Source: an uncultured Bacteroidia bacterium (lineage in GTDB: Bacteria; Bacteroidota; Bacteroidia; JAIBAJ01). From it: 64,000 nucleotides of DNA. Position 1 is the first letter of the stretch. The number at the start of each line of letters is the position of its first letter. The DNA lies in assembly GCA_965284645.1 (NCBI GenBank), contig OZ260106.1:342992-406991 (forward strand), written 5' to 3'. A model generated the notes under the pieces. The model was not told the DNA's origin, did not search any database, and worked only from the letters and a program-made list of their open reading frames with translations. Of this stretch, positions 1-64,000 are shown in pieces. A program made the translations under genes and the position numbers.

Positions 1-75
1 TAGTCAAATTGATTAATTTGGGTTTAATTAGGTCTACCCCCATTAAGTAGTTTTAATACGGAATTTGGTTGAAAC

Positions 76-112
76 AAAAAACGCCCTGTTCTTAGATAAG
101 TCAGGGCGTTTT
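76..112 (-). terminator. Rho-independent terminator downstream of the beta-helix lipoprotein gene
   Basis: Perfect hairpin AACGCCCTG..(13 nt)..CAGGGCGTT at 80-110. On the minus strand it is followed by TTTTTTGTTTC. It lies 20 bp past the stop of the 131..1357 gene. Confidence 0.55.
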
Positions 113-130
113 GATTCGAAAGCTATTGTT

Positions 131-1357
131 CTAATTTTTTGCCTCAGCGTTTGGTTTCTGAACGGGCTCCAAGGTACAATCAAACGATTTAATATCAGTT
201 GATACGTTTTTGAAATTGTTCGGACCGTCTACATTGGCAAATGTTGCTGCGCCATTGTTTTTGATACAAATTCTGTTTTCAGGAGCTACACCCGTTTTGG
301 CATTTACCACAGCCGGATCATAAAAACCATCAAAAATGATATCCGGAATATTTGCACCAAATACTCCTGCCAAAAGTTTCCCAATCATTCGGGAAGTATC
401 AGGCAATGCCTCTTGACGCTTAATTTCATTGTCGTGTATATAAACTGCATAGGTGTAAGGATTGTAAAGTGTATCGCTATACTCTTTTCCAGAGGTAAGG
501 AAAGACGCTACACAAATGCCTAATGTATTGTTGTTAATTACTTTATTGTTGGTCAATTCTACATTATTGTAGGCCATAACCAACATTCCCATTCCTGCTG
601 GAACCAAGGCAACTGTATTACCCGGAGGGCCAAAGTTGGCAAGGTTGTTCTCATGCACATTGTTGTTATGTACATATACATCGCGACCATTTTTTACTGG
701 AACTTCAGGCATATCAAATACCATAATTCCTCCAGTATTGTTATAGGCTTCGTTTTCATAAACATCGGCAGCTGTTGTATTTTCAATTTCAATTCCAGCT
801 ACATTTTCATGAACTTTATTATTGCGAACGATTACATTTTTAGATTGTCCCACATAAATTCCAGCATCCGAAGCCCCATACACATCGCAGTTTTCAATCA
901 AAACACCATCGCAAGTAACTGGATATAGTCCGTATGCACCATTCGTGGTTTTTGGTCCTTCTGTCCAACCGATTCTCACATTTCTTACCACAATGTTTTT
1001 TGAGTTCTGAATTTTAATGGCATCACCTTTGGCATCTTCTACAGCAAATCCTTCCAAAGTGCAATTATCGGCTTTGATGCCCAATCCTTGAGGACCTTCG
1101 CTTTGTTCTTTAAAACTTAAAATGGTTTTGTCAGGACCTTTTCCTTTTATGGTAATGTTTGCTATGCCCTCCATTGTCAAACCTTTGGTAAAGCTGAACT
1201 TCCCTTCAGGCAATTCAATGGTTTCACCAGGTTTGGCATTAATAAGTTTTTCTTGGATTTCTTTAAATATGGCTTCATCATTTGGTTTTGAAGTGCCGCA
1301 AGAAGAAATCTGGAACGCCATTAAAGCAGATCCAAAGACATAAAGGAGTTTTTTCAT
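131..1357 (-). CDS. Right-handed parallel beta-helix repeat lipoprotein (pectate-lyase-fold, PbH1 repeats)
   Basis: 408-aa ORF with a lipoprotein signal (MKKLLYVFGSALMAFQISSCG). It has repeated Asn-rich PbH1-type turns (NVRIGW.., NCDVYGASDAGIYV, NNKVHENVAGIEIENTT, NEAYNNTGGIMVF, NNNVHENN, NNKVINNNTLGI). Confidence 0.75.
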   Translation of the reverse strand: MKKLLYVFGSALMAFQISSCGTSKPNDEAIFKEIQEKLINAKPGETIELPEGKFSFTKGLTMEGIANITIKGKGPDKTILSFKEQSEGPQGLGIKADNCTLEGFAVEDAKGDAIKIQNSKNIVVRNVRIGWTEGPKTTNGAYGLYPVTCDGVLIENCDVYGASDAGIYVGQSKNVIVRNNKVHENVAGIEIENTTAADVYENEAYNNTGGIMVFDMPEVPVKNGRDVYVHNNNVHENNLANFGPPGNTVALVPAGMGMLVMAYNNVELTNNKVINNNTLGICVASFLTSGKEYSDTLYNPYTYAVYIHDNEIKRQEALPDTSRMIGKLLAGVFGANIPDIIFDGFYDPAVVNAKTGVAPENRICIKNNGAATFANVDGPNNFKNVSTDIKSFDCTLEPVQKPNAEAKN

Positions 1358-1427
1358 TTAGGGGGGTTAAATAGGTTGGACGAAAATAACTAAATTTATT
1401 TATCTACCAAACCTTATCCTAAATTCC

Positions 1428-2723
1428 TTATTTGCCTGTTTGCATGAGATCTTCGATATGCTCGGCTTCAATTGGTATTTGTTCCATCAAGTCGACAGGT
1501 TTTCCCAAAGTAACCAGGATATTATTCTCAATTCGGATTCCCAAATCCTCTTCCTGGATATAGATACCTGGCTCACAGGTAAAGACCATTCCCGGTTGAA
1601 TTGGCGCAAATCGATCCCCGATATCGTGCACATCCAATCCTAAGAAATGTCCAATCCCATGTGGATAATATTTGAAGTAGGCTGGCCTTTCCGGACTAGC
1701 ACTTTTAACATCATCCTGAGAAATAAGTCCTAAAACCAGCAATTCTTCCTGAATCATCAAACCAGCCGCTTTACGGAGGTCATCTAAACACTTTCCGGGC
1801 ACCATCAAATCTTTAATTTGTTTGTGTACCCGCAATACTGAATTATAAACATCCTTTTGTCGTTGGGTGAATTTACCATTTACTGGTATGCAACGCGTTA
1901 AATCTGCATTGTAATTGGCATAATTAGCACCAAAATCCATCAACAGGATATCGCCATCCTTACATGGTTTATTGTTTTCAATATAGTGCAGCACGCAAGC
2001 GCTTCCTCCCGATGCAATAATTGGCTCATAGGCATGGCCGGTAGCTCTGTTTCGAATAAATTCATGGATGATTTCCGCCTCCACTTCATATTCCATTACA
2101 CCCGGTTTCACAAAGTTCAAAACCCTTCGGAAAGCACTGTCCGTTATCGAAATAGCCTTTCTTAGCATATCTACCTCAATGGAAGATTTTATAGCACGCA
2201 ATTCGGCCATAATTGGTCCTGATCGATGGTACGAATGCAACGGAAATTTGGCTTTTAGCTCGTTAGCAAAACGGAGGTCTTTGTAGGGAACTGTCCAGCT
2301 CGACCGGTCGTTTTCATTCAGGTTGAGGTATACGTTTTCAGCATGGCAGAGCACATAATTCAAAACTGCTTCAAAACTTTCAACCCACATTACTTTTCGA
2401 ATACCCGAAGTTGCGGTTGCTTCAGGTTTGGTATATTTATGACCTTCCCAAGTGGCCAAATGCTCGTTTGTTTCTACTACAAACAACACTTCTCTATAAT
2501 CCGAATTGGGGCAATCAGGTGCGAGAATCAAGATGGATTTTTCCTGATCAATCCCTGTTAAATAAAAGAAATCACTGTTTTGGCGAAACGGATAAATGGC
2601 GTCACCATTCAGCGGCATTTGTTCATTGGAATGAAAAATGGCCACCGAGTTGGATTTCAGTTTGTTTTTATAACGTTGGCGATTTTCTAAAAATAAATCG
2701 TTCGGAAGTGCAGTATATTTCAT
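1428..2723 (-). CDS. pepP: Xaa-Pro aminopeptidase (M24B family, aminopeptidase P-like)
   Basis: 431 aa. The N-terminal AMP_N-like region is followed by the pita-bread catalytic domain, with metal ligand motifs DFGANYANYNADLTRC and HGIGHFLGLDVHD and a GMVFTCEPGIY.. E-containing tail. Confidence 0.85.
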   Translation of the reverse strand: MKYTALPNDLFLENRQRYKNKLKSNSVAIFHSNEQMPLNGDAIYPFRQNSDFFYLTGIDQEKSILILAPDCPNSDYREVLFVVETNEHLATWEGHKYTKPEATATSGIRKVMWVESFEAVLNYVLCHAENVYLNLNENDRSSWTVPYKDLRFANELKAKFPLHSYHRSGPIMAELRAIKSSIEVDMLRKAISITDSAFRRVLNFVKPGVMEYEVEAEIIHEFIRNRATGHAYEPIIASGGSACVLHYIENNKPCKDGDILLMDFGANYANYNADLTRCIPVNGKFTQRQKDVYNSVLRVHKQIKDLMVPGKCLDDLRKAAGLMIQEELLVLGLISQDDVKSASPERPAYFKYYPHGIGHFLGLDVHDIGDRFAPIQPGMVFTCEPGIYIQEEDLGIRIENNILVTLGKPVDLMEQIPIEAEHIEDLMQTGK

Positions 2724-2892
2724 GAGAATATTTGCCCAAAGATAAAAGTTTGGGCTGCAGATTTAACCTGAAAAACAAACAAGATAAAAACCCCGAAGAA
2801 GGGCTTGGTTATTCAATTTTTTCGAACGACCTAAATTACTCCTCTTTAATTTTTCGAGCTTTTTCTTTTATAAATGTTAAAATTAGGGAATC

Positions 2893-4587
2893 CTATTTGA
2901 CGTGAACCACTTTTCGACTTAGCATATGGGTGGGCGATGATATCATAATGCCGTACACCCCTGAAGCTAGACCTAGGTCGGAGGCATTGATACCAATAGT
3001 ATGTTCACCAGCCTTGAACTCCGCATCAAGTAAAAGCAGATTTTTTTCATCCATACCACACATTTCCACCCTTATTTTTTGCTTTTGTGACAAGGTAAAT
3101 TTCAACTCCGCAGTTTTACTAAATGGATTAGGGAAAACTGTTACATCGGAAATCAAATGTTTGGAATTGGGAAGCTTTTGAATGGCAGTATTGGAAGTTG
3201 AATCTGCATCCTTAAACAAAGTAAAATGATCAATTATCTCTCCTTTTCCATTCAGGTGTTTACCATCTAACCGGTTATCTACTATATCCATTACAAAAGT
3301 TCCTACGCAGGTGTCGCAGCCATATCCAGCATACATTACAGGGTGATTTAGGGGAGCCGCATCATCGCTACTGCCTGAGTTACCGCAAATTACATAAACC
3401 GTACCTTGGTTAGCATTTGGACCAACCGTGTTTTTATGGTAAGCTTCTCCTAAATCTTCTCTACCTGAACCTGCATCCAAAACCATGGTTTGGGCATTAA
3501 AATCAGGCAAATCGGAGTAGAATCCCTTCATTAGGTATGATCGTTCATATACATGGCTGTGTCCACAAACCACTAAGTCTACTCCATATTGCTCTAAAAT
3601 TGGTATAATGTTCTCCCGCATAGCCTTCATATAAACTTCCCAAAAAGCATCTGCGTCATGACTTCCGGCAGTATACGGTGGCTGGTGAAAATAGGCAATA
3701 ACCCAAGGTTTGGTATTGGCCTGTAAATCGGCATGTAGCCAATTGGTAAATGGAGAGGAATTAAAGCTACTAATCAAATTCACACCAATCCAATCATCCG
3801 AAGAACTAAATAAAGAACCAATTTCAGAATTTAAGGATAAAAAGTGTGCATTGCCATAATCGTAAGAATAATACAATTCATTACCAGAGGCTACTCCACC
3901 ACTTTCTCCATTCCTAGGCACATCTACCATATCGAAATACGGACCACTGTGTTCGAGCGGTGGTTGTGGATTTGTTACAGGTGAAATCGAATTGTAATCG
4001 TGGTTGCCCGGCGATGGCATAAAAGGCAAAAAATTAAAAATGCTATCATATCCATAAACCGAATCAAAAACCTTTGCCTGGTATTCTGCATCCGTTCCAT
4101 CATCATAAACATTATCTCCAAACCAAATCCACAAATCAGTCTCTGACGCACCTTGGTAATTCATGTAGGCTCTTCTGCAATCCGTTTGTTTGCTATTTCC
4201 TTTACCGAAATCCCCAATACCCCATACACGAATGGGTTGAACTGTCCCCGGCATTGGCCAAGTTTTAAAACGATGCTGATTATCTCCTCCTTCCACAATG
4301 GTGCCAGCCGAATCGGCAATGGCATAATAATAGGTGGTATAAGAATCTAAACCAGTAATGGCAACGGTATGGTTAATTGCCATGCCAGGAACCGAGGCTG
4401 TATTGGTTAAATCATTCGGACTTAATCCATATTTTACCACTGAGGCTGTTTCTGCATCAGTACGCCACATTACCTTAATACCACTCCAGTTGGGACTTTG
4501 TAAATAAGGACCTCGAACGATGTTCTGTGCTTGAATGGTAATTAATCCGGTAAAACCAAACAGGGCAAGGGTAAATAGTTTTTTCAT
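2893..4587 (-). CDS. Calcineurin-like metallophosphoesterase (purple-acid-phosphatase-like) with T9SS C-terminal sorting domain
   Basis: The ORF track starts at 4632, but the likely start is Met16 (MKKLFTLALFGFTGLITIQAQN signal peptide). It carries GDFG.., GDNVYDDG and GNHDY phosphoesterase motifs. The C-terminal about 80 aa (VFPNPFSKTAELKF...GVYGIMISS..) is a typical T9SS (Por) CTD. Confidence 0.75.
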   Translation of the reverse strand: MKKLFTLALFGFTGLITIQAQNIVRGPYLQSPNWSGIKVMWRTDAETASVVKYGLSPNDLTNTASVPGMAINHTVAITGLDSYTTYYYAIADSAGTIVEGGDNQHRFKTWPMPGTVQPIRVWGIGDFGKGNSKQTDCRRAYMNYQGASETDLWIWFGDNVYDDGTDAEYQAKVFDSVYGYDSIFNFLPFMPSPGNHDYNSISPVTNPQPPLEHSGPYFDMVDVPRNGESGGVASGNELYYSYDYGNAHFLSLNSEIGSLFSSSDDWIGVNLISSFNSSPFTNWLHADLQANTKPWVIAYFHQPPYTAGSHDADAFWEVYMKAMRENIIPILEQYGVDLVVCGHSHVYERSYLMKGFYSDLPDFNAQTMVLDAGSGREDLGEAYHKNTVGPNANQGTVYVICGNSGSSDDAAPLNHPVMYAGYGCDTCVGTFVMDIVDNRLDGKHLNGKGEIIDHFTLFKDADSTSNTAIQKLPNSKHLISDVTVFPNPFSKTAELKFTLSQKQKIRVEMCGMDEKNLLLLDAEFKAGEHTIGINASDLGLASGVYGIMISSPTHMLSRKVVHVK

Positions 4588-4706
4588 GGTCAAATTATCG
4601 TCAAATATAGAAAAGTCAACGAAATAAAGCATAAGCCAAGATTATCTTTCCATAAATTTTTTATCGCCCCCAAATATTGTCTTATTTTGCAGAAAAGAAT
4701 CAAGCT

Positions 4707-5483
4707 ATGTCAAAACGTCCTACCATTCTGGTTACCAATGATGATGGAATTACTGCCCCTGGCATTCGGGCTTTAGTGGAAGCAATGCAGGAAATAGGAG
4801 ATGTGGTAGTGGTTGCCCCAGACAGTCCTCAAAGTGCTATGGGACATGCCATCACAATTAGCAAACCTTTACGATTATATAAAACCGAAATACACGGAGA
4901 GGTACTGGGCTACCAATGCAGCGGAACCCCTGTGGATTGTGTAAAACTAGCCGTAAACCAGATTTTACATAAGGCCCCAGATTTATGTGTGAGCGGAATC
5001 AATCATGGAAGCAATTCTTCCATCAACATCATTTATTCGGGCACCATGAGTGCCGCCATGGAAGGGGCCATTGAAGGTATTCCTAGTATCGGCTTTTCTT
5101 TGCTGAACTATTCCTTAGAAGCTGATTTTTCAGCTGCCAAAGAAGTGGCTTCCAGGGTGGTAAAACAGGTTTTGAAAAATGGTCTGCCAAAGGATACTTT
5201 GTTAAATGTTAATATTCCAAACCTCCCCTGGGATCAAATGAAAGGCATGAAAATTTGCCGACAAGCCCGGGCCAAATGGAAGGAAGAATTTGATGAAAGA
5301 AAAGACCCTACAGGTCGACCATACTATTGGCTTACTGGTAAATTCATTAACATGGACAAGGGTGAAGACACCGATGAATGGGCTTTGGAAAATGGGTATG
5401 TATCTATAGTTCCAGTACAATTTGATTTAACCGCCCACCATGCTGTTTCGTTGCTAAACCAATGGGAATTCAATGGAAAGTAA
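4707..5483 (+). CDS. surE: 5'/3'-nucleotidase SurE
   Basis: MSKRPTILVTNDDGITAPGIRAL.. is the canonical SurE N-terminus (DDG metal site). Length is about 258 aa. The start was chosen at the internal Met11 of the ORF-track ORF. Confidence 0.9.
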   Translation: MSKRPTILVTNDDGITAPGIRALVEAMQEIGDVVVVAPDSPQSAMGHAITISKPLRLYKTEIHGEVLGYQCSGTPVDCVKLAVNQILHKAPDLCVSGINHGSNSSINIIYSGTMSAAMEGAIEGIPSIGFSLLNYSLEADFSAAKEVASRVVKQVLKNGLPKDTLLNVNIPNLPWDQMKGMKICRQARAKWKEEFDERKDPTGRPYYWLTGKFINMDKGEDTDEWALENGYVSIVPVQFDLTAHHAVSLLNQWEFNGK

Positions 5484-5790
5484 AATAAAATTGCAAAAAG
5501 ACTCGAAACTAACGGGTTTCTTATCTGGGTTGGTTTTACCTCCCATCTTCATGTATTTGTACTGGTTAATTTTTCTAAGAACTAGCCTTCCCGATTTGGT
5601 AATTTTCCGATTGATGCATCAAAGCCAATTGGCACCTTTGATTGGCTTATCCCAATTGGTCAATGCCGGACTATTTTTCTTTTTTATCAAAAAATGGGAA
5701 GCCGATGAAAGCAGCAAAGGCGTCATTTTCGCGATGCTGGTTTATGGTGCTATCATCGTTTACCTAAAAATGGATACATTATGGATGTGA
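5473..5790 (+). CDS. Small hypothetical integral membrane protein (3 predicted TM segments)
   Basis: 105-aa ORF overlapping the surE stop by 11 nt. It has three hydrophobic stretches (LSGLVLPPIFMYLYWLIFL; LIGLSQLVNAGLFFFFI; VIFAMLVYGAIIVYL). No family was recognised. Confidence 0.45.
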   Translation: MESKIKLQKDSKLTGFLSGLVLPPIFMYLYWLIFLRTSLPDLVIFRLMHQSQLAPLIGLSQLVNAGLFFFFIKKWEADESSKGVIFAMLVYGAIIVYLKMDTLWM

Positions 5791-5793
5791 CGA

Positions 5794-8700
5794 TTACCAT
5801 TTCGTTTCTCTGTCAAATAGCTCCTTCGATGCATTTTCTCCATTTTTGAAATAGTAAATACCACCCCAGTTCCATTTTACTTTTTGGTATTCATTTACAT
5901 TAGTGGGTCCGCGGTTTACCACTACCCGAGTTATGGTTTTATTAGTTTCTTGAATAATATCCTCGGATACCCCTTCAGGATACTTCTTGTAAAGCTCAGC
6001 CATGTAATCCGCCTTGGTTTTTGCAAGCGGTGCAACTGAAACTTGTCCATTTTTGGCTGAATACTCTGCCTCCAATTTTGCCCTTAGTTCTTTTTCTATT
6101 TCTGCTTGTTTGCTCAAGGCGTCCTGTTTGGCCATTTCCTTAGCCTTCTTTTCAAAATCCTTTTTGGCATGAAACTCGGTAGAAGCCTGCCACTGCTCTT
6201 CATTGCGTTTGAGTCGGGCCGCTTCCATTTCAGCCTTTTCTTTAGCACTCATTTCTTTATGCTCTGCTGCAAGTTTTGCAGCCTCGGCTTTGTTCAGTCT
6301 ATCCAACTCCATTTGCCTTTCTTTTTCAATGGAGGCAGCAGTTTTAGCCGAATCTCTCTTCTGCATATCAAAGGCTAACTGTTCTTCCCTCGTTCTTTTT
6401 TTAGCCTCCTTTTCGGCCGTTGCTTTTTCAAGAGAGGTTTGTTTTGCCTCGGTATTGGCAGTGAGCTGTGCTTGTCTTAAGGAATCTTTCTCGGCTTTGG
6501 TTTCTGTTCTGTATTCTTTAGTTTTTTCTTGCCATTGGGCTTTTGCTGCATCGTATTCCTGCTTTTGCTTTTCTTTAAAGGCGGTTTCAGCTGCTTTCAC
6601 CGAATCCCTTACAAAAGCTTCTCTGGCAAGTTGCGCCTCCCTTTTCTGTTGAAATTCCGCTTTATCTTGGTCTGCCTTTTCTTTCGACACTTGTTTTTGG
6701 TTGTTAAAAACCTCCACTTGGCTTGTTCGAGTGGCATCCTTTTCCTGCTTTTGCTTTTCCCTGTATTCAGTTGTCATTTGAGTTAAACTCTCTTTCTCCA
6801 ACTGATGGATTTCGGCTTGTTTCGCCTTTTGCTCCTTTACAGCAGTTTGCACCGAGTCTCTTATCCTCGCCTCTCTTGCCAATTGCTCTTCCCTATTTAA
6901 TTGTCTTTCAGTTTTTGTAGTGGTAGCAATCTCCAAAGACCTCTGCTTGTCCGATTCGAATTCAGCCTTTTGAGCATTTCGAAGGCTATCCTTATTTTGT
7001 TTTTGGGTTTCTCTGTAGTTTGCCGTTTGGTGAAGCAATTCTTCCTTTTTCCTTTGGTATTCTGCTAATCGCGACTCCTTTTCCTGTTGGGCTTTCTGTT
7101 TAGCGGCTTCCCTTTCGGCAGTTTCCTCTTCTAAGAGTTTGGCCTTTTTCTCCTCATTCATCTTGGCTTCCAACTCATTCCTTATTTTCCTTTCCAACTC
7201 CATTCTTAGCGCTTCTTCTGCCTTTCTGTTTTCTTCTGCGGTGGTACTTTCTACAAATACTTCTGCTTCTAGCGCTTGTCGATCTTGCCAAGCTTCATCA
7301 TTCTTTGCCTTTTTCTCCTTTTGTTGTTCTAAATATAGTTTCTCTTGTTCCTTTTCGGCCAACCTTCTATTTTCCGCTTCCTCCCTTGCTTTTTGCAGGG
7401 CAAGGCGTTTTGCTTCTTCTTCCTGTCTTTTCTTTTCTTCGGCTTGAACCTTTCTTTGTTGGGCCTCTTCAAAGGCCTTTTGTTGTTTTTGACGTAATTC
7501 TTCTTCTGCACTTATGGCTGCTTTCTGCATCACCACTACATCTTGGGAGTGTGATTTGGCATCTGCTTCTTGTTTTGCCCTTTCCGAAGCTTCTTCTTTG
7601 GCCTTTTGTTGGGCCTTCATTTTCATTTCTATTTCAATTGCCTTTCTCTCTGCTTCTTGGGCAGCCCTTTGGTCGGCTTCTTCGGCTCCTTGTTGTTGGG
7701 CCAAAAGTGCCTTTTCCCTCTCTGCTTTGGCCTTGTTTTCAGCAGCAGTTCGGGCATCTTCTTCCGCCTTAGCTTGGGCTGCAGCCATACTTTTACGCCT
7801 TTCCTCCTCTTGTGCAATTTTTTCAGCTTGAGCCTTTGCAGAAACCTCTGCCGCTAGGCGCTTTTCTTCCTCTGCTTGGGCTAAGGCGGCGGCTATGGCA
7901 TTTTTCTTGGCTTCTTCTTGCGCTTTTTTGTCGGCCTCTGCCTTGGCCTTTGTCTCAGCTGCCATTCGTTTTTCTTCTTCGGCTTTTACCTTTGCTTCGG
8001 CTTCTGCCTTTTGCTTGTTTTCGGAAGCAATACGTTTATCCTCTTCGGCCTTAGCTTGGGCAGCAGCAATTGCCTTTTTCTTCGCCTCTTCTTGGGCTTT
8101 CTTTTCACTTTCGGCTTTTGATTGTGCCTCGGCAGCCAATCGTTTTTCCTCCTCTGCTTTGGCCTTTGCTTCTGCCTCTGCTTTCATTTTATTTTCTGCC
8201 GCAATCCGCTTATCTTCTTCTTCCTTCGCCTGTGCCGCTGCAATGGCTTTTTTCTTTGCTTCCTCCTTAGCCTTCTTTTCTGCTTCAGCTTGTGCCTCAG
8301 CTTCTGCTGCTAAACGTTTTTGTTCTTCAACCTTGGCTTTGGCCTCTGCTTCTGCCTTGGCTTTGGCTTCTGCGGCTATTCTTTTCTCTTCCTCCAATTT
8401 TGCTTTTGCCTCGGCTTCGGCCTTAGCTTTGGCTTCTGCGGCAATTCGAACGGCTTCTGCTTTGGCTTTGGCTTTTGCCTCAGCTTCAGCCTTGGCTTTC
8501 GCCTCAGCGGCCAAACGCTTTTCTTCTTCCGCTTTGGCTTTAGCTTCCGCCTCTGCTTTAGCTTTAGCCTCAGCAGCAATTCGAGCGGCCTCGGCCTTCG
8601 CCTTTGCTTCGGCTTCGGACTTTGCTTTCGCCTCGGCTTCGGCTTTTGCTTTGGCAGCTGCAGCCTCTTGCTTTTTAGCCTCTTCCATTGCCTTTTTTTC

Positions 8701-9234
8701 GGCCTGAGCTTTTGCTGCTGCCTCCGCTGCCTTTTTATCTTCAGCAATTTCAGCCGCCTTTTCTACTTCCTCCTGCTTCTTTTGGAACTGCATACTGTAA
8801 TCCAAGTCGTAGTTGAAATCCTGAGTTTTGTTGTCCCAACTGATTTTTGCAACCGGATTATTGTAAATCCCAACATTGGTATTGTCCTGGGGTTTGAACA
8901 ACTCCACAACAAAGGTAAACTCCGAGTTCCTAGAGGAACTATCATTCGGAATATCGGTTAGAAACTGAAGCTTTTTAGTAACATACCCTTCTTTCGAAAA
9001 CTCAACTATATATTCGGTTTTCAATCCAAGCTTATACAGAATTTTCCCGTTTTCGGTGGTTACAAATTCATCCTCTACCCTGCCCTTTTCGATATACTTA
9101 ACTGTAACTCCAGACAAGTTCTTTTTCCCTTCTTTCACTACTCCTTTTATCTCCAAATTTTGTGACCAAGTTTGAAGGGAAATAAAGAAGAACAGTATGA
9201 TGATTGGGAATTTCAGCCTACGTTTGTGCAGCAT
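5794..9234 (-). CDS. Secreted repeat protein: CarbopepD_reg-like N-domain, about 900-aa Ala/Glu/Lys-rich coiled-coil repeat region, small C-terminal globular domain
   Basis: The ORF track starts at 9276, but the likely start is Met15 (MLHKRRLKFPIIILFFFISLQTWSQN signal peptide). An N-terminal beta-sandwich-like segment (EIKGVVKEGKKNLSGVTVKYIEKGRV..) is followed by hundreds of residues of KAEAEAKAKAEEEKRLAAEAK-type imperfect tandem repeats (period about 58 aa), then Q/E/K/R-rich helix. The unique C-terminal end is ..ITRVVVNRGPTNVNEYQKVKWNWGGIYYFKNG... Codon usage is coherent over 3.4 kb. Confidence 0.7.
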   Translation of the reverse strand: MLHKRRLKFPIIILFFFISLQTWSQNLEIKGVVKEGKKNLSGVTVKYIEKGRVEDEFVTTENGKILYKLGLKTEYIVEFSKEGYVTKKLQFLTDIPNDSSSRNSEFTFVVELFKPQDNTNVGIYNNPVAKISWDNKTQDFNYDLDYSMQFQKKQEEVEKAAEIAEDKKAAEAAAKAQAEKKAMEEAKKQEAAAAKAKAEAEAKAKSEAEAKAKAEAARIAAEAKAKAEAEAKAKAEEEKRLAAEAKAKAEAEAKAKAKAEAVRIAAEAKAKAEAEAKAKLEEEKRIAAEAKAKAEAEAKAKVEEQKRLAAEAEAQAEAEKKAKEEAKKKAIAAAQAKEEEDKRIAAENKMKAEAEAKAKAEEEKRLAAEAQSKAESEKKAQEEAKKKAIAAAQAKAEEDKRIASENKQKAEAEAKVKAEEEKRMAAETKAKAEADKKAQEEAKKNAIAAALAQAEEEKRLAAEVSAKAQAEKIAQEEERRKSMAAAQAKAEEDARTAAENKAKAEREKALLAQQQGAEEADQRAAQEAERKAIEIEMKMKAQQKAKEEASERAKQEADAKSHSQDVVVMQKAAISAEEELRQKQQKAFEEAQQRKVQAEEKKRQEEEAKRLALQKAREEAENRRLAEKEQEKLYLEQQKEKKAKNDEAWQDRQALEAEVFVESTTAEENRKAEEALRMELERKIRNELEAKMNEEKKAKLLEEETAEREAAKQKAQQEKESRLAEYQRKKEELLHQTANYRETQKQNKDSLRNAQKAEFESDKQRSLEIATTTKTERQLNREEQLAREARIRDSVQTAVKEQKAKQAEIHQLEKESLTQMTTEYREKQKQEKDATRTSQVEVFNNQKQVSKEKADQDKAEFQQKREAQLAREAFVRDSVKAAETAFKEKQKQEYDAAKAQWQEKTKEYRTETKAEKDSLRQAQLTANTEAKQTSLEKATAEKEAKKRTREEQLAFDMQKRDSAKTAASIEKERQMELDRLNKAEAAKLAAEHKEMSAKEKAEMEAARLKRNEEQWQASTEFHAKKDFEKKAKEMAKQDALSKQAEIEKELRAKLEAEYSAKNGQVSVAPLAKTKADYMAELYKKYPEGVSEDIIQETNKTITRVVVNRGPTNVNEYQKVKWNWGGIYYFKNGENASKELFDRETKW

Positions 9235-10447
9235 TGAATTTCTTGTTCGATTAAAAAGTTTACAAATATCGTCCAATTACAATAAGATTCCAAAATTGGG
9301 AAAGCTTTTACACCATATTCCTCCTTTAAGTTACTGGGAAAGCCAGAATTTGCTCTTTAATCCTGATATTTTGGTCATTGGAGGTGGAATTGTCGGACTT
9401 AGTGCTGCCCTACATTCGAAATTGAGGTTCCCCCAAGCAAAAATCCTTGTTTTGGAAAGAGGCCTTTTACCCATGGGAGCCAGCACAAAAAATGCCGGTT
9501 TTGCTTGTTTTGGGAGTGCAGGCGAACTACGCGATGACCTCTCTACCCAATCTGAATCTGAGGTATTTGACCTAGTCAAAAACCGTTTCGACGGACTTTC
9601 CCTCCTGCGGCAAACCCTTGGCGATGAAGCCATCGAATTCGACCCTTGTGGAGGTTTCGAACTTTTTTCTCCAACCGAATCAGAACACTTTAATCATTGT
9701 CTTCATTCCCTTCCTCACCTCAACCAACAGTTACAAAGTATAACTGGTTATCCCGACACATACAGCCAAGTAGATGAAAAAATAGCTGCATTCGGATTCA
9801 AACAAACCTCGCATATGCTTTTTAACCGGTATGAAGGGGCCATCCATACCGGAAAAACAATGGTGGCATTGTGGAAAAAATGCATTGAACATGACATTAT
9901 GGTTTTGAACGGAATGGAATGCAAAGCGCTTGTTTCGCAATCCAATGGGACAAAGATTGAACTTCATACAGGCCATGATTTGTTTGCAGCAAAAACCATC
10001 CTAGCCACAAATGCCTTTGCTACTCAGCTTCTACCTGAATTGGATGTAAAACCCGGCCGTGCCCAAGTTTTGATAACCAATCCAATCGAAAACCTGCCCT
10101 TTTCAGGTACCTTTCATTTTGACCGGGGCTATTTTTATTTCAGAAATGTAGGGAATAGGGTGCTGTTTGGTGGAGGCAGAAACCTTGACTTTTCTGGAGA
10201 AACAAGCTTCGACTTCAAAACCACTTCCCGCGTTCAACTGCAACTCGAAACCTATTTAAGGGAAATGATCCTACCCGGAAAAAATTTCAAAATCGAGCAA
10301 CGCTGGAGTGGCATTATGGGATTAGGACCAAACCGAAGCAGTATTTTAAAAAAGCTGGACGAACATGTTATCATTGCCGTAAGAATGGGCGGAATGGGCG
10401 TGGCATTGGGTAGTTTGATTGGTAAGAAAGCAGCTGAAATGCTTTAA
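9197..10447 (+). CDS. FAD-dependent oxidoreductase (DAO / glycine-oxidase-like family)
   Basis: Rossmann dinucleotide motif DILVIGGGIVGLSAALH..LVLERG, plus a GG.. region near the C-terminus typical of DAO-family proteins. The ATG at 9197 overlaps the divergent upstream gene, so the true start may be a TTG at 9296 or 9350 (the latter gives M/LLFNPDILVIGGG). Confidence 0.75.
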   Translation: MMIGNFSLRLCSIEFLVRLKSLQISSNYNKIPKLGKLLHHIPPLSYWESQNLLFNPDILVIGGGIVGLSAALHSKLRFPQAKILVLERGLLPMGASTKNAGFACFGSAGELRDDLSTQSESEVFDLVKNRFDGLSLLRQTLGDEAIEFDPCGGFELFSPTESEHFNHCLHSLPHLNQQLQSITGYPDTYSQVDEKIAAFGFKQTSHMLFNRYEGAIHTGKTMVALWKKCIEHDIMVLNGMECKALVSQSNGTKIELHTGHDLFAAKTILATNAFATQLLPELDVKPGRAQVLITNPIENLPFSGTFHFDRGYFYFRNVGNRVLFGGGRNLDFSGETSFDFKTTSRVQLQLETYLREMILPGKNFKIEQRWSGIMGLGPNRSSILKKLDEHVIIAVRMGGMGVALGSLIGKKAAEML

Positions 10448-11424
10448 TTCTCTTTTTTAATATCCAATTTCTCCAAATCCACATCTTCCTCTTCATCGTA
10501 ATACCTTAGCCAAGGATCCTCAAAGGTTTTACGCGTATTGGCCTTATCGATACTCAATAACATGGAAGGAAGGATGAATAGATTGGAAAACATTGCAATC
10601 ACCAAGGTAAAAGATGTTAACACACCCAAGGCCTTTGTACCTCCAAAGGTAGAAAAGCTAAAAATGCCAAAGCCACAAAACAAGACTACCGAAGTATAAA
10701 TAATACCAATGCTGGCTTCTTTCAGGGCTGCATTTACCGCAGTTTTTATGTTCCAATCATGGTGCTTCAACTCTTGCCTGTATTTGGCCAAAAAGTGAAT
10801 GGTATTATCGACTGCGATACCAAAGGCAATGCTAAAAACTAAAATGGTAGATGGTTTAATGGCAATCCCTGCCACACCCATAATAGCGGCCGTAAGCACT
10901 AGTGGAATTAAATTAGGGACTAAACAAACGAAAACCATTTGCAGGTTTGAAAACATCCCAGCCATTAACAAGGCCGTTAAAACCAAGGCCCAGAACAAGC
11001 TAGAATATAAATCGTCAATCAAGTAATCGGTACCTTTCAAAAATACAATACTGGTTCCAGTCATGGTTACCTCGTATTTTTTGGGATCGAAAATGCTATC
11101 GATTTTGGGTCGCAATTCGGTTTTAATACGGTGCAGTTCCAAGGTTCCAATATCTTTCATATGAGCACTTACTCGGGTAATTTGCCTGTTGCTATCAATA
11201 AAACTTTTCAGCATGTTTTGCTTTTGCTTGCCTACCTGCACATATTGCAGAATGAATACCTGCTCTTGGCTGGAAGGCAGACTGTATTTCGTACTATCGC
11301 CATAGTAAAAGCCTTGCTTTGAAAACTTCAACACCTCGTTGACTGAAAGTGGACGGGCAAATTCCTTGTATTCGGCCAAAACATCCTGCAATTTCTCCAA
11401 TTTCCTGAATACACTCGGATTCAT
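10444..11424 (-). CDS. MMPL/RND-superfamily transporter, C-terminal half (end of periplasmic loop 2 plus TM8-12)
   Basis: 326 aa. A soluble N-terminal about 150 aa is followed by five hydrophobic helices (LFWALVLTALLMAGMF.., LVPNLIPLVLTAAIMGVAGIAI, ILVFSIAFGIAVDNTIHF, IIYTSVVLFCGFGIFSF, LTSFTLVIAMFSNLFILP). Its ATG overlaps the stop of the upstream half (ATGA). Confidence 0.7.
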   Translation of the reverse strand: MNPSVFRKLEKLQDVLAEYKEFARPLSVNEVLKFSKQGFYYGDSTKYSLPSSQEQVFILQYVQVGKQKQNMLKSFIDSNRQITRVSAHMKDIGTLELHRIKTELRPKIDSIFDPKKYEVTMTGTSIVFLKGTDYLIDDLYSSLFWALVLTALLMAGMFSNLQMVFVCLVPNLIPLVLTAAIMGVAGIAIKPSTILVFSIAFGIAVDNTIHFLAKYRQELKHHDWNIKTAVNAALKEASIGIIYTSVVLFCGFGIFSFSTFGGTKALGVLTSFTLVIAMFSNLFILPSMLLSIDKANTRKTFEDPWLRYYDEEEDVDLEKLDIKKEN

Positions 11425-12827
11425 AACCCCTCTTTTTTCTTGGTATCCACACTAATTTCGAACGGCATCACCCCGTGGTAATTTTCTTCAAAATAGTGGA
11501 GGTCGTTCAGCACTGGGTGATTTTGCGGAAGGTCGTCGACGATGTTTCCCGTTGTTTTAATCTTGGAAATGTAAAACCCGCCCAAGCCCACAAACAGGAA
11601 GGAAACAATATAAATTAGATTGCGGTGATAATGGATGATGTAGCTAATCCAATCAACAATTTTATTGGTGTACTTGCTTTCGAGGTGACTGGTATCCTTG
11701 TTGGAAGGAGCCGGCAGGTAGCTCAAAATAATAGGCATCAAGGTGATACTGTGCACATACAGAATCATAATAGCGATGGTACTGATTACCCCAAATTCCA
11801 TTATTACCTGACTTTCGGTAAACGCAAAGGTTACAAAGCCGGCCGCAGTGGTGGCATTGGTTAAAAAGGTAGAATTTCCTACTTTACTTATCACCCGCAT
11901 CAGGGCTTTTACTTTATTGCCATGCGAGCGAAATTCGAAGTGGTATTTGTTGAGGATAAATACGCAATTGGGGACGCCCAGCACAATCAACAGGGTGGGC
12001 ACTATCGCCGTAAGAACCGAAATTTTATACCCAAAAAGCACATTGAGTCCCATGCACCAAACCACGCCAATACCAACAGTAAGCATGGAATAGAAAACCA
12101 CACTGAAAGAGCGGAAGAAAAAGTACATGATCAAGGCAAGGGCCAAGGAGGCCAAGATCATAAACACCCGTAACTCGCGCTGAACCAGCACCGAAAGCAC
12201 CGTTCGGATGTAAGGCAAACCCGAATAATGGACTTCTATACCGGCTGATTTACTGTAGGCATCGCCGATTTCTTGAACCTTTTGGATAAATTCATTTCGG
12301 CCTTTGCTGTCCAGTAATTTGCGGTCCATGGTAACCGCCATCATATAGCTGTGGGTGGTGGGATTGTATAGAATATCGCGGTAAAAAGGCAAGGAAAAAA
12401 TCTGGGCCTTCAAAGAGTCTAATTCTGCTTGGGAACGGGGACGGCGGTTAAGAATAGGTTTGAACTCGAATTTCTTGAGCGAGTCGTTGCGGTTGAGATT
12501 AAACACACTGGCAACACTCACCACACCTTCTACTCCTTTCAGTTCTTTGAGGGTTTGACTAAGGTCGTACCATTTCAAAAAATGATCCAGTTGAAACAGG
12601 TTTGAGTCCGTGACACCAATTACAAATACGTTTCCATCTTCCCCAAAAGTCTTTTTAAACTTGTCGTATTCGATATAAGTGGTATCGTCGGTTGGCAGCA
12701 GTTTGGCAAAATCGTACCTAATTTCATTTTTACTTGAAAGCCAACCAAACCAAGCCGTAATAGCCAAGGTAACCAGCAAAATTGCCAATCGTTGTCTAAG
12801 GAGAATTCTACCGATAACTTGCCACAT
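11421..12827 (-). CDS. MMPL/RND-superfamily transporter, N-terminal half (TM1, periplasmic loop 1, TM2-7)
   Basis: 468 aa. TM1 (LAILLVTLAITAWFGWL) is followed by an about 180-aa loop with the MMPL-like FAKLLPTDD..Y..F...FGEDG signature, then six TM helices. Together with the downstream ORF it makes up an about 794-aa 12-TM RND/MMPL exporter architecture. Confidence 0.7.
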   Translation of the reverse strand: MWQVIGRILLRQRLAILLVTLAITAWFGWLSSKNEIRYDFAKLLPTDDTTYIEYDKFKKTFGEDGNVFVIGVTDSNLFQLDHFLKWYDLSQTLKELKGVEGVVSVASVFNLNRNDSLKKFEFKPILNRRPRSQAELDSLKAQIFSLPFYRDILYNPTTHSYMMAVTMDRKLLDSKGRNEFIQKVQEIGDAYSKSAGIEVHYSGLPYIRTVLSVLVQRELRVFMILASLALALIMYFFFRSFSVVFYSMLTVGIGVVWCMGLNVLFGYKISVLTAIVPTLLIVLGVPNCVFILNKYHFEFRSHGNKVKALMRVISKVGNSTFLTNATTAAGFVTFAFTESQVIMEFGVISTIAIMILYVHSITLMPIILSYLPAPSNKDTSHLESKYTNKIVDWISYIIHYHRNLIYIVSFLFVGLGGFYISKIKTTGNIVDDLPQNHPVLNDLHYFEENYHGVMPFEISVDTKKKEGL

Positions 12828-12949
12828 AGGTTTAAAACGGAGTGCGAAGGTAATGGATTTAATTGCAGTACAATAGCCTTCCGAGCTTGGATGCTACAAA
12901 GTTGAAAAAGTTTATTAGGGTGTATAAATCTATTGGGGCGTGCCGCTTT

Positions 12950-13312
12950 TGCCAAAACCTTTTGTGCCAGATTTCCAGATGGTGCTGGGCAAAAGCGTCG
13001 GGCTCTTCACTGCAAGTCCTCGCCCATCCTCCGCTAAGCTTCGGCTGGGCTGTGGGCTTTCCGTTGCGATCCCTCACGCGGGGTGTAGTGCTGGAATTAA
13101 CCCTGATTACTTTCAAATCGGATTGGTACAGTTTGTTTTTTAGCCAAAGCCAGGAGCGGGGTTTCGGGCAAGGATAGAGGCAGTCTAGCCCACAGGGATG
13201 CGGAGGCACGGAGCAGACCGAGGACTAGCGCCGAAAGCCTGACCCGACGCCCTTGCAGACTGCTTAGATTCAGCACCACAGCTGTATTAGGCGGAGGGGG
13301 CCCGCCAAAAAA
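12950..13312 (-). repeat. Family-1 GC-rich palindromic repeat, copy A (well-preserved right arm 13157-13312, degraded left arm about 12950-13090)
   Basis: 13157-13312 is the reverse complement of copy F (52101-52270) at near identity. It contains the core CCCACAGGGATGCGGAGGCACGGAGCAGACCGAGGACTAGCG and the terminus GGGGGCCCGCCAAAA. The left part keeps diverged arm remnants (CCTCGCCCATCCTCCGC..CTGTGGGCT). The small ORFs called here are spurious. Confidence 0.75.
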
Positions 13313-13318
13313 AGGAAT

Positions 13319-13350
13319 AAAAAAAAGCCGACACTTTTGGCATCGGCTTC
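13319..13350 (-). terminator. Probable Rho-independent terminator after the DUF3127 gene
   Basis: On the minus strand the sequence AAGCCGATGCCAAAAGTGTCGGCTTTTTTTTATT (7-bp stem plus T-run) lies about 20 bp past the 13371 stop. Confidence 0.45.
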
Positions 13351-13370
13351 GGGTATTAAGAAAGGATTAA

Positions 13371-13787
13371 TTAGAAAGGTAAATCGTCGTCGGCAGGGGC
13401 CAAACTTGGGTTAAACGAATCGGCACCGTTGCTGGCGGGTTGAGCATAGGCCGAAGCAGCTGCAGGTTGAACTTGTGGCTGGGCATAGGAAGCACCAGGC
13501 GTTGCTGTAGCGCCCAAACGTTCGATTTTCCAGGCACGCAAATCGGTGTACCAGCGGTCGTTGTATTCGCGACTTTCCACATCGAAAGCCACCCGCACCT
13601 CGTCGCCCACTTGGTAGGTTTTTACTTCATTGGCTTTATCGGTCCAAAAAAGCAAAGCCACCTTTTTGGGGTAGCGGTCGGTAGTTGTTTCAAGAATTAC
13701 GGTAGATTTTACCCATGGTCCATTGGCACCTTGTCCAGTAGTTTCGCCGGCGAACTTGAAAATGCGGCCGATGATTTCGTTTGGCAT
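13371..13787 (-). CDS. DUF3127-family protein with SSB-like acidic C-terminal tip (…ADDDLPF)
   Basis: 138 aa. MPNEIIGRI..G..W.KSTVILET..DRYPKK..LLFWTDKA..V..GDEVRVAFDVESREYNDRW.TDLRAWKIER matches the remembered DUF3127 pattern (..E..YPKK..F...GDK......G......D.ESRE..GRW....AWK.E.). The low-complexity A/Q/P linker and final DDDLPF resemble the SSB C-terminal protein-interaction tail (DDDIPF). Confidence 0.65.
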   Translation of the reverse strand: MPNEIIGRIFKFAGETTGQGANGPWVKSTVILETTTDRYPKKVALLFWTDKANEVKTYQVGDEVRVAFDVESREYNDRWYTDLRAWKIERLGATATPGASYAQPQVQPAAASAYAQPASNGADSFNPSLAPADDDLPF

Positions 13788-13914
13788 TGTATTGATATTG
13801 AAAAGGTTTAAAAAATAAAACCAAGAAAACGGAAGAACATTTCCGTCCTTGACGAATACAAAATTAGGATGTTTGTTCGAAAAAATTTCAATTGTTCATA
13901 ACTCTAAACAAGCA

Positions 13915-14577
13915 CTAATGCGATTTCTCTTCCAGGAGGGGAACAAATTTAAAATCGCCATATTTATAGGTTTCCACCTTTCCTTGGGGGTCTTTAACCA
14001 GGCTAAGCATTTCCTGTTTATCGCCTTCGCCCACCGGAATTACCATGATTCCGCCCGGCTTGAGTTGTTCCACCAAAGCCGGCGGAATAAAAGGAGCACC
14101 GGCCGTAACGATAATTTTATCGAAAGGCGCGTAGGTAGGCAGACCTTGGTACCCGTCGCCGTAAAACAATTTAGCTTGAAAACCCATGGCAGGCAAGGCC
14201 ACTTTGGTGCGGTCGTACAAGGCTTTTTGTCGCTCCACCGAAAACACCTTGGCGCCCAGTTCGCACAGAATGGCGGTTTGGTAGCCGCTGCCTGTTCCGA
14301 TTTCAAGCACCTTTTCGCCCTTTTCCACCATGAGCAATTGGCTTTGGAAACCTACAGTAGAAGGGTGTGAAATGGTTTGTCCGGCCCCGATTTTAAAAGC
14401 CATATCGGTATAAGCCTTGTCGTAAAAGGCCGAATCAAGAAACCAGTGGCGAGGCACCTTTTCAATCGCTTTCAAAACCAAGGGATCAACGATGCCCTTT
14501 TCTTTCAGTTGCAGACAAAGCTGCCTTCTTCTTCCTTGGTCTTTAAGGTGATCGACGTATCCGTTCATGACGGGCAA
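13915..14577 (-). CDS. pcm: Protein-L-isoaspartate O-methyltransferase
   Basis: 220 aa. Shows PCMT motifs (..VPRHWFLD.., SAM-binding VLEIGTGSGYQTAILCEL, ..IPVG..QEM). The length is typical. Confidence 0.9.
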   Translation of the reverse strand: MPVMNGYVDHLKDQGRRRQLCLQLKEKGIVDPLVLKAIEKVPRHWFLDSAFYDKAYTDMAFKIGAGQTISHPSTVGFQSQLLMVEKGEKVLEIGTGSGYQTAILCELGAKVFSVERQKALYDRTKVALPAMGFQAKLFYGDGYQGLPTYAPFDKIIVTAGAPFIPPALVEQLKPGGIMVIPVGEGDKQEMLSLVKDPQGKVETYKYGDFKFVPLLEEKSH

Positions 14578-14690
14578 AAATAACCTACAAATTCAAGCTT
14601 CCTTGCATTCTGAAAAACTAAATTTTTCAAATTTTTACGAATTATTTATACATTTGTAATCGAAATATAAATTATTAATTCCTTTCTTTT

Positions 14691-15980
14691 ATGACCGAAC
14701 GATTCCTTTTTTATCTCTGGCAATTTCGTCTATTCAACCTAGAAAACCTCAAAACAAGCACCGGCGAAGAGCTCAGCATTATCAAGCCTGGCGAGTTAAA
14801 CAGCCATGCCGGCCCCGACTTCCGAAATGGATTGATTAAGCTAGGACAAACCACCTGGGCAGGCAACATCGAAATCCATATCAATGCCAGCGACTGGAAC
14901 TTACACCAGCATACAGGTGACGAAAATTACGACAATATTATCTTACATGTCGTACTCGACAACGACCGAATCATACTCCGCAAAAACGGAGAACCCATAC
15001 CGACCTTGGAGCTTAAAAACAGAGTAGACTGGAAAATATGGGAAAACTATCGGCAATTGCTGCAATCCAGACAATGGATACCTTGTTCCAATGACTTTGT
15101 CCAGGCCGAACCCCTGGTGTTGAAAATGTGGGTGCAACGGTTGGCTATAAACCGCATAGAACGTAAAGCCGGAGAGATAGAAACCTACCTTAACCTCACC
15201 AAAAACAACCTCGACGAATCCTTCTATTTCCTATTGGCCAAGAATTTCGGGTTCTTTGTTAATTCCCTTCCCTTTGAAATGTTGGCCAAATCCATCCCAC
15301 TCAGCATCATCGGCAAACACCGTTCCACCCTCTTCCAAATCGAAGCCTTGCTGTTTGGACAGGCCGGATTGCTAGAAGAACAGTTGCAAGACACCTATTA
15401 CAATTCTCTGCAAAAAGAGTACGCCTTCTTGCAAAACAAATTCAAGCTTCAAGCCATGCCCGGTCACCTATGGAAATTCCTAAGACTAAGGCCTAGCAAC
15501 TTTCCTACCCTGCGAATAGCCCAATTTGCGGCCTTGCTGCACCAAAACGACCGGATACTATCCCAACTAGCTGAAGCAAGTTCCATACAAACAATCGAAA
15601 GTATCTTCCAAATCCAGCCATCAGATTATTGGCTGACCCATTATCGCTTTGGGAAAGAAGCCCAAACCAAGTCCAAACACCTAGGTGAAACAGCCATTCA
15701 AAGTATACTGATCAATTCGGTAGTCCCAATGCTATTTGAGTTAAATAAAAAGCAGTTGGGACAGCAGTTGCAGGAAAAGGCCATTCAATTTTTGGAAGAG
15801 ACAAAGGCAGAAGACAATTCATTGACAAGAGGATATGAAACCATAGGATTTAAGGCCGAGAATGCCTTGCAAAGTCAGGGATTGATTGAGCTGAAACACA
15901 ACTTTTGCGAAAGGCGAAAATGCCTGGAATGCAGCATCGGGAATCACTTATTGGTGAAAGGAAGGGTGGCCCAAGTTTAA
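14691..15980 (+). CDS. DUF2851-family protein
   Basis: 429 aa. The N-terminus FLFYLWQFRLFN... and the overall size match the Bacteroidetes DUF2851 family. There are no catalytic motifs. It ends ..RRKCLECSIGNHLL (Cys pair). Confidence 0.6.
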   Translation: MTERFLFYLWQFRLFNLENLKTSTGEELSIIKPGELNSHAGPDFRNGLIKLGQTTWAGNIEIHINASDWNLHQHTGDENYDNIILHVVLDNDRIILRKNGEPIPTLELKNRVDWKIWENYRQLLQSRQWIPCSNDFVQAEPLVLKMWVQRLAINRIERKAGEIETYLNLTKNNLDESFYFLLAKNFGFFVNSLPFEMLAKSIPLSIIGKHRSTLFQIEALLFGQAGLLEEQLQDTYYNSLQKEYAFLQNKFKLQAMPGHLWKFLRLRPSNFPTLRIAQFAALLHQNDRILSQLAEASSIQTIESIFQIQPSDYWLTHYRFGKEAQTKSKHLGETAIQSILINSVVPMLFELNKKQLGQQLQEKAIQFLEETKAEDNSLTRGYETIGFKAENALQSQGLIELKHNFCERRKCLECSIGNHLLVKGRVAQV

Positions 15981-16036
15981 AACTTGGGCCTTTGGGGATT
16001 AAAGTCTTAGACTTGAATAATTGAAACCATAATAAA

Positions 16037-16639
16037 ATGAACCATCGATATAAAATCAAAAATAACAATCCGCTTTACATAACCTTTACGGTCACTGGTT
16101 GGATTGATGTATTCACACAAAAAGAACATATTAATATGCTTTTGGAATCTATTGAGTACTGCCAAACCAATAAGGGGCTTAAGCTTTATGCTTGGTGCCT
16201 TTTGCCAAGCCGACTCCATATGATAGTAGATGTAGCTGAACCTTTTCAACTTTGGGAAATTGTCAGGGACCTTAAGAAATTTACAGCAAAAAAATTGGAA
16301 TCTACCTTGCAGGAAGAAACAGAAACGAAAAGAGAATGGCTTCTAGACAAACTCTCCTTCTATGGCAGGTACAATATTAATAACCAGTACTTTAAACTAT
16401 GGCAAGAAGGCTATCGACCGATTGAACTGTATAGTCAAAAATTCTTCTTTCAAAAGCTGGACTTTATCCATTCTATTCCTGTAAAAGAACTAATTGTGAC
16501 AAATCCCTGGGATTACAACCTGAGTAGTGCCAAAAACTATGCAGGGATGGCTGGGCTTTTGCAAGTTCAAATAATTGATCGCGACAATTTGGATAATACT
16601 CCGACTTACGTGAACAATCCGAACGAGGATGAAACTTGA
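16037..16639 (+). mobile_element. IS200-like single-domain HuH/Y1 transposase of the REP-associated (RAYT-like) type, about 200 aa
   Basis: PLYITFTVTGWIDVFT..(beta1)..KGLKLYAWCLLPSRLHMIVD (HuH motif = LHMIV) ...LWQEGYRPIELYSQKFFFQKLDFIHSIPV..YNLSSAKNYAG follows the architecture of the about 190-aa Bacteroidetes IS200-like/RAYT transposase family (Y..FTV.T..W..VF..., KG..I..W..MP.H.HMI, ..FW....H...E.....F..QKL.YIH.NPV). It is a single gene with no IS605 TnpB partner. A degenerate family-2 repeat lies immediately downstream. Confidence 0.8.
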
Positions 16640-16829
16640 AATACTATTTGAAAAGACATAAATTTACCGCATATAGTAAAGTTTGAAAGTGGATTCGGGC
16701 TGCACCAAAGGCAAAGCAAGTAAGTGCTTTCCCCAATTTCGATTTACCCGAAGAAACTATCACTTATCTCGATATTTGGGCCAAATCTTTCCAAGAGTTA
16801 TTGTTTTAAACCTTGCCGCGATTACGAAC

Positions 16830-16995
16830 TAATCAAATTAATAAAGAGGAGATTTAATTATCCGAACTTTCTGATTTTGTTGAGTTCACCCCTACCAAAG
16901 AAATTTCGGTACAGCAGCCGTTTTCGATTTGGCCAAACAATTTGATTTACAACTGGTTAATCGATTATCCATTACTAATTCGTAATCTGGGTCTA
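16830..16995 (-). repeat. Degenerate family-2 AT-rich repeat copy (reverse orientation) just downstream of the RAYT-like gene
   Basis: ATTAATAAAGAGGAGATTTAATTATCCGAACTTTCTGA...CCAAAGAAATTTCGG...TTTGATTTACAACTGGTTAATCGATTATCCATTACTAATTCGTAATCTGGGT aligns to the reverse complement of the family-2 consensus (…TTTACAACTGGTTAATCGTTTATGCATTTCTAATGCGTAATCTGGGTT) with many substitutions and indels. Confidence 0.6.
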
Positions 16996-17045
16996 TAACA
17001 GCCAGTCTAAGACTGGCAAAACCCAAATGACAAGTTAAAAACTTG

Positions 17046-17966
17046 TCATTCCATATACCTACCCCTTTTTATATACAAATGCCTTAAAAAAAACACACTC
17101 AAAACCAATGAAAGTATTACCGCTTTCAATCCATCACCGCTGCCTATTTTCTCTACCGACTGGTCTACAACCTTATGCTGAATCAAATAATAAAGTATTA
17201 CAGCAAAAGAATTGTTAACCGTATGAACCAAAACCGGCACCCAAATGCTGCCACTCCACAACAGCATGTATCCTAAGCCTACTCCTAAAACAAAACGAGG
17301 GAAAAAGCCATAAAACTGCATATGCAACGCGCTAAATAAAAAGGCCGTTAGAAAAATAGCCGCATGTCGATTGCCCAATTGCTTCTCAAACAAAGGCTGC
17401 AAGGTGCCTCGAAACAAAAACTCCTCACCTAGTCCAGCCAATATCCCAATCATAAATACGGTAATCAACAGATCTCCAATTCCTTCCATCTGCAAAAACA
17501 TCTCTATCACCTTCCCGTTTTTTTCCTCTGAATCCTTCATCCATTGCTCAAAACCAAAAGCATCCGGAAAATCCAATGAAGCATTCCACTCCGACATGAA
17601 ATTGATGATTGGCTGCATTGACAGAATAATCATAACACCTAAAGCCAGTTCAATCCATTTGGGTTTGGACAAGGCTCCTTTTACTTCCAATGCATTCCCG
17701 GTCGTTAATTGGGCAAAAAACAAGGAGGGAAGCACAAATCCACCAAGGGCTTGCGAAATTTGAAGAATGCGCAAAGCAGGCTTAGCCATCGGATTGGTAA
17801 GGTCCGACATCAAAACAGAAATATCCAACACGGCTATACCATAGACAAATTTTATTAGCATCAGCCCAATAAAACTCGATACGGAAAGGGAACAGAAACA
17901 AAGGATTAAGAAGGCCAAAAGCTGTAACCAAACAGATTTATTGGCTAAAGGTGGTGTTTGTTCCAT
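17046..17966 (-). CDS. CPBP-family intramembrane glutamic metalloprotease (CAAX-protease-like)
   Basis: 306 aa, polytopic. Shows signature motifs GLGEEFLFRG (EExxxR), FLFSALHMQ (FxxxH) and VLVHTVNN (HxxxN/D). Confidence 0.8.
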   Translation of the reverse strand: MEQTPPLANKSVWLQLLAFLILCFCSLSVSSFIGLMLIKFVYGIAVLDISVLMSDLTNPMAKPALRILQISQALGGFVLPSLFFAQLTTGNALEVKGALSKPKWIELALGVMIILSMQPIINFMSEWNASLDFPDAFGFEQWMKDSEEKNGKVIEMFLQMEGIGDLLITVFMIGILAGLGEEFLFRGTLQPLFEKQLGNRHAAIFLTAFLFSALHMQFYGFFPRFVLGVGLGYMLLWSGSIWVPVLVHTVNNSFAVILYYLIQHKVVDQSVEKIGSGDGLKAVILSLVLSVFFLRHLYIKRGRYME

Positions 17967-17968
17967 AG

Positions 17969-18685
17969 TTAAAATGCAAGTCCAAAATTAGCACCAAAGT
18001 TTAGTTTAAATGGCATGGAATAATAGCCATAGGCTTCATAAACCTCGTTCATCCTTGCCTTTCCTGATGCATCAATATAATACCAGTCGTTCTTTTTATA
18101 ACCTAAACCCGCATACAAATCGAAACAAACCCGACCAGCTATAAATTGATAGCCAAACAATAAATTCACATTCCAATGAGTAACCGAAATAGCATCAACA
18201 CTAGCTGTATTTTTAGGCTTAATCGTATAGTTCAAATAGGAAAAATGAGGACCAACCCATAAGCCTCTTGGGGCCCTAATTCTAGCAATAGGATAATACC
18301 GCAAACCTACCTGAAACCTAAAACCGTTTAAAGCAAGCTTGGGTGATCCATTTAGTTTGTTCGAATCCACATTCTCTATCATTCGAAGCATAACCCCTTT
18401 AAACAAATAAGAACCACTCAGCATAAGGGTGAGCTGCTTGTATAGAACCGTTTCGTTCATATACCTCAGTTCCGAATTGAAGGGCGTATTTCCTACCAAC
18501 AAGGTAAAAGGATTGGTTTTATGCACCATCCTAAATTGACGAACCTCCTTTCCGAGATCGTAACTTTGTATATGTGAATTCGCATCAATTCCTTCTTGCT
18601 GAGGGAAATAGTCAGGAATGGTATCTTGGGCCTGTAATCCTATTCCATACAAAAGAAAAAATAGAAGCAAAAAGTGCTTTACCAT
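17969..18685 (-). CDS. Putative outer-membrane beta-barrel protein (signal peptide, C-terminal Phe)
   Basis: Starts at Met15 of the track ORF (MVKHFLLLFFLLYGIGLQAQ). Shows an alternating hydrophobic/aromatic pattern and ends ..FKLNFGANFGLAF, typical of OMP beta-barrels. The family is not identified (DUF3575-like?). Confidence 0.55.
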   Translation of the reverse strand: MVKHFLLLFFLLYGIGLQAQDTIPDYFPQQEGIDANSHIQSYDLGKEVRQFRMVHKTNPFTLLVGNTPFNSELRYMNETVLYKQLTLMLSGSYLFKGVMLRMIENVDSNKLNGSPKLALNGFRFQVGLRYYPIARIRAPRGLWVGPHFSYLNYTIKPKNTASVDAISVTHWNVNLLFGYQFIAGRVCFDLYAGLGYKKNDWYYIDASGKARMNEVYEAYGYYSMPFKLNFGANFGLAF

Positions 18686-18738
18686 GTTTGACAAAGTTAA
18701 GTCAGAATTTGGAGATACACACCCCAAGTCTTTAATGG

Positions 18739-19170
18739 TTAAAACTGAACACCTTCAAACCCCTCGATTATTTCTTTGTAGCGTTGTGGAACTGGAATGG
18801 AGGTATGGTTTCTGAAACTCATAGTCACTTGCACTGTTAACCCCGTGGCCACCACCTCTTGCTTCCCCTCCTTGTCGGTGCGGATAAACACATAATCCAT
18901 GTCAAAACTTTTGGTTCCAAATCGGCAGGTCCGAACATGCAAATCAATGGTATCGGTAAGGAAAATAGGTTTCCTGAAATTAACTTCTGCCTTCGCCAAA
19001 ATAAACCCTTCTTCATTCCAATCAATGGATTGTCCAAAAAGGTCGTCAAAGTACTTTATCCGGGCTACCTCCATATAACTTAGGTATTTGGCATTGTTGA
19101 TATGGCCCAATGCATCGGTGTCGCCAAAACGGATCTGTACACGAATTTTACATTTATAATTCTCAGTCAT
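18739..19170 (-). CDS. Acyl-CoA thioesterase, hotdog fold (4HBT / YbgC-like)
   Basis: 143 aa. IRVQIRFGDTDALGHINNAKYLSYME.. is the classic 4HBT active-site region. Confidence 0.8.
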   Translation of the reverse strand: MTENYKCKIRVQIRFGDTDALGHINNAKYLSYMEVARIKYFDDLFGQSIDWNEEGFILAKAEVNFRKPIFLTDTIDLHVRTCRFGTKSFDMDYVFIRTDKEGKQEVVATGLTVQVTMSFRNHTSIPVPQRYKEIIEGFEGVQF

Positions 19171-19174
19171 AATT

Positions 19175-19729
19175 TTAGGGTTTTTCTCTTAAACGTTTGG
19201 CTAATTTGATTAATAGGAACAGTACCACAGCGAAGACGATAAATCCGCCCAAGGCTTTGGCTGCATCCAACGAACTTTTATACACAACAATAAATACAAT
19301 GGCTACCAACAATAAGGTGGCCACCTCATTCCACATCCGCAATTGACTGGATTTGTATTTTATTTCACCTCGCTGCAACTGCTTGTAAAGCAAATGACAA
19401 GAGTAATGGTAGGCTAGCAATAGAGCGACAAACAGCAATTTGGCATGCATCCAAGGATTGGCTTTCAAAGCCTCACCCGATTGGAAAATCCCCATCACCC
19501 AAGCGAGGGCTGGCCCCACCACGATGGTAAAAACCATAGATGGCTGGGTAATCACATTCCATAGCAAATACTCCATCTTGGTGTATTGCTTTTGAAGAAT
19601 GCTACGTTCAGGCTCGGCCAACTCCTTGGTCTCGGCATGGTAAATGAAAAGCCTAACGATGTAGAAAAGTCCGGCAAACCATGTTACCACAAAAATGATA
19701 TGCAAGGATTTGAGCAGGTTGTAATCCAT
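19175..19729 (-). CDS. hemJ: Protoporphyrinogen IX oxidase HemJ (CopD-like membrane protein)
   Basis: 184 aa. LKSLHIIFVVTWFAGLFYIVRLFIYH.. is the conserved HemJ N-terminus. There are 4-5 TM helices. Confidence 0.8.
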   Translation of the reverse strand: MDYNLLKSLHIIFVVTWFAGLFYIVRLFIYHAETKELAEPERSILQKQYTKMEYLLWNVITQPSMVFTIVVGPALAWVMGIFQSGEALKANPWMHAKLLFVALLLAYHYSCHLLYKQLQRGEIKYKSSQLRMWNEVATLLLVAIVFIVVYKSSLDAAKALGGFIVFAVVLFLLIKLAKRLREKP

Positions 19730-19740
19730 TGCTTACCTTC

Positions 19741-20886
19741 TTAAAGAGCTTCTTGGTAAATGTTTCTAAAATCTTGACGAGAAACGGGTTTCGGGTTATT
19801 TGGATGACAAAAATCTGCCTCAGCCAAATCAGCCAAGGTATCCAAATGCTCCTGTTTTACACCAATCGCACTTAATTTATGCGGAATGTTAATTTGGGTA
19901 TTCAAATCAAACAAGGCTTTCACTACAGCTTCGCCACTTTGCTCTTTCAATTCCATGGCTGTAGCAATGCGTTTGAAACGATGCTCAAATCCTTCGATAT
20001 TGAATTTCATGCCATAGGGAATATTCACCGCATTGGCCAAACCATGGTGGGTGTCTAACAAAGAACTGAGCGGATGCGCCAAGGAGTGAACCACACCCAA
20101 TCCTTTTTGAAAGGCAACAGCTCCCATCAACGAAGCTATCATCATTTTGCTACGGCTTTCTAAATCAGGTTTGTTGGTGGCCCTTTCAATCGAATTTACC
20201 ACCAAATTAATTCCTTCTAAGGCGATTCCGTCGGCCATAGGATGAAAACCTTTAGCCAAAAACGCTTCCATATTGTGGGTCAAGGCATCCATTCCGGTGG
20301 CTGCCGTAACAAAAGCCGGCAAATCCATGGTTAATAACGGATCGGCAAAAACCACTTTAGCCAACAACTTAGGCGAAAACAAAATCCGTTTGCGTTTGGT
20401 ATCGTCTTCGCTGATAATGGCCGAACGACCTACTTCGCTTCCCGTTCCACTGGTGGTAGGAAGGGTTACAAAATAAGGTACCTCTTCGGTTACATATTGG
20501 TCTCCACCGATCAAATCATCGTAATCGAACAAGTCGCGGCGGTGGTTGATGCGCAAACAAATGGCACGTGCCACATCCAAGGCGGCTCCCCCTCCTATCC
20601 CTACAATACAATCGCATTTTTCTGAATCGAACACGTCGCCGCCTTTAAGCACATCACTTTTCACCGGATTTTTATGGATATCAAAAAACGCCGTAGGTTT
20701 CAAACCTTGTGATTCGAGCGAGGCAAGCAACTGCTTGAAAAAGGGCAAATCTTTCACCACGGGGTCGGTTACCACCAACGGACGGGAAAAACCTTCTTGT
20801 TTCAAATGAGGCGCTACTTCGAGCATGGCTCCGGCACCAAAACGGATACGGGTTGGAAAATTGTATTGGTATATTTTATCGAACAT
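19741..20886 (-). CDS. Iron-containing (group III) alcohol dehydrogenase
   Basis: 381 aa. Shows the GGGAALDVA NAD motif and metal-site histidines (..DALTHNMEAF.., ..HSLAHPLS.., ..HHGLANA..). Confidence 0.85.
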   Translation of the reverse strand: MFDKIYQYNFPTRIRFGAGAMLEVAPHLKQEGFSRPLVVTDPVVKDLPFFKQLLASLESQGLKPTAFFDIHKNPVKSDVLKGGDVFDSEKCDCIVGIGGGAALDVARAICLRINHRRDLFDYDDLIGGDQYVTEEVPYFVTLPTTSGTGSEVGRSAIISEDDTKRKRILFSPKLLAKVVFADPLLTMDLPAFVTAATGMDALTHNMEAFLAKGFHPMADGIALEGINLVVNSIERATNKPDLESRSKMMIASLMGAVAFQKGLGVVHSLAHPLSSLLDTHHGLANAVNIPYGMKFNIEGFEHRFKRIATAMELKEQSGEAVVKALFDLNTQINIPHKLSAIGVKQEHLDTLADLAEADFCHPNNPKPVSRQDFRNIYQEAL

Positions 20887-20906
20887 GGTTAGGGGTGGAT
20901 TGTAGT

Positions 20907-21413
20907 TTATTCAAAAAGGACTTCCATCTTGGTTTTTACCCTTTGGATGGATTTACGATACGTTTCAACATTCACATCGTTGAGCGAATTGCGAATGGCA
21001 TTTTTATAACTTTCAATGGCCAATTTATACTCACCTTGCAATTCGTACATTATGCCAAACTCGTTATGAATGGTCGATTTCTCTACTCCGGCAACCGTTA
21101 GAGCCCGTTCCAGTATGCGTTTTAGCTCGTCGTATTTGCCCAAGGTAGACAGTACAACAGCCAAATTCACATAAACCGCCGGATATTCTGGCGCATAGGC
21201 AAAGCATTTTTTATAAAACTCCTCGGCCTTCAAATAATCCTTGTATTTGGTCTCGTAAATCCAGCCTAAATGGTTGTAGGCCTTACCATACGAGGGCTCG
21301 GAGGCAAGAATACTCTCGAGGGTTGAAATGGCTTCGGTAATTTTCCCTTGAGCAATCAAGGCGTCGGCTTCGAAAAACAACTCGTCGTACCGAAGGGATT
21401 CATAGGCATCCAT
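20907..21413 (-). CDS. Tetratricopeptide-repeat protein
   Basis: 168 aa with 4 TPR-like 34-mers (..AISTLESILASEPSYGKAYNHLGWIY.., ..AEEFYKKCFAYAPEYPAVYVNLAVV..). Confidence 0.7.
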   Translation of the reverse strand: MDAYESLRYDELFFEADALIAQGKITEAISTLESILASEPSYGKAYNHLGWIYETKYKDYLKAEEFYKKCFAYAPEYPAVYVNLAVVLSTLGKYDELKRILERALTVAGVEKSTIHNEFGIMYELQGEYKLAIESYKNAIRNSLNDVNVETYRKSIQRVKTKMEVLFE

Positions 21414-21573
21414 AGCTAGAATTTTGAGGGGGCAAAGGTAATGGAAAAGAAAGTAGGCCCATGAAGAATCAAGACTGGGAAATGGAAATTTTAAACCGAC
21501 TATTTTTGGGGAAAGGAACAGTCCAAAATCAAAGGACTAGCTTTCGAATGTAGTTGCATTTGATTGGATAGAA

Positions 21574-22082
21574 TTTTTTGGCGGGTCCCTTTTCGGCCAT
21601 AACCATACTACCCCGAATAAACCATTTTCCTGGGCCGAAAAGGTCGCGCTTTCGCTAATACTCCTCGGTCTGCTCCGTGCCTCCGCAGCCCTGTGGGGTA
21701 TCACGCTCTATCGCTACCCGGGGTTCTTCGTGCCCGGTTTTTGGTGAAGTACTGGGCAGTAGTATTCCATGCCGGGGCAATAAATAGGAGGGAAAAAGTA
21801 GTGAGGAAAGAGTAGTGAGAAAATAGAAAATAATACCGAACTACCAATCAAGGACATCCCATAACTCATATCTCATAACTCACTTCTCTTTTCTCTTTCC
21901 TCTCTACTCTTTTCTCTTTCCTCACTTTACCTTCTCCCGTCCGGGTAGGGATAGCAACGGATAGCCCACAGGGATGCGGAGGCACGGAGCAGACCGAGGA
22001 CTAGCAGTGAATAGCCCGACCATGAGCCCAGTATACTGCCAAATCAGCGGAGAATGCTTGTGGCGAATGGGACCCGCCTAAT
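21574..22082. repeat. Family-1 GC-rich palindromic (foldback) element, full-length copy B (about 510 bp)
   Basis: Terminal inverted repeats GGCGGGTCCC (21577) and GGGACCCGCC (22070). The left arm is ..CTCCTCGGTCTGCTCCGTGCCTCCGCAGCCCTGTGGGGTATCACGCTCTATCGCTACCCGG.. and the right arm is its reverse complement (..CCGGGTAGGGATAGCAACGGATAGCCCACAGGGATGCGGAGGCACGGAGCAGACCGAGG..). The AT-rich centre carries inverted AGTAGTGAG / CTCACTACT and CT-rich tracts. Confidence 0.85.
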
Positions 22083-22113
22083 AAAGAAAGAAAAACTATT
22101 ACTAATGTTAAAT

Positions 22114-22147
22114 ACCGAGGTTTTAGTAGGAAGGCCCACTATCTTTG
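22114..22147 (+). promoter_or_regulatory. Candidate Bacteroidetes sigma-A promoter (-7 TAnnTTTG) for the MBL-fold RNase gene
   Basis: TATCTTTG at 22140-22147 lies 17 bp upstream of the ATG at 22165, with a TTG-containing segment about 20 bp further upstream. Confidence 0.35.
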
Positions 22148-22164
22148 CACAAATTGTTTAGGTA

Positions 22165-23577
22165 TTGGAAGGACAACTTATTTTTCAAAGCTTTGGTGCT
22201 GGCGGAACGGTAACAGGTTCGAAGCACTTGGTGGTGACACCCAACGGCAACCGAATTTTGCTGGATTGTGGACTGTTTCAAGGTCATAACAAAGATAAAG
22301 ACGATCTGAACCGACATTTTGGATTTGACCCCCGAACTATCGATATGGTTGTACTTTCACATGCGCATATCGACCACTCGGGTTTGCTGCCCCGCCTTGT
22401 AAGAGAAGGATTTACTGGTAAAATTTATGCCACACCGGCCACGATTTCGTTGTGTAGAATTATGCTGGCCGATTCAGCCCATATCCAAACCGACGACCTC
22501 AAATACGTGAACAAAAGACGCTTGCTCCGCAACGAAGAACCTATCGAGCCTTTGTACGATGAGGCAGATGTGGAAGCCTGCTTGGAACTGTTTATCCCTT
22601 TGCCTTACAATACGCCATTTGACATTGCCGATGATACAGTTTTGGAATACACCGATGCCGGCCATTTGCTAGGTAGTGCAGCTGCTCACTTATCAATTTC
22701 AACGCCCGATGGTATCAAGCGCATTACCTTCACAGGCGATATTGGTCGCTACAATACGGCCATTTTGAAAGACCCAGCACCTTTCGCCCAATGCGATTAT
22801 TTGATTTGCGAAAGCACGTATGGAAATAGATTACACGACAGTTTGCCCGAAGCCGAAAAGCATATTTTAGAAATTGTAGAAAAAGTGTGTGTGCATAAAA
22901 AAGGGAAGCTGATTATTCCTGCCTTTAGCGTGGGAAGAACCCAAACCTTAATTTATGCCTTGGATAAACTGCAAAAAGTGGGTGCCCTCCCAAATATTCC
23001 GGTGTATGTAGACAGTCCGCTCTCGTACAAGGCAACCGAAGTGATGCTGCGCCATACCGAATGTTACAACCAGGATATTTTGGACTATATGAAAAAGGAC
23101 GAAAACCCCTTTCATTTCAAAAACCTGACCTACATTAAGGATGCCGAAGAAAGTAAAGCCTTGAATAAAAAGGAAGAACCCTGCATCATCGTTTCGGCCA
23201 GTGGAATGGCTGAAGCTGGCCGGGTAAAACACCATATCAAAAACAATATTGAAGATCCGAACAATGCGATTATGTTGATCGGGTATTGCACGCCGGATAG
23301 TCTTGGTGGTAGATTAAGGGATGGTAACAAAGAGGTAAAGATTTTTGGTGAACTATTCGAAGTAAAAGCTAGGATATACAACTTCGAAAGTTATAGTTCG
23401 CATGCTGATTACGAAGGTATTTTCACCTATTTGGAATGCCAGGACAAGACTAAAATTAAGGAGATATTTTTAGTGCATGGAGAGGAGCAAACTATATTGA
23501 GTTTCAAGGAGAAATTCATGGAACGAGGCTTTGGGAAAGTGAGTATTCCTCGCCGGAAGGAGTTGTTTGTGTTGTAG
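22165..23577 (+). CDS. MBL-fold metallo-hydrolase of the beta-CASP RNA-metabolising family (RNase J/CPSF-like)
   Basis: 470 aa. Shows the HxHxDH motif VLSHAHIDHSGLLP followed by ..DAGHLLGSAA.. and the beta-CASP region (..CESTYG.., ..SHAD..). The conserved order of metallo-beta-lactamase and beta-CASP motifs is present. Confidence 0.8.
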   Translation: MEGQLIFQSFGAGGTVTGSKHLVVTPNGNRILLDCGLFQGHNKDKDDLNRHFGFDPRTIDMVVLSHAHIDHSGLLPRLVREGFTGKIYATPATISLCRIMLADSAHIQTDDLKYVNKRRLLRNEEPIEPLYDEADVEACLELFIPLPYNTPFDIADDTVLEYTDAGHLLGSAAAHLSISTPDGIKRITFTGDIGRYNTAILKDPAPFAQCDYLICESTYGNRLHDSLPEAEKHILEIVEKVCVHKKGKLIIPAFSVGRTQTLIYALDKLQKVGALPNIPVYVDSPLSYKATEVMLRHTECYNQDILDYMKKDENPFHFKNLTYIKDAEESKALNKKEEPCIIVSASGMAEAGRVKHHIKNNIEDPNNAIMLIGYCTPDSLGGRLRDGNKEVKIFGELFEVKARIYNFESYSSHADYEGIFTYLECQDKTKIKEIFLVHGEEQTILSFKEKFMERGFGKVSIPRRKELFVL

Positions 23578-23819
23578 CCTAGCTTGAGCCTGAACGAAAT
23601 TAACCTTTGTTAAGCGCCAAGCCAAACCAGCGGTGGATATTTGCGGCATCAAACAACTAAAATCCACCTCAATGAAAAAGGCTTTAACAACATCGAATTC
23701 ACTCATGAACATTATTTTAGGTATTACCTGGGTTTGTCTATGCCTCTTGGTATTTACCCATTTAGGATAATTTCTCTCTGGAAAGGATTGGGATTTTTCC
23801 TGGAAAGATTGGAAGCAAA

Positions 23820-23850
23820 ATCGGCGGGTTGAAAAGCCCGCCTTTTTTGT
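23820..23850 (+). terminator. Rho-independent terminator
   Basis: CGGCGGGTTGAAAAGCCCGCC hairpin followed by TTTTTTG. It lies about 245 bp downstream of the RNase gene and directly after the small ORF 23641..23832. Confidence 0.5.
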
Positions 23851-23881
23851 CCCAAATTCATAGAACTCTGCTCAATTTTAT

Positions 23882-24046
23882 CCCAGATTACGCATTAGAA
23901 ATGCATAAAGGATTAACCAGTTGTAAATCAATTTGTATAGCCAAATTGACAACAACTGCTATCCCGAAATTTCTTCGGGAGGGGTAAACCCAACTAAATC
24001 AAGTAGTTCGGATTAATAAATCCTCCTATTGATTAATTTGGGTTTA
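23882..24046 (+). repeat. Family-2 AT-rich about 165-bp MITE-like repeat
   Basis: CCCAGATTACGCATTAGAAATGCATAAAGGATTAACCAGTTGTAAATCAATTTGTATAGCCAAATTGACAACAACTGCTATCCCGAAATTTCTTCGGGAGGGGTAAACCCAACTAAATCAAGTAGTTCGGATTAATAAATCCTCCTATTGATTAATTTGGGTT matches copies at 46012 and 52567 at above 95% identity. The termini are imperfect inverted repeats (AACCCAGATTA..CATTAG / CTATTGATTAATTTGGGTT). Confidence 0.85.
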
Positions 24047-24068
24047 TAGTGGATTCTTTAACCAATTC

Positions 24069-24107
24069 ACAAAAAAAAGCCTGCCCCAATTAAGGAGCAG
24101 GCTTTCC
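24069..24107 (-). terminator. Rho-independent terminator of the PKD/T9SS protein gene
   Basis: On the minus strand AAAGCCTGCTCCTTAATTGGGGCAGGCTTTTTTTTGTG lies 20 bp past the stop at 24127. Confidence 0.6.
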
Positions 24108-24126
24108 CATTAATTAACCATATAAA

Positions 24127-26403
24127 CTACAACTTCACAATTCTTTTCACGATACTAGTGTTTTCAGTAGCAACTTTAACAGAGTAGATACCAGCAGCTA
24201 AAGATTGTACAGGCAGAACAATGGTGTTTTGTCCTTTGTTGGCTTTAACAACTTGGCTGTTAACTACCATACCAGACATGTTTACGATTTGTACACTAAG
24301 CTCTCCTTCGATTTTTGAATTCAAATTCAATTGAACCGATTCTTTAGCTGGATTAGGGAACAAATCTGTCATTTCAACCAAAGCTGGGTTTTTTTCAATT
24401 CCGGTAGTTACACCATCCGAATTGATAACCACCTCAACATTATTGATTTCGGTATTACCTGGCTCAATGGTAACGATCACAGGCGTAGTTGGCAATCCTA
24501 ATACTTCGGTATACACTTGGTAAGTTCCATAAGGAAGATTAGGGAAAGCAAAGGCTCCATCAGCTCCAGTCATTTCGTAGGCAAAGGCTTGGTTGCTCAT
24601 GTTCAACACCATTACTTGGGCATTGTTAATCGGATCACCAGGGCCTTCGGTTTTGTTGGCACCTTGACTAACCAATCCACCAATGAAACCAGGACCACCA
24701 GGGTTGTTTCCACCTACTAAATCAATAATCAAATAAGTGCTTGAAGCAGAGAATACATATGAAGCACCCGACCAGAACAAGCTATTACCATAGTAAGTAG
24801 GCAAGAAATTAGCAAAGTCAGGTGAAGAGGAATTCAAAGCAGCTTTTACTAAGTAGGTTCCAGCGCTAAGTCCATCGAAATGGAAGTAACCATTTGAATC
24901 GGCTACGGCATCTACTAAATTTAAAGCTAAACCAAGATTAGTTGAATCAACAGAAATCAAATAAACAGTAGCGTCGGTCACATTCATTGAATCGGCCATA
25001 ACTGAGCCATAGATGGTATAGGTTGGCTGGAAAGTTCCTGTATTAACCTGTCCGCAGTAGGAGTTCTGACAACCATTAGCACCATAAACAGTTAAGCAAA
25101 CAGTGTAAAAAGAAGCTGAAGGATAAAGATGCGTTGGATTTGCTTGGGTTGACGAAGTATTATCACCAAAAGACCAAACATACTGCGCGTTTGGACTACT
25201 GTAAGAAGTAAATTGAACTTCTAAGTCGTTGGCTGGCGATAAGGTATAGGTGAAATAGGCATTACAAGAATCCCCTGAAATAACGGAGTCAGAAACAAAA
25301 ATATACTGGCAAGTAGTGCTTTGGCAACCGGCATTGTCGAAGATCGTTAAACATACATAAGCAGTATCATATTGACCAGATACAGCAAAAGTATGCGTTG
25401 GATCGCCTGTTGATGCACCAGAACCATCTCCGAAACTCCAAGAGTAATTGTATGAATTGGCAGGAGAAGAAGAGGTTTGTTGGAAGGCAATAGTATTGTT
25501 GCTTACATATGAATAGGTGAAAGATGCTTGGCAGTTTGGACCTACAACTGAATCATTCACAACAATAGTTTGACAAAATTGATCAAAACATGAATCAACC
25601 ATGTTGTAAACACTTAAACATACATTGTAAGTTCCGTTTGAGAAGTAATGATTTGGATACATAGATGTACCAAGCGCACTTCCATCACCAAAATCCCAAG
25701 AATAAATCAAATCCTGACTTGGACTATTTGGCAAGAAATAAATTACATTGGCAGTGCTGTCGTAGGTGGCAAAACTTGCATCACATCCTGAATTCGAATT
25801 AGGAATAGGGTAAATAAATTGACAACTTGTACTTTGACATCCATTTGAATTATAAATAGTTAAACACACTTGGAAACTATCCGATGGATTTCCAGAATAA
25901 ACATGCACCGGATCGCTCGTTGAAGCAGTTGAACCATCACCGAATGACCAGTCGTAATTGAATCCACTTCCAACAGTTTGCTGAAAATATACTTCGCCAG
26001 TATTGGAAAGGGAGTAAACAAAGGCCGACTGACAAGGCGTTGCAGATGGATCACAGCTCAAACTAAAATCACGGTCAACTTGAGTTACCGTACCTTGGTT
26101 GTTTTGAACCTGACCACTTGTTATAGTGCCACAAGCTAAAATAGAAACTGTATAAACTACATTTGGTCCAGGAATAGAACCACCTGGAATTCCGAACGAA
26201 TAATACCCATTCGAATCGGTGACGGTACAATCATAATAGCTAAAATTCGATTGAACCGTAGAGTCGGTAGCCACGCATACTTGTACATTTCCGGCGGGGC
26301 CATTGAGGCCGGAAACGGTGCCCGTAATGTAAAAATTACCTTGGGCGATTGCACTAAAGCATCCCGCTATAAATGCAAACATTAGGATTAATTTGTTTTT
26401 CAT
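24127..26403 (-). CDS. Secreted PKD-repeat protein with T9SS C-terminal sorting domain
   Basis: The start was chosen at Met43 (MKNKLILMFAFIAGCFSAIAQG signal peptide). At least four PKD-like modules carry the WSFGDGS / WDFGDGS signature. The C-terminus LFPNPAKESVQLNL...GIYSVKVATENTSIVKRIVKL is a T9SS CTD. Confidence 0.8.
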   Translation of the reverse strand: MKNKLILMFAFIAGCFSAIAQGNFYITGTVSGLNGPAGNVQVCVATDSTVQSNFSYYDCTVTDSNGYYSFGIPGGSIPGPNVVYTVSILACGTITSGQVQNNQGTVTQVDRDFSLSCDPSATPCQSAFVYSLSNTGEVYFQQTVGSGFNYDWSFGDGSTASTSDPVHVYSGNPSDSFQVCLTIYNSNGCQSTSCQFIYPIPNSNSGCDASFATYDSTANVIYFLPNSPSQDLIYSWDFGDGSALGTSMYPNHYFSNGTYNVCLSVYNMVDSCFDQFCQTIVVNDSVVGPNCQASFTYSYVSNNTIAFQQTSSSPANSYNYSWSFGDGSGASTGDPTHTFAVSGQYDTAYVCLTIFDNAGCQSTTCQYIFVSDSVISGDSCNAYFTYTLSPANDLEVQFTSYSSPNAQYVWSFGDNTSSTQANPTHLYPSASFYTVCLTVYGANGCQNSYCGQVNTGTFQPTYTIYGSVMADSMNVTDATVYLISVDSTNLGLALNLVDAVADSNGYFHFDGLSAGTYLVKAALNSSSPDFANFLPTYYGNSLFWSGASYVFSASSTYLIIDLVGGNNPGGPGFIGGLVSQGANKTEGPGDPINNAQVMVLNMSNQAFAYEMTGADGAFAFPNLPYGTYQVYTEVLGLPTTPVIVTIEPGNTEINNVEVVINSDGVTTGIEKNPALVEMTDLFPNPAKESVQLNLNSKIEGELSVQIVNMSGMVVNSQVVKANKGQNTIVLPVQSLAAGIYSVKVATENTSIVKRIVKL

Positions 26404-26632
26404 GTCTTTAATTTTAAAAGGTTGACGATGCAAATGTGCAACGGTATTTCCAAATAAAAAGACTCTTTTGAACAATATCTTACGCATCCACAACCGCATT
26501 TTTAGAACATTTTTCTCTAATAATACCACAAATCAAGGATTTTAAATTCTCTACTTCTTACGCATAGTTTTATTTGAAAACTGCCGAAAACTTGAAATTA
26601 ACCCCTGATTTTCTGCAAAAACAAACACAATC

Positions 26633-26752
26633 ACCTCAATCCACCCCATTTTCTCACTTCTCTTTTCCCTTTTCTCTCTTCTCTTTTCTCTCTTCTCTTT
26701 TCTCTCTTCTCTTTTCTCTCTTCTCTTTTCTCTCTTCTTCTTTCATTGTTAA
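26633..26752. repeat. CT-rich minisatellite, about 6 tandem copies of a 14-bp unit (CTCTTCTCTTTTCT)
   Basis: TTCTCACTTCTCTTTTCCCTTTTCTCTCTTCTCTTTTCTCTCTTCTCTTTTCTCTCTTCTCTTTTCTCTCTTCTCTTTTCTCTCTTCTTC. It shares the 15-mer CTCACTTCTCTTTTC with the central core of family-1 element B (21884-21898). Confidence 0.85.
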
Positions 26753-26769
26753 AATCTTGCCCTACCTTC

Positions 26770-26801
26770 TTTTTTTAGAATTCCATATTGCACTAAGTTT
26801 G
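26770..26801 (+). promoter_or_regulatory. Candidate Bacteroidetes sigma-A promoter (-7 TAnnTTTG) for recN
   Basis: TAAGTTTG at 26794-26801 lies 4 bp upstream of the recN ATG (26806). A TTG lies at about -33 (ATATTGCAC). Confidence 0.4.
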
Positions 26802-26805
26802 CAAC

Positions 26806-28461
26806 ATGCTTGAAAGTCTTTCCATAAAGAATTTTGCTATCATCGACGACCTGGAGGTGCGATTTTCCTCAGGATTCAATGTAATCACAGGCGAAACCGG
26901 TGCTGGAAAATCAATTATGGTGCAGGCTTTAGGACTTACACTGGGCGAAAGGGCCGATAGCACCTCCCTTCGCGACAAAACGCAAAAATGTGTGGTAGAA
27001 CTGGTGATGAGTCTTCAAAACCTTTCTGTTCAAGCTTTTTTTCAGGCAAACGATCTGGATTATGCCAACGAAACAATCATTCGCAGAGAAATCAATCCGG
27101 AAGGAAAATCCCGGGCATTTATCAATGACACCCCTGTAAACCTGGCCGTATTAAAGGAGTTTTCTCGATTGATTGTCGACCTTCACTCCCAACATCAAAA
27201 CCTGGATGCCGCCGACTCCCAATTCAGATTACGCTCCCTCGACCAATTTGCAGGAAATTCAGCCTTGCTGCTTGAAATCGGACAGCTTTTCAAACAGTTG
27301 GATGCCAAGAAAAAAGAACTTAGAGAACTTCAACAAAAGGAAGCGGAACTGAAACGTAACCTGGATTTCAACCAATTTCAATGGAACGAATTGGAAGAAG
27401 CCAAGTTGAGTCCGGGCATGGTAGAAGAGTTGGAAACGGAACAAAAACGATTGGAGAATACAGGTGAAATAAAAACCTTGGTAATTGGGGCAGTGGATGC
27501 TCTTCAAAATGGCGACTTTACCATCCTTTCCAACCTCAATACCTTAAAAGGCTTTTTGTCCAGTTTATCCAAACTTGATGAATCAACCCTGCCCTATTTG
27601 GAAAGGGTACAAACGGTTTTGGTCGATCTCAAAGACTTGGTGCAAGAACTTGATTCCTATGGCGATTCGGTGGTGGATAATCCGGCTCGATTGGATGAAG
27701 TAAACGAACGCCTCGATAAGGTTTACCGTTTGCTGCGTAAACACAACCTGCAACAAGTGGAACAACTCTTAAGCTTACAAACCCAATTGGAAGAAGCGAT
27801 TTCCAAAGCTGAGAATTTCGACGCCGAACGAACCAAAGCCGAATCAGAAGTAGAAAAAGCCTTGCAAGCCTACAAAGAAGTAGCCCAAAAACTTAGCATC
27901 GAGCGAAGTAAATATGCTACGGTGTTCGCTAAACTTGTATCCAACGTGCTGGTTGAACTTTCGATGCCTAATGCCCAATTCGAAATTCAAGTACAAACCT
28001 TACCAGAGCCTAGCCCTTTGGGAATGGATGCTATTTATTGGATGTTCAGCTCCAACAAAGGTTCTGAACTAAAAGATGCCTCTAAAGCGGCTTCGGGCGG
28101 GGAATTATCGCGTTTGATGCTGGCTATAAAAGCAAGCTTGGCCCAAAAAGCCGAACTGCCCAGTTTGATATTGGACGAAATCGATACCGGTGTTTCGGGC
28201 GAAGTAGCCTCCCGAATCGCTAATTTAATGAAAGGTATTTCGCAAAAAATGCAGGTGGTGGCCATTACCCACCTACCCCAAGTAGCTGCTCGAGCCCACC
28301 ATCATTTATTTGTATTCAAAGGGGAAATAAAAGGAAAAACAACCACCCAAATTAGAATTTTAAGTCCTGAAGAAAAAGTCAGTGCAGTGGCCGCTATGTT
28401 GAGCGACGGAAAAGTGTCGGCCCCCGCTATGGAAAATGCCCGAGCCTTAATCGAGGCTTAA
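26806..28461 (+). CDS. recN: DNA repair protein RecN
   Basis: 551 aa. Shows the Walker A motif ITGETGAGKS, a long coiled-coil, the C-terminal SMC signature ..ASGGELSRLMLA.. and Walker B LILDEIDTGVSG. Confidence 0.9.
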   Translation: MLESLSIKNFAIIDDLEVRFSSGFNVITGETGAGKSIMVQALGLTLGERADSTSLRDKTQKCVVELVMSLQNLSVQAFFQANDLDYANETIIRREINPEGKSRAFINDTPVNLAVLKEFSRLIVDLHSQHQNLDAADSQFRLRSLDQFAGNSALLLEIGQLFKQLDAKKKELRELQQKEAELKRNLDFNQFQWNELEEAKLSPGMVEELETEQKRLENTGEIKTLVIGAVDALQNGDFTILSNLNTLKGFLSSLSKLDESTLPYLERVQTVLVDLKDLVQELDSYGDSVVDNPARLDEVNERLDKVYRLLRKHNLQQVEQLLSLQTQLEEAISKAENFDAERTKAESEVEKALQAYKEVAQKLSIERSKYATVFAKLVSNVLVELSMPNAQFEIQVQTLPEPSPLGMDAIYWMFSSNKGSELKDASKAASGGELSRLMLAIKASLAQKAELPSLILDEIDTGVSGEVASRIANLMKGISQKMQVVAITHLPQVAARAHHHLFVFKGEIKGKTTTQIRILSPEEKVSAVAAMLSDGKVSAPAMENARALIEA

Positions 28462-28616
28462 CTAGGCTAAAAAACAGAAACCTTCTCCATTCTTCTTGGC
28501 CGATTGGAACTGAATTTTATTCAGACTTTAGTGTCAACTTGTCCAATGGATAGGTGGCCAACACCAAACTTTCAAAAATCTTTTTATTTAACCATTCTAT
28601 CTTCTATTTTTACCGC

Positions 28617-30461
28617 ATGCCACGCCTATACCTTTTTTTACTCCTCGTTTGGAGCGGCCTTTCTACGGCTTTGGGCACCAACCCTCTGAAATTTTCGGTA
28701 GACCTCACCAAAATTACCGACGATCGATTAAAAGTAGAACTGCAAACACCCAACTTTTCAGAAGAAAACCTAGTCTATTCCTTCCCTAAAATGGTGCCCG
28801 GAACCTACAAAGTGTATGATTTCGGACGCTTTGTGGAGGAGTTGAAAGCTTTCGACCAAACCGGAAACGAACTTAAAGTCGAACACCCCAATTCCTGCGA
28901 TTGGATCATTCCTCAGTCCAACAAATTGGCCAAAATCGAATATTGGGTAAACGACACTTGGGATGCCGACACTGCAAACTTTGTCTTCGAACCTGCCGGA
29001 ACCAACTTCCAAACAGATACCAATGTGGTATTGAACAACCATACGCTATTTGGCTATTTTAAAGGAAAAACCGAAACGCCCTATGAAATTACGGTTAAGA
29101 AGCCAAGCGGCTTTTATGGAGCTACAAGCCTTATTTCTTTGCAGTCATCAACCAACCAGGATGTATTTAAAACCATTCGCTACAACGACCTGGTCGATGC
29201 CCCGTTGATGTATTGCAAACCCGATACCACAGCCATGGAAATTGGAGGTGCACAAATTCTGTTTTCGGTTTACAGCCCCAACAAGCAAGTAAGTGCCAAG
29301 TTTGTCGGGCAACAGATTAAACCTATACTCGAAGCAGCGAAAAATTACCTCGGTGGACAATTACCAATCAAGAAATACGCTTTTATCATCTATTTGTTCG
29401 ATGGGTTCAGTGGTTCAGGTTCGGCAGGCGCCCTCGAACATAGCTACAGCAGCATGTATTTTTTACCCGAACAAGATAGCATTAGCATCAGCCAAACCGT
29501 TCGGGATGTGGCGGCCCATGAATTTTACCACATCATCACTCCTTTGAATATCCATTCAGAAGAAATCGGGAATTTCGATTTTTCAAACCCAAAAATGAGT
29601 CGACACCTCTGGCTTTATGAAGGGGTTACCGAATACACCGCCCACTATGTGCAATTGCGTGAAAAACTCAAAACAGAAAAGGAGTTTATGGAAGAAATGC
29701 AGCACAAAATTCGCACTTCACGCAAGTATTTCAACGACAGCCTACCTTTCACCGAAATGAGCTTGGGATGCCTCGGACAATACGAAGACCAGTACCAAAA
29801 TGTATACGAAAAAGGGGCCTTGATCGGACTTTGTTTGGATGTTAAATTGCGGCAGCTTACCAAGGGTGCCAAGGGGTTGCAGGACATAATCAATAGCTTG
29901 GCCAAGAAATATCCGAAAGAAAAATCCTTTAAAGATCCGGATTTGATTCCAGAAATAGTGGCCCTTACTTTTCCTGAAATTGGTGAGTTTTTCAAAAATT
30001 TCATTGAGGGCAACAAACCGCTCCCATTTGAGGAAATATTTTCGGCCATAGGCTACAGCTACCGGGCCAAGGAGTATTCCAAAGACTTTTCGTTTGGTAG
30101 TTTGAAAATGATTATTAACCAGGAAAACAAACGTTTGATCGTTTACGATACCAACGACATGGACGATTTTGGAAAGCTGCTAGGTTTTAAAGTTGGCGAC
30201 CAGATTATGGCCATCAACGGAAAGAATGTTAACCAGCTGAATTTCAGGGAGGTGAAAACAAATTGGTACAACGGTGTTAAAGAAGGCGACCTGTTCAAAA
30301 TAAAAGTAATGCGAATGAACGAAAACGGCCATTTACGTCGCAAGGTCTTAAAAGCCAGGGCTGTACGTGTACAATTGATGCGTGAGGATGTACTCGAAAA
30401 ACTCAGCAATCCAAGTCCGGAACAAGTTCAGATGCTAAACTGGTGGATAGGCAAAAGCTAG
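28617..30461 (+). CDS. Secreted M61-like zinc metallopeptidase with C-terminal PDZ domain
   Basis: The start was chosen at Met22 (MPRLYLFLLLVWSGLSTALG signal peptide). Shows HExxH as VAAHEFYHIITP and a C-terminal PDZ (GFKVGDQIMAINGKNV). This architecture equals peptidase M61 (glycyl aminopeptidase-like). Confidence 0.7.
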   Translation: MPRLYLFLLLVWSGLSTALGTNPLKFSVDLTKITDDRLKVELQTPNFSEENLVYSFPKMVPGTYKVYDFGRFVEELKAFDQTGNELKVEHPNSCDWIIPQSNKLAKIEYWVNDTWDADTANFVFEPAGTNFQTDTNVVLNNHTLFGYFKGKTETPYEITVKKPSGFYGATSLISLQSSTNQDVFKTIRYNDLVDAPLMYCKPDTTAMEIGGAQILFSVYSPNKQVSAKFVGQQIKPILEAAKNYLGGQLPIKKYAFIIYLFDGFSGSGSAGALEHSYSSMYFLPEQDSISISQTVRDVAAHEFYHIITPLNIHSEEIGNFDFSNPKMSRHLWLYEGVTEYTAHYVQLREKLKTEKEFMEEMQHKIRTSRKYFNDSLPFTEMSLGCLGQYEDQYQNVYEKGALIGLCLDVKLRQLTKGAKGLQDIINSLAKKYPKEKSFKDPDLIPEIVALTFPEIGEFFKNFIEGNKPLPFEEIFSAIGYSYRAKEYSKDFSFGSLKMIINQENKRLIVYDTNDMDDFGKLLGFKVGDQIMAINGKNVNQLNFREVKTNWYNGVKEGDLFKIKVMRMNENGHLRRKVLKARAVRVQLMREDVLEKLSNPSPEQVQMLNWWIGKS

Positions 30462-30480
30462 ATAAGCTTCTTTTTTACTT

Positions 30481-31015
30481 TTTGGCGGGTCCCTTTTCGG
30501 CCACAACCATACTACCCTGAATAAACTATTTTCCTGGGCCTAAAAGGTCGCGCTTTCGCTAGTACTCCTCGGTCTGCTCCGTGCCTACGCAGCCCTGTGG
30601 GGTACCACGCTCTATCGCTACCCGGGGTTCTTCGTGCCCGGGTGTAGGTGAAGTACGGGGCTGTGGTATTTCATGCCGTGGCAATAAAAATGAGGGAAAT
30701 AGTAGTGAGAAATAAGTAGTGAGAAAATAGAAAATAATACTGAACTACCAATCCAGGATATCCCATAACTCATATCCCATAACTCATATCTCACAACTCA
30801 TATCTCATATCTCATAACCTTCCTCACTACTCTTTTCTCTTTTCTCTTTTCTCACTTTACATTCTTCCGTCCGGGAAGGGATAGAAGCGGATAACCCACA
30901 GGGATGCGTAGGCACGGAGCAGACCGAGGATTAGAAGCGAATAGCCCGGTGCTTTCGCCAGGGTACACTATATTGTCTGGCACTACAGCTAAATGGCGAA
31001 AGCAGCCCGCCAAAT
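30481..31015. repeat. Family-1 GC-rich palindromic (foldback) element, full-length copy C (about 535 bp)
   Basis: TTTGGCGGGTCCCTTTTCGGCCACAACCATACTACCC.. on the left and ..CAGCCCGCCAAA on the right. The arms are CTCCTCGGTCTGCTCCGTGCCTACGCAGCCCTGTGGGGTACCACGCTCTATCGCTACCCGGGG.. and ..CCGGGAAGGGATAGAAGCGGATAACCCACAGGGATGCGTAGGCACGGAGCAGACCGAGG... The AT-rich centre has CCCATAACTCATATC repeats. It is collinear with copy B throughout. Confidence 0.85.
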
Positions 31016-31029
31016 CAAAAAAAATGGAC

Positions 31030-34000
31030 TTAAAACGCTCTGCTTATACCCAGCATCCACCTGAACTGGAAATTGGCAGGATCAATGGCTGGCGTGCGGT
31101 TTAGCCACAGTGGAAAATCGGCCCGAATGGTCAAAGGATGAACCTTTTGCAAAAAGCCCCATTTTTTTACGGTAAAGGCAATTCCAACCCCAGCATCGGC
31201 TCTGAAGGGTCCGAGCTTGAACTTTTCCTTAGGCAAATTGGCATTCAAAACACCGGCATCGGCAAACAAATAGGCATCCAAATCGAAGTATTCGCCCAGT
31301 TTTTTAGGCTTCCAACCAAAGTATTTGTCAAACTCAAGTTCCACGTTAACCGAAGCGCCCGAAGTAGAGGCATAATTCAAAATGATGTTTCCATTATCGT
31401 CGGTGGTAGGTGCCAAATAGCCCGCATATCCGCGTAAATTGAGCCCTCCCCCATATTGCATGTGTCGGATATTATCGCCCATGCCCGTCCAGGAAGTTGG
31501 AAAAAACGCAGCCGAACGAACATATTTATTGTCCATCATTTCTTCGGGACTAGCCCCGGCCAAATACAGTTTGCTCTCTTGTGGGATGCTGCTTCCAGTG
31601 CCCAATAAGGCGAAGAAACGGGTGTTGAAGCCAAACTTATCGAGACGATTTTTGTTTACTACTTGGAAAGCCATTTGCGAAAAATTGTACTGGCTACCCG
31701 GGCCAATGGTTTTTACCCAAAACTGAATATTCCCTTGTCCGTTTACATATTGGTATTTATGCTCCAACCCAACTATAACTTGGCTGTTGAGCTTATTCAT
31801 GGTCCAATCGTCGGGATTGTGGAGGTAATTCAACTGGTTGCTTCCATGGCGGTACATGCCTTTGAAATTCAAGAAAAACCGGTTTTTAGAATCCTTGCTG
31901 AACTTTTCGAAGCCTAGATTATAGCCTTGCATCCCATCCAACCATTTCAGGTTGAGGCTAATCCATGAATTTTTGGAAAGCCTATCGAGATTGGTTTTAT
32001 AGTTAAAATTGAACGATAAGATATCAAAACCATTGATGCCAGCGGAGGTATCGGGACGGTATTGCAAAAAGCCGGAATTGGCCCAAGCACTTAAACTGAA
32101 AATATGGGCATGGTTCAAATAATTACCGTTGACATTAAAGCCCAATTTCAAGCCATCGTAGAAATTATACCAGATATCAGGACGGGCATAAATTTCGTAA
32201 TGGCGCCAATCCGAAGCATTGGAAATTTGGCTATCGAAATGCAGCCGGGTTTTGCCTTTCTTATTGTTATTCAGCATGTTGATATCGGCCAAGCGGTTTG
32301 ACGGATCGATAACAACATCCTTGATACCGTTTTCAGCAACTACTTTGAAGGTGTAGGTAGGATTTACCTTTCCCCAGCCAATCCAGCGGGGTAAAACATT
32401 GGCATCCGTTTTCTTTACGAACCAGTTGTTGGGAATATGAAAATCATAGGAAGTCGTATCATCTACCACTACTTTGAAATCCAAGGGCATCTGCATTTCC
32501 TCCTTCCGTTCGAAAGTAATGGCATAGGTGTTTTTCTCCTCTGCTTTTCGGATCGATTTTACGGAATAGTCGATGCGTTTGGTTGTCTCGAGCCATTGGT
32601 CAAAAAACCAGTTGAGATCTACTTTTGTAAACCGAATAAAGCTATTGCGAAAATCTTCCATGTAAGGATGTGCGCAATGCCATTGTTTAAAATAGTTTTT
32701 CAGAGCGGCTGAAAAAAGGCTGTCGCCCAACACATATTGCAGGTTATGCAGCATGGTAGCTGTTTTGAAATACACATTTCGGTATCCACCGCCATGGCCT
32801 AGGGCCGTTTCAAACTCGTCGCTATGGGTATTCAAGGGTTTATCGTTTTCGCGAATAGCCTCGTTGAGGTAGTTATTCATAAAGTAACGGTCAGTCACTA
32901 AGTCGCGGCGTTTGAAATTACGCACATAGGCATTTTTGATGGGTGCTACGGTATCGTAATCGCCGTCGATTTTGCGTTGAGCAATGGTTTCGATATATTG
33001 GGTAAAGCCTTCGTCCAATGCAGCCCGGTAGGTTTCATTGTTTCCCACCATGCCATAAAACCAGTTATGTCCGATTTCGTGGGCAAACAGGCTTCGGTAA
33101 TCCGGGTCGCTGCCACCATCGAGGGTAAGCATAGGGTATTCCATTCCGTCGCGGGCATCGGCTACCACCATTTTCGGATAAATATACCGACCAATTTCCT
33201 TGCTATAGGTTTTTATGACTTCGGCGGTATATTCAGCAGCATTTTGCCATTTAGAGGCGTGGGGTTCCTGCACTACAGCAATGCAACGTATCCCTTGCCA
33301 ATTCACTTCTCCGATGCGGTAATTTGGATCGGCAGTGAAGGCAAAATCGTGCACATTTTCAGCATGGTATTTCCATGTTTTGGTAATTGTAGAGTCGTAT
33401 TCAATTACAACGGAAGGTTTGGAATCCCAAGGTTTGTCTTTGAAATTTTTGATATCCAAACGGGCTCTCAATTCTTTGGGAAGCACTTCGCTTTCGTTGA
33501 GCAGTTCGCCGGTTGCTTCCACGATGTAATTATTGGCAAAGGTGAGTTCCACATCGTAGGTTCCGTAATCGCCATAAAACTCTTTGCCTAAATGTTGCTG
33601 GGTATCCCAACCCATTTTTTCATCATAAACGGAGATTCGCGGATACCAATGAACACCATCAAAATGGAGGGAACCGGACGACATAAATACCTTCATTCGA
33701 CGTCGAAGGCTTCCGGCATCAAAAAAGGTTTTGAATTGCATGGTAAACGTGGTGCTTTGTCCGGGTAGCAAAGGCTCGGATAAATAAACCTTCATAATGG
33801 TATTGTCGAGTTCGGTAAGCAGCGCTTTTCCTTTCGATTCCATCTTTAACACCCGGGTTCCGAGCTTTCGCGATTCATAGCCACCATATTTAGGTGGGTT
33901 ACCATTGTTTTCGTTGAGGGAATGCGCATAACTGCCTGGTTGAAAGGCATTTTGGTACAAATGAAAATAGACGAACTTGAGTGTATCGGGCGAGTTATTC

Positions 34001-34209
34001 CAATAGGTCAACTCCTCCTGACCGGTAATGACCATGGTTTTTTCATTGACCGCAGCCTTGATTTTATACTGAACATCTTGCTGCCAGTAACCGGCTCGAG
34101 GCAAACGATTTTTCCAATAATGTGGGTTTTGCTGGCTACGGTAGAAGTTTTGAGCATTGACTTGGAAAAGACAAACTAATCCAATACAGGTAAAAAGGGA
34201 TCTAAGCAT
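31030..34209 (-). CDS. M1-family zinc metallopeptidase fused to a C-terminal outer-membrane beta-barrel-like domain
   Basis: 1059 aa. Has a signal peptide (MLRSLFTCIGLVCLFQVNAQN) and the gluzincin site HEIGHNWFYGMVGNNETYRAALDEGF (HExxH-x18-E) with an upstream DGMEYPM (GxMEN-like). The last about 400 aa show an amphipathic beta-strand pattern and end ..FRWMLGISRAF (terminal Phe). Confidence 0.7.
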   Translation of the reverse strand: MLRSLFTCIGLVCLFQVNAQNFYRSQQNPHYWKNRLPRAGYWQQDVQYKIKAAVNEKTMVITGQEELTYWNNSPDTLKFVYFHLYQNAFQPGSYAHSLNENNGNPPKYGGYESRKLGTRVLKMESKGKALLTELDNTIMKVYLSEPLLPGQSTTFTMQFKTFFDAGSLRRRMKVFMSSGSLHFDGVHWYPRISVYDEKMGWDTQQHLGKEFYGDYGTYDVELTFANNYIVEATGELLNESEVLPKELRARLDIKNFKDKPWDSKPSVVIEYDSTITKTWKYHAENVHDFAFTADPNYRIGEVNWQGIRCIAVVQEPHASKWQNAAEYTAEVIKTYSKEIGRYIYPKMVVADARDGMEYPMLTLDGGSDPDYRSLFAHEIGHNWFYGMVGNNETYRAALDEGFTQYIETIAQRKIDGDYDTVAPIKNAYVRNFKRRDLVTDRYFMNNYLNEAIRENDKPLNTHSDEFETALGHGGGYRNVYFKTATMLHNLQYVLGDSLFSAALKNYFKQWHCAHPYMEDFRNSFIRFTKVDLNWFFDQWLETTKRIDYSVKSIRKAEEKNTYAITFERKEEMQMPLDFKVVVDDTTSYDFHIPNNWFVKKTDANVLPRWIGWGKVNPTYTFKVVAENGIKDVVIDPSNRLADINMLNNNKKGKTRLHFDSQISNASDWRHYEIYARPDIWYNFYDGLKLGFNVNGNYLNHAHIFSLSAWANSGFLQYRPDTSAGINGFDILSFNFNYKTNLDRLSKNSWISLNLKWLDGMQGYNLGFEKFSKDSKNRFFLNFKGMYRHGSNQLNYLHNPDDWTMNKLNSQVIVGLEHKYQYVNGQGNIQFWVKTIGPGSQYNFSQMAFQVVNKNRLDKFGFNTRFFALLGTGSSIPQESKLYLAGASPEEMMDNKYVRSAAFFPTSWTGMGDNIRHMQYGGGLNLRGYAGYLAPTTDDNGNIILNYASTSGASVNVELEFDKYFGWKPKKLGEYFDLDAYLFADAGVLNANLPKEKFKLGPFRADAGVGIAFTVKKWGFLQKVHPLTIRADFPLWLNRTPAIDPANFQFRWMLGISRAF

Positions 34210-34221
34210 AAGGAATAAAGA

Positions 34222-34497
34222 CTATTGGCCGTGTTTCTTTTTCAAACGTTCGTATTCGCGTTGGGCTAAAATATCGGCATCTCCGCCATAGGCACTGAAG
34301 TAGGCAAAAACCACTCCCAATCCCCATCCGATGGTGCACCACATTGGCCAAGGATGACCTCTTTCGCCATCAGCCCCACCAATGGCCCAAAGTGCCCACA
34401 AAAAGGCATTTATTACCAAATAGGCCATCAAATGGCGTTGAAAACCGGCTCTTTTTTTGGCCATTTTCCATAACTCTTTGTCTTTTTTCGATTCCAT
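34222..34497 (-). CDS. 2TM-domain small membrane protein
   Basis: About 92 aa from Met40 of the track ORF (MESKKDKELWKMAKKRAGFQRHLMAYLVINAFLWALWAIGG...GWGLGVVFAYFSAYG). It has a basic amphipathic N-terminus plus two TM helices, matching the 2TM (PF13239-like) pattern. Confidence 0.6.
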   Translation of the reverse strand: MESKKDKELWKMAKKRAGFQRHLMAYLVINAFLWALWAIGGADGERGHPWPMWCTIGWGLGVVFAYFSAYGGDADILAQREYERLKKKHGQ

Positions 34498-34695
34498 GCT
34501 GGTTTGGAGATTTAGGAATGGTAAAAGTAGAATTTTTAGCAAAAGAAAGGTGATGGTTTTCCTTTGAAATTCTGAAACTTTCCAATTAGCCTTTTGCCTT
34601 ATTTTAATTAACATTGTGAATTAGAGAATTAGGAATTTAAATCCCAAGCCACAAAACCCGTACTTTTGTCCTACTAACAACCCTACTATTCGGTT

Positions 34696-37428
34696 ATGAA
34701 GAAAAAAATTCTTTACGGAATCCTATTGTTTTTTGCCCTTTTCATCGGAACTTTAGTTGCCATTCCCTTTTTGTTCAAAGACAAAATCATCGCCAAAGTA
34801 AAAGAAGAAGCCAATAAAAAGTTGGAAGCCAAAATGGACTTTGGTGATTTCGACCTTACCTTGATTCGAAGCTTCCCAAACCTTCGATTTGAATTGGAGA
34901 ACTTTTCATTGGTAGGAATAAAAGATTTTGAAGGCGACACCTTGGTTTCCATCAAATCCTTTTATGTGAATTTAGATTTGATGAGTGTTATCAATGGCGG
35001 ACAGTATAAGGTAAACGGACTTTTCTTGGACCAACCCAAAATCAAAGCCTTAAAACTTAGCAATGGAATGGCCAACTGGAACATCATGAAACCTAGTCCG
35101 GCCGAGGAAACTACACCAGAAAAGGAAGGAAGCACTTCTTTTAGCTTGTCTTTGAAAAAGTTAGAAATTACGGATGGTGTTATTCGTTTTGATGACGACA
35201 GTTCTAAAATCCATACGTATTTGAAAGATTTGGATTATACCTTGAGTGGAGACTTTTCGGAGGCCCAAACTAGTCTCGAAAATGAACTCAAAATTGAAAG
35301 GATGGATGTAAGCTATGGTGGAATTAGCTATTTCAACAAAACCAAAGTAGCTCTTGATGCCACAATTGATGCCGATTTGGTGAAGAGCAAATACGTTTTG
35401 AAAGACAATTCTTTGGTCTTAAACGCCTTGGAATTGGCTTGGGAAGGGTATGTTGAAATGCCCGCCAACGACATTACTATGGATTTAAAATTTGGAGCTA
35501 AAAAAACGGAGTTTAAGAATATTCTTTCTTTGATTCCGGCCATTTTCATGAAAGATTTTGAATCAGTAAAAACCAGCGGAAAACTTGGATTGGACGGCTA
35601 TGCCAAAGGTGTATACAACGAAAAAATGTTACCGGCTTTTGGGTTAAAAATCTTGGTCGAAAATGGCTACTTTAAATACCCAAGCTTACCGAAAGACGTA
35701 AAAAACATAGCTATCAATGTGGATATCAGCGGAAAAGGCACACCAGACAATACCGTAATCGATATTAAAAAGTTCCACTTCGACATTTCAGAAAACCCAG
35801 TTGATATTGCACTATTGATAAAAACACCTATATCAGACCCCGCTATCAAAGGAACAATACTAGGTAAAATCAATTTGGGTAGTTTGGGCGATGTCATTCC
35901 ATTGGAGAAGGAAGAGAAGTTGAACGGTTCGGTGATAGCAGATATCAAATTAGAAGGGAAACAAAGTATGATTGACCGCAAAGCATACGAGGAATTCAAA
36001 GCCGACGGACAGTTGATTTTAATGGATATTGTTTACAATACAAAGGCTGTAAAACTTCCGGTAGAGATTAAAAAGGCTTATTTGAATTTCTCTCCCCAAT
36101 TTTTGGATTTAAGTCAGTTTGAAGCTAAAATCGGCAAAAGTGATTTGAACATGAAAGGAAAAATTGAGAATTTCTTGGCCTACTACTTCAAAAATGAGAC
36201 CTTGAAAGGCGATTTCACATTCCAATCAAACACCTTAAATGCAGACGAACTCATGGCTAGTGTTCCTGAGGATGGAGAGCCTCAAGCACCAGATACAGCA
36301 GCGCTTACCGCACCAGATGTTCCAAGCAACCTGGATGTAAAATTGTCCACTACCATTGGTCATTTAACGTATGATGTATATGATTTGAAAAATATTAGTG
36401 GGGTTGTTACGGTAAAAAACAAACAAGCTGATCTTTCGAATTTAAAAGCCAATATGCTGGATGGACAAGTAGTGATGAACGGACGATACAATGTTGAAAA
36501 TAGCTTAAAACCCAAAGTAGATTTTGATTTGGCGGTAAGTGATTTTGATATTCAAAAAACCTTCAAAACTTTTAATACAGTTGAAAAGCTGGCCCCAATA
36601 GCCAAACAGGCCCAAGGCAAATTTAGCACAGGTATGAAATTCAATGCCGTATTTGACCAAGCCTTAAATCCCGATTTAAAATCCCTCAACGGAGGAGGAA
36701 TCCTTACAACGAAATCGGTTACCATAACCAACTTTGAACCCTTGAACAAAGTGGCCGATGCCTTGAAAATGGATAAGTACAAAAAACTTGCCCTAAACGA
36801 CGTAAAAGTTCAATATGAATTCAAAGATGGAAAAGTTGAAGTGAAACCCTACGATTTAGCCTTGGGCAAATCCAATGTCAACATTGCCGGATTTACAGGA
36901 TTTGACCAAAGTTTAGATTACAACATGAAATTTACCATTCCTACCAGCGAAATGCCAGCACAGGCAACCCAAGCCGTAAATGGACTTTTGGCACAAGCCA
37001 ATAAAGCCGCTGGAACCCAATTAAGTCTGGGCGAAAAGGTAAATATTGATGTAAAAGTCGGTGGAACCATCACCAAACCAACCGTTAAAACTGGATTAAA
37101 GGACGCCGCTAAAAATGCAGTAGACGATTTGAAAAAACAAGCCGAAGAATTGGCCAAACAAAAACTGAAAGAAGCTGAGGAAAGAGCAAAAGCGGAAGCC
37201 GAAAAACTAAAAAAACAAGCTCAGGATGAGGCTGCTAAGTTGAAAAAACAAGCAGAAGACAAGGCCAAAGCCGAAGCCGATAAATTAAAAGCAGAGGCCG
37301 AAAAGAAAAAGAAAGAACTGGAAGCAAAAGCCAAAGCAGAAGCAGAGAAAGCTAAAAAGGAAGCTGAAGAAAAAGCCAAAAAAGAAGCTGAAAAAGGTTT
37401 GAGAAATCTCTTTGGAGGTAAAAAATAA
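34696..37428 (+). CDS. AsmA-family protein with Lys/Ala/Glu-rich C-terminal tail
   Basis: 910 aa. Has an N-terminal signal anchor (ILYGILLFFALFIGTLVAIPFLF). The long beta-rich body is typical of AsmA/TamB-like proteins (..DFGDFDLTLIRSFPNLRFELENFSLVG..). The last about 110 aa are KAEAEKLKKQAQDEAAKLKKQAEDKAKAEADKLKAEAEKKKKELEAKAKAEAEKAKKEAEEKAKKEAEKG. A TACTTTTG -7-like motif lies at 34661. Confidence 0.75.
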   Translation: MKKKILYGILLFFALFIGTLVAIPFLFKDKIIAKVKEEANKKLEAKMDFGDFDLTLIRSFPNLRFELENFSLVGIKDFEGDTLVSIKSFYVNLDLMSVINGGQYKVNGLFLDQPKIKALKLSNGMANWNIMKPSPAEETTPEKEGSTSFSLSLKKLEITDGVIRFDDDSSKIHTYLKDLDYTLSGDFSEAQTSLENELKIERMDVSYGGISYFNKTKVALDATIDADLVKSKYVLKDNSLVLNALELAWEGYVEMPANDITMDLKFGAKKTEFKNILSLIPAIFMKDFESVKTSGKLGLDGYAKGVYNEKMLPAFGLKILVENGYFKYPSLPKDVKNIAINVDISGKGTPDNTVIDIKKFHFDISENPVDIALLIKTPISDPAIKGTILGKINLGSLGDVIPLEKEEKLNGSVIADIKLEGKQSMIDRKAYEEFKADGQLILMDIVYNTKAVKLPVEIKKAYLNFSPQFLDLSQFEAKIGKSDLNMKGKIENFLAYYFKNETLKGDFTFQSNTLNADELMASVPEDGEPQAPDTAALTAPDVPSNLDVKLSTTIGHLTYDVYDLKNISGVVTVKNKQADLSNLKANMLDGQVVMNGRYNVENSLKPKVDFDLAVSDFDIQKTFKTFNTVEKLAPIAKQAQGKFSTGMKFNAVFDQALNPDLKSLNGGGILTTKSVTITNFEPLNKVADALKMDKYKKLALNDVKVQYEFKDGKVEVKPYDLALGKSNVNIAGFTGFDQSLDYNMKFTIPTSEMPAQATQAVNGLLAQANKAAGTQLSLGEKVNIDVKVGGTITKPTVKTGLKDAAKNAVDDLKKQAEELAKQKLKEAEERAKAEAEKLKKQAQDEAAKLKKQAEDKAKAEADKLKAEAEKKKKELEAKAKAEAEKAKKEAEEKAKKEAEKGLRNLFGGKK

Positions 37429-37468
37429 TAAGGACTTTTTCTTAGCAATAAAATAGGAGATCTGTTGT

Positions 37469-39079
37469 ATGTCGGCCAAAGGCATTTCATTTCGTAAAAG
37501 CGGACTGTTTGATAGTTTAATTATTGATTTTGTAGAAGGCCAAAAAACAGCTCTTGAATTTGCCGGCCTGCCTATGGAAGCCGATTCAATTCTTGAAAAA
37601 GCAAAAGAAAGAACTACTTTACCGATCAACCGACAAGCTTTAGTTTCGTCCTTGAAGGAAGCTTATTCAGGCAAAGAAAGGGAATTCCCTTTGGCTGTGG
37701 CGCAAATTGAAAGACTTTCCCAGTCCAATAGCTTTACTATTACCACTGGTCACCAACTTTGTTTGTTTACCGGGCCTTTGTATTTCATTTATAAAATCTT
37801 TTCCGTTATTAAATTGGCCAAACAGATGGAGGAAAAGGCCAAAGAAAAAGGATTGGATTACCAGTTTGTACCTATTTACTGGATGCATACCGAAGACCAT
37901 GACCTGGCCGAAATAAACCATTTCTACCTCTTTGGAAAAAAAATAGAATGGCAACCCCTGGAAAAAGGAATGGCAGGAACTATTTCTACCCAAGGTTTGG
38001 AAAAGCTATTTAATGAGTTAGAAACCTTGTTTGGCACTTCTAGTCTTGGCCTTGAAATAGCAGCGTTTTTTAAAAGGATCTATTTAGAAAATCAAAACCT
38101 AGCGGCTGCCACCTTCCAACTAGCCAACGAACTGTTTGCCGAATATGGTTTAGTGGTTTTGGATCCTAGGGCCAATCAGCTGAAAGCACAGTTTAGCTCT
38201 TACCTTAAACATGATATTTTTCAAGGACAAAATGCAACTTTGGTAGAAGCTACCAATAGGCAACTGGAGGAAAAGGGCTATAAATCCATGGTAAATCCGC
38301 GAGAAATCAATGTTTTTTATACTGGTGATGGTTTTAGAGAGCGCTTGGTAAAGGAAGGCAATGACTATTTAGTGCTAAATACCTCGTTTCGTTTTACCAA
38401 AACAGAATTGGAAACAGAGTTGGATTCACACCCCGAACGGTTTAGTCCAAATGTAGTGCTTCGGCCCATGTTCCAAGAATTTATTTTGCCCAATGTGGCC
38501 TATGTTGGCGGAGCCGGTGAATTGGCTTATTGGATGCAGTACCGCTCTATGTTTCAGGCAAATGGCATTAGCTACCCAGTTTTGTGGCTTCGAAATTCCC
38601 TTGTTTGGATGGATCAAGGCATTGCAGCCCGCCTTTCCCGCCTAGGTTTAGCCCCGGAGGATCTTTTCCTGGAGGAAGAGCGTTTAGTTAAGCAGTTTGT
38701 AGCTCTCAATACGGATGTACTCGATTTGGAGGATATTAAAGCTGGTATGCGTCCTTGGTTGGATAAGGCCATTGCCTTAGCTGCTGAAACCGATAAAAGT
38801 TTGGAAGGTGCTGCCAGAGCGGAGGTTCAAAAAATAATCAATGGCTTAGAAAACCTGGAAAGCAAAATGATTCGGTCGTCAAAAGTAAAACTTGAAACCC
38901 AAATCAATCAAATCAAAAAGCTGAAGGAAAAGCTCTTTCCTAAAGGGGTCCTTCACGAACGTCAAGACAATTTCAGCAATTTCTACTTGCAATACGGAAA
39001 GGACTGGTTTACAACCGTATATAACACGATTCAACCCTTTGAAAAAGAGCTAAAAATCTGGGTAGATGGGGAAGTTTAA
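37469..39079 (+). CDS. bshC: Bacillithiol biosynthesis cysteine-adding enzyme BshC
   Basis: 536 aa. GHQLCLFTGPLYFIYKIFSVIKLAKQ and PIYWMHTEDHDLAEIN correspond to B. subtilis BshC GQQAGLLTGPLYTIHKIISIIQLAKQ and PVFWVAGEDHDLDEIN. The C-terminal coiled-coil is as in BshC. Confidence 0.85.
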   Translation: MSAKGISFRKSGLFDSLIIDFVEGQKTALEFAGLPMEADSILEKAKERTTLPINRQALVSSLKEAYSGKEREFPLAVAQIERLSQSNSFTITTGHQLCLFTGPLYFIYKIFSVIKLAKQMEEKAKEKGLDYQFVPIYWMHTEDHDLAEINHFYLFGKKIEWQPLEKGMAGTISTQGLEKLFNELETLFGTSSLGLEIAAFFKRIYLENQNLAAATFQLANELFAEYGLVVLDPRANQLKAQFSSYLKHDIFQGQNATLVEATNRQLEEKGYKSMVNPREINVFYTGDGFRERLVKEGNDYLVLNTSFRFTKTELETELDSHPERFSPNVVLRPMFQEFILPNVAYVGGAGELAYWMQYRSMFQANGISYPVLWLRNSLVWMDQGIAARLSRLGLAPEDLFLEEERLVKQFVALNTDVLDLEDIKAGMRPWLDKAIALAAETDKSLEGAARAEVQKIINGLENLESKMIRSSKVKLETQINQIKKLKEKLFPKGVLHERQDNFSNFYLQYGKDWFTTVYNTIQPFEKELKIWVDGEV

Positions 39080-39080
39080 G

Positions 39081-40391
39081 CTATCCTTTTGTCCGTAAAC
39101 AAAGCTCAAAGGTGCTCCCTTTTCCAGGTACACTTTCAATCAGTTTTACATATCCATGGTGAGCCTTGGCAATAAGCTTTACATAGTTTAGTCCAAGCCC
39201 AAAGCCCTTAACTTTATGGATATTCCCTGTTGAAACGCGGTAGAACTTATTAAAGATATGTTTTTGCGCATCCTTGCTCATTCCTATGCCATTGTCTTTG
39301 ATTTGGATATGCAGATACTTTTTTGAATTGAACGACTTAATCTCGATTTTTGGGTCTTCCACACTGTACTTGATAGCATTATCGAGTAGGTTGTAAATAA
39401 CATTGGTCAAGTGCACTTTATCGGCTTGTAGTATATGATTGGGTGCTTGTAATTGACACGATATCGAACCTTTCCTATCGTTTAAAAGCAATTCCATACT
39501 TTGGGCCGAATGTTCAATAACCTCGTGAATATCCAATTCCACCAAATTCAATTTCACTTCCCTATCATAAGCCGACATTTGCAGCAAACGCTCCACCATA
39601 TTGCGCAATCGGGTGGTTTCTTCGGTAATGATTGAAGCATACCTCGATATACGATCTGGGTCGTTTTGAACACCCGGTTTGGCCAACATCTCACCGGTAA
39701 TGCTAATCGTCGAAACCGGCGTCTTAAACTCATGGGTCATGTTATTGATAAAGTCGTTTCGGATTTCACTGAGTTTTTTTTGCCTTAGAATTACACTCAT
39801 CGAATATCCAAAAAAGGCTACTACCAATAGCAATACGCCGGAACTAAACCACCAAATCCCCATTTCCCCAATTAAAAACCTGGATTTATTAGGAAAATAA
39901 ACCCCAAAGTAGTGATTGTCCTTGTCCCACTTAGGAGGCTCCACCGTTTCAGGGGCATTTTCACCGGCCTTATGGGGAATGTACTTACTGAAAACGATTT
40001 TACTGGTAAAACAATCATAAATTACATATTCGAAATCTTCGTTGATATTCCGTCTGTCAAACTCCATTTTCAAGAGTCGCTCTAAAAGATACGGGTGAAG
40101 CGAATCATTCATACTTACCACGAAGTAATTCGAACTAACCTGGGTAACCTGCTGGTATGGCCTTTCTTCCTTGTTCATGATACTTATTACGTTGGCAACC
40201 CTTCTCAAAGCCAAATTTACACGGTCGTTAAACTCTCTGTCTTCAAAGCTAAATGCATTTTTTAGCCAAAAAACCTGAAGCGTCAAAACCCCTAAAATTG
40301 AAACTACCCCTAAGAAAATGAAAACACGCAAGGTTCTTCTACTCATAACTTTTAAAATCTGAGCGAAGATAGGCAAATTGAAAAAAGGCAA
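39081..40391 (-). CDS. Sensor histidine kinase (two N-terminal TM helices, HisKA, HATPase_c)
   Basis: 436 aa. Shows the H-box NMTHEFKTPVSTI, N-box LLDNAIKYS, G1 DNGIGM and G2 GFGLGLNYV. No response-regulator gene is adjacent. Confidence 0.85.
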   Translation of the reverse strand: MPFFNLPIFAQILKVMSRRTLRVFIFLGVVSILGVLTLQVFWLKNAFSFEDREFNDRVNLALRRVANVISIMNKEERPYQQVTQVSSNYFVVSMNDSLHPYLLERLLKMEFDRRNINEDFEYVIYDCFTSKIVFSKYIPHKAGENAPETVEPPKWDKDNHYFGVYFPNKSRFLIGEMGIWWFSSGVLLLVVAFFGYSMSVILRQKKLSEIRNDFINNMTHEFKTPVSTISITGEMLAKPGVQNDPDRISRYASIITEETTRLRNMVERLLQMSAYDREVKLNLVELDIHEVIEHSAQSMELLLNDRKGSISCQLQAPNHILQADKVHLTNVIYNLLDNAIKYSVEDPKIEIKSFNSKKYLHIQIKDNGIGMSKDAQKHIFNKFYRVSTGNIHKVKGFGLGLNYVKLIAKAHHGYVKLIESVPGKGSTFELCLRTKG

Positions 40392-40531
40392 TTCTTAATG
40401 AATTTTAAGAAAATCGCTAGGAATAGACTTGACTATTCAAAAAGGGTGTTAATTATTTTCCCAATGGCTCCAATTTTCTTGTTTGTATTTCAATTCAATT
40501 TGCATTTCCATTTATAATTTTTTCCTTTTTT

Positions 40532-41068
40532 ATGTTAAGCCCAACCACTCAATTACCTGAAATCATTTCCAACTCCATTCTCCTAATCCGCAATCAAAAG
40601 GTAATGTTGGATTCAGAACTAGCTAAACTTTATAGTGTACCAACCAAGCGCCTCAACGAACAAGTAAAAAGGAATTTGGAGCGTTTTCCAGAAGACTTTA
40701 TGTTTCAATTGTCTGAAAATGAATGGCAAAACTTGAGGTCGCAAAATGCGACTTCAAGTTTTGTTGAAACAGATTGGGGAGGGCGACGAACCTTGCCTTA
40801 CGCATTTACAGAACAAGGCATTTCCATGTTATCCTCTGTGTTGTCTAGTCCTACAGCTATTCAAGTGAATATTGCCATCATGCGGGTATTTGTCAATATT
40901 CGAAATTGGACATTAAATTATAAAGACCTCACCGATCAAATCCATGAAATCAATCAGCATCAGTTTGAACAGGACATGCAAATTCAACAAATTTATGAAA
41001 CGATTGATGCATTGATCAAACCTACCTATTCTGAGCGTAAACAAATTGGTTTTAAACGGGAAAGCTGA
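40532..41068 (+). CDS. ORF6N (KilA-N-like) domain protein
   Basis: 178 aa. ILLIRNQKVMLDSELAKLY.V.TKRLNEQVKRNLERFPEDFMFQLS..E......RRTLPYAFTEQGISMLSSVL matches the ORF6N/phage-antirepressor-like N-terminal domain common in Bacteroidetes. Confidence 0.75.
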   Translation: MLSPTTQLPEIISNSILLIRNQKVMLDSELAKLYSVPTKRLNEQVKRNLERFPEDFMFQLSENEWQNLRSQNATSSFVETDWGGRRTLPYAFTEQGISMLSSVLSSPTAIQVNIAIMRVFVNIRNWTLNYKDLTDQIHEINQHQFEQDMQIQQIYETIDALIKPTYSERKQIGFKRES

Positions 41069-41247
41069 ATAGCCAAGTTTAACCATATTCTGCCCGTGAA
41101 AGACCAAAACATTCAAGAAGTTGTCAATCAAGCTAAACCCAACAAATGCAAGCAGGTCAATTCTCTTGGGAATTTTACAGACGATTTCTTTGTTCATCAA
41201 TGCTTTACAAAAACGAATTGGTTTAGAAGTACATTTTTGAATATTAG

Positions 41248-41465
41248 TTTTTGGCGGGCCCCCAACCGCCATAACCATTCTACCGCTGTTTAAGCCTTTA
41301 CAAGGGCGGTTGGGTCAGGCTTTCGCTAATACTCCTCAGCCTGTAGCCCCCTAAAATGCATGGGGCTGCAGGCTTGCGGGGTATCACGCTCTATCCTTGC
41401 CCGACACCTCCGCATAACCTTGTACTGAAGCTGGGCCTTTGCATTTCACCCCAGTGTGGTCAAAT
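41248..41465 (+). repeat. Family-1 GC-rich repeat, short copy D (single arm with internal hairpin)
   Basis: TTTTGGCGGGCCCCCAACCGCCATAACCATTCTACC...GGCGGTTGGGTCAGGCTTTCGCTAATACTCCTCAGCCTGTAGCCCCCTAAAATGCATGGGGCTGCAGGCTTGCGGGGTATCACGCTCTATCCTTGCCCGA... The first 120 bp align to copies F and A. The internal inverted repeat is GCCTGTAGCCCC / GGGGCTGCAGGC. Confidence 0.75.
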
Positions 41466-41495
41466 GGAAAGACAAATACAACTAACCCCCAATTA

Positions 41496-41650
41496 ACCCA
41501 AATTAATCAATAGGAGGATTTAATAATCCGAACTACTTGATTTAGTTGGGTTTAACCCGATTTAGCAGTTGTTATCAATTTGGCCATACAAATTGATTTA
41601 CAACTGGTTAATCGTTTACTCATTTCTAATGCGTAATCTGGGATTAACCC
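41496..41650 (-). repeat. Family-2 AT-rich repeat (reverse orientation), first of a tandem pair
   Basis: AACCCAAATTAATCAATAGGAGGATTTAATAATCCGAACTACTTGATTTAGTTGGGTTTAACCCGATTTAGCAGTTGTTATCAATTTGGCCATACAAATTGATTTACAACTGGTTAATCGTTTACTCATTTCTAATGCGTAATCTGGG is the reverse complement of the family-2 consensus. It lacks the CCCGAAATTTCTTCGGG hairpin segment. Confidence 0.8.
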
Positions 41651-41815
41651 AAAATAATCAATAGCAGGATTTAATAATCCGAACTACTTGATTTAGTTGG
41701 GTTTAACCCTCCCGAAGAAATTTTTGGATAGCAGTTTTTATCAATTTGGAAAAAAAATTTATTTACAACTGGTTAACCGTTTATGCATTTCCATTGCATA
41801 ATCTGGGATTAACCC
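41647..41815 (-). repeat. Family-2 AT-rich repeat (reverse orientation), second of a tandem pair sharing the AACCC junction
   Basis: AACCCAAAATAATCAATAGCAGGATTTAATAATCCGAACTACTTGATTTAGTTGGGTTTAACCCTCCCGAAGAAATTTTTGGATAGCAGTTTTTATCAATTTGG...TTTACAACTGGTTAACCGTTTATGCATTTCCATTGCATAATCTGGGATTAACCCC. It overlaps the preceding copy by the 3-4-bp terminal AACC(C). Confidence 0.8.
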
Positions 41816-41896
41816 CAATAAAAAATGTGAGCGCTCTTTAGAAATTTGGGTTAAAAAAATCCAAAATTCATACTAGTCTTCTCTGCCTTTGGATTC

Positions 41897-43708
41897 TTGC
41901 TACTTTTGCGCCCTCCTATGAAGGCATTGTGGACGCTCAACAAGTATTTTGTCAAATATTGGCTTAGGCTTTCATGCGGAATTCTGTTTGTTGTCCTCTC
42001 CAACATTTTCTCGATTTATCCAGCACGTGTGGTTCGGTATGCTGTTGACCTCGTCATCGAAACAGCTAGTGTAGCTAAATCCTTCAAAGAATTCAACCTA
42101 AACAATGAGTTCCTAGAAATATTCTCTACAGCCCTAATCATCTGTGGAATCCTCTTGTTGTCTATGGCCCTCATGAAGGGTATTTTCATGTTCCTCATGC
42201 GTCAAACCTTAATCGTGATGAGCCGCTTGATCGAATACGACATGAAGAACGACATCTATGCCCATTACCAAAAACTTAGCTTATCGTTTTACAAATTAAA
42301 CAGCACTGGCGACTTGATGAACCGCATAAGTGAGGATGTCAGCCGCACGCGTATGTATATCGGTCCGGCCATAATGTATACAGCAAACCTCGCAGCCACC
42401 ATTGTTATTGTGCTCTATTGCATGTTTTCGGTGAATGTGGAACTTACCTTATATGCGCTACTCCCTTTGCCTATTATGTCTATCCTTATTTATTGGGTAA
42501 GCCAAAAAATCAATTTGCAGAGTGAAAGGGTTCAGGCCATGTTGAGTACCATCAGTTCCAATGTGCAACAGGCCTTCTCTGGTATTCGAATTATCAAAGC
42601 CTATAACCGTGAAGATGCTTACATAAAGCATTTTGCTAATGAAAGTGAGGCCTACAAAAAGGAATCGATGCAGCTGGCCTATATCAATTCTTTGTTCTTC
42701 CCTGTAATGATGGTTTTAATTGGCTTAAGCACCATTCTAACCATTTCAATTGGTGGTAAACAGGTTATTTCAGGCGAAATCAGCCAGGGAAATATTGCTG
42801 AATTCATTGTTTATATAAACATGCTCACTTGGCCCTTCGCCTCCATTGGATGGGTAAGCAGCATTGTTCAAAGAGCAGCAGCTTCCCAACAACGCATCAA
42901 TGAGTTTCTTTTAACCAAACCCGAAATCCAAAACCAAAACCTTTCTCCACAAACTATTCAAGGTAAAATCGAATTCAAAAACGTTAGCTTTGTTTATCCC
43001 GAAAGTGGCATAAAAGCATTGGACCAAGTTAATTTTTCAATTGAACCTGGACAAACTTTGGCCATCTTAGGACGAACCGGCAGCGGAAAAAGTACCATCG
43101 CCTCCCTCCTTCTTCGCCTTTTCGACACCAAAGAAGGTGAAGTGCTGGTGGATGATAATAATGTTCGCTCCATTAACCTGGATGTGCTTCGCCACCAAAC
43201 GGGTTACGTTCCCCAAGAGGTTTTCCTTTTCAGCGACACTATTGCCAACAATATTGCCTTCGGTTTAAAGGAAAAATCCAATCAAACCCTTATCGAACAA
43301 GCCGCCAAGGATGCTGATATTTACGACAATATTGCGGCCTTCCCCCAAGGCTTTGAAACAGTGGTGGGCGAAAGGGGCATCACGCTTTCGGGCGGACAAA
43401 AGCAAAGGGTGAGCATTGCAAGGGCCATTATCCGTAATCCTAAAATCCTCCTGTTCGATGATTGCTTATCGGCGGTGGATACCCAAACCGAAGAAAACAT
43501 TCTCGCCAACCTAAAGCGAATCATGAAGGGTAAAACCAGCATCATAATTAGTCACCGGGTTAGCTCGGTAAAAGATGCCGACAAAATCATTGTACTCGAC
43601 CAAGGTAAAATTGTGGAAGAAGGCAACCACCAAAGCCTAATGCTTGCCAAAGGAAACTACTTCGACCTTTACCAAAAACAAATTCGAGAGGAAGGTAAAA
43701 CCACATAA
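41897..43708 (+). CDS. ABC exporter, fused permease/ATPase half-transporter (MsbA-like, type I exporter)
   Basis: 603 aa (alternative start Met8 at 41918). Six TM helices are followed by the NBD with Walker A GRTGSGKST, signature LSGGQKQR, Walker B ILLFDDCLSAVD and an H-loop IIISHR. Confidence 0.85.
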   Translation: MLLLRPPMKALWTLNKYFVKYWLRLSCGILFVVLSNIFSIYPARVVRYAVDLVIETASVAKSFKEFNLNNEFLEIFSTALIICGILLLSMALMKGIFMFLMRQTLIVMSRLIEYDMKNDIYAHYQKLSLSFYKLNSTGDLMNRISEDVSRTRMYIGPAIMYTANLAATIVIVLYCMFSVNVELTLYALLPLPIMSILIYWVSQKINLQSERVQAMLSTISSNVQQAFSGIRIIKAYNREDAYIKHFANESEAYKKESMQLAYINSLFFPVMMVLIGLSTILTISIGGKQVISGEISQGNIAEFIVYINMLTWPFASIGWVSSIVQRAAASQQRINEFLLTKPEIQNQNLSPQTIQGKIEFKNVSFVYPESGIKALDQVNFSIEPGQTLAILGRTGSGKSTIASLLLRLFDTKEGEVLVDDNNVRSINLDVLRHQTGYVPQEVFLFSDTIANNIAFGLKEKSNQTLIEQAAKDADIYDNIAAFPQGFETVVGERGITLSGGQKQRVSIARAIIRNPKILLFDDCLSAVDTQTEENILANLKRIMKGKTSIIISHRVSSVKDADKIIVLDQGKIVEEGNHQSLMLAKGNYFDLYQKQIREEGKTT

Positions 43709-43806
43709 ACCCTCCAAAATCGGACAAGTTTTAGCGCCCGATTATCTTTATTTGTGTTTTATGGGATAAACTTTACTTTTGCCCTCCTTCACAAAAATCC
43801 GCTTAC

Positions 43807-45849
43807 ATGAAATTGGAAAAAACTCTTGGACTAGCTGCGCTGTCGAGCTTGGTTCTTTTTTATTCGTTTACCCCAGACGGCAAAGACAAAAAAACCAACA
43901 AAGCCATTGATTTGGCAAACATGGATAAATCCGTTCGTCCTCAGGATGATTTCTACGAATTTGCCAATGGAGGATGGTTAAAAAACAACCCCGTTCCTTC
44001 TACAGAAAGCAAATGGGGAAGCTTTTCTGCCCTTTTAGAAGAAAACCAAACCCGACTAAAAGGCATCTTGGAAGAAAACACCCAAAAGGCCAATGCTCCC
44101 GGTTCAAACGGACAAAAAATCGGTGATTATTATTTCACCTATATGGATTCGGCTAAGAAAAATAAAGAAGGGGTTAAACCTCTTACCCGCTTTTTGCAAC
44201 AGGTAGAAGAAATTAAATCCAACGACCAACTGATGGCCTATTTCGCTACTACCCAAATGAAAGGGGTGAAAGGTCTTTGGTCTTTCTATGTTTATGCCGA
44301 CCCAAAAAGTTCCAGCGTAAATATTGCCCAAGCCAACCAAGGCGGATTGGGAATGCCCGATCGCGATTACTACCTTCGTAACGACCCAGATTCCAAATCA
44401 CTTCAAGAGAAATACAAACAACTTTTAGTGAAAGATTTTGAATTGCTAGGCGATTCCAAAGAAAAAGCCGTTGCCAATGCAGATAAGGTTTATAACCTAG
44501 AAGTAGAACTGGCAAAATCATCCATGACCAACGTAGAATTGCGTGACTTGGAAAAACAATACAACAAATGGAACCTTGCCGAACTTGATGCCAAATACCC
44601 AAACATTAAATTCTCCAACTACCTAAAAGCCATAGGCTTGGGCGGAGCAAAGGAAGTTATCATCGGACAGCCTGAATTCTTCCAAAAAGCCAACGATCTT
44701 TTAATTTCCCAAAGTTTAGACAATTGGAAAGCCTATTTGCGTTGGAATATTATCACTTCGTTTTCTGATCAATTGAGCGACGAAGTTGCCCAAGTAAATT
44801 TCGATTTCTATGGCACAGCACTTTCCGGACAAAAGAAAATGAAACCAAGATGGAAACGAGCCATTTCTGAAGTTGACCAAATGATGGGCGAAGCACTCGG
44901 ACAATTGTTCGTTGCTAAATATTTCCCAGAAGAGTCCAAAAAGAAAGTGGATGAAATGGTAAACAACCTTATCACTGCATACCGTGAACGTATCAATGGT
45001 TTGGATTGGATGAGCGCAGAAACAAAAGAAAAGGCTCAAAAGAAACTCAATACCATCATTAAAAAACTGGGATATCCTGACACTTGGAGAGATTATAGCA
45101 AACTGACTATTGGCCGCAATTCCCACTTTGAAAACTATGTAAATGCAGTGGAATTCGAAATCAGACATAACTACGAAAAACTGCCCAAACCAGTTGACAA
45201 AATGGAATGGTTGATGAGCCCTCCTACGGTAAATGCCTATTACAACCCAACTAGCAACGAAATTACATTTCCTGCAGGTATTATGCAGCCTCCTTTCTAC
45301 TTTTCCGGAGCAGACGATGCCGTAAACTATGCCGCTATTGGTGCCGTAATCGGACATGAATTGACCCATGGTTTTGACGACCAAGGTTCCCAATTTGATG
45401 AGGAAGGAAATATGAAAGATTGGTGGACAGCCTCTGATAAAGAGAAGTTTTTATCCAAAACCAAAATGGTGGTTGAACAATTCAACGGCTATGTAGCTAT
45501 CGACACCTTGCACATCAATGGTGAACTTACCTTGGGTGAAAACATTGCCGACTTAGGCGGTTTATCCATTTCTTACGCAGCATTCCAAAAAACAGCCCAA
45601 GCCAAAGAAGGCAAAGCCATCGATGGATTTACACCTAACCAACGCTTTTTCATTAGCTGGGCCCAAATCTGGAGAACCAATTTTACACCAGCTGCCATGA
45701 AAAAACAGGTGAATACCAATCCACACTCCCCAGGAAAATTCAGAGGCAATGGACCTTTGACCAACCTTCCGGAGTTTTATGAAGCCTTCGGTGTGAAAGA
45801 AGGTGATAAAATGTGGGTGGCACCTGAAAAACGCGCCAAAATCTGGTAA
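43807..45849 (+). CDS. M13-family zinc metalloendopeptidase (neprilysin/PepO-like), secreted
   Basis: 680 aa. Shows a signal or lipoprotein-like N-terminus, HExxH as VIGHELTHGFDDQG, a downstream E in ..GENIADLGG.. and the typical M13 C-terminus ..PEFYEAFGV..W. The length matches PepO. Confidence 0.85.
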   Translation: MKLEKTLGLAALSSLVLFYSFTPDGKDKKTNKAIDLANMDKSVRPQDDFYEFANGGWLKNNPVPSTESKWGSFSALLEENQTRLKGILEENTQKANAPGSNGQKIGDYYFTYMDSAKKNKEGVKPLTRFLQQVEEIKSNDQLMAYFATTQMKGVKGLWSFYVYADPKSSSVNIAQANQGGLGMPDRDYYLRNDPDSKSLQEKYKQLLVKDFELLGDSKEKAVANADKVYNLEVELAKSSMTNVELRDLEKQYNKWNLAELDAKYPNIKFSNYLKAIGLGGAKEVIIGQPEFFQKANDLLISQSLDNWKAYLRWNIITSFSDQLSDEVAQVNFDFYGTALSGQKKMKPRWKRAISEVDQMMGEALGQLFVAKYFPEESKKKVDEMVNNLITAYRERINGLDWMSAETKEKAQKKLNTIIKKLGYPDTWRDYSKLTIGRNSHFENYVNAVEFEIRHNYEKLPKPVDKMEWLMSPPTVNAYYNPTSNEITFPAGIMQPPFYFSGADDAVNYAAIGAVIGHELTHGFDDQGSQFDEEGNMKDWWTASDKEKFLSKTKMVVEQFNGYVAIDTLHINGELTLGENIADLGGLSISYAAFQKTAQAKEGKAIDGFTPNQRFFISWAQIWRTNFTPAAMKKQVNTNPHSPGKFRGNGPLTNLPEFYEAFGVKEGDKMWVAPEKRAKIW

Positions 45850-45867
45850 GCAAGCTATCCTTTCTAA

Positions 45868-45917
45868 AAAAACCCGAGTCTACCTCCAAACATGGTAAAC
45901 TCGGGTTTTTTATTTTG
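45868..45917 (+). terminator. Rho-independent terminator of the M13 peptidase gene
   Basis: AACCCGAGT-(20 nt)-ACTCGGGTT hairpin followed by TTTTTATTTT, about 20 bp after the stop. Confidence 0.6.
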
Positions 45918-45934
45918 GGAAAGGCTTGAATTTA

Positions 45935-46017
45935 ACCCAGAATCCGCATTAGAATTGCCTAACGATTTTGTAGTTTGAAGTAGTAAATTCTTCTATTGTA
46001 AATTTTAGGTTGAACCC
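45935..46017 (+). repeat. Miniature (about 85-bp) relative of the family-2/3 repeats
   Basis: AACCCAGAATCCGCATTAGAATTGCCTAACGATTTTGTAGTTTGAAGTAGTAAATTCTTCTATTGTAAATTTTAGGTTGAACCC. The ends resemble the shared TIR (AACCCAGA-T-CGCATTAGAA / ..TTAGGTTGAACCC). It sits immediately before a full family-2 copy. Confidence 0.55.
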
Positions 46018-46182
46018 AGATTACGCATTAGAAATGCATAAACGATTAACCAGTTGTAAATCAATTTGTATGGCCAAATTGATAACAACTGCTATCCCGA
46101 AATTTCTTCGGGAGGGGTAAACCCAACTAAATCAAGTAGTTCGGATTAATAAATCCTCCTATTGATTAATTTGGGTTGAAAT
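46012..46182 (+). repeat. Family-2 AT-rich about 170-bp MITE-like repeat
   Basis: It is near-identical to 23882-24046 and 52567-52735 (AACCCAGATTACGCATTAGAAATGCATAAACGATTAACCAGTTGTAAATCAATTTGTATGGCCAAATTGATAACAACTGCTATCCCGAAATTTCTTCGGGAGGGGTAAACCC...CCTCCTATTGATTAATTTGGGTT). Confidence 0.9.
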
Positions 46183-46237
46183 GAAAAACTTCTCTGCAAC
46201 CAGACATGGAAAACTGCAGCCCAATTTACAATTAAAA

Positions 46238-46475
46238 CCCAGGCACGGAGACCATCGGGCAACGATAGAGGCAGTGTAGCCCACAAGGCTGTGCAGGGCG
46301 GCACCATTTGGTAAAACCAGAACAAGGTGTAAAAGTTCATTTACAAAGAAAAAAAGGGAAATGGGTGAGGTGCCGCCCTGCACAGACTGAGGACTACCGC
46401 CGAAAGCGTGACCCGGCCGCCTGGCACACTCTTTTTTTCTTGGTACAATGGTTTTGGGCGGACGGGGGCCCGCCT
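46238..46475 (-). repeat. Family-1 GC-rich repeat, copy E (reverse orientation, about 240 bp, internal hairpin)
   Basis: The right end GGGGGCCCGCCTA is the reverse complement of TAGGCGGGCCCCC. It contains GGACTACCGCCGAAAGCGTGACCCGGCCGCC (cf. copy A GGACTAGCGCCGAAAGCCTGACCCGACGCC) and an internal inverted repeat CTGTGCAGGGCGGCACC / GGTGCCGCCCTGCACAG around an AT-rich loop. It ends about 15 bp before the S41 peptidase ORF boundary. Confidence 0.75.
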
Positions 46476-46490
46476 AAGCATCCCTCAACA

Positions 46491-48221
46491 CTATCCCTTC
46501 TTTTTTCCTTTGCTTTGGAAGTCTTTTACCTTGTCTTTTAATGGAGAATTGTCGGTTACGTCGCTTAATTTGCTTTTGTAAAGGCTAGGATTTTCCAATA
46601 TTTTTAGTGCTTCTTTGATTTCGGGATCGTCCTTTAACATGCTCTCTACCCGTCCTTTGCTGTAATAATACCGGCTCAGAATCTCGCTTTTTAGTAACTC
46701 GGTAATTTCAGTTCTGAAGAGCACCAAATCCTTTTCCTTATTGGGCGATAGCTTTTTCGAAATCTCTTCAAATTCCTTTTTGATACCTTCGAAGTACTTT
46801 TCCTTTTCGGCTGTTTCTTTCAAGACTTTCAAATCCAACTCACTTTGACTTTCGTAAGTAAAATCTTGCTTTTTGACAAAATCCGTAAACTGCTGGTACA
46901 ACTCGTCGGTAACCACAAAATCGCGGGGAGCAGGAACGGTTTTATGGTTTTGGCAATACAAGGTAGCAAAATCAAAAACAACGCTTTTGTCGATCAAAGC
47001 CTTTGAAATTTCGGAATAATACTCGGGCTCCAATTTCACATCAGGGGTAATTCCACCCCCATCGTACACTGGCCTTTTGTTTTTCAGGGTGTAAAAACGA
47101 GAAATAAGAGAATCGGGAATTTTACCCACGGAGCCATCTTCGTTGCGGTTTCCATAATCAATTGCTTGTATGCAGCGACCGCTTGGAATGTAATATTTGG
47201 CAGTGGTAACTTTGAGCTGGGTGTTGTAGCTTAATGGACGCGTAGTTTGCACCAATCCTTTGCCATAGGTGCGCTGCCCAACCACAACGGCCCTGTCTAA
47301 ATCTTGGAAAGTGCCCGATACAATTTCAGAGGCAGAAGCAGAACCGCTGTTGACCAAAACTACCAATGGAATTTCGGTGTCGATGGGATTTCCTTGGGTT
47401 TTGTAGGTGGCATTCCATTCCTGAACTTTTCCTTTGGTAAACACAACCGTTTGGCCTTTTTCAATAAACAGGTTGCATAAATTTACCGCCTCTTTAAGCA
47501 GTCCACCGGGATTGCCTCGAAGGTCGAGTACCAAGCCTTCCAGCTTATTCCCAGCTTTTAGCTGTTGATAGGCTTCTTTGATTTCGCCAGAGCAGTTGTC
47601 GGTAAAGGAGGTTAAATTGATATAACCCACTTTACTGTCGAGCATACCGGAATAAGGAACAGCTTTTACTTTAATTTCCTCCCGACTCACGTTAAAATTC
47701 AACTTTCCGCTTTGTCCGGGTCTTTCAACCGAAATTTTCACATCGGTACCGGGTTGGCCTTTTAATACGGAACTGATATCGTCGTAGGACCGGCCCTCCG
47801 TGCTTTTTCCATTCACCTCCAAAAGGATATCGCCGGCCTTTAATCCTGCTTTGGCAGCGGGTGAATTTTCGTAAGGCTCGGCAATAATTACTTTGTTGTC
47901 TTTGGCCCGAATAATGGCACCTATTCCACCATATTGTCCGGTGGTCATAAAACGGTAATCTTCAATATCGCTTTCGGCAATGAAATTGGTGTAGGGGTCT
48001 AAACCTTCCAACATGGCATCAATGCCGTTTTTCATCAAATCGCCAGCATTGGTTTCATCCACATAGTACAGGTTCAATTCCTTAAACAGAGTGGTGAAAA
48101 TGTCGAGGTTTTTAGAAATTTCGAAATATTGGTCGTCAATCTTGGCAGCCGAAATAAAAACAAGCGGCAAGGCTAAGGCGCCGAGCAACCAAATTTTGGT
48201 GTTGTAAAGGAATTTTTTCAT
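46491..48221 (-). CDS. S41-family C-terminal processing (tail-specific) peptidase
   Basis: Starts at Met11 (MKKFLYNTKIWLLGALALPLVFISAA signal). Shows a PDZ domain (GLKAGDILLEVNGKS), a catalytic Ser region LVVLVNSGSASASEIVSG and a Lys further downstream (..TYGKGLVQ). About 576 aa. Confidence 0.85.
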   Translation of the reverse strand: MKKFLYNTKIWLLGALALPLVFISAAKIDDQYFEISKNLDIFTTLFKELNLYYVDETNAGDLMKNGIDAMLEGLDPYTNFIAESDIEDYRFMTTGQYGGIGAIIRAKDNKVIIAEPYENSPAAKAGLKAGDILLEVNGKSTEGRSYDDISSVLKGQPGTDVKISVERPGQSGKLNFNVSREEIKVKAVPYSGMLDSKVGYINLTSFTDNCSGEIKEAYQQLKAGNKLEGLVLDLRGNPGGLLKEAVNLCNLFIEKGQTVVFTKGKVQEWNATYKTQGNPIDTEIPLVVLVNSGSASASEIVSGTFQDLDRAVVVGQRTYGKGLVQTTRPLSYNTQLKVTTAKYYIPSGRCIQAIDYGNRNEDGSVGKIPDSLISRFYTLKNKRPVYDGGGITPDVKLEPEYYSEISKALIDKSVVFDFATLYCQNHKTVPAPRDFVVTDELYQQFTDFVKKQDFTYESQSELDLKVLKETAEKEKYFEGIKKEFEEISKKLSPNKEKDLVLFRTEITELLKSEILSRYYYSKGRVESMLKDDPEIKEALKILENPSLYKSKLSDVTDNSPLKDKVKDFQSKGKKKG

Positions 48222-48593
48222 GCAATAGGATTCCGAATGGCGAAAATACAAATTATACCGATGGTATTGGAGAAATAGTCCAATTGTCCATTTAGAGAAT
48301 TAGCCTTAAAATGGCCGATAGTACAAGGGTATAATACCAATTTTAATTTATAAATAGTCCAAAGGCTATTTGTAAATTTAGATTGGTAAATGCCGAGGAT
48401 ACAGTATGTTAGTCCAACTTTTTCTAAAAAATGTGAGCCTAAAATTGGACTGTACATAATGTCCATTCGGTATAATTTCATTTTTCAATAACAAATCATT
48501 GGATAAACTGGGTTTTCTCTTTTTGTGAATTCGGTAAAGAGAACGGTAAAAACGAATGGTTTGGTGCCAAAACTTAAAAATTGACATATTTTA

Positions 48594-48776
48594 ACCCAGA
48601 TTACGCATTAGAAATCGTAATGAAGCTTTCAAATGCAATAAAGACGAGGGTTTCAGGTTAATTTTTGGGTGAAGGAATAGTAAACTATTTTGAAGTCAAA
48701 AATTGTTCTGAAATCCTTGTATTTGAAGCAGTTGAAAGCTGTAATAGATTTCTAATGCTGAATTTGGGTTTAACCC
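48594..48776 (+). repeat. Family-3 AT-rich about 183-bp MITE-like repeat (same TIR as family 2, different interior)
   Basis: AACCCAGATTACGCATTAGAAATCGTAATGAAGCTTTCAAATGCAATAAAGACGAGGGTTTCAGGTTAATTTTTGGGTGAAGGAATAGTAAACTATTTTGAAGTCAAAAATTGTTCTGAAATCCTTGTATTTGAAGCAGTTGAAAGCTGTAATAGATTTCTAATGCTGAATTTGGGTTTAACCC. Shows a perfect-ish TIR ATTTCTAATGC. It is about 96% identical to 52272-52455. Confidence 0.9.
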
Positions 48777-49002
48777 TACATCGCAAGTTGAAGCGAAGTA
48801 AAGAAGGGCAAATGGCTTGTCTCCGAACTTAGGCAAAGACCTATTTTCACCTTCCCAATTCCATGAAATTGCACTAGTCTTGAAACAAGGTTCAAAATTT
48901 CCAGCGAAGCTTTCAGATTTTTACCAAAGCATAAAATCCTAATCCCGCAACGTGAGCGGAAAATAGCTTCCATTTGCTACCCTTCTTTTCCCTAATCCGT
49001 CA

Positions 49003-50628
49003 TTAAAGGGCTACTTGGCACCTTTTCAGATCCAACATATTCAGTGGATTGTTGGAAAGCGATTTGACTCGTTTGTTCAGAAACCTTAAAGATTCATCAT
49101 AAAACAACACAACCATGGGTGCTTCAGCCAAAGCTAGACTGTCCATTTTTGAATACATGGCCTCTCTATTCGCCTCCGAAATGGTTTGCATACTTTGGTC
49201 ATACCAGGCATCAAAGGTGGCATTGGCATACAGGGTATAGTTTGGACCGTTGGGGGTAAAATTTTTAGAATAAAGCAAACTCAGGTAATTCTCGGCATCA
49301 GGATAATCGGCTACCCACGATTTACGGAAAAAGGGGGCCTGACCTTTCGCTACTATTTCTCCATGGGTGCCGGGTGGATTTACTTCCAAACTAGCTTTTA
49401 TTCCAATCGCCTCCAATTCATGTTGTATAAACTCGCATAAATCGGCATATTGGGCGGTAATAAACAGTTTAACCGGAACCGGATTTTTGAGATAACCCGA
49501 TTTTTCTAATAATTCCTTGGCCAATCGAGGATCATAGGTATAACCTTTCACCCTATTCTCTGCTGATTTGTACAATGAAGGTGGCACCAAGCCCTGCTCA
49601 CCCGGTATACCAATATTGTTGCGGAGGTAGTGGATCATTTTTCTTCTATCCAAGGCATAGTTGACGGCCTTACGGAAATTTGGGTTTGTAACCGGACTAT
49701 TAATCACCGCACTGGCCGTATCCGAAACCAAAAAGCCCAGGTACTCAGTGTTTAGAAAGGCCGATCGTTTGAGGTAGATTTTATCGGTCAATTCCTGCTT
49801 CAATTGTCCCGACCGGGTAAGTATGGCATCTTTGTAACTACCATCATCCAAGCCGTTTAGCATATCTGTACGTCCTTGTACAAAAGCCATAAACGAGGAT
49901 TGGGCATCGCTGATGAAACTCACCGAAACGGCATCCAAATACGGAAGGCGCAACCCTTTTTCATCGAGCTCAAAATAATGGGGATTTTTGTGCACCACCA
50001 GTTTAATACCTTCTTTCCAAATAAAAAATTGGAATGGTCCTGTTCCTACTGGGTGCATCCTGAAATCATTTCCATACATTTCAATAGCCTCATGCGGAAC
50101 CACGGAGCAATAGTGCATGGCCAACATCCCCAAAAAAGGAGGAAAGGCCTGCTTCAAACTAATCACCAGTTCGGTGTCAGAAACAGCCTTAAATGCATCT
50201 TCAGAAGGTTGGGAAACATTGGCAAAAACCCATTTCCCGGGCGAGGCAACCTGGGCATCTAAAATCCGACGGAAGGAATACACAAAATCCTGGGCAACAA
50301 CAGTTCGGGAGCTGTCTTTACCAAAGCAAGGATCTACATGAAAGCGAACATCCTTTCTCAAAAAGAAACGGTAGGTTTTTCCATCTGCACTGATGGTCCA
50401 GCGCTTGGCAATGGCCGCTTGTATGTTTAATTGACTATCCAATTGCACCAGCCCGTTAAACAACAGGTTAATTCCCCAGGTATTGGACATGCTTCGGGCA
50501 AAAGCCGGATCCAAGGAGGTTATTCCTTTGGGTTCGTTATACCGAAATATTTTCTTATCGGCATGGGTTTTCCTTTCCCCGCAGGAAATCAAAAAAAGCA
50601 ATCCGGTAAGCAAGATTAATGCACGCAT
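49003..50628 (-). CDS. ABC-transporter substrate-binding lipoprotein, family 5 (peptide/nickel-binding, OppA/DppA-like); no cognate permease genes nearby
   Basis: 541 aa. Has a lipoprotein signal (LLFLISCGERK) and family-5 SBP features (..YNEPKGITSLDPA.., ..GTGPFQF.., ..W.ADYPD..). Confidence 0.75.
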   Translation of the reverse strand: MRALILLTGLLFLISCGERKTHADKKIFRYNEPKGITSLDPAFARSMSNTWGINLLFNGLVQLDSQLNIQAAIAKRWTISADGKTYRFFLRKDVRFHVDPCFGKDSSRTVVAQDFVYSFRRILDAQVASPGKWVFANVSQPSEDAFKAVSDTELVISLKQAFPPFLGMLAMHYCSVVPHEAIEMYGNDFRMHPVGTGPFQFFIWKEGIKLVVHKNPHYFELDEKGLRLPYLDAVSVSFISDAQSSFMAFVQGRTDMLNGLDDGSYKDAILTRSGQLKQELTDKIYLKRSAFLNTEYLGFLVSDTASAVINSPVTNPNFRKAVNYALDRRKMIHYLRNNIGIPGEQGLVPPSLYKSAENRVKGYTYDPRLAKELLEKSGYLKNPVPVKLFITAQYADLCEFIQHELEAIGIKASLEVNPPGTHGEIVAKGQAPFFRKSWVADYPDAENYLSLLYSKNFTPNGPNYTLYANATFDAWYDQSMQTISEANREAMYSKMDSLALAEAPMVVLFYDESLRFLNKRVKSLSNNPLNMLDLKRCQVAL

Positions 50629-50702
50629 CGCGACAAAAATACAGGGAAGTCCCTACCTTTGTTCACTAAGATTCATCAACTAATGAGGTCTTTTTTCAAC
50701 TA

Positions 50703-52100
50703 TTGCTTATGCGCCTACTTTTAATTGCTTCCCTTTGTTTTTGTTTCGAAACGGTTTTTTCCCAGGTTTACGATTCGCAAAATGTAAATCTGTTGGGGCA
50801 TTGGGACGATTCCACGGTTGTTCCTGAACCCCAGCTGGGTATTCGTTACAATGGCTGTTTTGGCTGGGAAAACCCCAACGATGGCCGCCGCTATGCCATC
50901 ATAGGCTCCTCTCGCTCCACCCATGTTATCGAGGTTACCAACCCCAATCAGCCTGTTTTTCGTTGGGAAATAATTGGTTCCCGCATCAATTGCATTTGGC
51001 GCGAAATCAAAACCTTTGGCAAATATGTGTATATCGTTAGCGACGATGGCTATCCCAACCGCTTTCAAATTGCCGATTTAAGCTATTTACCCGATTCGGT
51101 TCATTTGGTAATGGATTCGGATAGCATTTTCGCCCGCACCCATACCATTTTCATTGATGGCAACAAACTTTACTGCGCCAGTGTACATTCAGCTGGGCAA
51201 AATGGTAGCTATTCGGCCATGAATGTGTATTCCTTGGCCAATCCCGAAAAACCACTTTTGCTGCGCCGTTTGGATCAAGACTATCAATCTATCAGCCAAG
51301 TCCACGATATGTGGGTACGCAACGACACCATTTTTGCTTCCTCTGCTTATCAAGGCCTAAGTATACTCACTTTTGATACAATTCAAAACAGGTTCAACCT
51401 AGTCTCTACCCTAACCGTTTACGACAATGCGGGCTACAACCACAGCAGCACTTGGTCGAAAGATGGAAAAACCCTGGTAATGATGGACGAGGTTCCGAAT
51501 AGTTTGCCTGCCAAGGTGGTCAATGTGTCGGATATCACTCAACCCTACGTTACCGCCTATTTTAACAGTTCCGATTCTACTACACCCCACAACCCTTATT
51601 TCATTGGCGATTCGAAAATTTTTGTAGGCGCACACTACGAAGATGGCACCCAGATTTACGATGTATCCAACGAAAACAATCCGGTTCGTCTCGGCTATTT
51701 CGATACACATTGGCAAACCACGCCCGCAACTAATACAGGCGATTACCGCGGCAATTGGGGTTCCTATGTGGATTTCGGTGGCGGATTGGTTATCTCCGGC
51801 GATATGCAAAACGGCCTGTTTGTCCTGGATATTAGTCCCAGTTTAACCGGTATCGAACAGCGCATTCCCCAGCAGGCAAAGGTGTGGCCCCTCCCTTCCA
51901 AATCCCTGGTTTTCATTGATCCGGTATTGGCACAAACCTGCACAACTTGGACCTTGGAAAATACGTTCGGACAGGTGGTTAAATCGGGACAATTTATTAG
52001 CAATCAAGGACTTACTATTCAAGAATTGGCCAGTGGATTTTATCATCTATCTATTCGCACGGCTAGTCAAGAGTACGTTCTGAAGGTGGTCAAAGAATAG
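50703..52100 (+). CDS. Choice-of-anchor-B (LVIVD-repeat beta-propeller-like) protein with T9SS C-terminal sorting domain
   Basis: 465 aa. Has a signal peptide and the N-terminal YDSQNVNLLGHWDD... plus repeated beta-propeller-like blades. The C-terminal about 80 aa (VWPLPSKSLVFIDPVL....GFYHLSIRTASQEYVLKVVKE) is T9SS CTD-like. Confidence 0.65.
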   Translation: MLMRLLLIASLCFCFETVFSQVYDSQNVNLLGHWDDSTVVPEPQLGIRYNGCFGWENPNDGRRYAIIGSSRSTHVIEVTNPNQPVFRWEIIGSRINCIWREIKTFGKYVYIVSDDGYPNRFQIADLSYLPDSVHLVMDSDSIFARTHTIFIDGNKLYCASVHSAGQNGSYSAMNVYSLANPEKPLLLRRLDQDYQSISQVHDMWVRNDTIFASSAYQGLSILTFDTIQNRFNLVSTLTVYDNAGYNHSSTWSKDGKTLVMMDEVPNSLPAKVVNVSDITQPYVTAYFNSSDSTTPHNPYFIGDSKIFVGAHYEDGTQIYDVSNENNPVRLGYFDTHWQTTPATNTGDYRGNWGSYVDFGGGLVISGDMQNGLFVLDISPSLTGIEQRIPQQAKVWPLPSKSLVFIDPVLAQTCTTWTLENTFGQVVKSGQFISNQGLTIQELASGFYHLSIRTASQEYVLKVVKE

Positions 52101-52270
52101 TTTATTTTGGCGGGCCCCCAACCGCAAATACCGCTTCCTACGTCTATTATAGTTGGTGCATGGCGGTTGGGTCAGGCTTTCGGCGCTAGTCCTCGGTCTG
52201 CTCCGTTCCTCCGCATCCCTGTGGGCTAGACTGCCTCTATCCTTGCCCGAAGGCCTCCGTGCCCGGCTTT
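52101..52270 (+). repeat. Family-1 GC-rich repeat, short copy F (about 170 bp)
   Basis: TTTTGGCGGGCCCCCAACCGCAAATACCGC...GGCGGTTGGGTCAGGCTTTCGGCGCTAGTCCTCGGTCTGCTCCGTTCCTCCGCATCCCTGTGGGCTAGACTGCCTCTATCCTTGCCCGAAGGCC... It starts exactly at the stop of the upstream gene and is the reverse complement of copy A's right arm. Confidence 0.85.
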
Positions 52271-52271
52271 T

Positions 52272-52455
52272 AACCCAGATTACGCATTAGAAATCGTAAT
52301 GAAGCTTTCAAATGCAATAAAGACGAGGGTTTCAGGTTAATTTTTGGGTGAAGGAATAGTAAACTATTTTGAATGCAAAAATTGTTTTTAAATCCTTGTA
52401 TTTGAAGCAGTTGGAAGCTGTAATAGATTTCTAATGCTGAATCTGGGTTTAACGG
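52272..52455 (+). repeat. Family-3 AT-rich repeat
   Basis: AACCCAGATTACGCATTAGAAATCGTAATGAAGC...ATTTCTAATGCTGAATCTGGGTTTAAC. It is a near-identical copy of 48594-48776 and directly abuts family-1 copy F. Confidence 0.9.
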
Positions 52456-52527
52456 TATATTGAGCAGGTGCTTTCCATGTCCGGTTGTAGAATAATTTTT
52501 TCCTATACCCTAAATAAATCAGCTAGG

Positions 52528-52570
52528 AAAAATTGAATAATCCGAACTACTTGAATGGCTTGGTTTAAAC
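52528..52570 (-). repeat. Fragment of a family-2 repeat (reverse orientation)
   Basis: AATAATCCGAACTACTTGA...GGTTTAAACCC is the reverse complement of the TCAAGTAGTTCGGATTATT segment of family 2. It joins the next full copy at AAACCC. Confidence 0.45.
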
Positions 52571-52735
52571 CCAAATTAAGCATTAGAAATGCATAAACGA
52601 TTAACCAGTTGTAAATCAATTTGTATGGCCAAATTGATAACAACTGCTATCCCGAAATTTCTTCGGGAGGGGTAAACCCAACTAAATCAAGTAGTTCGGA
52701 TTAATAAATCCTCCTATTGATTAATTTGGGTTAAA
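52567..52735 (+). repeat. Family-2 AT-rich repeat, ending inside or at the stop codon of the giant adhesin gene
   Basis: AACCCAAATTAAGCATTAGAAATGCATAAACGATTAACCAGTTGTAAATCAATTTGTATGGCCAAATTGATAACAACTGCTATCCCGAAATTTCTTCGGGAGGGGTAAACCC...CCTCCTATTGATTAATTTGGGTTAAAG. The element's last bases overlap the TAA of the 52731..>64000 gene. Confidence 0.9.
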
Positions 52736-55700
52736 GCACCGTAACTGTACCAGAGACTGTTTTGGTGTTACCATTGGGGAATTTCACTTCAATTTGGTAC
52801 ACATACATATCTGATTTAAGTGTCCCTTTGTAGGTACCATCCCATCCTGTTTCAATATCGTCGCTTACAAAGATTTGCTCGCCCCAACGTGTGAAGATAC
52901 GCATATAAAACCGTTTTAATCCCTCTGGTGCATAAGCTTTAAACACATCGTTTGTACCATCGTTGTTGGGCGAAATAGCGTTGGGAACCCATATAGCATT
53001 GTCGATTAGGCGCACAAATACGGTATCATAGGCTTCACAGCCATTGCTGTCAATAACGGTGAGGATAATTTCCGATTCTTCCCTAATTTGACCGGTAATA
53101 CTGGCGCAGGTATCGCATTCGTTCAAAGTCTCTGGATACCAATGGTAAGTATAACCTGGCGTTCCACCACTGCCAAATCCATCAATTTCAAACTCCTCCA
53201 TAGGTAAAATATCGTTTTCAGATTGAATTTCGGCGGTAACCTGGGTCGGCTGTTGAATGGTTGTAGCCAGCGATAATTCACAACCATTGCTATCCACCAC
53301 AGTAACCGCATAAAGACCAGCGCTTAAGTTAGAAATGGAATCGCCCATCAAGCCATTGCTCCAAAGAATAGCGTATGGTTCGGTGCCTCCGCGAAGGGTA
53401 ATACCAATTGCTCCGTCGCTGTAGCCGAAGCATGAAACATCGCGATAAGATAAAGTTCCAAGCAATTCGTTGGGTTGGGTAAGCTCAAAGCTCTCGGAAG
53501 CAGTGCAGGCTTGAGCATCTGTAATTAGCACAGTAAAGGTTCCAGCGGGCACTCCCGAAATAGAACTGGTGGTGCTTCCTGAATTCCATTGGTAAGTATA
53601 GGGCCCTGTACCACCCGTCACTGTAACAGAGGCCATACCATCTGCCAATCCAAAACAAGAAATGTTGCTTGAATCACTACTCAACTCTAATGCAGTTGGC
53701 TGGTTGATAGTTGCGCTGCCTGTTACGGTGCATCCATTGGCATCGGTAAGCTCGATAGCATATGTTCCTGCGATAAGGTTGGTTACATCCTCCGTATTCG
53801 CTCCCGACGACCAAACAAAACTATAAGGTAAACTTCCGCCTTGTGCTGTGATATCAATGCTTCCATCCGAAAGACCAAAACAACTAACATCCACCACAGT
53901 TAAAGCGTTAATGGCTAATAATGGAGGTTCTGTTATATCTAATCCTTGAATAGTGGAACATCCGTTGGCATCCGATACAGTCACATCATAATGGCCTTGC
54001 GCTAGATCGTTTCGAGAGGCTGCAACAGTACCATCGGCCCAAACAAATTGGTAAGCGGGGGTTCCTCCACTGGCCGAAAGGGTAGCTGACCCATCGGATA
54101 GTCCGAAACAACTAACCGCTGTAGTGGCATCCAAAGCAGACTGCAATGGACTTGGCTCTGCAATTGTTCCAGCTATCGTAGTAGTACAACCTTTAGAATC
54201 GGTAATATTAGCGGTATAATTGCCTTGTGGTAAGTTCGACTCGGTTAACCCGGCATTCCCACTTGGCCAAAGAATCGTATAGGCAGGTGTACCTCCGGTT
54301 ATGTCGATAGTTAAACTACCATCCGAACCTCCATTACAAGTAACATCGCTCGATGCAACCAAACTAGCCGATAAAACCGTTGGTTCTAAAATTGTTGCTT
54401 GATCCGAGGCTGTGCAACCCATATTATCCGTAGCAGTGACATCAATTGGTCCTGCTGGCAATTGTGTTGTGTTTGCACCCGTACCTGCATTACTCCAAGC
54501 ATAGCTAACAGGAGCTGTTCCTCCTTGGGCTAAGGCATCTGCCGTACCATCATTACCTCCAAAACATGATACATCTGTTGTGGAGGTAATGGATACTACA
54601 AATAAGGAAGGCTCAGCGATGGTGGCCACAGCAGAGGCTGTACATCCGTTGGCATCCGTAATGGTGGCTGTATAAATTCCTGCTGCTAAGTTTTGAGCCT
54701 GCTGAAGCAAATCGCCGTTGGTCCAGCTATATGAATAAGGTTGTGTTCCTCCGTTTCCAGAAACCTGTGCACTTCCATCTGTATAGCCAAAACAAGAAGC
54801 ATCCACCGTATTGGTAATGGTAGCCGTCAATTGAGACGGTTCATTAATCAAAGCAGTAGCCGTGGCGGTACAACCTAGTGCATCTGTAACCGTAATATCA
54901 TAACTTCCAACCAAAAGGTTAGCAGCATTGTCTAATGCATCCCCATTGGTCCACAAATAAGTATATACAGGCGTACCTCCCGAAGCAAGGGCCGAGGCAG
55001 TTCCATTGTTGCCACCAAAGCAGGAAACATCGGTGGTGCTGGTAATAAGCACATTTAACTGGGTAGGCTCGGTAATAGTAGCAGTAGTGGAAACTGTGCA
55101 TCCGTTGAGGTCAACTAAAGTAGAGGTGTAAGTTCCGGCTGAAAGATTGGTGGCTGTTGGCGCATTGGTTTGGCCATTGGTCCAGGTATTGGTATATGGC
55201 GGAGTTCCACCTGAAGCCGTCGTTGTAGCCGTGCCATCACTTCCTCCAAAACAAGATACATTAGTGGTAGATGCAACAGAATGTAGCAATAAAGTAGGTT
55301 CGGTAATAGTGGCATTAGCTGTGGATGTACAGCCGTTTCCGTCGGTCGCTGTAACTGTATAATTTCCTGCAACCAAGTTATTTATTGTAATCGCATTGGA
55401 TCCGCCTGTCCATAGATATGTTACACCAGCCACTCCTCCAGTAATTGAAGCGGTAGCGCTACCATCACTTCCACCAAAGCAAGACACATTGGTAATTGTT
55501 GGAATAGTGGCAACAAATAAGGCTGGTTGATTTATTGTAGCGGTTGCAGTTGTTACACAAGCATTGGCATCTGTTATGGTGGCGGTGTAGGAGCCAGCCA
55601 AAAGGTTGCTGGTTTGGGCTGTTTGATCACCATTTGACCAGCTAAAGGTGTAAGGAGCTGTTCCTCCTCCTCCGGCAACTGTGGCATCTCCATCAGCATA

Positions 55701-58700
55701 GCCAAAACAAGATACATCCGTGGTAGCCGTGATAGTAGCAGTAAGCTGGGTAGGTTGGGTAATAGTAGTAGTGGCCGTAGCGGTACAACCCTTGCTATCG
55801 GTAGCGGTAACGGTAAAACTAGTGGCCGTTAGGTTAGTAGCGGTGGCTGTGTTGTTGCCATTGGTCCAGCTGTAGGTGTAAGGTGCAGTGCCTCCCGCAG
55901 CCAAAGCTGTTGCGGTTCCATCATTGCCACCAAAGCAAGATACGTTGGTGGTAGTGGGAATGCTAACCGATAATTGGCTTGGTTCGGTAATAGTTGCCGT
56001 GGCGGTAGCGGTGCAACCATTGGCATCGGTAACGGTAGCAGTGAAACTACCCGCAGTAAGCAAACTGGCATTGGCGGTGGTATTGCCATTGGTCCAGGAA
56101 TAGGTATAGCCCGGTGTTCCACCCGCTGCTGCAACCGTTGCTGTTCCATCGTTGCCACCCAAACAAGAGACATCGGTAGTGGCTGAAATGGTAGCGGTCA
56201 ATAATGTGGGTTCGGTAATCGTGGTATTGGCTGTAGCGGTGCAACCATTGCCATCGGTAGCGGTTACGGTATAAGTTCCAGCAGTGAGGTTATTGGCTGT
56301 TATGGTATTGGCGCCACTTGTCCAGACATAGCTTACACCTGCTACTCCGCCAGTAACTGATGCAGTAGCACTACCATCACCTCCACCAAAGCAAGACACA
56401 TTGGTAATTGTTGGAATAGAGGCAACCAATAAGGCCGGTTGATTTATTGTAGCGGTTGCAGTTGTTACACAAGCATTGGCATCTGTTATGGTGGCGGTGT
56501 AGGCGCCAGCCAAAAGGTTGCTGGTTTGGGCTGTTTGATCACCATTTGACCAGCTAAAGGTGTAAGGAGCTGTTCCTCCGCCTCCGGCAACTGTGGCATC
56601 TCCATCAGCATAGCCAAAACAAGAAACATCCGTGGTAGCCGTAATTGTAGCAGTAAGTTGGGTAGGTTGGGTAATAGTAGTGGTGGCCGTAGCGGTGCAA
56701 CCCTTGCTATCTGTAGCGGTAACGGTAAAGCTAGTGGCCGTTAGGTTGGTAGCGGTGGCTGTGTTGTTGCCGTTGGTCCAGCTGTAGGTGTAAGGTGCAG
56801 TGCCTCCCGCAGCCAAAGCTGTTGCGGTTCCATCATTGCCACCAAAGCAAGATACGTTGGTGGTAGTGGGAATGCTAACCGATAATTGGCTTGGTTCGGT
56901 AATAGTTGCCGTGGCGGTAGCGGTGCAACCATTGGCATCGGTAACGGTAGCAGTGAAACTACCCGCAGTAAGCAAACTGGCATTGGCGGTGGTATTGCCA
57001 TTGGTCCAGGAATAGGTATAGCCCGGTGTTCCACCCGCTGCTGTAACCGTTGCAGTTCCATCGTTGCCACCCAAACAAGAGACATCGGTAGTGGCTGAAA
57101 TGGTAGCGGTCAATAATGTGGGTTCGGTAATCGTGGTATTGGCTGTAGCTGTGCAACCGTTGCCATCGGTAGCGGTTACGGTATAAGTTCCGGCAGTGAG
57201 GTTATTGGCTGTTATGGTATTGGCGCCACTTGTCCAGACATAGCTTACACCTGCTACTCCGCCAGTAACTGATGCAGTAGTACTACCATCACTTCCACCA
57301 AAGCAAGACACATTGGTAATTGTTGGAATAGAGGCAACCAATAAGGCCGGTTGATTTATTGTAGCGGTTGCAGTTGTTACACAAGCATTGGCATCTGTTA
57401 TGGTGGCGGTGTAGGCGCCAGCCAAAAGGTTGCTGGTTTGGGCTGTTTGATCACCATTTGACCAGCTAAAGGCGTAAGGAGCTGTTCCTCCTCCTCCGGC
57501 AACTGTGGCATCTCCATCAGCATAGCCAAAACAAGATACATCCGTGGTAGCCGTGATAGTAGCAGTAAGTTGGGTAGGTTGGGTAATAGTAGTAGTGGCC
57601 GTAGCGGTACAACCCTTGCTATCGGTAGCGGTAACGGTAAAACTAGTGGCCGTTAGGTTGGTAGCGGTGGCTGTGTTGTTGCCATTGGTCCAGCTGTAGG
57701 TGTAAGGTGCAGTGCCTCCCGCAGCCAAAGCTGTTGCGGTTCCATCATTGCCACCAAAGCAAGATACGTTGGTGGTAGTGGGAATGCTAACCGATAATTG
57801 GCTTGGTTCGGTAATAGTTGCCGTGGCGGTAGCGGTGCAACCATTGGCATCGGTAACGGTAGCAGTGAAACTACCCGCAGTAAGCAAACTGGCATTGGCG
57901 GTGGTATTGCCATTGGTCCAGGAATAGGTATAGCCCGGTGTTCCGCCCGCTGCTGTAACCGTTGCAGTTCCATCGTTGCCACCCAAACAAGATACGTTGG
58001 TAGTGGCTGAAATGGTAGCGGTCAATAATGTGGGTTCGGTAATCGTGGTATTGGCCGTAGCGGTGCAACCGTTGCCATCGGTAGCGGTTACGGTATAAGT
58101 TCCGGCAGTGAGGTTATTGGCTGTTATGGTATTGGCGCCACTTGTCCAGGCATAGGTAACACCCGCTACTCCGCCAGTTACAGAGGCAGTAGCACTACCA
58201 TTGTTTCCACCGAAACAGGATACATTGGTGGTGGTGGGTATGCTGGCAACAAATAAAGCCGGTTGATTGATGGTAGCTGTTGCTGTGGCGGTGCAGCCTT
58301 TGGCATCAGTTACCGTGGCCGTAAAGGTACCAGCCGCCAAATTGCTAGCCTGGGCCGTGTTGTTTCCATTGGTCCAGCTATACGTGTAAGGAGCTGTTCC
58401 TCCGCCTCCGGCTACTGTGGCATCTCCATCAGCATAGCCAAAACAAGAAACATCCGTGGTAGCCGTAATTGTAGCAGTAAGTTGGGTAGGTTCGGTAATA
58501 GTAGTAGTGGCAGTAGCGGTGCAACCCTTGCTATCCGTAGCGGTAACGGTAAAGCTAGTGGCCGTTAGGTTGGTAGCAGTGGCTGTGTTGTTGCCATTGG
58601 TCCAGCTGTAGGTGTAAGGTGCAGTGCCTCCTGCAGCCAAAGCTGTGGCGGTTCCATCATTGCCACCAAAGCAAGATACGTTGGTGGTAGTGGGAATGCT

Positions 58701-61700
58701 AACCGATAATTGGCTTGGTTCGGTAATAGTTGCCGTGGCGGTAGCAGTGCAACCATTGGCATCGGTAACGGTAGCAGTGAAACTACCCGCAGTAAGCAGA
58801 CTGGCATTGGCGGTGGTATTGCCATTGGTCCAGGAATAGGTATAGCCCGGTGTTCCGCCCGCTGCTGCAACCGTTGCAGTTCCATCGTTGCCACCCAAAC
58901 AAGATACGTTGGTAGTGGCTGAAATGGTAGCGGTCAATAATGTCGGTTCGGTAATCGTGGTATTGGCCGTAGCGGTGCAACCGTTGCCATCGGTAGCGGT
59001 TACGGTATAAGTTCCGGCAGTGAGGTTATTAGCTGTTATGGTATTGGCGCCACTTGTCCAGACATAGCTTACACCTGCTACTCCGCCAGTTACAGAGGCA
59101 GTAGCACTACCATTGTTTCCACCGAAACAGGATACATTGGTGGTGGTGGGTATGCTGGCAACAAATAAGGCCGGTTGATTGATGGTAGCTGTTGCAGTTG
59201 CGGTGCAGCCTTTGGCATCAGTTACCGTGGCCGTAAAGGTACCAGCCGCCAAATTGCTAGCCTGGGCCGTGTTGTTTCCATTGGTCCAGCTAAAAGTGTA
59301 AGGAGCTGTTCCTCCGCCTCCGGCTACTGTGGCATCTCCATCAGCATAGCCAAAACAAGAAACATCCGTGGTAGCTGTGATGGTAGCTGTAAGCTGGGTA
59401 GGTTGGGTAATAGTAGTAGTGGCCGTAGCGGTACAACCCTTGCTATCGGTAGCGGTAACGGTAAAGCTAGTGGCCGTTAGGTTGGTAGCGGTGGCTGTGT
59501 TGTTGCCATTGGTCCAGCTGTAGGTGTAAGGTGCAGTGCCTCCCGCAGCCAAAGCTGTGGCAGTTCCATCATTGCCACCCAAGCAAGACACATTGGTGGT
59601 AGTGGGAATGCTAACCGTTAATTGGGTAGGTTGGGTAATAGTTGCCGTGGCGGTAGCGGTGCAACCATTGGCATCGGTTACCGTGGCAGTGAAATTACCC
59701 GCAGTAAGCAGACTGGCATTGGCGGTGGTATTGCCATTTGTCCAGGAATAGGTATAGCCCGGTGTTCCACCCGCTGCTGCAACCGTTGCTGTTCCATCGT
59801 TGCCACCCAAACAAGAGACATCGGTAGTGGCTGAAATGGTAGCGGTCAATAATGTGGGTTCGGTAATCGTGGTATTGGCTGTAGCGGTGCAACCATTGCC
59901 ATCGGTAGCGGTTACGGTATAAGTTCCGGCAGTGAGGTTATTGGCTGTTATGGTATTGGCGCCACTTGTCCAAACATAGCTAACACCCGCTACTCCCCCA
60001 GTTACAGATGCAGTAGCACTACCATTGTTTCCACCGAAACAGGATACATTGGTGGTGGTGGGTATGCTGGCAACAAATAAAGCCGGTTGATTGATGGTAG
60101 CTGTTGCAGTTGCGGTGCAGCCTTTGGCATCAGTTACCGTGGCCGTAAAGGTACCAGCCGCCAAATTGCTAGCCTGGGCCGTGTTGTTTCCATTGGTCCA
60201 GCTAAAAGTGTAAGGAGCTGTTCCTCCTCCTCCGGCAACTGTGGCATCTCCATCAGCATAGCCAAAACAAGATACATCCGTGGTAGCCGTGATAGTAGCA
60301 GTAAGCTGGGTAGGTTCGGTAATAGTAGTAGTGGCCGTAGCGGTACAACCCTTGCTATCGGTAGCGGTAACGGTAAAGCTAGTGGCCGTTAGGTTGGTAG
60401 CGGTGGCTGTGTTGTTGCCATTGGTCCAGCTGTAGGTGTAAGGTGCAGTGCCTCCCGCAGCCAAAGCTGTGGCAGTTCCATCATTGCCACCCAAGCAAGA
60501 CACATTGGTGGTAGTGGGAATGCTAACCGTTAATTGGGTAGGTTGGGTAATAGTTGCCGTGGCGGTAGCGGTGCAACCATTGGCATCGGTTACCGTGGCA
60601 GTGAAATTACCCGCAGTAAGCAGACTGGCATTGGCGGTGGTATTGCCATTTGTCCAGGAATAAGTGTAGCCCGGTGTTCCACCCGCTGCTGTAACCGCTG
60701 CTGTTCCATCGTTGCCACCCAAACAAGATACGTTGGTGGTGGCTGAAATGGTAGCGGTCAATAATGTGGGTTCGGTAATCGTGGTATTGGCTGTAGCTGT
60801 GCAACCGTTGCCATCGGTAGCGGTTACGGTATAAGTTCCGGCAGTGAGGTTATTGGCTGTTATGGTATTGGCGCCACTTGTCCAGACATAGCTTACACCC
60901 GCTACTCCGCCAATAACTGAGGCAGTAGCACTACCATTGTTTCCACCGAAGCAGGATACATTGGTGGTGGTGGGTATGCTGGCAACAAATAAGGCCGGTT
61001 GATTGATCGTAGCTGTTGCAGTTGCAGTGCAGCCTTTGGCATCAGTTACCGTGGCCGTAAAGGTACCAGCCGCCAAATTGCTAGCCTGGGCCGTGTTGTT
61101 TCCATTGGTCCAGCTATACGTGTAAGGAGCTGTTCCTCCTCCTCCGGCAACTGTGGCATCTCCATCAGCATAGCCAAAACAAGATACATCCGTGGTAGCC
61201 GTGATAGTAGCAGTAAGCTGGGTAGGTTGGGTAATAGTAGCAGTGGCAGTAGCGGTACAACCTTTGCTATCGGTAGCGGTAACGGTAAAGCTAGTGGCCG
61301 TTAGGTTGGTAGCGGTGGCTGTGTTGTTGCCATTGGTCCAGCTGTAGGTGTAAGGTGCAGTGCCTCCCGCAGCCAAAGCTGTGGCGGTTCCATCATTGCC
61401 ACCCAAGCAAGACACGTTGGTGGTAGTGGGAATGCTAACCGTTAATTGGGTTGGTTGGGTAATAGTTGCCGTGGCGGTAGCGGTACAACCATTGGCATCG
61501 GTAACGGTAGCAGTGAAATTACCCGCAGTAAGCAGACTGGCATTGGCGGTGTTATTGCCATTGGTCCAGGAATAGGTATAGCCCGGTGTTCCGCCTGCTG
61601 CTGTTACCGTTGCAGTTCCATCGTTGCCACCCAAACAAGATACGTTGGTAGTGGCTGAAATAGTAGCGGTCAATAATGTGGGTTCGGTAATCGTGGTATT

Positions 61701-64000
61701 GGCAGTAGCGGTGCAACCGTTGCCATCGGTAGCGGTTACGGTAAAATTGCCTTGGGTGAGTCCGGTACCAAGCGCGGCATTTCCTCCAAGGCTTGACCAA
61801 GAGTAGGAATAATTGGGTGTTCCGCCAGTGGCTAATGCGGTGGCTGTACCATCATTTCCGCCATTGCATGAAACATTGGTTGTTCCAGTTATGGAAACGG
61901 AAAGGGCTGTAGGTTGCGAAACCGAAGCTGTAGCAGTTGCGGAACAGCCATTGGCATCATTCACTTGGACGGTATAACTACCTGCACTTAATCCAGTTGC
62001 AGCAGCCGTATTGGAGCTATTTCCTTGCCAAATGTAAGTGTAACCAGGGGTGCCACCCGTTGCGGTAACGTTCATAGTTCCATTGGCTCCGCCATTGCAG
62101 CTTACTGGTGTTGTAGCAGTTGTCAGGCTTACCGAAGTGGGTTGATTAATAAAGACATTTCTTGTAATTTGGCAATTGTTTCCATCAGTAATGGTGCAGG
62201 TATAATTTCCCGTACATAAAGATGAAGCAGTAGCATTGTTACCTCCGGAGGGAGACCAAGCATAGGAATAAGCGGTTGTTCCTCCGCTCGGAGTTACGGT
62301 GGCGGTTCCATTGCAAAGTCCATTGCAGGTTGCATCCGTGAGGCTAGTTACTGCGGTTAAGGCTGTAGGTTGGGTGATGGTAACAGACCGAGTAATATTG
62401 CAATTGTTTGCATCTGTAATGGTACAGGTATACGTACCATTGCCTAAATTACTTGCTGTGGCCAAATTTCCTCCACTTGGCGACCATGCATACGTATAAT
62501 TGGGGGTTCCACCAGTTGCAGTAACCGTTGCAGTGCCATTTGTTCCGCCATTGCAAGAAACATTGGTTTGCCCAGTGGTAGCCGAAAGAGCCGAAGGTTC
62601 GGTTATGGTGAAATTGCTGGTGGTTGAACATCCCGGACCAGTTGAAATGGTGCAGACGTAATTACCAGGGCAGAGTCCTGTGGCTGTAGCATTGGAGCCA
62701 CCCGAAGGCGACCAAGCATAGGTGTATGAACCGCTACCTCCGCTTGGAGTAACCGTAGCCGTTCCATTGCAAGCTCCATTGCAGCTAACATTGGTAAAAC
62801 TTTGTGTGGCCGAAATTGCTGTTGGTTGGGTGATGGTAACCGAAGCCGTATTCGAGCATCCATTTGAAGCAGTTGCTGTTACCGTATAAGTTCCGGCTGT
62901 AAGGTTTGTGGCTGTTTGAGTAGTTTGTCCACCGGGACTCCATGAATAGGTATAGGGGCCTGGTTGACCAGATGGATTCGCTGTGGCGGAGCCATTGTTT
63001 CCTCCGAAGCAAGTCACATTGGTTTGGGTGGTGGCTACCGTTAAGCTAGCAGATGCATTGGGAATTACCGTAGAAGATTGAACAGGAACCGTACATGACA
63101 ATTGGTCATTTACAACCACAGTATAAGAAACTCCTGGACAAAGGTTGGAAATGGTTTGTGTAGTTTGGCCATTGCTCCAATTGTAGTTGTATGGAGGCAA
63201 ACCGCCGGTTGGGTTGGCAGTTGCCGTTCCCGTGCAACCACAAAGTGGGGCTGTTACAGAGGTGGTTACTGCAAGTGGGTTAGAACATTGAATGAAATCA
63301 ATAAAAACCCCGGAATCATAAGCCCAGTCGTATGAATCAGCGATAGCAATCTTAAAATGGTAGGTGGCACAAGGACAAAGTGTAACCGTTCTGGTAAGGG
63401 CGGTTGTTAGTCCATCGTATTGCAAACCTGAAGCACCGGCCACATAGTAAGCACTGTTGTTATTGGCATTAACGTTATCAATGGTTACCGTTGTGGTATT
63501 GTTGGGAAGGGTTGCCACATTGGTATTGTTGTAGGCCGCACCACCACAATTTGGACCTGGTCCGGTAATAAAGAAACCAAAGGCATCATTGTAGTTTGAG
63601 CTTACATATTCTGGGTATTCATCTGATCCAAAGATGAAACGAATTTGCAAGGAATTACATTGAGGCGTGATATCGAACTCAATGATACAGACATCATTTT
63701 TGGCCCTACTATCGATGGCGAGGAGTTGGGGATCGTTATAAATTGTACCAAAACCAGCCGAAATCCCTGAAGAACTATTGGGGCCAATGGCATTGGTGGC
63801 AAAACCAGTTGTTAGTAAAATACCATTGCTCATGGCCAACCCTCCACCACTGTTGGTAAAGGTACCATAAGCAGCAGCGTTGCAATTGATTGTGAGGTTA
63901 TTAACAGTAAGACCTTGTCCTGCAAAAGAAGAAATAAGTTGAGCAGGAGTAGACCCCGCACTAACAACAAGTTGGGCTTTACCAGAAAAATGAACCAACG
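52731..64000 (-). CDS. Giant SprB-like cell-surface adhesin (5'-truncated by window end): choice-of-anchor-L-like N-region, about 40 SprB repeats, type-B T9SS (gliding-motility-associated) C-terminal domain
   Basis: More than 3755 aa are in the window, and the ORF is still open at 63998. About 76-aa repeats carry the SprB-repeat signature C.G..DG.A......GG...Y.Y.W.NG........L.AG.Y..TVTD.NGC.......I..P repeated throughout. The C-terminus ..WVPNAISPNNDGTNDVFKAYAPEGLKRFYMRIFTRWGEQIF....GWDGTYKG..... matches the type-B (CHU_C / TIGR04131-like) T9SS CTD. The most N-terminal part seen (DEYPEYVSSNYNDAFGFFITGPG..) resembles a choice-of-anchor-L domain. Confidence 0.85.
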   Translation of the reverse strand, partial: LVHFSGKAQLVVSAGSTPAQLISSFAGQGLTVNNLTINCNAAAYGTFTNSGGGLAMSNGILLTTGFATNAIGPNSSSGISAGFGTIYNDPQLLAIDSRAKNDVCIIEFDITPQCNSLQIRFIFGSDEYPEYVSSNYNDAFGFFITGPGPNCGGAAYNNTNVATLPNNTTTVTIDNVNANNNSAYYVAGASGLQYDGLTTALTRTVTLCPCATYHFKIAIADSYDWAYDSGVFIDFIQCSNPLAVTTSVTAPLCGCTGTATANPTGGLPPYNYNWSNGQTTQTISNLCPGVSYTVVVNDQLSCTVPVQSSTVIPNASASLTVATTQTNVTCFGGNNGSATANPSGQPGPYTYSWSPGGQTTQTATNLTAGTYTVTATASNGCSNTASVTITQPTAISATQSFTNVSCNGACNGTATVTPSGGSGSYTYAWSPSGGSNATATGLCPGNYVCTISTGPGCSTTSNFTITEPSALSATTGQTNVSCNGGTNGTATVTATGGTPNYTYAWSPSGGNLATASNLGNGTYTCTITDANNCNITRSVTITQPTALTAVTSLTDATCNGLCNGTATVTPSGGTTAYSYAWSPSGGNNATASSLCTGNYTCTITDGNNCQITRNVFINQPTSVSLTTATTPVSCNGGANGTMNVTATGGTPGYTYIWQGNSSNTAAATGLSAGSYTVQVNDANGCSATATASVSQPTALSVSITGTTNVSCNGGNDGTATALATGGTPNYSYSWSSLGGNAALGTGLTQGNFTVTATDGNGCTATANTTITEPTLLTATISATTNVSCLGGNDGTATVTAAGGTPGYTYSWTNGNNTANASLLTAGNFTATVTDANGCTATATATITQPTQLTVSIPTTTNVSCLGGNDGTATALAAGGTAPYTYSWTNGNNTATATNLTATSFTVTATDSKGCTATATATITQPTQLTATITATTDVSCFGYADGDATVAGGGGTAPYTYSWTNGNNTAQASNLAAGTFTATVTDAKGCTATATATINQPALFVASIPTTTNVSCFGGNNGSATASVIGGVAGVSYVWTSGANTITANNLTAGTYTVTATDGNGCTATANTTITEPTLLTATISATTNVSCLGGNDGTAAVTAAGGTPGYTYSWTNGNTTANASLLTAGNFTATVTDANGCTATATATITQPTQLTVSIPTTTNVSCLGGNDGTATALAAGGTAPYTYSWTNGNNTATATNLTATSFTVTATDSKGCTATATTTITEPTQLTATITATTDVSCFGYADGDATVAGGGGTAPYTFSWTNGNNTAQASNLAAGTFTATVTDAKGCTATATATINQPALFVASIPTTTNVSCFGGNNGSATASVTGGVAGVSYVWTSGANTITANNLTAGTYTVTATDGNGCTATANTTITEPTLLTATISATTDVSCLGGNDGTATVAAAGGTPGYTYSWTNGNTTANASLLTAGNFTATVTDANGCTATATATITQPTQLTVSIPTTTNVSCLGGNDGTATALAAGGTAPYTYSWTNGNNTATATNLTATSFTVTATDSKGCTATATTTITQPTQLTATITATTDVSCFGYADGDATVAGGGGTAPYTFSWTNGNNTAQASNLAAGTFTATVTDAKGCTATATATINQPALFVASIPTTTNVSCFGGNNGSATASVTGGVAGVSYVWTSGANTITANNLTAGTYTVTATDGNGCTATANTTITEPTLLTATISATTNVSCLGGNDGTATVAAAGGTPGYTYSWTNGNTTANASLLTAGSFTATVTDANGCTATATATITEPSQLSVSIPTTTNVSCFGGNDGTATALAAGGTAPYTYSWTNGNNTATATNLTATSFTVTATDSKGCTATATTTITEPTQLTATITATTDVSCFGYADGDATVAGGGGTAPYTYSWTNGNNTAQASNLAAGTFTATVTDAKGCTATATATINQPALFVASIPTTTNVSCFGGNNGSATASVTGGVAGVTYAWTSGANTITANNLTAGTYTVTATDGNGCTATANTTITEPTLLTATISATTNVSCLGGNDGTATVTAAGGTPGYTYSWTNGNTTANASLLTAGSFTATVTDANGCTATATATITEPSQLSVSIPTTTNVSCFGGNDGTATALAAGGTAPYTYSWTNGNNTATATNLTATSFTVTATDSKGCTATATTTITQPTQLTATITATTDVSCFGYADGDATVAGGGGTAPYAFSWSNGDQTAQTSNLLAGAYTATITDANACVTTATATINQPALLVASIPTITNVSCFGGSDGSTTASVTGGVAGVSYVWTSGANTITANNLTAGTYTVTATDGNGCTATANTTITEPTLLTATISATTDVSCLGGNDGTATVTAAGGTPGYTYSWTNGNTTANASLLTAGSFTATVTDANGCTATATATITEPSQLSVSIPTTTNVSCFGGNDGTATALAAGGTAPYTYSWTNGNNTATATNLTATSFTVTATDSKGCTATATTTITQPTQLTATITATTDVSCFGYADGDATVAGGGGTAPYTFSWSNGDQTAQTSNLLAGAYTATITDANACVTTATATINQPALLVASIPTITNVSCFGGGDGSATASVTGGVAGVSYVWTSGANTITANNLTAGTYTVTATDGNGCTATANTTITEPTLLTATISATTDVSCLGGNDGTATVAAAGGTPGYTYSWTNGNTTANASLLTAGSFTATVTDANGCTATATATITEPSQLSVSIPTTTNVSCFGGNDGTATALAAGGTAPYTYSWTNGNNTATATNLTATSFTVTATDSKGCTATATTTITQPTQLTATITATTDVSCFGYADGDATVAGGGGTAPYTFSWSNGDQTAQTSNLLAGSYTATITDANACVTTATATINQPALFVATIPTITNVSCFGGSDGSATASITGGVAGVTYLWTGGSNAITINNLVAGNYTVTATDGNGCTSTANATITEPTLLLHSVASTTNVSCFGGSDGTATTTASGGTPPYTNTWTNGQTNAPTATNLSAGTYTSTLVDLNGCTVSTTATITEPTQLNVLITSTTDVSCFGGNNGTASALASGGTPVYTYLWTNGDALDNAANLLVGSYDITVTDALGCTATATALINEPSQLTATITNTVDASCFGYTDGSAQVSGNGGTQPYSYSWTNGDLLQQAQNLAAGIYTATITDANGCTASAVATIAEPSLFVVSITSTTDVSCFGGNDGTADALAQGGTAPVSYAWSNAGTGANTTQLPAGPIDVTATDNMGCTASDQATILEPTVLSASLVASSDVTCNGGSDGSLTIDITGGTPAYTILWPSGNAGLTESNLPQGNYTANITDSKGCTTTIAGTIAEPSPLQSALDATTAVSCFGLSDGSATLSASGGTPAYQFVWADGTVAASRNDLAQGHYDVTVSDANGCSTIQGLDITEPPLLAINALTVVDVSCFGLSDGSIDITAQGGSLPYSFVWSSGANTEDVTNLIAGTYAIELTDANGCTVTGSATINQPTALELSSDSSNISCFGLADGMASVTVTGGTGPYTYQWNSGSTTSSISGVPAGTFTVLITDAQACTASESFELTQPNELLGTLSYRDVSCFGYSDGAIGITLRGGTEPYAILWSNGLMGDSISNLSAGLYAVTVVDSNGCELSLATTIQQPTQVTAEIQSENDILPMEEFEIDGFGSGGTPGYTYHWYPETLNECDTCASITGQIREESEIILTVIDSNGCEAYDTVFVRLIDNAIWVPNAISPNNDGTNDVFKAYAPEGLKRFYMRIFTRWGEQIFVSDDIETGWDGTYKGTLKSDMYVYQIEVKFPNGNTKTVSGTVTVL
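53900..61810. repeat. Intragenic tandem array of a 912-bp unit (= 4 SprB repeats, 304 aa), with about 6.5 near-identical copies at 55800-61810 and more diverged copies at 53900-55800
   Basis: Antisense-frame ORFs recur at exactly 912-bp spacing with near-identical translations. The 71-aa ORFs are at 55888, 56800, 57712, 58624, 59536, 60448 and 61360, the 65-aa ORFs at 56047, 56959, 57871, 58783, 59695 and 60607, and the 101-aa ORFs at 58263, 59175, 60087 and 60999. In the sense protein the 304-aa block ..TITEPTLLTATISATT[N/D]VSCLGGNDGTATV.AAGGTPGYTYSWTNGN.. occurs 7 times. Confidence 0.9.

Follow-up and report, generated by a model that had tools for sequence, protein, structure and literature searches.

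A RAYT-like gene with a degenerate active site, and IS1380-derived MITEs in its vicinity, in an uncultured Bacteroidia bacterium

Subclass 2.6 of the TnpA-Y1 transposases, as defined by Quentin, Siguier, Chandler and Fichant (BMC Genomics 2018; PMC6006769), consists of proteins with a median length of 179 amino acids that are encoded in Bacteroidetes genomes and contain the motifs NH[LIV]H, WQ and YIH[QN]NP along with an SS tail. The genes of this subclass are present in a mean of 1.8 copies per genome, with 41% identity, and "atypical secondary structures" flank them (PMC6006769). Quentin et al. equate subclass 2.6 with group 5 of Bertels (PMC6006769); because the analysis of group 5 in Bertels' own paper concerned Pseudomonas, the subclass 2.6 label is preferred here. 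The other described systems used for comparison are TnpA_REP (RayT, YafM) of Escherichia coli, the Pseudomonas REPIN-RAYT systems of Bertels and Rainey, and the TnpA proteins of the IS200/IS605 group (subclass 1.1). The active site of TnpA_REP is made up of the catalytic tyrosine Y115, the HuH motif H59-M60-H61, and residues N119, H123 and E161 (PMC3479197).

The locus described here belongs to a 64-kb stretch of DNA from an uncultured Bacteroidia bacterium (hereafter the window), in which a RAYT-like gene (16037..16639, plus strand) encodes a protein of 200 amino acids with a degenerate active site. The observations are best compatible, with a probability of about 0.72, with this gene being a resident, vertically inherited, active-site-deficient member of subclass 2.6, and with two families of small repeats in the window (families 2 and 3) being unrelated MITEs of the IS1380 type. 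A sequence-only reading of the window had recognized the open reading frame, assigned it to the RAYT-like transposases, noted the lack of a TnpB partner, and proposed that the gene drives the mobility of the surrounding repeats; the first three of these statements hold, and the last one is not supported by the analysis presented below.

The gene follows a DUF2851 gene (14691-15980, plus strand), with only 56 nt between the stop codon of the latter and the ATG of the RAYT-like open reading frame, and is itself followed by a convergent gene for an Rce1-like (CPBP) protein (17046-17966, minus strand); a tnpB partner is absent. The match of the protein to the Pfam Y1_Tnp domain is weak (26.2 bits with a cut-off of 23). 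The NCBIfam model REP_Tyr_transpos yields 78.8 bits (E-value 3.5e-22), 1.2 bits below the curated cut-off of 80, compared to 16.4 bits for the NCBIfam IS200 model, for which the cut-off is 55. A protein search started with this sequence identifies 111 homologues, nearly all of them about 182 amino acids long, the best with an E-value of 1e-55 or better; all those that carry an organism label come from Bacteroidota, and in several sources they are named RayT or REP-associated tyrosine transposase. A look-up by exact sequence yields no record of the window protein itself. The consensus of the family includes the motifs NHLHLI, FWQD, YIHxNPV and SSAxNY, and the WQ motif and the proximal SS tail are present in the window protein (KLWQEG and NLSSAKNY, respectively), in invariant columns of the family alignment.

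A PDB search with the single sequence returned noise only, and the family profile was required for an alignment to E. coli TnpA_REP. When an AlphaFold (AF2) model derived from the alignment of the family (mean pLDDT of 80) is compared with the PDB, the best match is the complex of TnpA_REP with a REP hairpin (4er8; TM-scores 0.61/0.73), and the IS608, ISDra2 and IS200 transposases rank behind it. Given the score of the REP model, the 4er8 top match, the Y---NP and other motifs, the single copy in the window and the absence of tnpB, the protein is RAYT-like and not IS200-like; it is a member of the Bacteroidota-specific TnpA-Y1 subclass 2.6. It shares with IS200/IS605 TnpA the HUH/Y1 fold and the hairpins near the gene ends but differs in the Y---NP rather than Y---Q helix, the lack of tnpB, the single copy in the window and the synteny. 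With the described members of subclass 2.6, it has in common the Bacteroidota host, the protein size of about 180 amino acids, the WQ motif, the Y---NP-type helix and the SS tail, as well as the low copy number, the atypical hairpins without GTAG and the best structural match to TnpA_REP. It differs from them in that the HuH motif NH[LIV]H reads SRLH, the YIH[QN]NP motif reads FIHSIP, and the protein carries a C-terminal extension of 20 amino acids; the hairpins, discussed below, are distinct as well. This family has already been described by Quentin et al. in 2018, and the view that systems of this kind have received little description in Bacteroidota holds only in part: the subclass has been defined and its atypical flanking structures have been reported.

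The gene is enclosed in two nested pairs of inverted, non-GTAG hairpins (15968-16018 and 17001-17050). The outer left hairpin, H1 (15968..15990, plus strand; GGCCCAAGTTTAAAACTTGGGCC; fold z-score of −3.75 for the left flank), overlaps the final codons and the stop codon of the DUF2851 gene with its 5' arm and loop, and is followed by the inner left hairpin, H2 (15998..16018, plus strand), with the core AAGTCTTAGACTT (AAGTC-TTA-GACTT). On the right side, the inner hairpin, H2' (17001..17017, plus strand; GCCAGTCTAAGACTGGC; fold z-score of −9.96 for the right flank), is inverted relative to H2, and the outer hairpin, H1' (17026..17050, plus strand; AATGACAAGTTAAAAACTTGTCATT), overlaps the stop codon of the Rce1-like gene. 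H1 and H1' share CAAGTTnAAAACTTG, and H2 and H2' are connected by an exact inverted match of 11 nt (AGTCTTAGACT); each of these two sequences is found at just these two sites in the 64 kb. In the syntenic relative L001, the hairpins are retained while the surrounding spacers diverge, with H1' identical and H2' conserved, and in the orthologue L162, the pairing in H1 is preserved by a double change (GGCCC...GGGCC to GTCCC...GGGAC). Thus, the gene has a REPtron-like architecture (15968-17050), without a visible dispersed population in the 64 kb. The inverted flanking repeats are the hairpin pairs of the gene itself, H1/H1' and H2/H2'; a family 2 copy is present on one side only.

Comparable arrangements are found around homologous genes. 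The mirror layout recurs, with other hairpin sequences, in Pedobacter (pairs of GGATTTATAATCC and of GATTTTTAATC), in Pontibacter (four copies of GGACATCCATGTCC) and in a third genome (four copies of CCCCTCGTTTGGAAACGAGGGG). In more distant genera, Pedobacter and Pontibacter among them, the homologue is located among different housekeeping genes. When 200 nt upstream were compared with 300 nt downstream at loci with enough flanking sequence, inverted exact matches of at least 11 nt were detected at 42 of 54 loci, compared to 2 of 38 when a region at a distance of 1.2 kb served as the control. Two hairpin classes recur at subclass 2.6 loci, namely GGATT-NNN-AATCC and CCCCTCGTT...AACGAGGGG, and both are also dispersed near the RAYT-like genes in the relatives, with 0-7 extra copies per approximately 12 kb; this recurrence and dispersal agree with the published description. 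The hairpins in the window differ from both classes and are not dispersed within the 64 kb: the window lacks GGATT-NNN-AATCC hairpins altogether, and neither H1 nor H2 is repeated anywhere else in it. A metagenome scan with the 23-nt H1 hairpin produced no match and also missed a known orthologous contig from JGI.

The comparison with E. coli TnpA_REP and the Pseudomonas REPIN-RAYT systems shows shared and distinct features. A single-copy, vertically inherited Y1 gene with inverted flanking hairpins (the REPtron layout) is common to all of these, and so is the fold (4er8). However, the sequence identity amounts to just 18-19%, the hairpins lack the GTAG foot, and the residues corresponding to H59, Y115 and N119 are replaced. 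The abundant dispersed REP or REPIN population of the described systems is not seen in the 64 kb either, and the suggestion of a REPIN-RAYT-type system is not upheld in the window given that H1 and H2 are not dispersed there. Such dispersed copies could exist elsewhere in the genome, outside the visible 64 kb.

Genomic context points to a resident gene. The gene order PCMT, DUF2851, Y1 gene, Rce1-like gene is conserved on the contigs that encode the two closest homologues (P0001 and P0002), and the DUF2851, Y1 and Rce1-like genes are also syntenic in L001, L002, L003 and L162. For the RAYT-like gene, comparison of the window with L001 gives a dN/dS of 0.096 (0.064 for the first 175 codons) and a dS of 0.33; for five neighboring genes, the respective ranges are 0.008-0.10 and 0.17-0.41. 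Because both values are within the ranges of the neighbors, the RAYT-like gene co-diverged with them and is under purifying selection. With L162 as the outgroup, 11 synonymous and 9 non-synonymous changes are assigned to the window lineage, compared to 10 and 0 in the sister lineage (Fisher p = 0.013, on small numbers), which hints at a looser constraint in the window lineage, the one that also lost the catalytic tyrosine. A tblastn search, addressing the question of copy number raised by the sequence-only reading, yields one match in the 64-kb window and no second copy; a second RAYT-like gene could be present elsewhere in the genome, outside the visible 64 kb.

The active site is where this protein departs from its family. 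In the profile alignment to 4er8, the family motif "hlhli" corresponds to HMHCI (H59-M60-H61) and "ldYIHeNPvk" corresponds to VDY115IYIN119PVK. The first histidine of the HuH motif is replaced by arginine in the window protein (residue 59; S-R-L-H-M-I compared to N/S-H-x-H in the family), the catalytic tyrosine by phenylalanine (residue 143; L-D-F-I-H-S-I-P compared to YIHxNP), and the metal-ligand asparagine by isoleucine (residue 147). Thus, the stretch RLHMIVD, which had been taken for the HuH motif, is not one, and the residue aligned with Tyr115 of E. coli TnpA_REP, the presumed "Y" of the HuH/Y architecture, is phenylalanine. The arginine and the isoleucine are common to the window protein, P0001 (93% identity) and P0002 (89%), the latter two of which keep the tyrosine (Y-I-H-S-I-P). 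Among the 111 homologues and the proteins from the 54 loci, RLH is confined to these three orthologues and phenylalanine to the window copy; all other complete homologues retain H-x-H and the tyrosine, with the exception of one cluster with HLN. With the canonical active site dismantled in this manner, the protein has most probably lost the capacity for cleavage and joining of DNA, to judge from the substituted residues; conceivably, the arginine substitutes for the histidine within an altered mechanism.

The best-surviving alternative, which nonetheless appears unlikely, is that the protein is an intact RAYT, with the hairpins being terminators, Y143F a sequencing error, R59 tolerated, and the REP population located outside the 64 kb. 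Y143F results from a single A-to-T change that is present in this sequence alone and might reflect either an error in sequencing or a mutation that arose very recently; in favor of this alternative, the tyrosine is kept in the close orthologues, and the purifying selection is strong. H1 and H1' adjoin the 3' ends of the neighboring genes and so could be transcription-termination hairpins of these genes; a consensus scan, which Bacteroidota terminators may not fit, called no intrinsic terminator among the hairpins. The dispersal of the family hairpins in the relatives (0-7 copies per 12 kb) also speaks for this alternative. However, RLH and the change of asparagine to isoleucine are not errors because they are common to three independent assemblies. 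Furthermore, neither H1/H2 nor the usual hairpin class of the family is found elsewhere in the 64 kb, compared to several copies per 12 kb in the relatives, and the ratio of 9 non-synonymous to 11 synonymous changes versus 0 to 10 in the sister lineage suggests a looser constraint. A further proposition, tentative and open to doubt, is that the clade formed by this gene, P0001 and P0002 lost the HUH metal site, with the tyrosine lost here in addition, and is maintained by purifying selection, along with the conserved hairpins at its flanks, as a non-catalytic protein that binds hairpins or single-stranded DNA.

Families 2 and 3, the abundant small repeats of the window, have a different origin. 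Transposition by DDE enzymes with staggered cuts leaves matched target duplications of variable sequence; single-strand transposition by HUH/Y1 enzymes (IS200/IS605) inserts the element beside a fixed short target and produces no duplication. Elements of the IS1380 family have ends that start with CC and generate target duplications of 4-5 bp. In particular, ISEcp1, a member of this family, has the end CCTAGATTCTACGT and 5-bp AT-rich duplications (PMC6061673). Families 2 and 3 possess a common end, CCCAGATTACGCATTAGAAAT; when up to 3 mismatches are allowed, the window contains 11 matches to it, compared to 0 expected. In family 3, this end motif is a 24-nt terminal inverted repeat, the first 21 nt of which are the same as in family 2; in family 2, the terminal inverted repeat is shorter, CCCARATTA, with about 10 nt truly inverted. 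Intact family 2 MITEs of 161 nt are located at 23882..24042 (duplication TTTAT on both sides), 46015..46175 (TTGAA) and 52570..52730 (TTAAA), all on the plus strand, and two tandem ones, of 146 nt and about 160 nt, at 41497..41807 on the minus strand (with a TTAAT duplication in common). Family 3 MITEs of 174 nt are found at 48595..48768 and 52274..52447 (both on the plus strand, with the duplication TTTAA). Thus, perfect 5-bp direct duplications of varying sequence (TTTAT, TTGAA, TTAAA, TTAAT and TTTAA) are present at 7 of the 7 intact copies.

A scan for the MITE end, with one genome per species, identifies at least 74 stretches; the stretches listed come, among other hosts, from Flavobacterium, Chitinophagaceae, Sediminibacterium, Saprospiraceae and Pedobacter. 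Elements of 52-430 nt with matching 5-bp duplications (TTTAA, TTAAA, TTCAA, TTGAA, TTTAT and GTAAA) are present in more than 30 of them. One locus (L043) contains an open reading frame that runs towards the MITE end, with the stop codon about 6 nt from the end motif, and encodes the C-terminal half of an IS1380-family transposase (NF033539, E-value 2.8e-29; PF13701, E-value 1.2e-22). The 5-bp duplications, the transposase remnant at the same end and the signature shared with ISEcp1, i.e., ends of the form CC(C/T)AGATT with 5-bp AT-rich target duplications, jointly lead to the conclusion that families 2 and 3 are IS1380-derived MITEs, a connection that is based on this one remnant together with the duplication and end signature. 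Like other MITE derivatives of the IS1380 family, they carry terminal inverted repeats and do not code for protein; between themselves, families 2 and 3 differ in the length of the inverted repeat (about 10 nt versus 24 nt). No full-length insertion sequence was found between paired ends in the 74 loci examined, where the long candidates contained ordinary genes, and no autonomous IS1380 element was found in the window; such an element could reside elsewhere in the genome, outside the visible 64 kb. No Rfam family is detected in the whole window, from which it follows that none of the repeats is a known RNA gene. The copy at 46015..46175 is 97% identical over 182 nt to one in a Sediminibacterium metagenome-assembled genome (MAG), and identical to it inside the 161-nt element; more generally, the window copies show 96-99% identity to the Sediminibacterium MAG copies. 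Because these near-identical copies are embedded in unrelated flanking DNA, recent activity of families 2 and 3 is suggested.

The copy next to the RAYT-like gene is of a different kind. As the sequence-only reading had noticed, a degenerate family 2 copy (16832..16991, minus strand) is located downstream of the gene; it begins 193 nt past the stop codon, in the 3' spacer just inside H2'. Its IS1380-type end contains 2 mismatches, its far end is degenerate, and a target duplication can no longer be recognized. There is no repeat copy 5' of the gene. In L001, the relative with 93% identity, the spacer can be aligned except for the segment with the decayed copy, in place of which there are 73 unrelated nucleotides; the possibility that these nucleotides are the remnant of a deleted MITE was rejected because the similarity does not exceed that of shuffled controls. 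Thus, the decayed copy is an incidental, lineage-specific insertion and not part of the system of this gene.

The unit of the GC-rich family 1 measures about 190 nt and terminates in GGGNCCCGCC followed by an A-run. There are eight copies in the window, including two inverted pairs that enclose a CT-rich microsatellite, and the GC-rich core has 6 matches against 0 expected; together with the 11 matches to the end motif of families 2 and 3, these counts bear out the stated abundance of small repeats in the window. A single family 1 unit shows no fold signal (z-score of −0.5). The copy nearest to the RAYT-like gene is 2.7 kb away, and the copies are old and static given that they occupy syntenic sites in L001. 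Nothing links family 1 to the RAYT-like gene, and the view of the gene as the driver of this family is accordingly unsupported.

It is thus very improbable that an active RAYT-like protein mobilises families 2 and 3, or family 1, as REPIN-like partners, the scenario put forward in the sequence-only reading. The gene is indeed RAYT-like and single-copy, a family 2 copy is present in its 3' spacer, the family 2 elements fold strongly (z-score of −6.45), and their internal GGATT-N4-AATCC hairpin bears a loose resemblance to the GGATT-N3-AATCC hairpins on the flanks of subclass 2.6 genes elsewhere. However, all intact copies of families 2 and 3 carry perfect, variable 5-bp duplications, which Y1/HUH enzymes do not make and which, along with the terminal inverted repeats, set these families apart from REPIN-RAYT repeats, and the end that they have in common is that of a remnant of an IS1380 transposase. 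The adjoining copy is decayed, one-sided and missing in the orthologous locus of L001, the flanks of the gene itself carry different, non-dispersed hairpins, and the catalytic tyrosine, one HuH histidine and the asparagine ligand are all replaced. As for family 1, it is at least 2.7 kb away, has no fold signal, and is old and static. That the gene and the hairpin ends form a conventional IS200-like insertion sequence that can still move is suggested by the Y1_Tnp domain, the inverted hairpins at both ends and the differing genomic contexts of the homologues across genera, but is hardly credible in view of the 16 bits with the IS200 model against a cut-off of 55, the one copy in the window and the same position in all contigs of close relatives, a dS equal to that of the neighbors, the lost catalytic residues, and the average of 1.8 copies per genome, with 41% identity, in subclass 2.6, which is unlike an insertion sequence.

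The preferred reading, a resident gene of subclass 2.6 with a dismantled active site, can be translated into the following scenario. The gene is a resident member of the subclass, present in a single copy in the window, within the REPtron-like unit at 15968-17050. In relatives with an intact active site, the presumed action of the protein is to bind hairpins of this type in single-stranded DNA and to cut them, as suggested by the structure and biochemistry of E. coli TnpA_REP. In the lineage represented here, the canonical active site has been dismantled, so that cleavage and joining were most likely lost; the purifying selection that persists despite the lost catalytic residues suggests a non-catalytic role, e.g., hairpin binding. 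Families 2 and 3 are non-autonomous IS1380 derivatives that were moved in trans by a DDE transposase, and one old family 2 copy probably landed by chance in the 3' spacer of the RAYT-like gene. Overall, the initial observation is partly confirmed, and the hypothesis that the gene drives the repeats is not supported, being contradicted in the case of families 2 and 3.

The discovery of a REPIN-RAYT partnership new to Bacteroidota would have been important, but the data speak against one. The lesson is that, in small repeats near RAYT-like genes, target-site duplications should be looked for before the label REPIN is applied, and a group of MITEs present in many Bacteroidota genera is now linked to IS1380-type ends. 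If the orthologous clade indeed lost the metal site and persists as a binding protein, this would represent a second step of domestication, from a REP nuclease to, for example, a regulator that acts at the 3' ends of the neighboring genes. A natural clade of active-site-deficient RAYT-like proteins under purifying selection raises the question of what RAYT-like proteins do beyond DNA cutting.

The subclass-2.6 TnpA-Y1 genes, to which the RAYT-like gene of the window belongs, are flanked in many unrelated metagenomes (database loci L082-L161, L004, L079 and L080) by two recurrent classes of hairpins. The first class has the form GGATT-NNN-AATCC, often CGGGATTTGCAATCCCG, and the second consists of CCCCTCGTT and AACGAGGGG separated by a loop. 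Hairpins of both classes also lie scattered in the vicinity, with 0-7 copies per 12 kb. Each of the family-2 MITEs contains an internal GGATT-N4-AATCC hairpin (window positions 24010-24023, 41516-41529, 41667-41680, 46143-46156 and 52698-52711), which superficially resembles the GGATT-N3-AATCC hairpins found beside RAYT-like genes elsewhere, but the likeness between the N4 and N3 forms is probably a coincidence. A homologue of the RAYT-like family in another database locus (L114, 4873-5433) carries an insertion of about 20 codons, with a stop inside, after the first beta strand.

The GC-rich family 1 is represented by eight copies, at 13110-13306, 21580-22078, 30484-30990, 41253-41420, 46232-46474 and 52109-52305, with a unit of about 190 nt and the terminus GGGNCCCGCC followed by an A-run. 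The single unit gives no fold signal, and an Rfam scan of the window yields zero matches for this family. In contig L001, from the close relative, family-1 copies occupy syntenic positions. Two inverted family-1 pairs enclose a CT-rich 7/14-nt microsatellite. CT-rich microsatellite-like tracts of repeat family D14 (units TCTCATAAC / TCTCTTTTC) are present at three places, 21843-21941, 26631-26750 and 30747-30866, and two of these fall within the inverted family-1 pairs.

The region 53300-63000 comprises about 30 tandem units of 228 nt (76 aa; repeat families D1-D13), over which the repeat search detects a higher-order period of 912 nt, and is evidently a single giant, adhesin-like repetitive coding region. 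A low-complexity coding repeat at 7700-8750 (D11, 26 overlapping copies) follows the pattern GCxTTxGCxTCxGC..., the opposite strand being Ala/Glu/Lys-rich.

The exact 21-nt IS1380-type end shared by families 2 and 3 is found, among the matches listed, in three contigs binned as Nitrosopolaris (an archaeon), Nitrospirota and Balneolaceae (L007, L063 and L064). By our own estimate, about 0.3 matches of this type are expected by chance; chance aside, mis-binning or transfer could be the source.

An additional 140-nt repeat (window 48334-48473) is 96% identical to a sequence in a Sediminibacterium sp. MAG (L041, 4807-4946), where the surrounding DNA is otherwise unrelated to the window. Families 2 and 3 show 96-99% identity between the window and the Sediminibacterium sp. 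MAG. These sequence similarities suggest a close relative or recent exchange.

Follow-up and report, generated by a model that had tools for sequence, protein, structure and literature searches.

A seven-unit tandem array of a 912-bp, four-module repeat in a giant SprB-repeat protein gene of an uncultured Bacteroidia bacterium

The giant gliding-motility adhesin SprB of Flavobacterium johnsoniae, a T9SS type B substrate encoded in the sprCDBF operon, consists mostly of PF13573 repeats, ends in a TIGR04131/CHU_C domain and is predicted to form a string of Ig-like domains; it is about 150 nm long for 6497 aa. The grappling hook protein GhpA of Aureispira, 240 nm long for 5898 aa, also belongs to the giant T9SS substrates. 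It is heptameric and has a stem of uniform-length Ig-like repeats behind an N-terminal hook of about 1400 aa, and ghpA is accompanied downstream by PorP/PorE genes. In adhesins such as SiiE, Bap/Esp, SasG/Aap and alpha C/Rib, in-frame tandem repeats of high identity encode Ig-like or similar spacer domains; recombination alters the number of repeats, and the reach depends on the length. In a gliding-motility-associated protein of the Bacteroidota with a long internal tandem array, that of Flavobacterium psychrophilum, isolates differ in the number of repeats, from 35 to 88; this array inflates short-read coverage, and the counts were resolved by hybrid long-read assembly (PMC8400371).

The locus described here lies in a stretch of 64,000 nt from an uncultured Bacteroidia bacterium, referred to as the window. 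It contains an ORF of 3755 aa plus stop codon whose frame is unbroken over 11.3 kb (Table 1). The frame stays open up to the final base of the window, the 5' end of the ORF lying outside, and the sole visible part of a possible signal peptide is its tail, LVHFSGKAQ. The ORF product carries a choice-of-anchor L domain on the N-terminal side, followed by 44 SprB-repeat modules, and ends in a T9SS type B C-terminal domain (CTD). Pfam PF13573 (SprB repeat) scores 1467.7 bits (cut-off 28) and matches 44 stretches, one per 76-aa module, and the Cys-x-Gly anchors of the modules are spaced 75-77 aa apart. At the C-terminus TIGR04131 scores 43.9 bits (cut-off 35, E 2e-11, aa 3671-3751, the protein ending at aa 3755) and PF13585 (CHU_C) 54.6 bits (cut-off 27, E 1.2e-14). 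The protein belongs to the SprB-repeat proteins and, by its terminal TIGR04131/CHU_C domain, to the T9SS type B substrates, which bears out the first-pass annotation in naming a giant SprB-repeat surface protein as the host of the array. The domain families and the predicted fold suggest a location at the cell surface and a role as a stalk.

Table 1. Features of the adhesin locus and its tandem array (positions in the window)
Feature	Position	Strand	Remarks
Giant ORF (choice-of-anchor L + 44 SprB modules + T9SS type B CTD)	52731..63998	-	3755 aa + stop
Choice-of-anchor L domain	63297..63941	-	aa 20-234, NCBIfam NF038133, E 1.3e-57
Diverged N-terminal SprB modules	61767..63251	-	aa ~250-744, ~54% nt identity to array units, no four-module register
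Seven-unit array	55383..61766	-	aa 745-2872, 28 modules, A-B-C-D x7, indel-free
Subgroup I, U0-U3	58119..61766	-	94.3-97.4% nt identity within; type I 198-nt block (e.g. 60018-60215 in U1)
Subgroup II, U4-U6	55383..58118	-	95.4-98.0% nt identity within; 87.8-91.0% to subgroup I
U0	60855-61766	-	
U1	59943-60854	-	
U2	59031-59942	-	
U3	58119-59030	-	
U4	57207-58118	-	
U5	56295-57206	-	
U6	55383-56294	-	
Type II block in U4-U6	57282-57479, 56370-56567, 55458-55655	-	~73% identical to type I
U7, diverged eighth copy of the four-module unit	54468..55382	-	aa 2873-3177, one extra residue
Diverged C-terminal SprB modules	53199..54467	-	aa 3178-~3600, ~50% nt identity to array units
T9SS type B sorting domain (CHU_C / TIGR04131)	52740..52988	-	aa 3671-3753
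Non-coding spacer downstream of adhesin gene	52101..52730	.	630 bp, two hairpin-forming interspersed repeat elements

The likeness to SprB that had been proposed extends to the type of repeat and to the sorting domain only. The F. johnsoniae protein is 6497 aa long, whereas the adhesin found here has at least 3755 aa and carries an N-terminal choice-of-anchor L domain. An SprB orthologue would be identified by sequence orthology together with linkage to sprC, sprD and sprF. In contrast to the sprCDBF operon, no sprF lies downstream here, and no sprC or sprD is visible in the window, the upstream region lying outside it. The downstream spacer contains no sprF/porP-like ORF, and a scan of 32 large ORFs in the window gave no match to a PorP/SprF family. 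A consensus scan detected no intrinsic terminator downstream of the gene, and Rfam at gathering thresholds gave no match in the window. The next gene past the spacer (50703-52100, plus strand) is convergent and encodes a choice-of-anchor B / type A CTD protein. A downstream porP/sprF-like shuttle gene is common but not universal, being found for 9 of the 12 type B substrates in F. johnsoniae (PMC12618676). Since no such gene is present directly downstream, the adhesin resembles the 'orphan' type B substrates (PMC12618676).

The 912-bp period noticed at first reading stands far above chance. Self-identity in the gene region peaks at lag 912, with 0.665 over a background of about 0.25-0.3, 200-nt sliding windows at this lag are 0.93-1.00 identical between about 55500 and 60750, and an independent repeat-finding program returned 7 copies, all six start-to-start spacings being 912. 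The equation of 304 aa with four SprB modules is likewise correct, with one Pfam SprB repeat per 76-aa module. Throughout the array the module anchors follow one another at intervals of exactly 76 aa, so it is free of indels. The copy number must be raised from about 6.5 to 7.0 units (U0-U6), and the span at 80% identity or more is 55405-61764. Pairwise nucleotide identity among the units is 87.8-98.0%, with 153 of 912 sites variable. Their description as near-identical with only scattered substitutions was therefore overstated, also since about 50 differences are clustered in a block of 200 nt. Neighbouring units are the closest (U4/U5 98.0%, U1/U2 97.4%). Modules of the same type are 83-100% identical in amino acid sequence across units, and types A, B, C and D are 53-75% identical to one another; these head-to-tail units of constant length are thus much more alike than their internal modules and form a higher-order tandem repeat. 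Antisense ORFs of 51, 70, 71 and 101 aa do recur at 912-bp spacing, as had been reported, and their recurrence is a mechanical by-product of the repeat. They are short, start with GTG or TTG and are present only as repeat copies, and we reject them as genes.

The clustered differences parting U0-U3 from U4-U6 occupy unit nt 640-837 (198 nt, 27% divergence). Between the subgroups this block has a Ks above 1, and the remainder of the unit a Ks of about 0.1-0.2. A search within the adhesin gene for a donor of the block gave nothing above 73% identity. The progressive divergence ascribed to both flanks is seen on the C-terminal (low-coordinate) side only, where U7 has 64-66% nt identity to the array (its modules being 71, 61, 62 and 58% identical in amino acid sequence to A, B, C and D) and U8 about 50%. 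On the N-terminal, high-coordinate side the boundary is sharp: identity falls abruptly to about 54% and the A-B-C-D register is absent.

Codon position 3 accounts for 102 of the 153 variable sites, and comparison of the units gives Ka values of 0.006-0.075 and Ks values of 0.06-0.39, with Ka/Ks around 0.1-0.2. Purifying selection appears to have kept every module intact. The four-gamete test was failed by 103 of 171 site-pattern pairs among units, a PHI-like statistic was 0.174 against 0.290 +/- 0.012 after permutation (0 of 5000 permutations, p<0.0002), and the Hudson-Kaplan Rm was at least 13. These mosaic patterns are the signature of exchange and therefore support past exchange between units. 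The view that long direct repeats are recombination substrates also finds support, in that exact tracts of up to 345 bp are shared, 27 of at least 50 bp between adjacent units. Such exact tracts are adequate substrates for homologous recombination.

In view of the above, we consider it likely that the array arose by in-register amplification followed by exchange, under purifying selection and with slow turnover. A pre-existing block of four modules would have been amplified in register within the lineage, U7 being an old, diverged copy of this block. Unequal homologous recombination may have produced the two unit subfamilies, which later gene conversion would have patched into mosaics, and purifying selection would have kept the modules intact throughout. 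As each unit encodes four modules, the seven units would provide 28 of the 44 beads of a rod that holds the choice-of-anchor-L head off the cell. Further in-register crossovers would keep the frame, since 912 = 3 x 304 and the exact tracts join adjacent units, and they would add or remove 304 aa, which corresponds to about 7-12 nm of stalk per unit when scaled from the lengths of GhpA and SprB. Because of the synonymous divergence of the units, changes in unit number would take hold only over evolutionary time, among strains or species, and not as a frequent cell-to-cell switch.

The predicted structure bears on what kind of stalk this could be. An AlphaFold2 model of one unit (pLDDT 93) is all-beta with four domains, and the fold predicted for each 76-aa module is an Ig-like beta-sandwich. 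In a Foldseek search with this model the top PDB matches were Ig-like stalk fragments of GhpA (9flw, 9flp and 9fls; E 3e-9 to 1e-7, probability 1.00, TM(query) 0.46-0.48, 20-24% identity in the structural alignment). SiiE, itself an Ig-like repeat adhesin, Hoc and other Ig strings followed lower down. A sequence search of the PDB did not find GhpA; its only matches were weak ones, with E 0.0015, to a decoration protein of a phage. SiiE, Bap/Esp, SasG/Aap and alpha C/Rib belong to other secretion systems and domain families, and their period is a single domain, whereas here it is a super-unit of four.

With GhpA fragments as the best solved structural matches, the protein might form a multimeric appendage that is rigid and has a fixed length instead of being a flexible SprB-type motility adhesin, the array being a length-setting stalk under stabilising selection. 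GhpA, too, combines Ig-like repeats with a specialised head at the N-terminus in a giant substrate of the T9SS, and its stem of uniform-length Ig-like repeats has a counterpart in the adhesin; the two conserved Cys per SprB module could form disulfides, and selection on length would agree with the slow turnover of the array. We nevertheless hold this to be unlikely. The identity to GhpA is only 20-24% and escaped the sequence search, in place of a 1400-aa hook the head consists of a 215-aa choice-of-anchor L domain, with SprB modules directly behind it, and PorP/PorE genes are missing downstream, unlike at ghpA. A further proposal, that the 304-aa unit is a structural quantum because only multiples of four modules keep inter-domain or inter-protomer register in a multimeric GhpA-like stalk, seems highly improbable. 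If true, the array would be a discrete length ruler with steps of about 7-12 nm that tunes the reach of a T9SS appendage. A four-module period was also considered as a general rule of SprB repeats: since 21 other proteins with chains of at least 10 modules differ in period (2, 3, 4 or 7) and most have none, a universal four-module quantum is unsupported.

Comparison with other sequences places the amplification of the array within this lineage, as far as can be judged from the sampled relatives. No orthologue of the adhesin was found in a collection of 5.8 billion proteins, where identity reached at most 56% for the N-terminal and 46% for the C-terminal query; the best matches to both parts are MAG proteins. 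A scan of genome contigs with the N-terminus gave a best match of 54%, on a contig that stops 2 kb into the gene, and a metagenome scan with one array unit gave at best 57% amino acid identity among the matches listed. Relatives with 88-90% identical BshC (JGI sample 3300059473; ENA ERZ27272050) are present as contigs of 3.8-9.6 kb that end short of the adhesin locus; one of them was used, for Ks calibration only. Arrays of comparable make-up do occur elsewhere. Tandem stretches of at least 85% identity were found in 29 of 157 other SprB-repeat loci, where the same module of 225-231 nt is amplified at high identity as in the array described here, with periods of 1, 2, 3, 4 and 7 modules. In Flavobacterium orientale (L054) at least 15 copies of a 228-nt unit are 96-100% identical, and a metagenome locus (L144) has a 912-nt, four-module period with about 3 copies at ~83%; further amplified metagenome loci are L100, L119/L109, L140 and L141. 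The array in the window (6.4 kb) is the longest of high identity among the 157 loci sampled, which are cut at flank limits or contig ends.

The timescale of turnover separates slow amplification from a fast contingency locus, in which RecA-mediated unequal crossover would change the unit number at high frequency and so give different adhesin lengths in one population; this is the stronger form of the first-pass interpretation. The in-frame units, the exact tracts between neighbours and the between-unit exchange recorded in the mosaic patterns would all suit such a locus, as would the strain-level variation of repeat number in a related protein class (PMC8400371), although the F. psychrophilum unit is a short motif counted in tens and the present one a 304-aa, four-domain unit present seven times at 88-98% identity. 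Yet frequent expansion and contraction homogenises arrays, and here even the closest pair of units is 18 differences apart, each unit has 2-19 private substitutions, and 9-12% divergence separates the subgroups. The F. orientale array shows what a truly homogenised SprB array looks like. Sequence divergence of 2-12% moreover lowers homologous recombination. Ks is at least 0.06 for every pair of units and 0.1-0.39 for most, and because even the closest units differ to this extent, turnover of the array looks slow. For comparison, bshC has a Ks of 0.86 to the nearest sampled relative, far above that of the array units; this argument assumes similar synonymous rates in the array and bshC and leaves aside stabilising selection on length, which could remove frequent variants. 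A fast contingency locus is thus distinctly unlikely. Routine cell-to-cell variation in unit number is not supported by the sequence, while variation between strains or species is plausible.

The warning that the array is an assembly hazard is justified for short k-mers, as 20% of the 127-mers and 15% of the 150-mers in the array are non-unique. PMC6868369 reviews this problem in general. Many database homologues of the adhesin are 'partial' and end at contig ends. The copy number itself is resolvable, because each of the seven units can be told apart and exact repeats reach no more than 345 bp, and no sign of an artefact was seen. An array expanded, collapsed or mis-ordered in assembly, with a different true copy number, is very improbable even though repeats of this kind break short-read assemblies and many homologues are truncated, since every unit carries private sites, reads or read pairs longer than about 350 bp resolve the array, the intact frame and third-position bias are expected of real coding copies rather than of consensus errors, and the variants are arranged in an ordered gradient across the units.

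The array is an ordinary feature of such adhesins, and similar arrays exist in other SprB-repeat genes. Repeat-driven length variation of surface adhesins is already well established, also in the Bacteroidota, and the locus opens no new question in this respect. Its value for annotation is that it can be read as 76-aa modules, a four-module super-unit and seven resolvable units, and short-read assemblies of relatives will break at the array. It offers a clean example of a T9SS stalk that probably underwent lineage-specific amplification and was then patched by gene conversion while purifying selection acted. Through the Ig-like model, which is of high confidence, the SprB repeats would be tied to GhpA, the only solved T9SS filament.

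Within the gene region, self-identity peaks at 0.665 for a lag of 912 nt; multiples of 912 rank second and a 228-nt sub-period third. In 200-nt windows the lag-912 identity stays at 0.93-1.00 from about 55500 to 60750. Seven copies with a start-to-start spacing of exactly 912 were returned by a separate repeat search, and Tandem Repeats Finder, run at periods up to 500, detected the 228-nt sub-period alone, in 27 copies with 64% matches. The 912-nt array is real and far beyond chance, as the first-pass annotation had claimed, with seven in-register units (U0-U6, numbered from the N- to the C-terminal side) instead of the approximately 6.5 given there; its span of at least 80% identity is 55405-61764. 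The true structural period is 76 amino acids, each module containing two conserved cysteines and a single Pfam SprB match of 37 aa, and four module types (A-D) form one unit. That the units are free of indels follows from the conserved Cys-x-Gly anchors, which are spaced exactly 76 residues apart throughout the array. Modules inside one unit are 53-75% identical whereas modules of the same type reach 83-100% across units, which by definition makes the array a higher-order repeat.

Features of the adhesin gene, its surroundings and two comparison loci (window coordinates unless an accession or aa is given)
Feature	Position	Strand	Remarks
Giant ORF	52731-63998	minus	3755 codons, contains array
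Array U0-U6	55383-61766	minus	aa 745-2872, seven in-register units
Choice-of-anchor L domain	aa 20-234	minus	NCBIfam
CHU_C type IX secretion signal domain	aa 3671-3753	minus	Pfam
Choice-of-anchor B protein	50703-52100	plus	type A sorting domain, convergent with adhesin gene
PKD-repeat protein	24127-26529	minus	type A sorting domain
Metallophosphatase	2893-4632	minus	Por_Secre_tail match below gathering score
1160-aa ORF	5794-9276	minus	second repetitive gene in window
Two adjoining ORFs	10444-11424, 11421-12827	minus	4-nt overlap, both match MMPL/RND transporter family
IS200-like Y1 transposase match	16037-16639	plus	weak, E 9e-6
ORF6N-domain protein	40532-41068	plus	domain match
Core-bearing repeat elements	23880-23902, 41622-41644, 46013-46035, 48593-48770, 52272-52449, 52568-52725		motif search
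L054, Flavobacterium orientale NZ_BMFG01000010.1	9741-13253		at least 15 copies of 228-nt module, 96-100%, reaching contig end
L144, Ga0247727_10000064	9617-12330		independent 912-nt four-module unit, about 3 copies, about 83%

The description of the units as near-identical did not hold, since any two units are 87.8-98.0% identical in nucleotide sequence (18 to 111 differences in 912 nt, 153 variable sites). They form two contiguous subgroups, U0-U3 (94-97% within) and U4-U6 (95-98% within), with 88-91% between them. About 50 of the between-subgroup differences are packed into one 198-nt block (unit nt 640-837), where the subgroups are about 73% identical with Ks >1, against Ks of about 0.1-0.2 in the remainder of the unit. 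Plus-strand antisense ORFs of 51, 70, 71 and 101 aa do reappear every 912 bp, a correct but trivial remark; the variable block overlaps the 101-aa one, which is therefore confined to U0-U3. Progressive divergence of the flanks was borne out on the C-terminal, low-coordinate side, where in gapped alignments the next unit-lengths, U7 and U8, are 64-66% and about 50% identical to the array units, and the U7 modules keep a weak A-B-C-D order (71, 61, 62 and 58% aa identity to A, B, C and D). On the N-terminal side identity falls immediately to about 54% and register is absent.

Third codon positions account for 102 of the 153 variable sites. Between units Ka is 0.006-0.075 and Ks 0.06-0.39 (Nei-Gojobori), a Ka/Ks of about 0.1-0.2; as protein, each copy has evolved under purifying selection. 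The most similar units are neighbours (U4/U5, U1/U2), a pattern that stepwise in-register duplication would leave. The variants are also mosaic: 19 different patterns occur at the 86 informative sites, and the four-gamete test is failed by 103 of the 171 pattern pairs. Neighbouring sites are incompatible significantly less often than in 5000 permutations (PHI-like statistic 0.174 versus 0.290 +/- 0.012), and at least 13 recombination events are needed by the Hudson-Kaplan criterion, of which 12 fall outside the divergent block. A donor for this block was not found elsewhere in the adhesin gene (best match about 73%). A paralogue in another part of the genome could have supplied it, or it could be an old difference that was spared when the rest of the unit was later homogenised; on either view, repeats must have exchanged sequence. 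Unequal crossover or gene conversion between units in the past is thus well supported, in keeping with the concerted evolution proposed earlier.

The pace of such exchange is a separate matter. Between adjacent units, 27 tracts of 50 bp or more match exactly, the longest over 345 bp, and homologous recombination on tracts of this kind makes gain or loss of units mechanistically possible, in frame because the period is a multiple of three. Frequent expansion and contraction, however, leads to a homogeneous array. Here the closest pair of units is still 18 differences apart (Ks 0.06) and all seven units carry private substitutions (2-19 each), with the subgroups differing by 9-12%. The array of Flavobacterium orientale is truly homogenised, at 96-100% over at least 15 modules, in contrast to the 88-98% seen here. 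In our reading even the closest units have not exchanged sequence recently, although stabilising selection on stalk length could also lie behind the observed pattern of unit divergence. The length change driven by recombination that the first-pass annotation proposed is reasonable on evolutionary timescales, and differences in unit number between strains or species would be likely; for differences between cells the proposal was probably too strong, and routine cell-to-cell length polymorphism is not supported. The only direct precedent found for strain variation is a gliding-motility-associated protein of Flavobacterium psychrophilum, with 35-88 repeat units among isolates in hybrid long-read assemblies (PMC8400371).

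The warning of an assembly hazard was fair in general, as many adhesin homologues are annotated "partial" or stop at contig edges, and 20% of 127-mers and 15% of 150-mers in the array are non-unique. No sign of an artefact in copy number was seen in this array. No exact repeat exceeds 345 nt, each unit can be told from the others, the reading frame is unbroken over 11.3 kb, and the substitutions are third-position-biased and ordered along the array.

Exact look-up of three neighbouring proteins gave no match, and protein searches gave no relative above 56% identity for the N-terminal 370 aa of the adhesin or above 46% for its C-terminal 426 aa. For the whole unit nothing was closer than 57% among the metagenome matches listed, and species-representative genomes reached 54% at most. 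The bshC gene and its orthologue in the closest relative sampled (88% aa identity) differ by Ks 0.86. Our reading would place both the building and the patching of the array later than the split from this relative. The gene order bshC-hisK-ORF6N-ABC is also present on a relative's metagenome contig (BshC 88% identical).

The giant ORF contains 44 SprB repeats (Pfam, 1468 bits) and a TIGR04131 type B sorting domain (NCBIfam). Its frame is open up to the last base of the window, so that a few N-terminal residues are missing, probably most of the signal peptide. An AlphaFold2 model of U1, for which the alignment input consisted of 40 overlapping four-module segments of the same protein, is all-beta with strands in four domains (mean pLDDT 93). 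Foldseek placed three cryo-EM fragments of the Ig-like stalk of GhpA on top among PDB entries (E 3e-9 to 1e-7), followed by SiiE, phage Hoc and eukaryotic Ig-domain strings. GhpA is a T9SS substrate, the grappling-hook protein of Aureispira, in which 5898 aa with a stem of 52 Ig-like repeats form a 240-nm appendage, and its resemblance to SprB has been remarked (bioRxiv 10.1101/2024.01.29.577165). From the domain content, the U1 model and the GhpA matches, the array can be read as 28 of the 44 beads of a rod-like stalk that would run from an N-terminal head to the outer-membrane anchor. Scaled from GhpA (240 nm/5898 aa) and from SprB, which is reportedly about 150 nm for 6497 aa, each unit would span roughly 7-12 nm and the whole array 50-90 nm.

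The product is a member of the SprB-repeat proteins and of the type B substrates, and this membership does not make it an orthologue of the motility adhesin SprB. Of the 12 type B substrate genes in F. johnsoniae, 9 have a porP/sprF-like shuttle gene directly downstream; the remaining three, called "orphans", rely on a shuttle that is not linked to them (PMC12618676). Here none follows: no ORF of at least 60 aa was found in the 630 bp after the stop codon, beyond which lies the convergent choice-of-anchor B gene, and the PorP/SprF family had no match among the 32 larger window ORFs scanned against Pfam. This makes the adhesin look like an orphan among type B substrates, provided that no partner is encoded upstream beyond the window.

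The remaining window is ordinary Bacteroidota chromosome, with BshC, peptidases, an ABC transporter and several type A T9SS cargo proteins. The 1160-aa ORF, for which no Pfam or NCBIfam family matched, has about 300 central residues of Ala/Glu/Lys-rich tandem repeats (AEAKAKAEAEAKAK...EEEKRLAAE) and, after them, a long charged stretch that resembles a coiled coil; the ORF causes the strong AT skew of -0.545 at 6001-8000. The adjoining MMPL/RND ORFs represent either one transporter gene, split or frameshifted, or a transporter that is truly encoded in two parts. An intergenic repeat family with the common core AACCCAGATTACGCATTAGAAAT is interspersed (8 motif matches versus 0 expected). Type 1 elements (about 180 nt) have terminal inverted repeats, the copies at 48593 and 52272 being near-identical; one copy of type 2 (about 160 nt) begins directly past the adhesin stop codon. 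Both fold as long hairpins (z -6.1 and -8.8), no Rfam family matched them in the window, and they look like MITE or REP-like elements.

Among 157 other SprB-repeat loci, scanned at lags of 150-4000 nt for self-identity of at least 85% over 300 nt or more, 29 have a high-identity tandem stretch. Their periods correspond to one module (228, 225, 231 nt), two (453-474 nt), three (684 nt) or more, including four-module periods of 912 nt (L144), 900 (L119 and L109), 918 (L141) and 927 (L140). In 21 other proteins with chains of at least 10 modules the module-lag peak is at 2, 3, 4 or 7, or there is none. Amplification of module blocks is therefore a recurring trait of SprB-repeat proteins, and a period of four modules is not shared by all of them. 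The present array is the longest high-identity example in the sample, whose loci are cut off by flank limits and contig ends. Our verdict is that it arose by lineage-specific amplification, was reshaped by gene conversion and is kept under purifying selection, and that it makes up most of the predicted stalk of an orphan type B T9SS surface protein.
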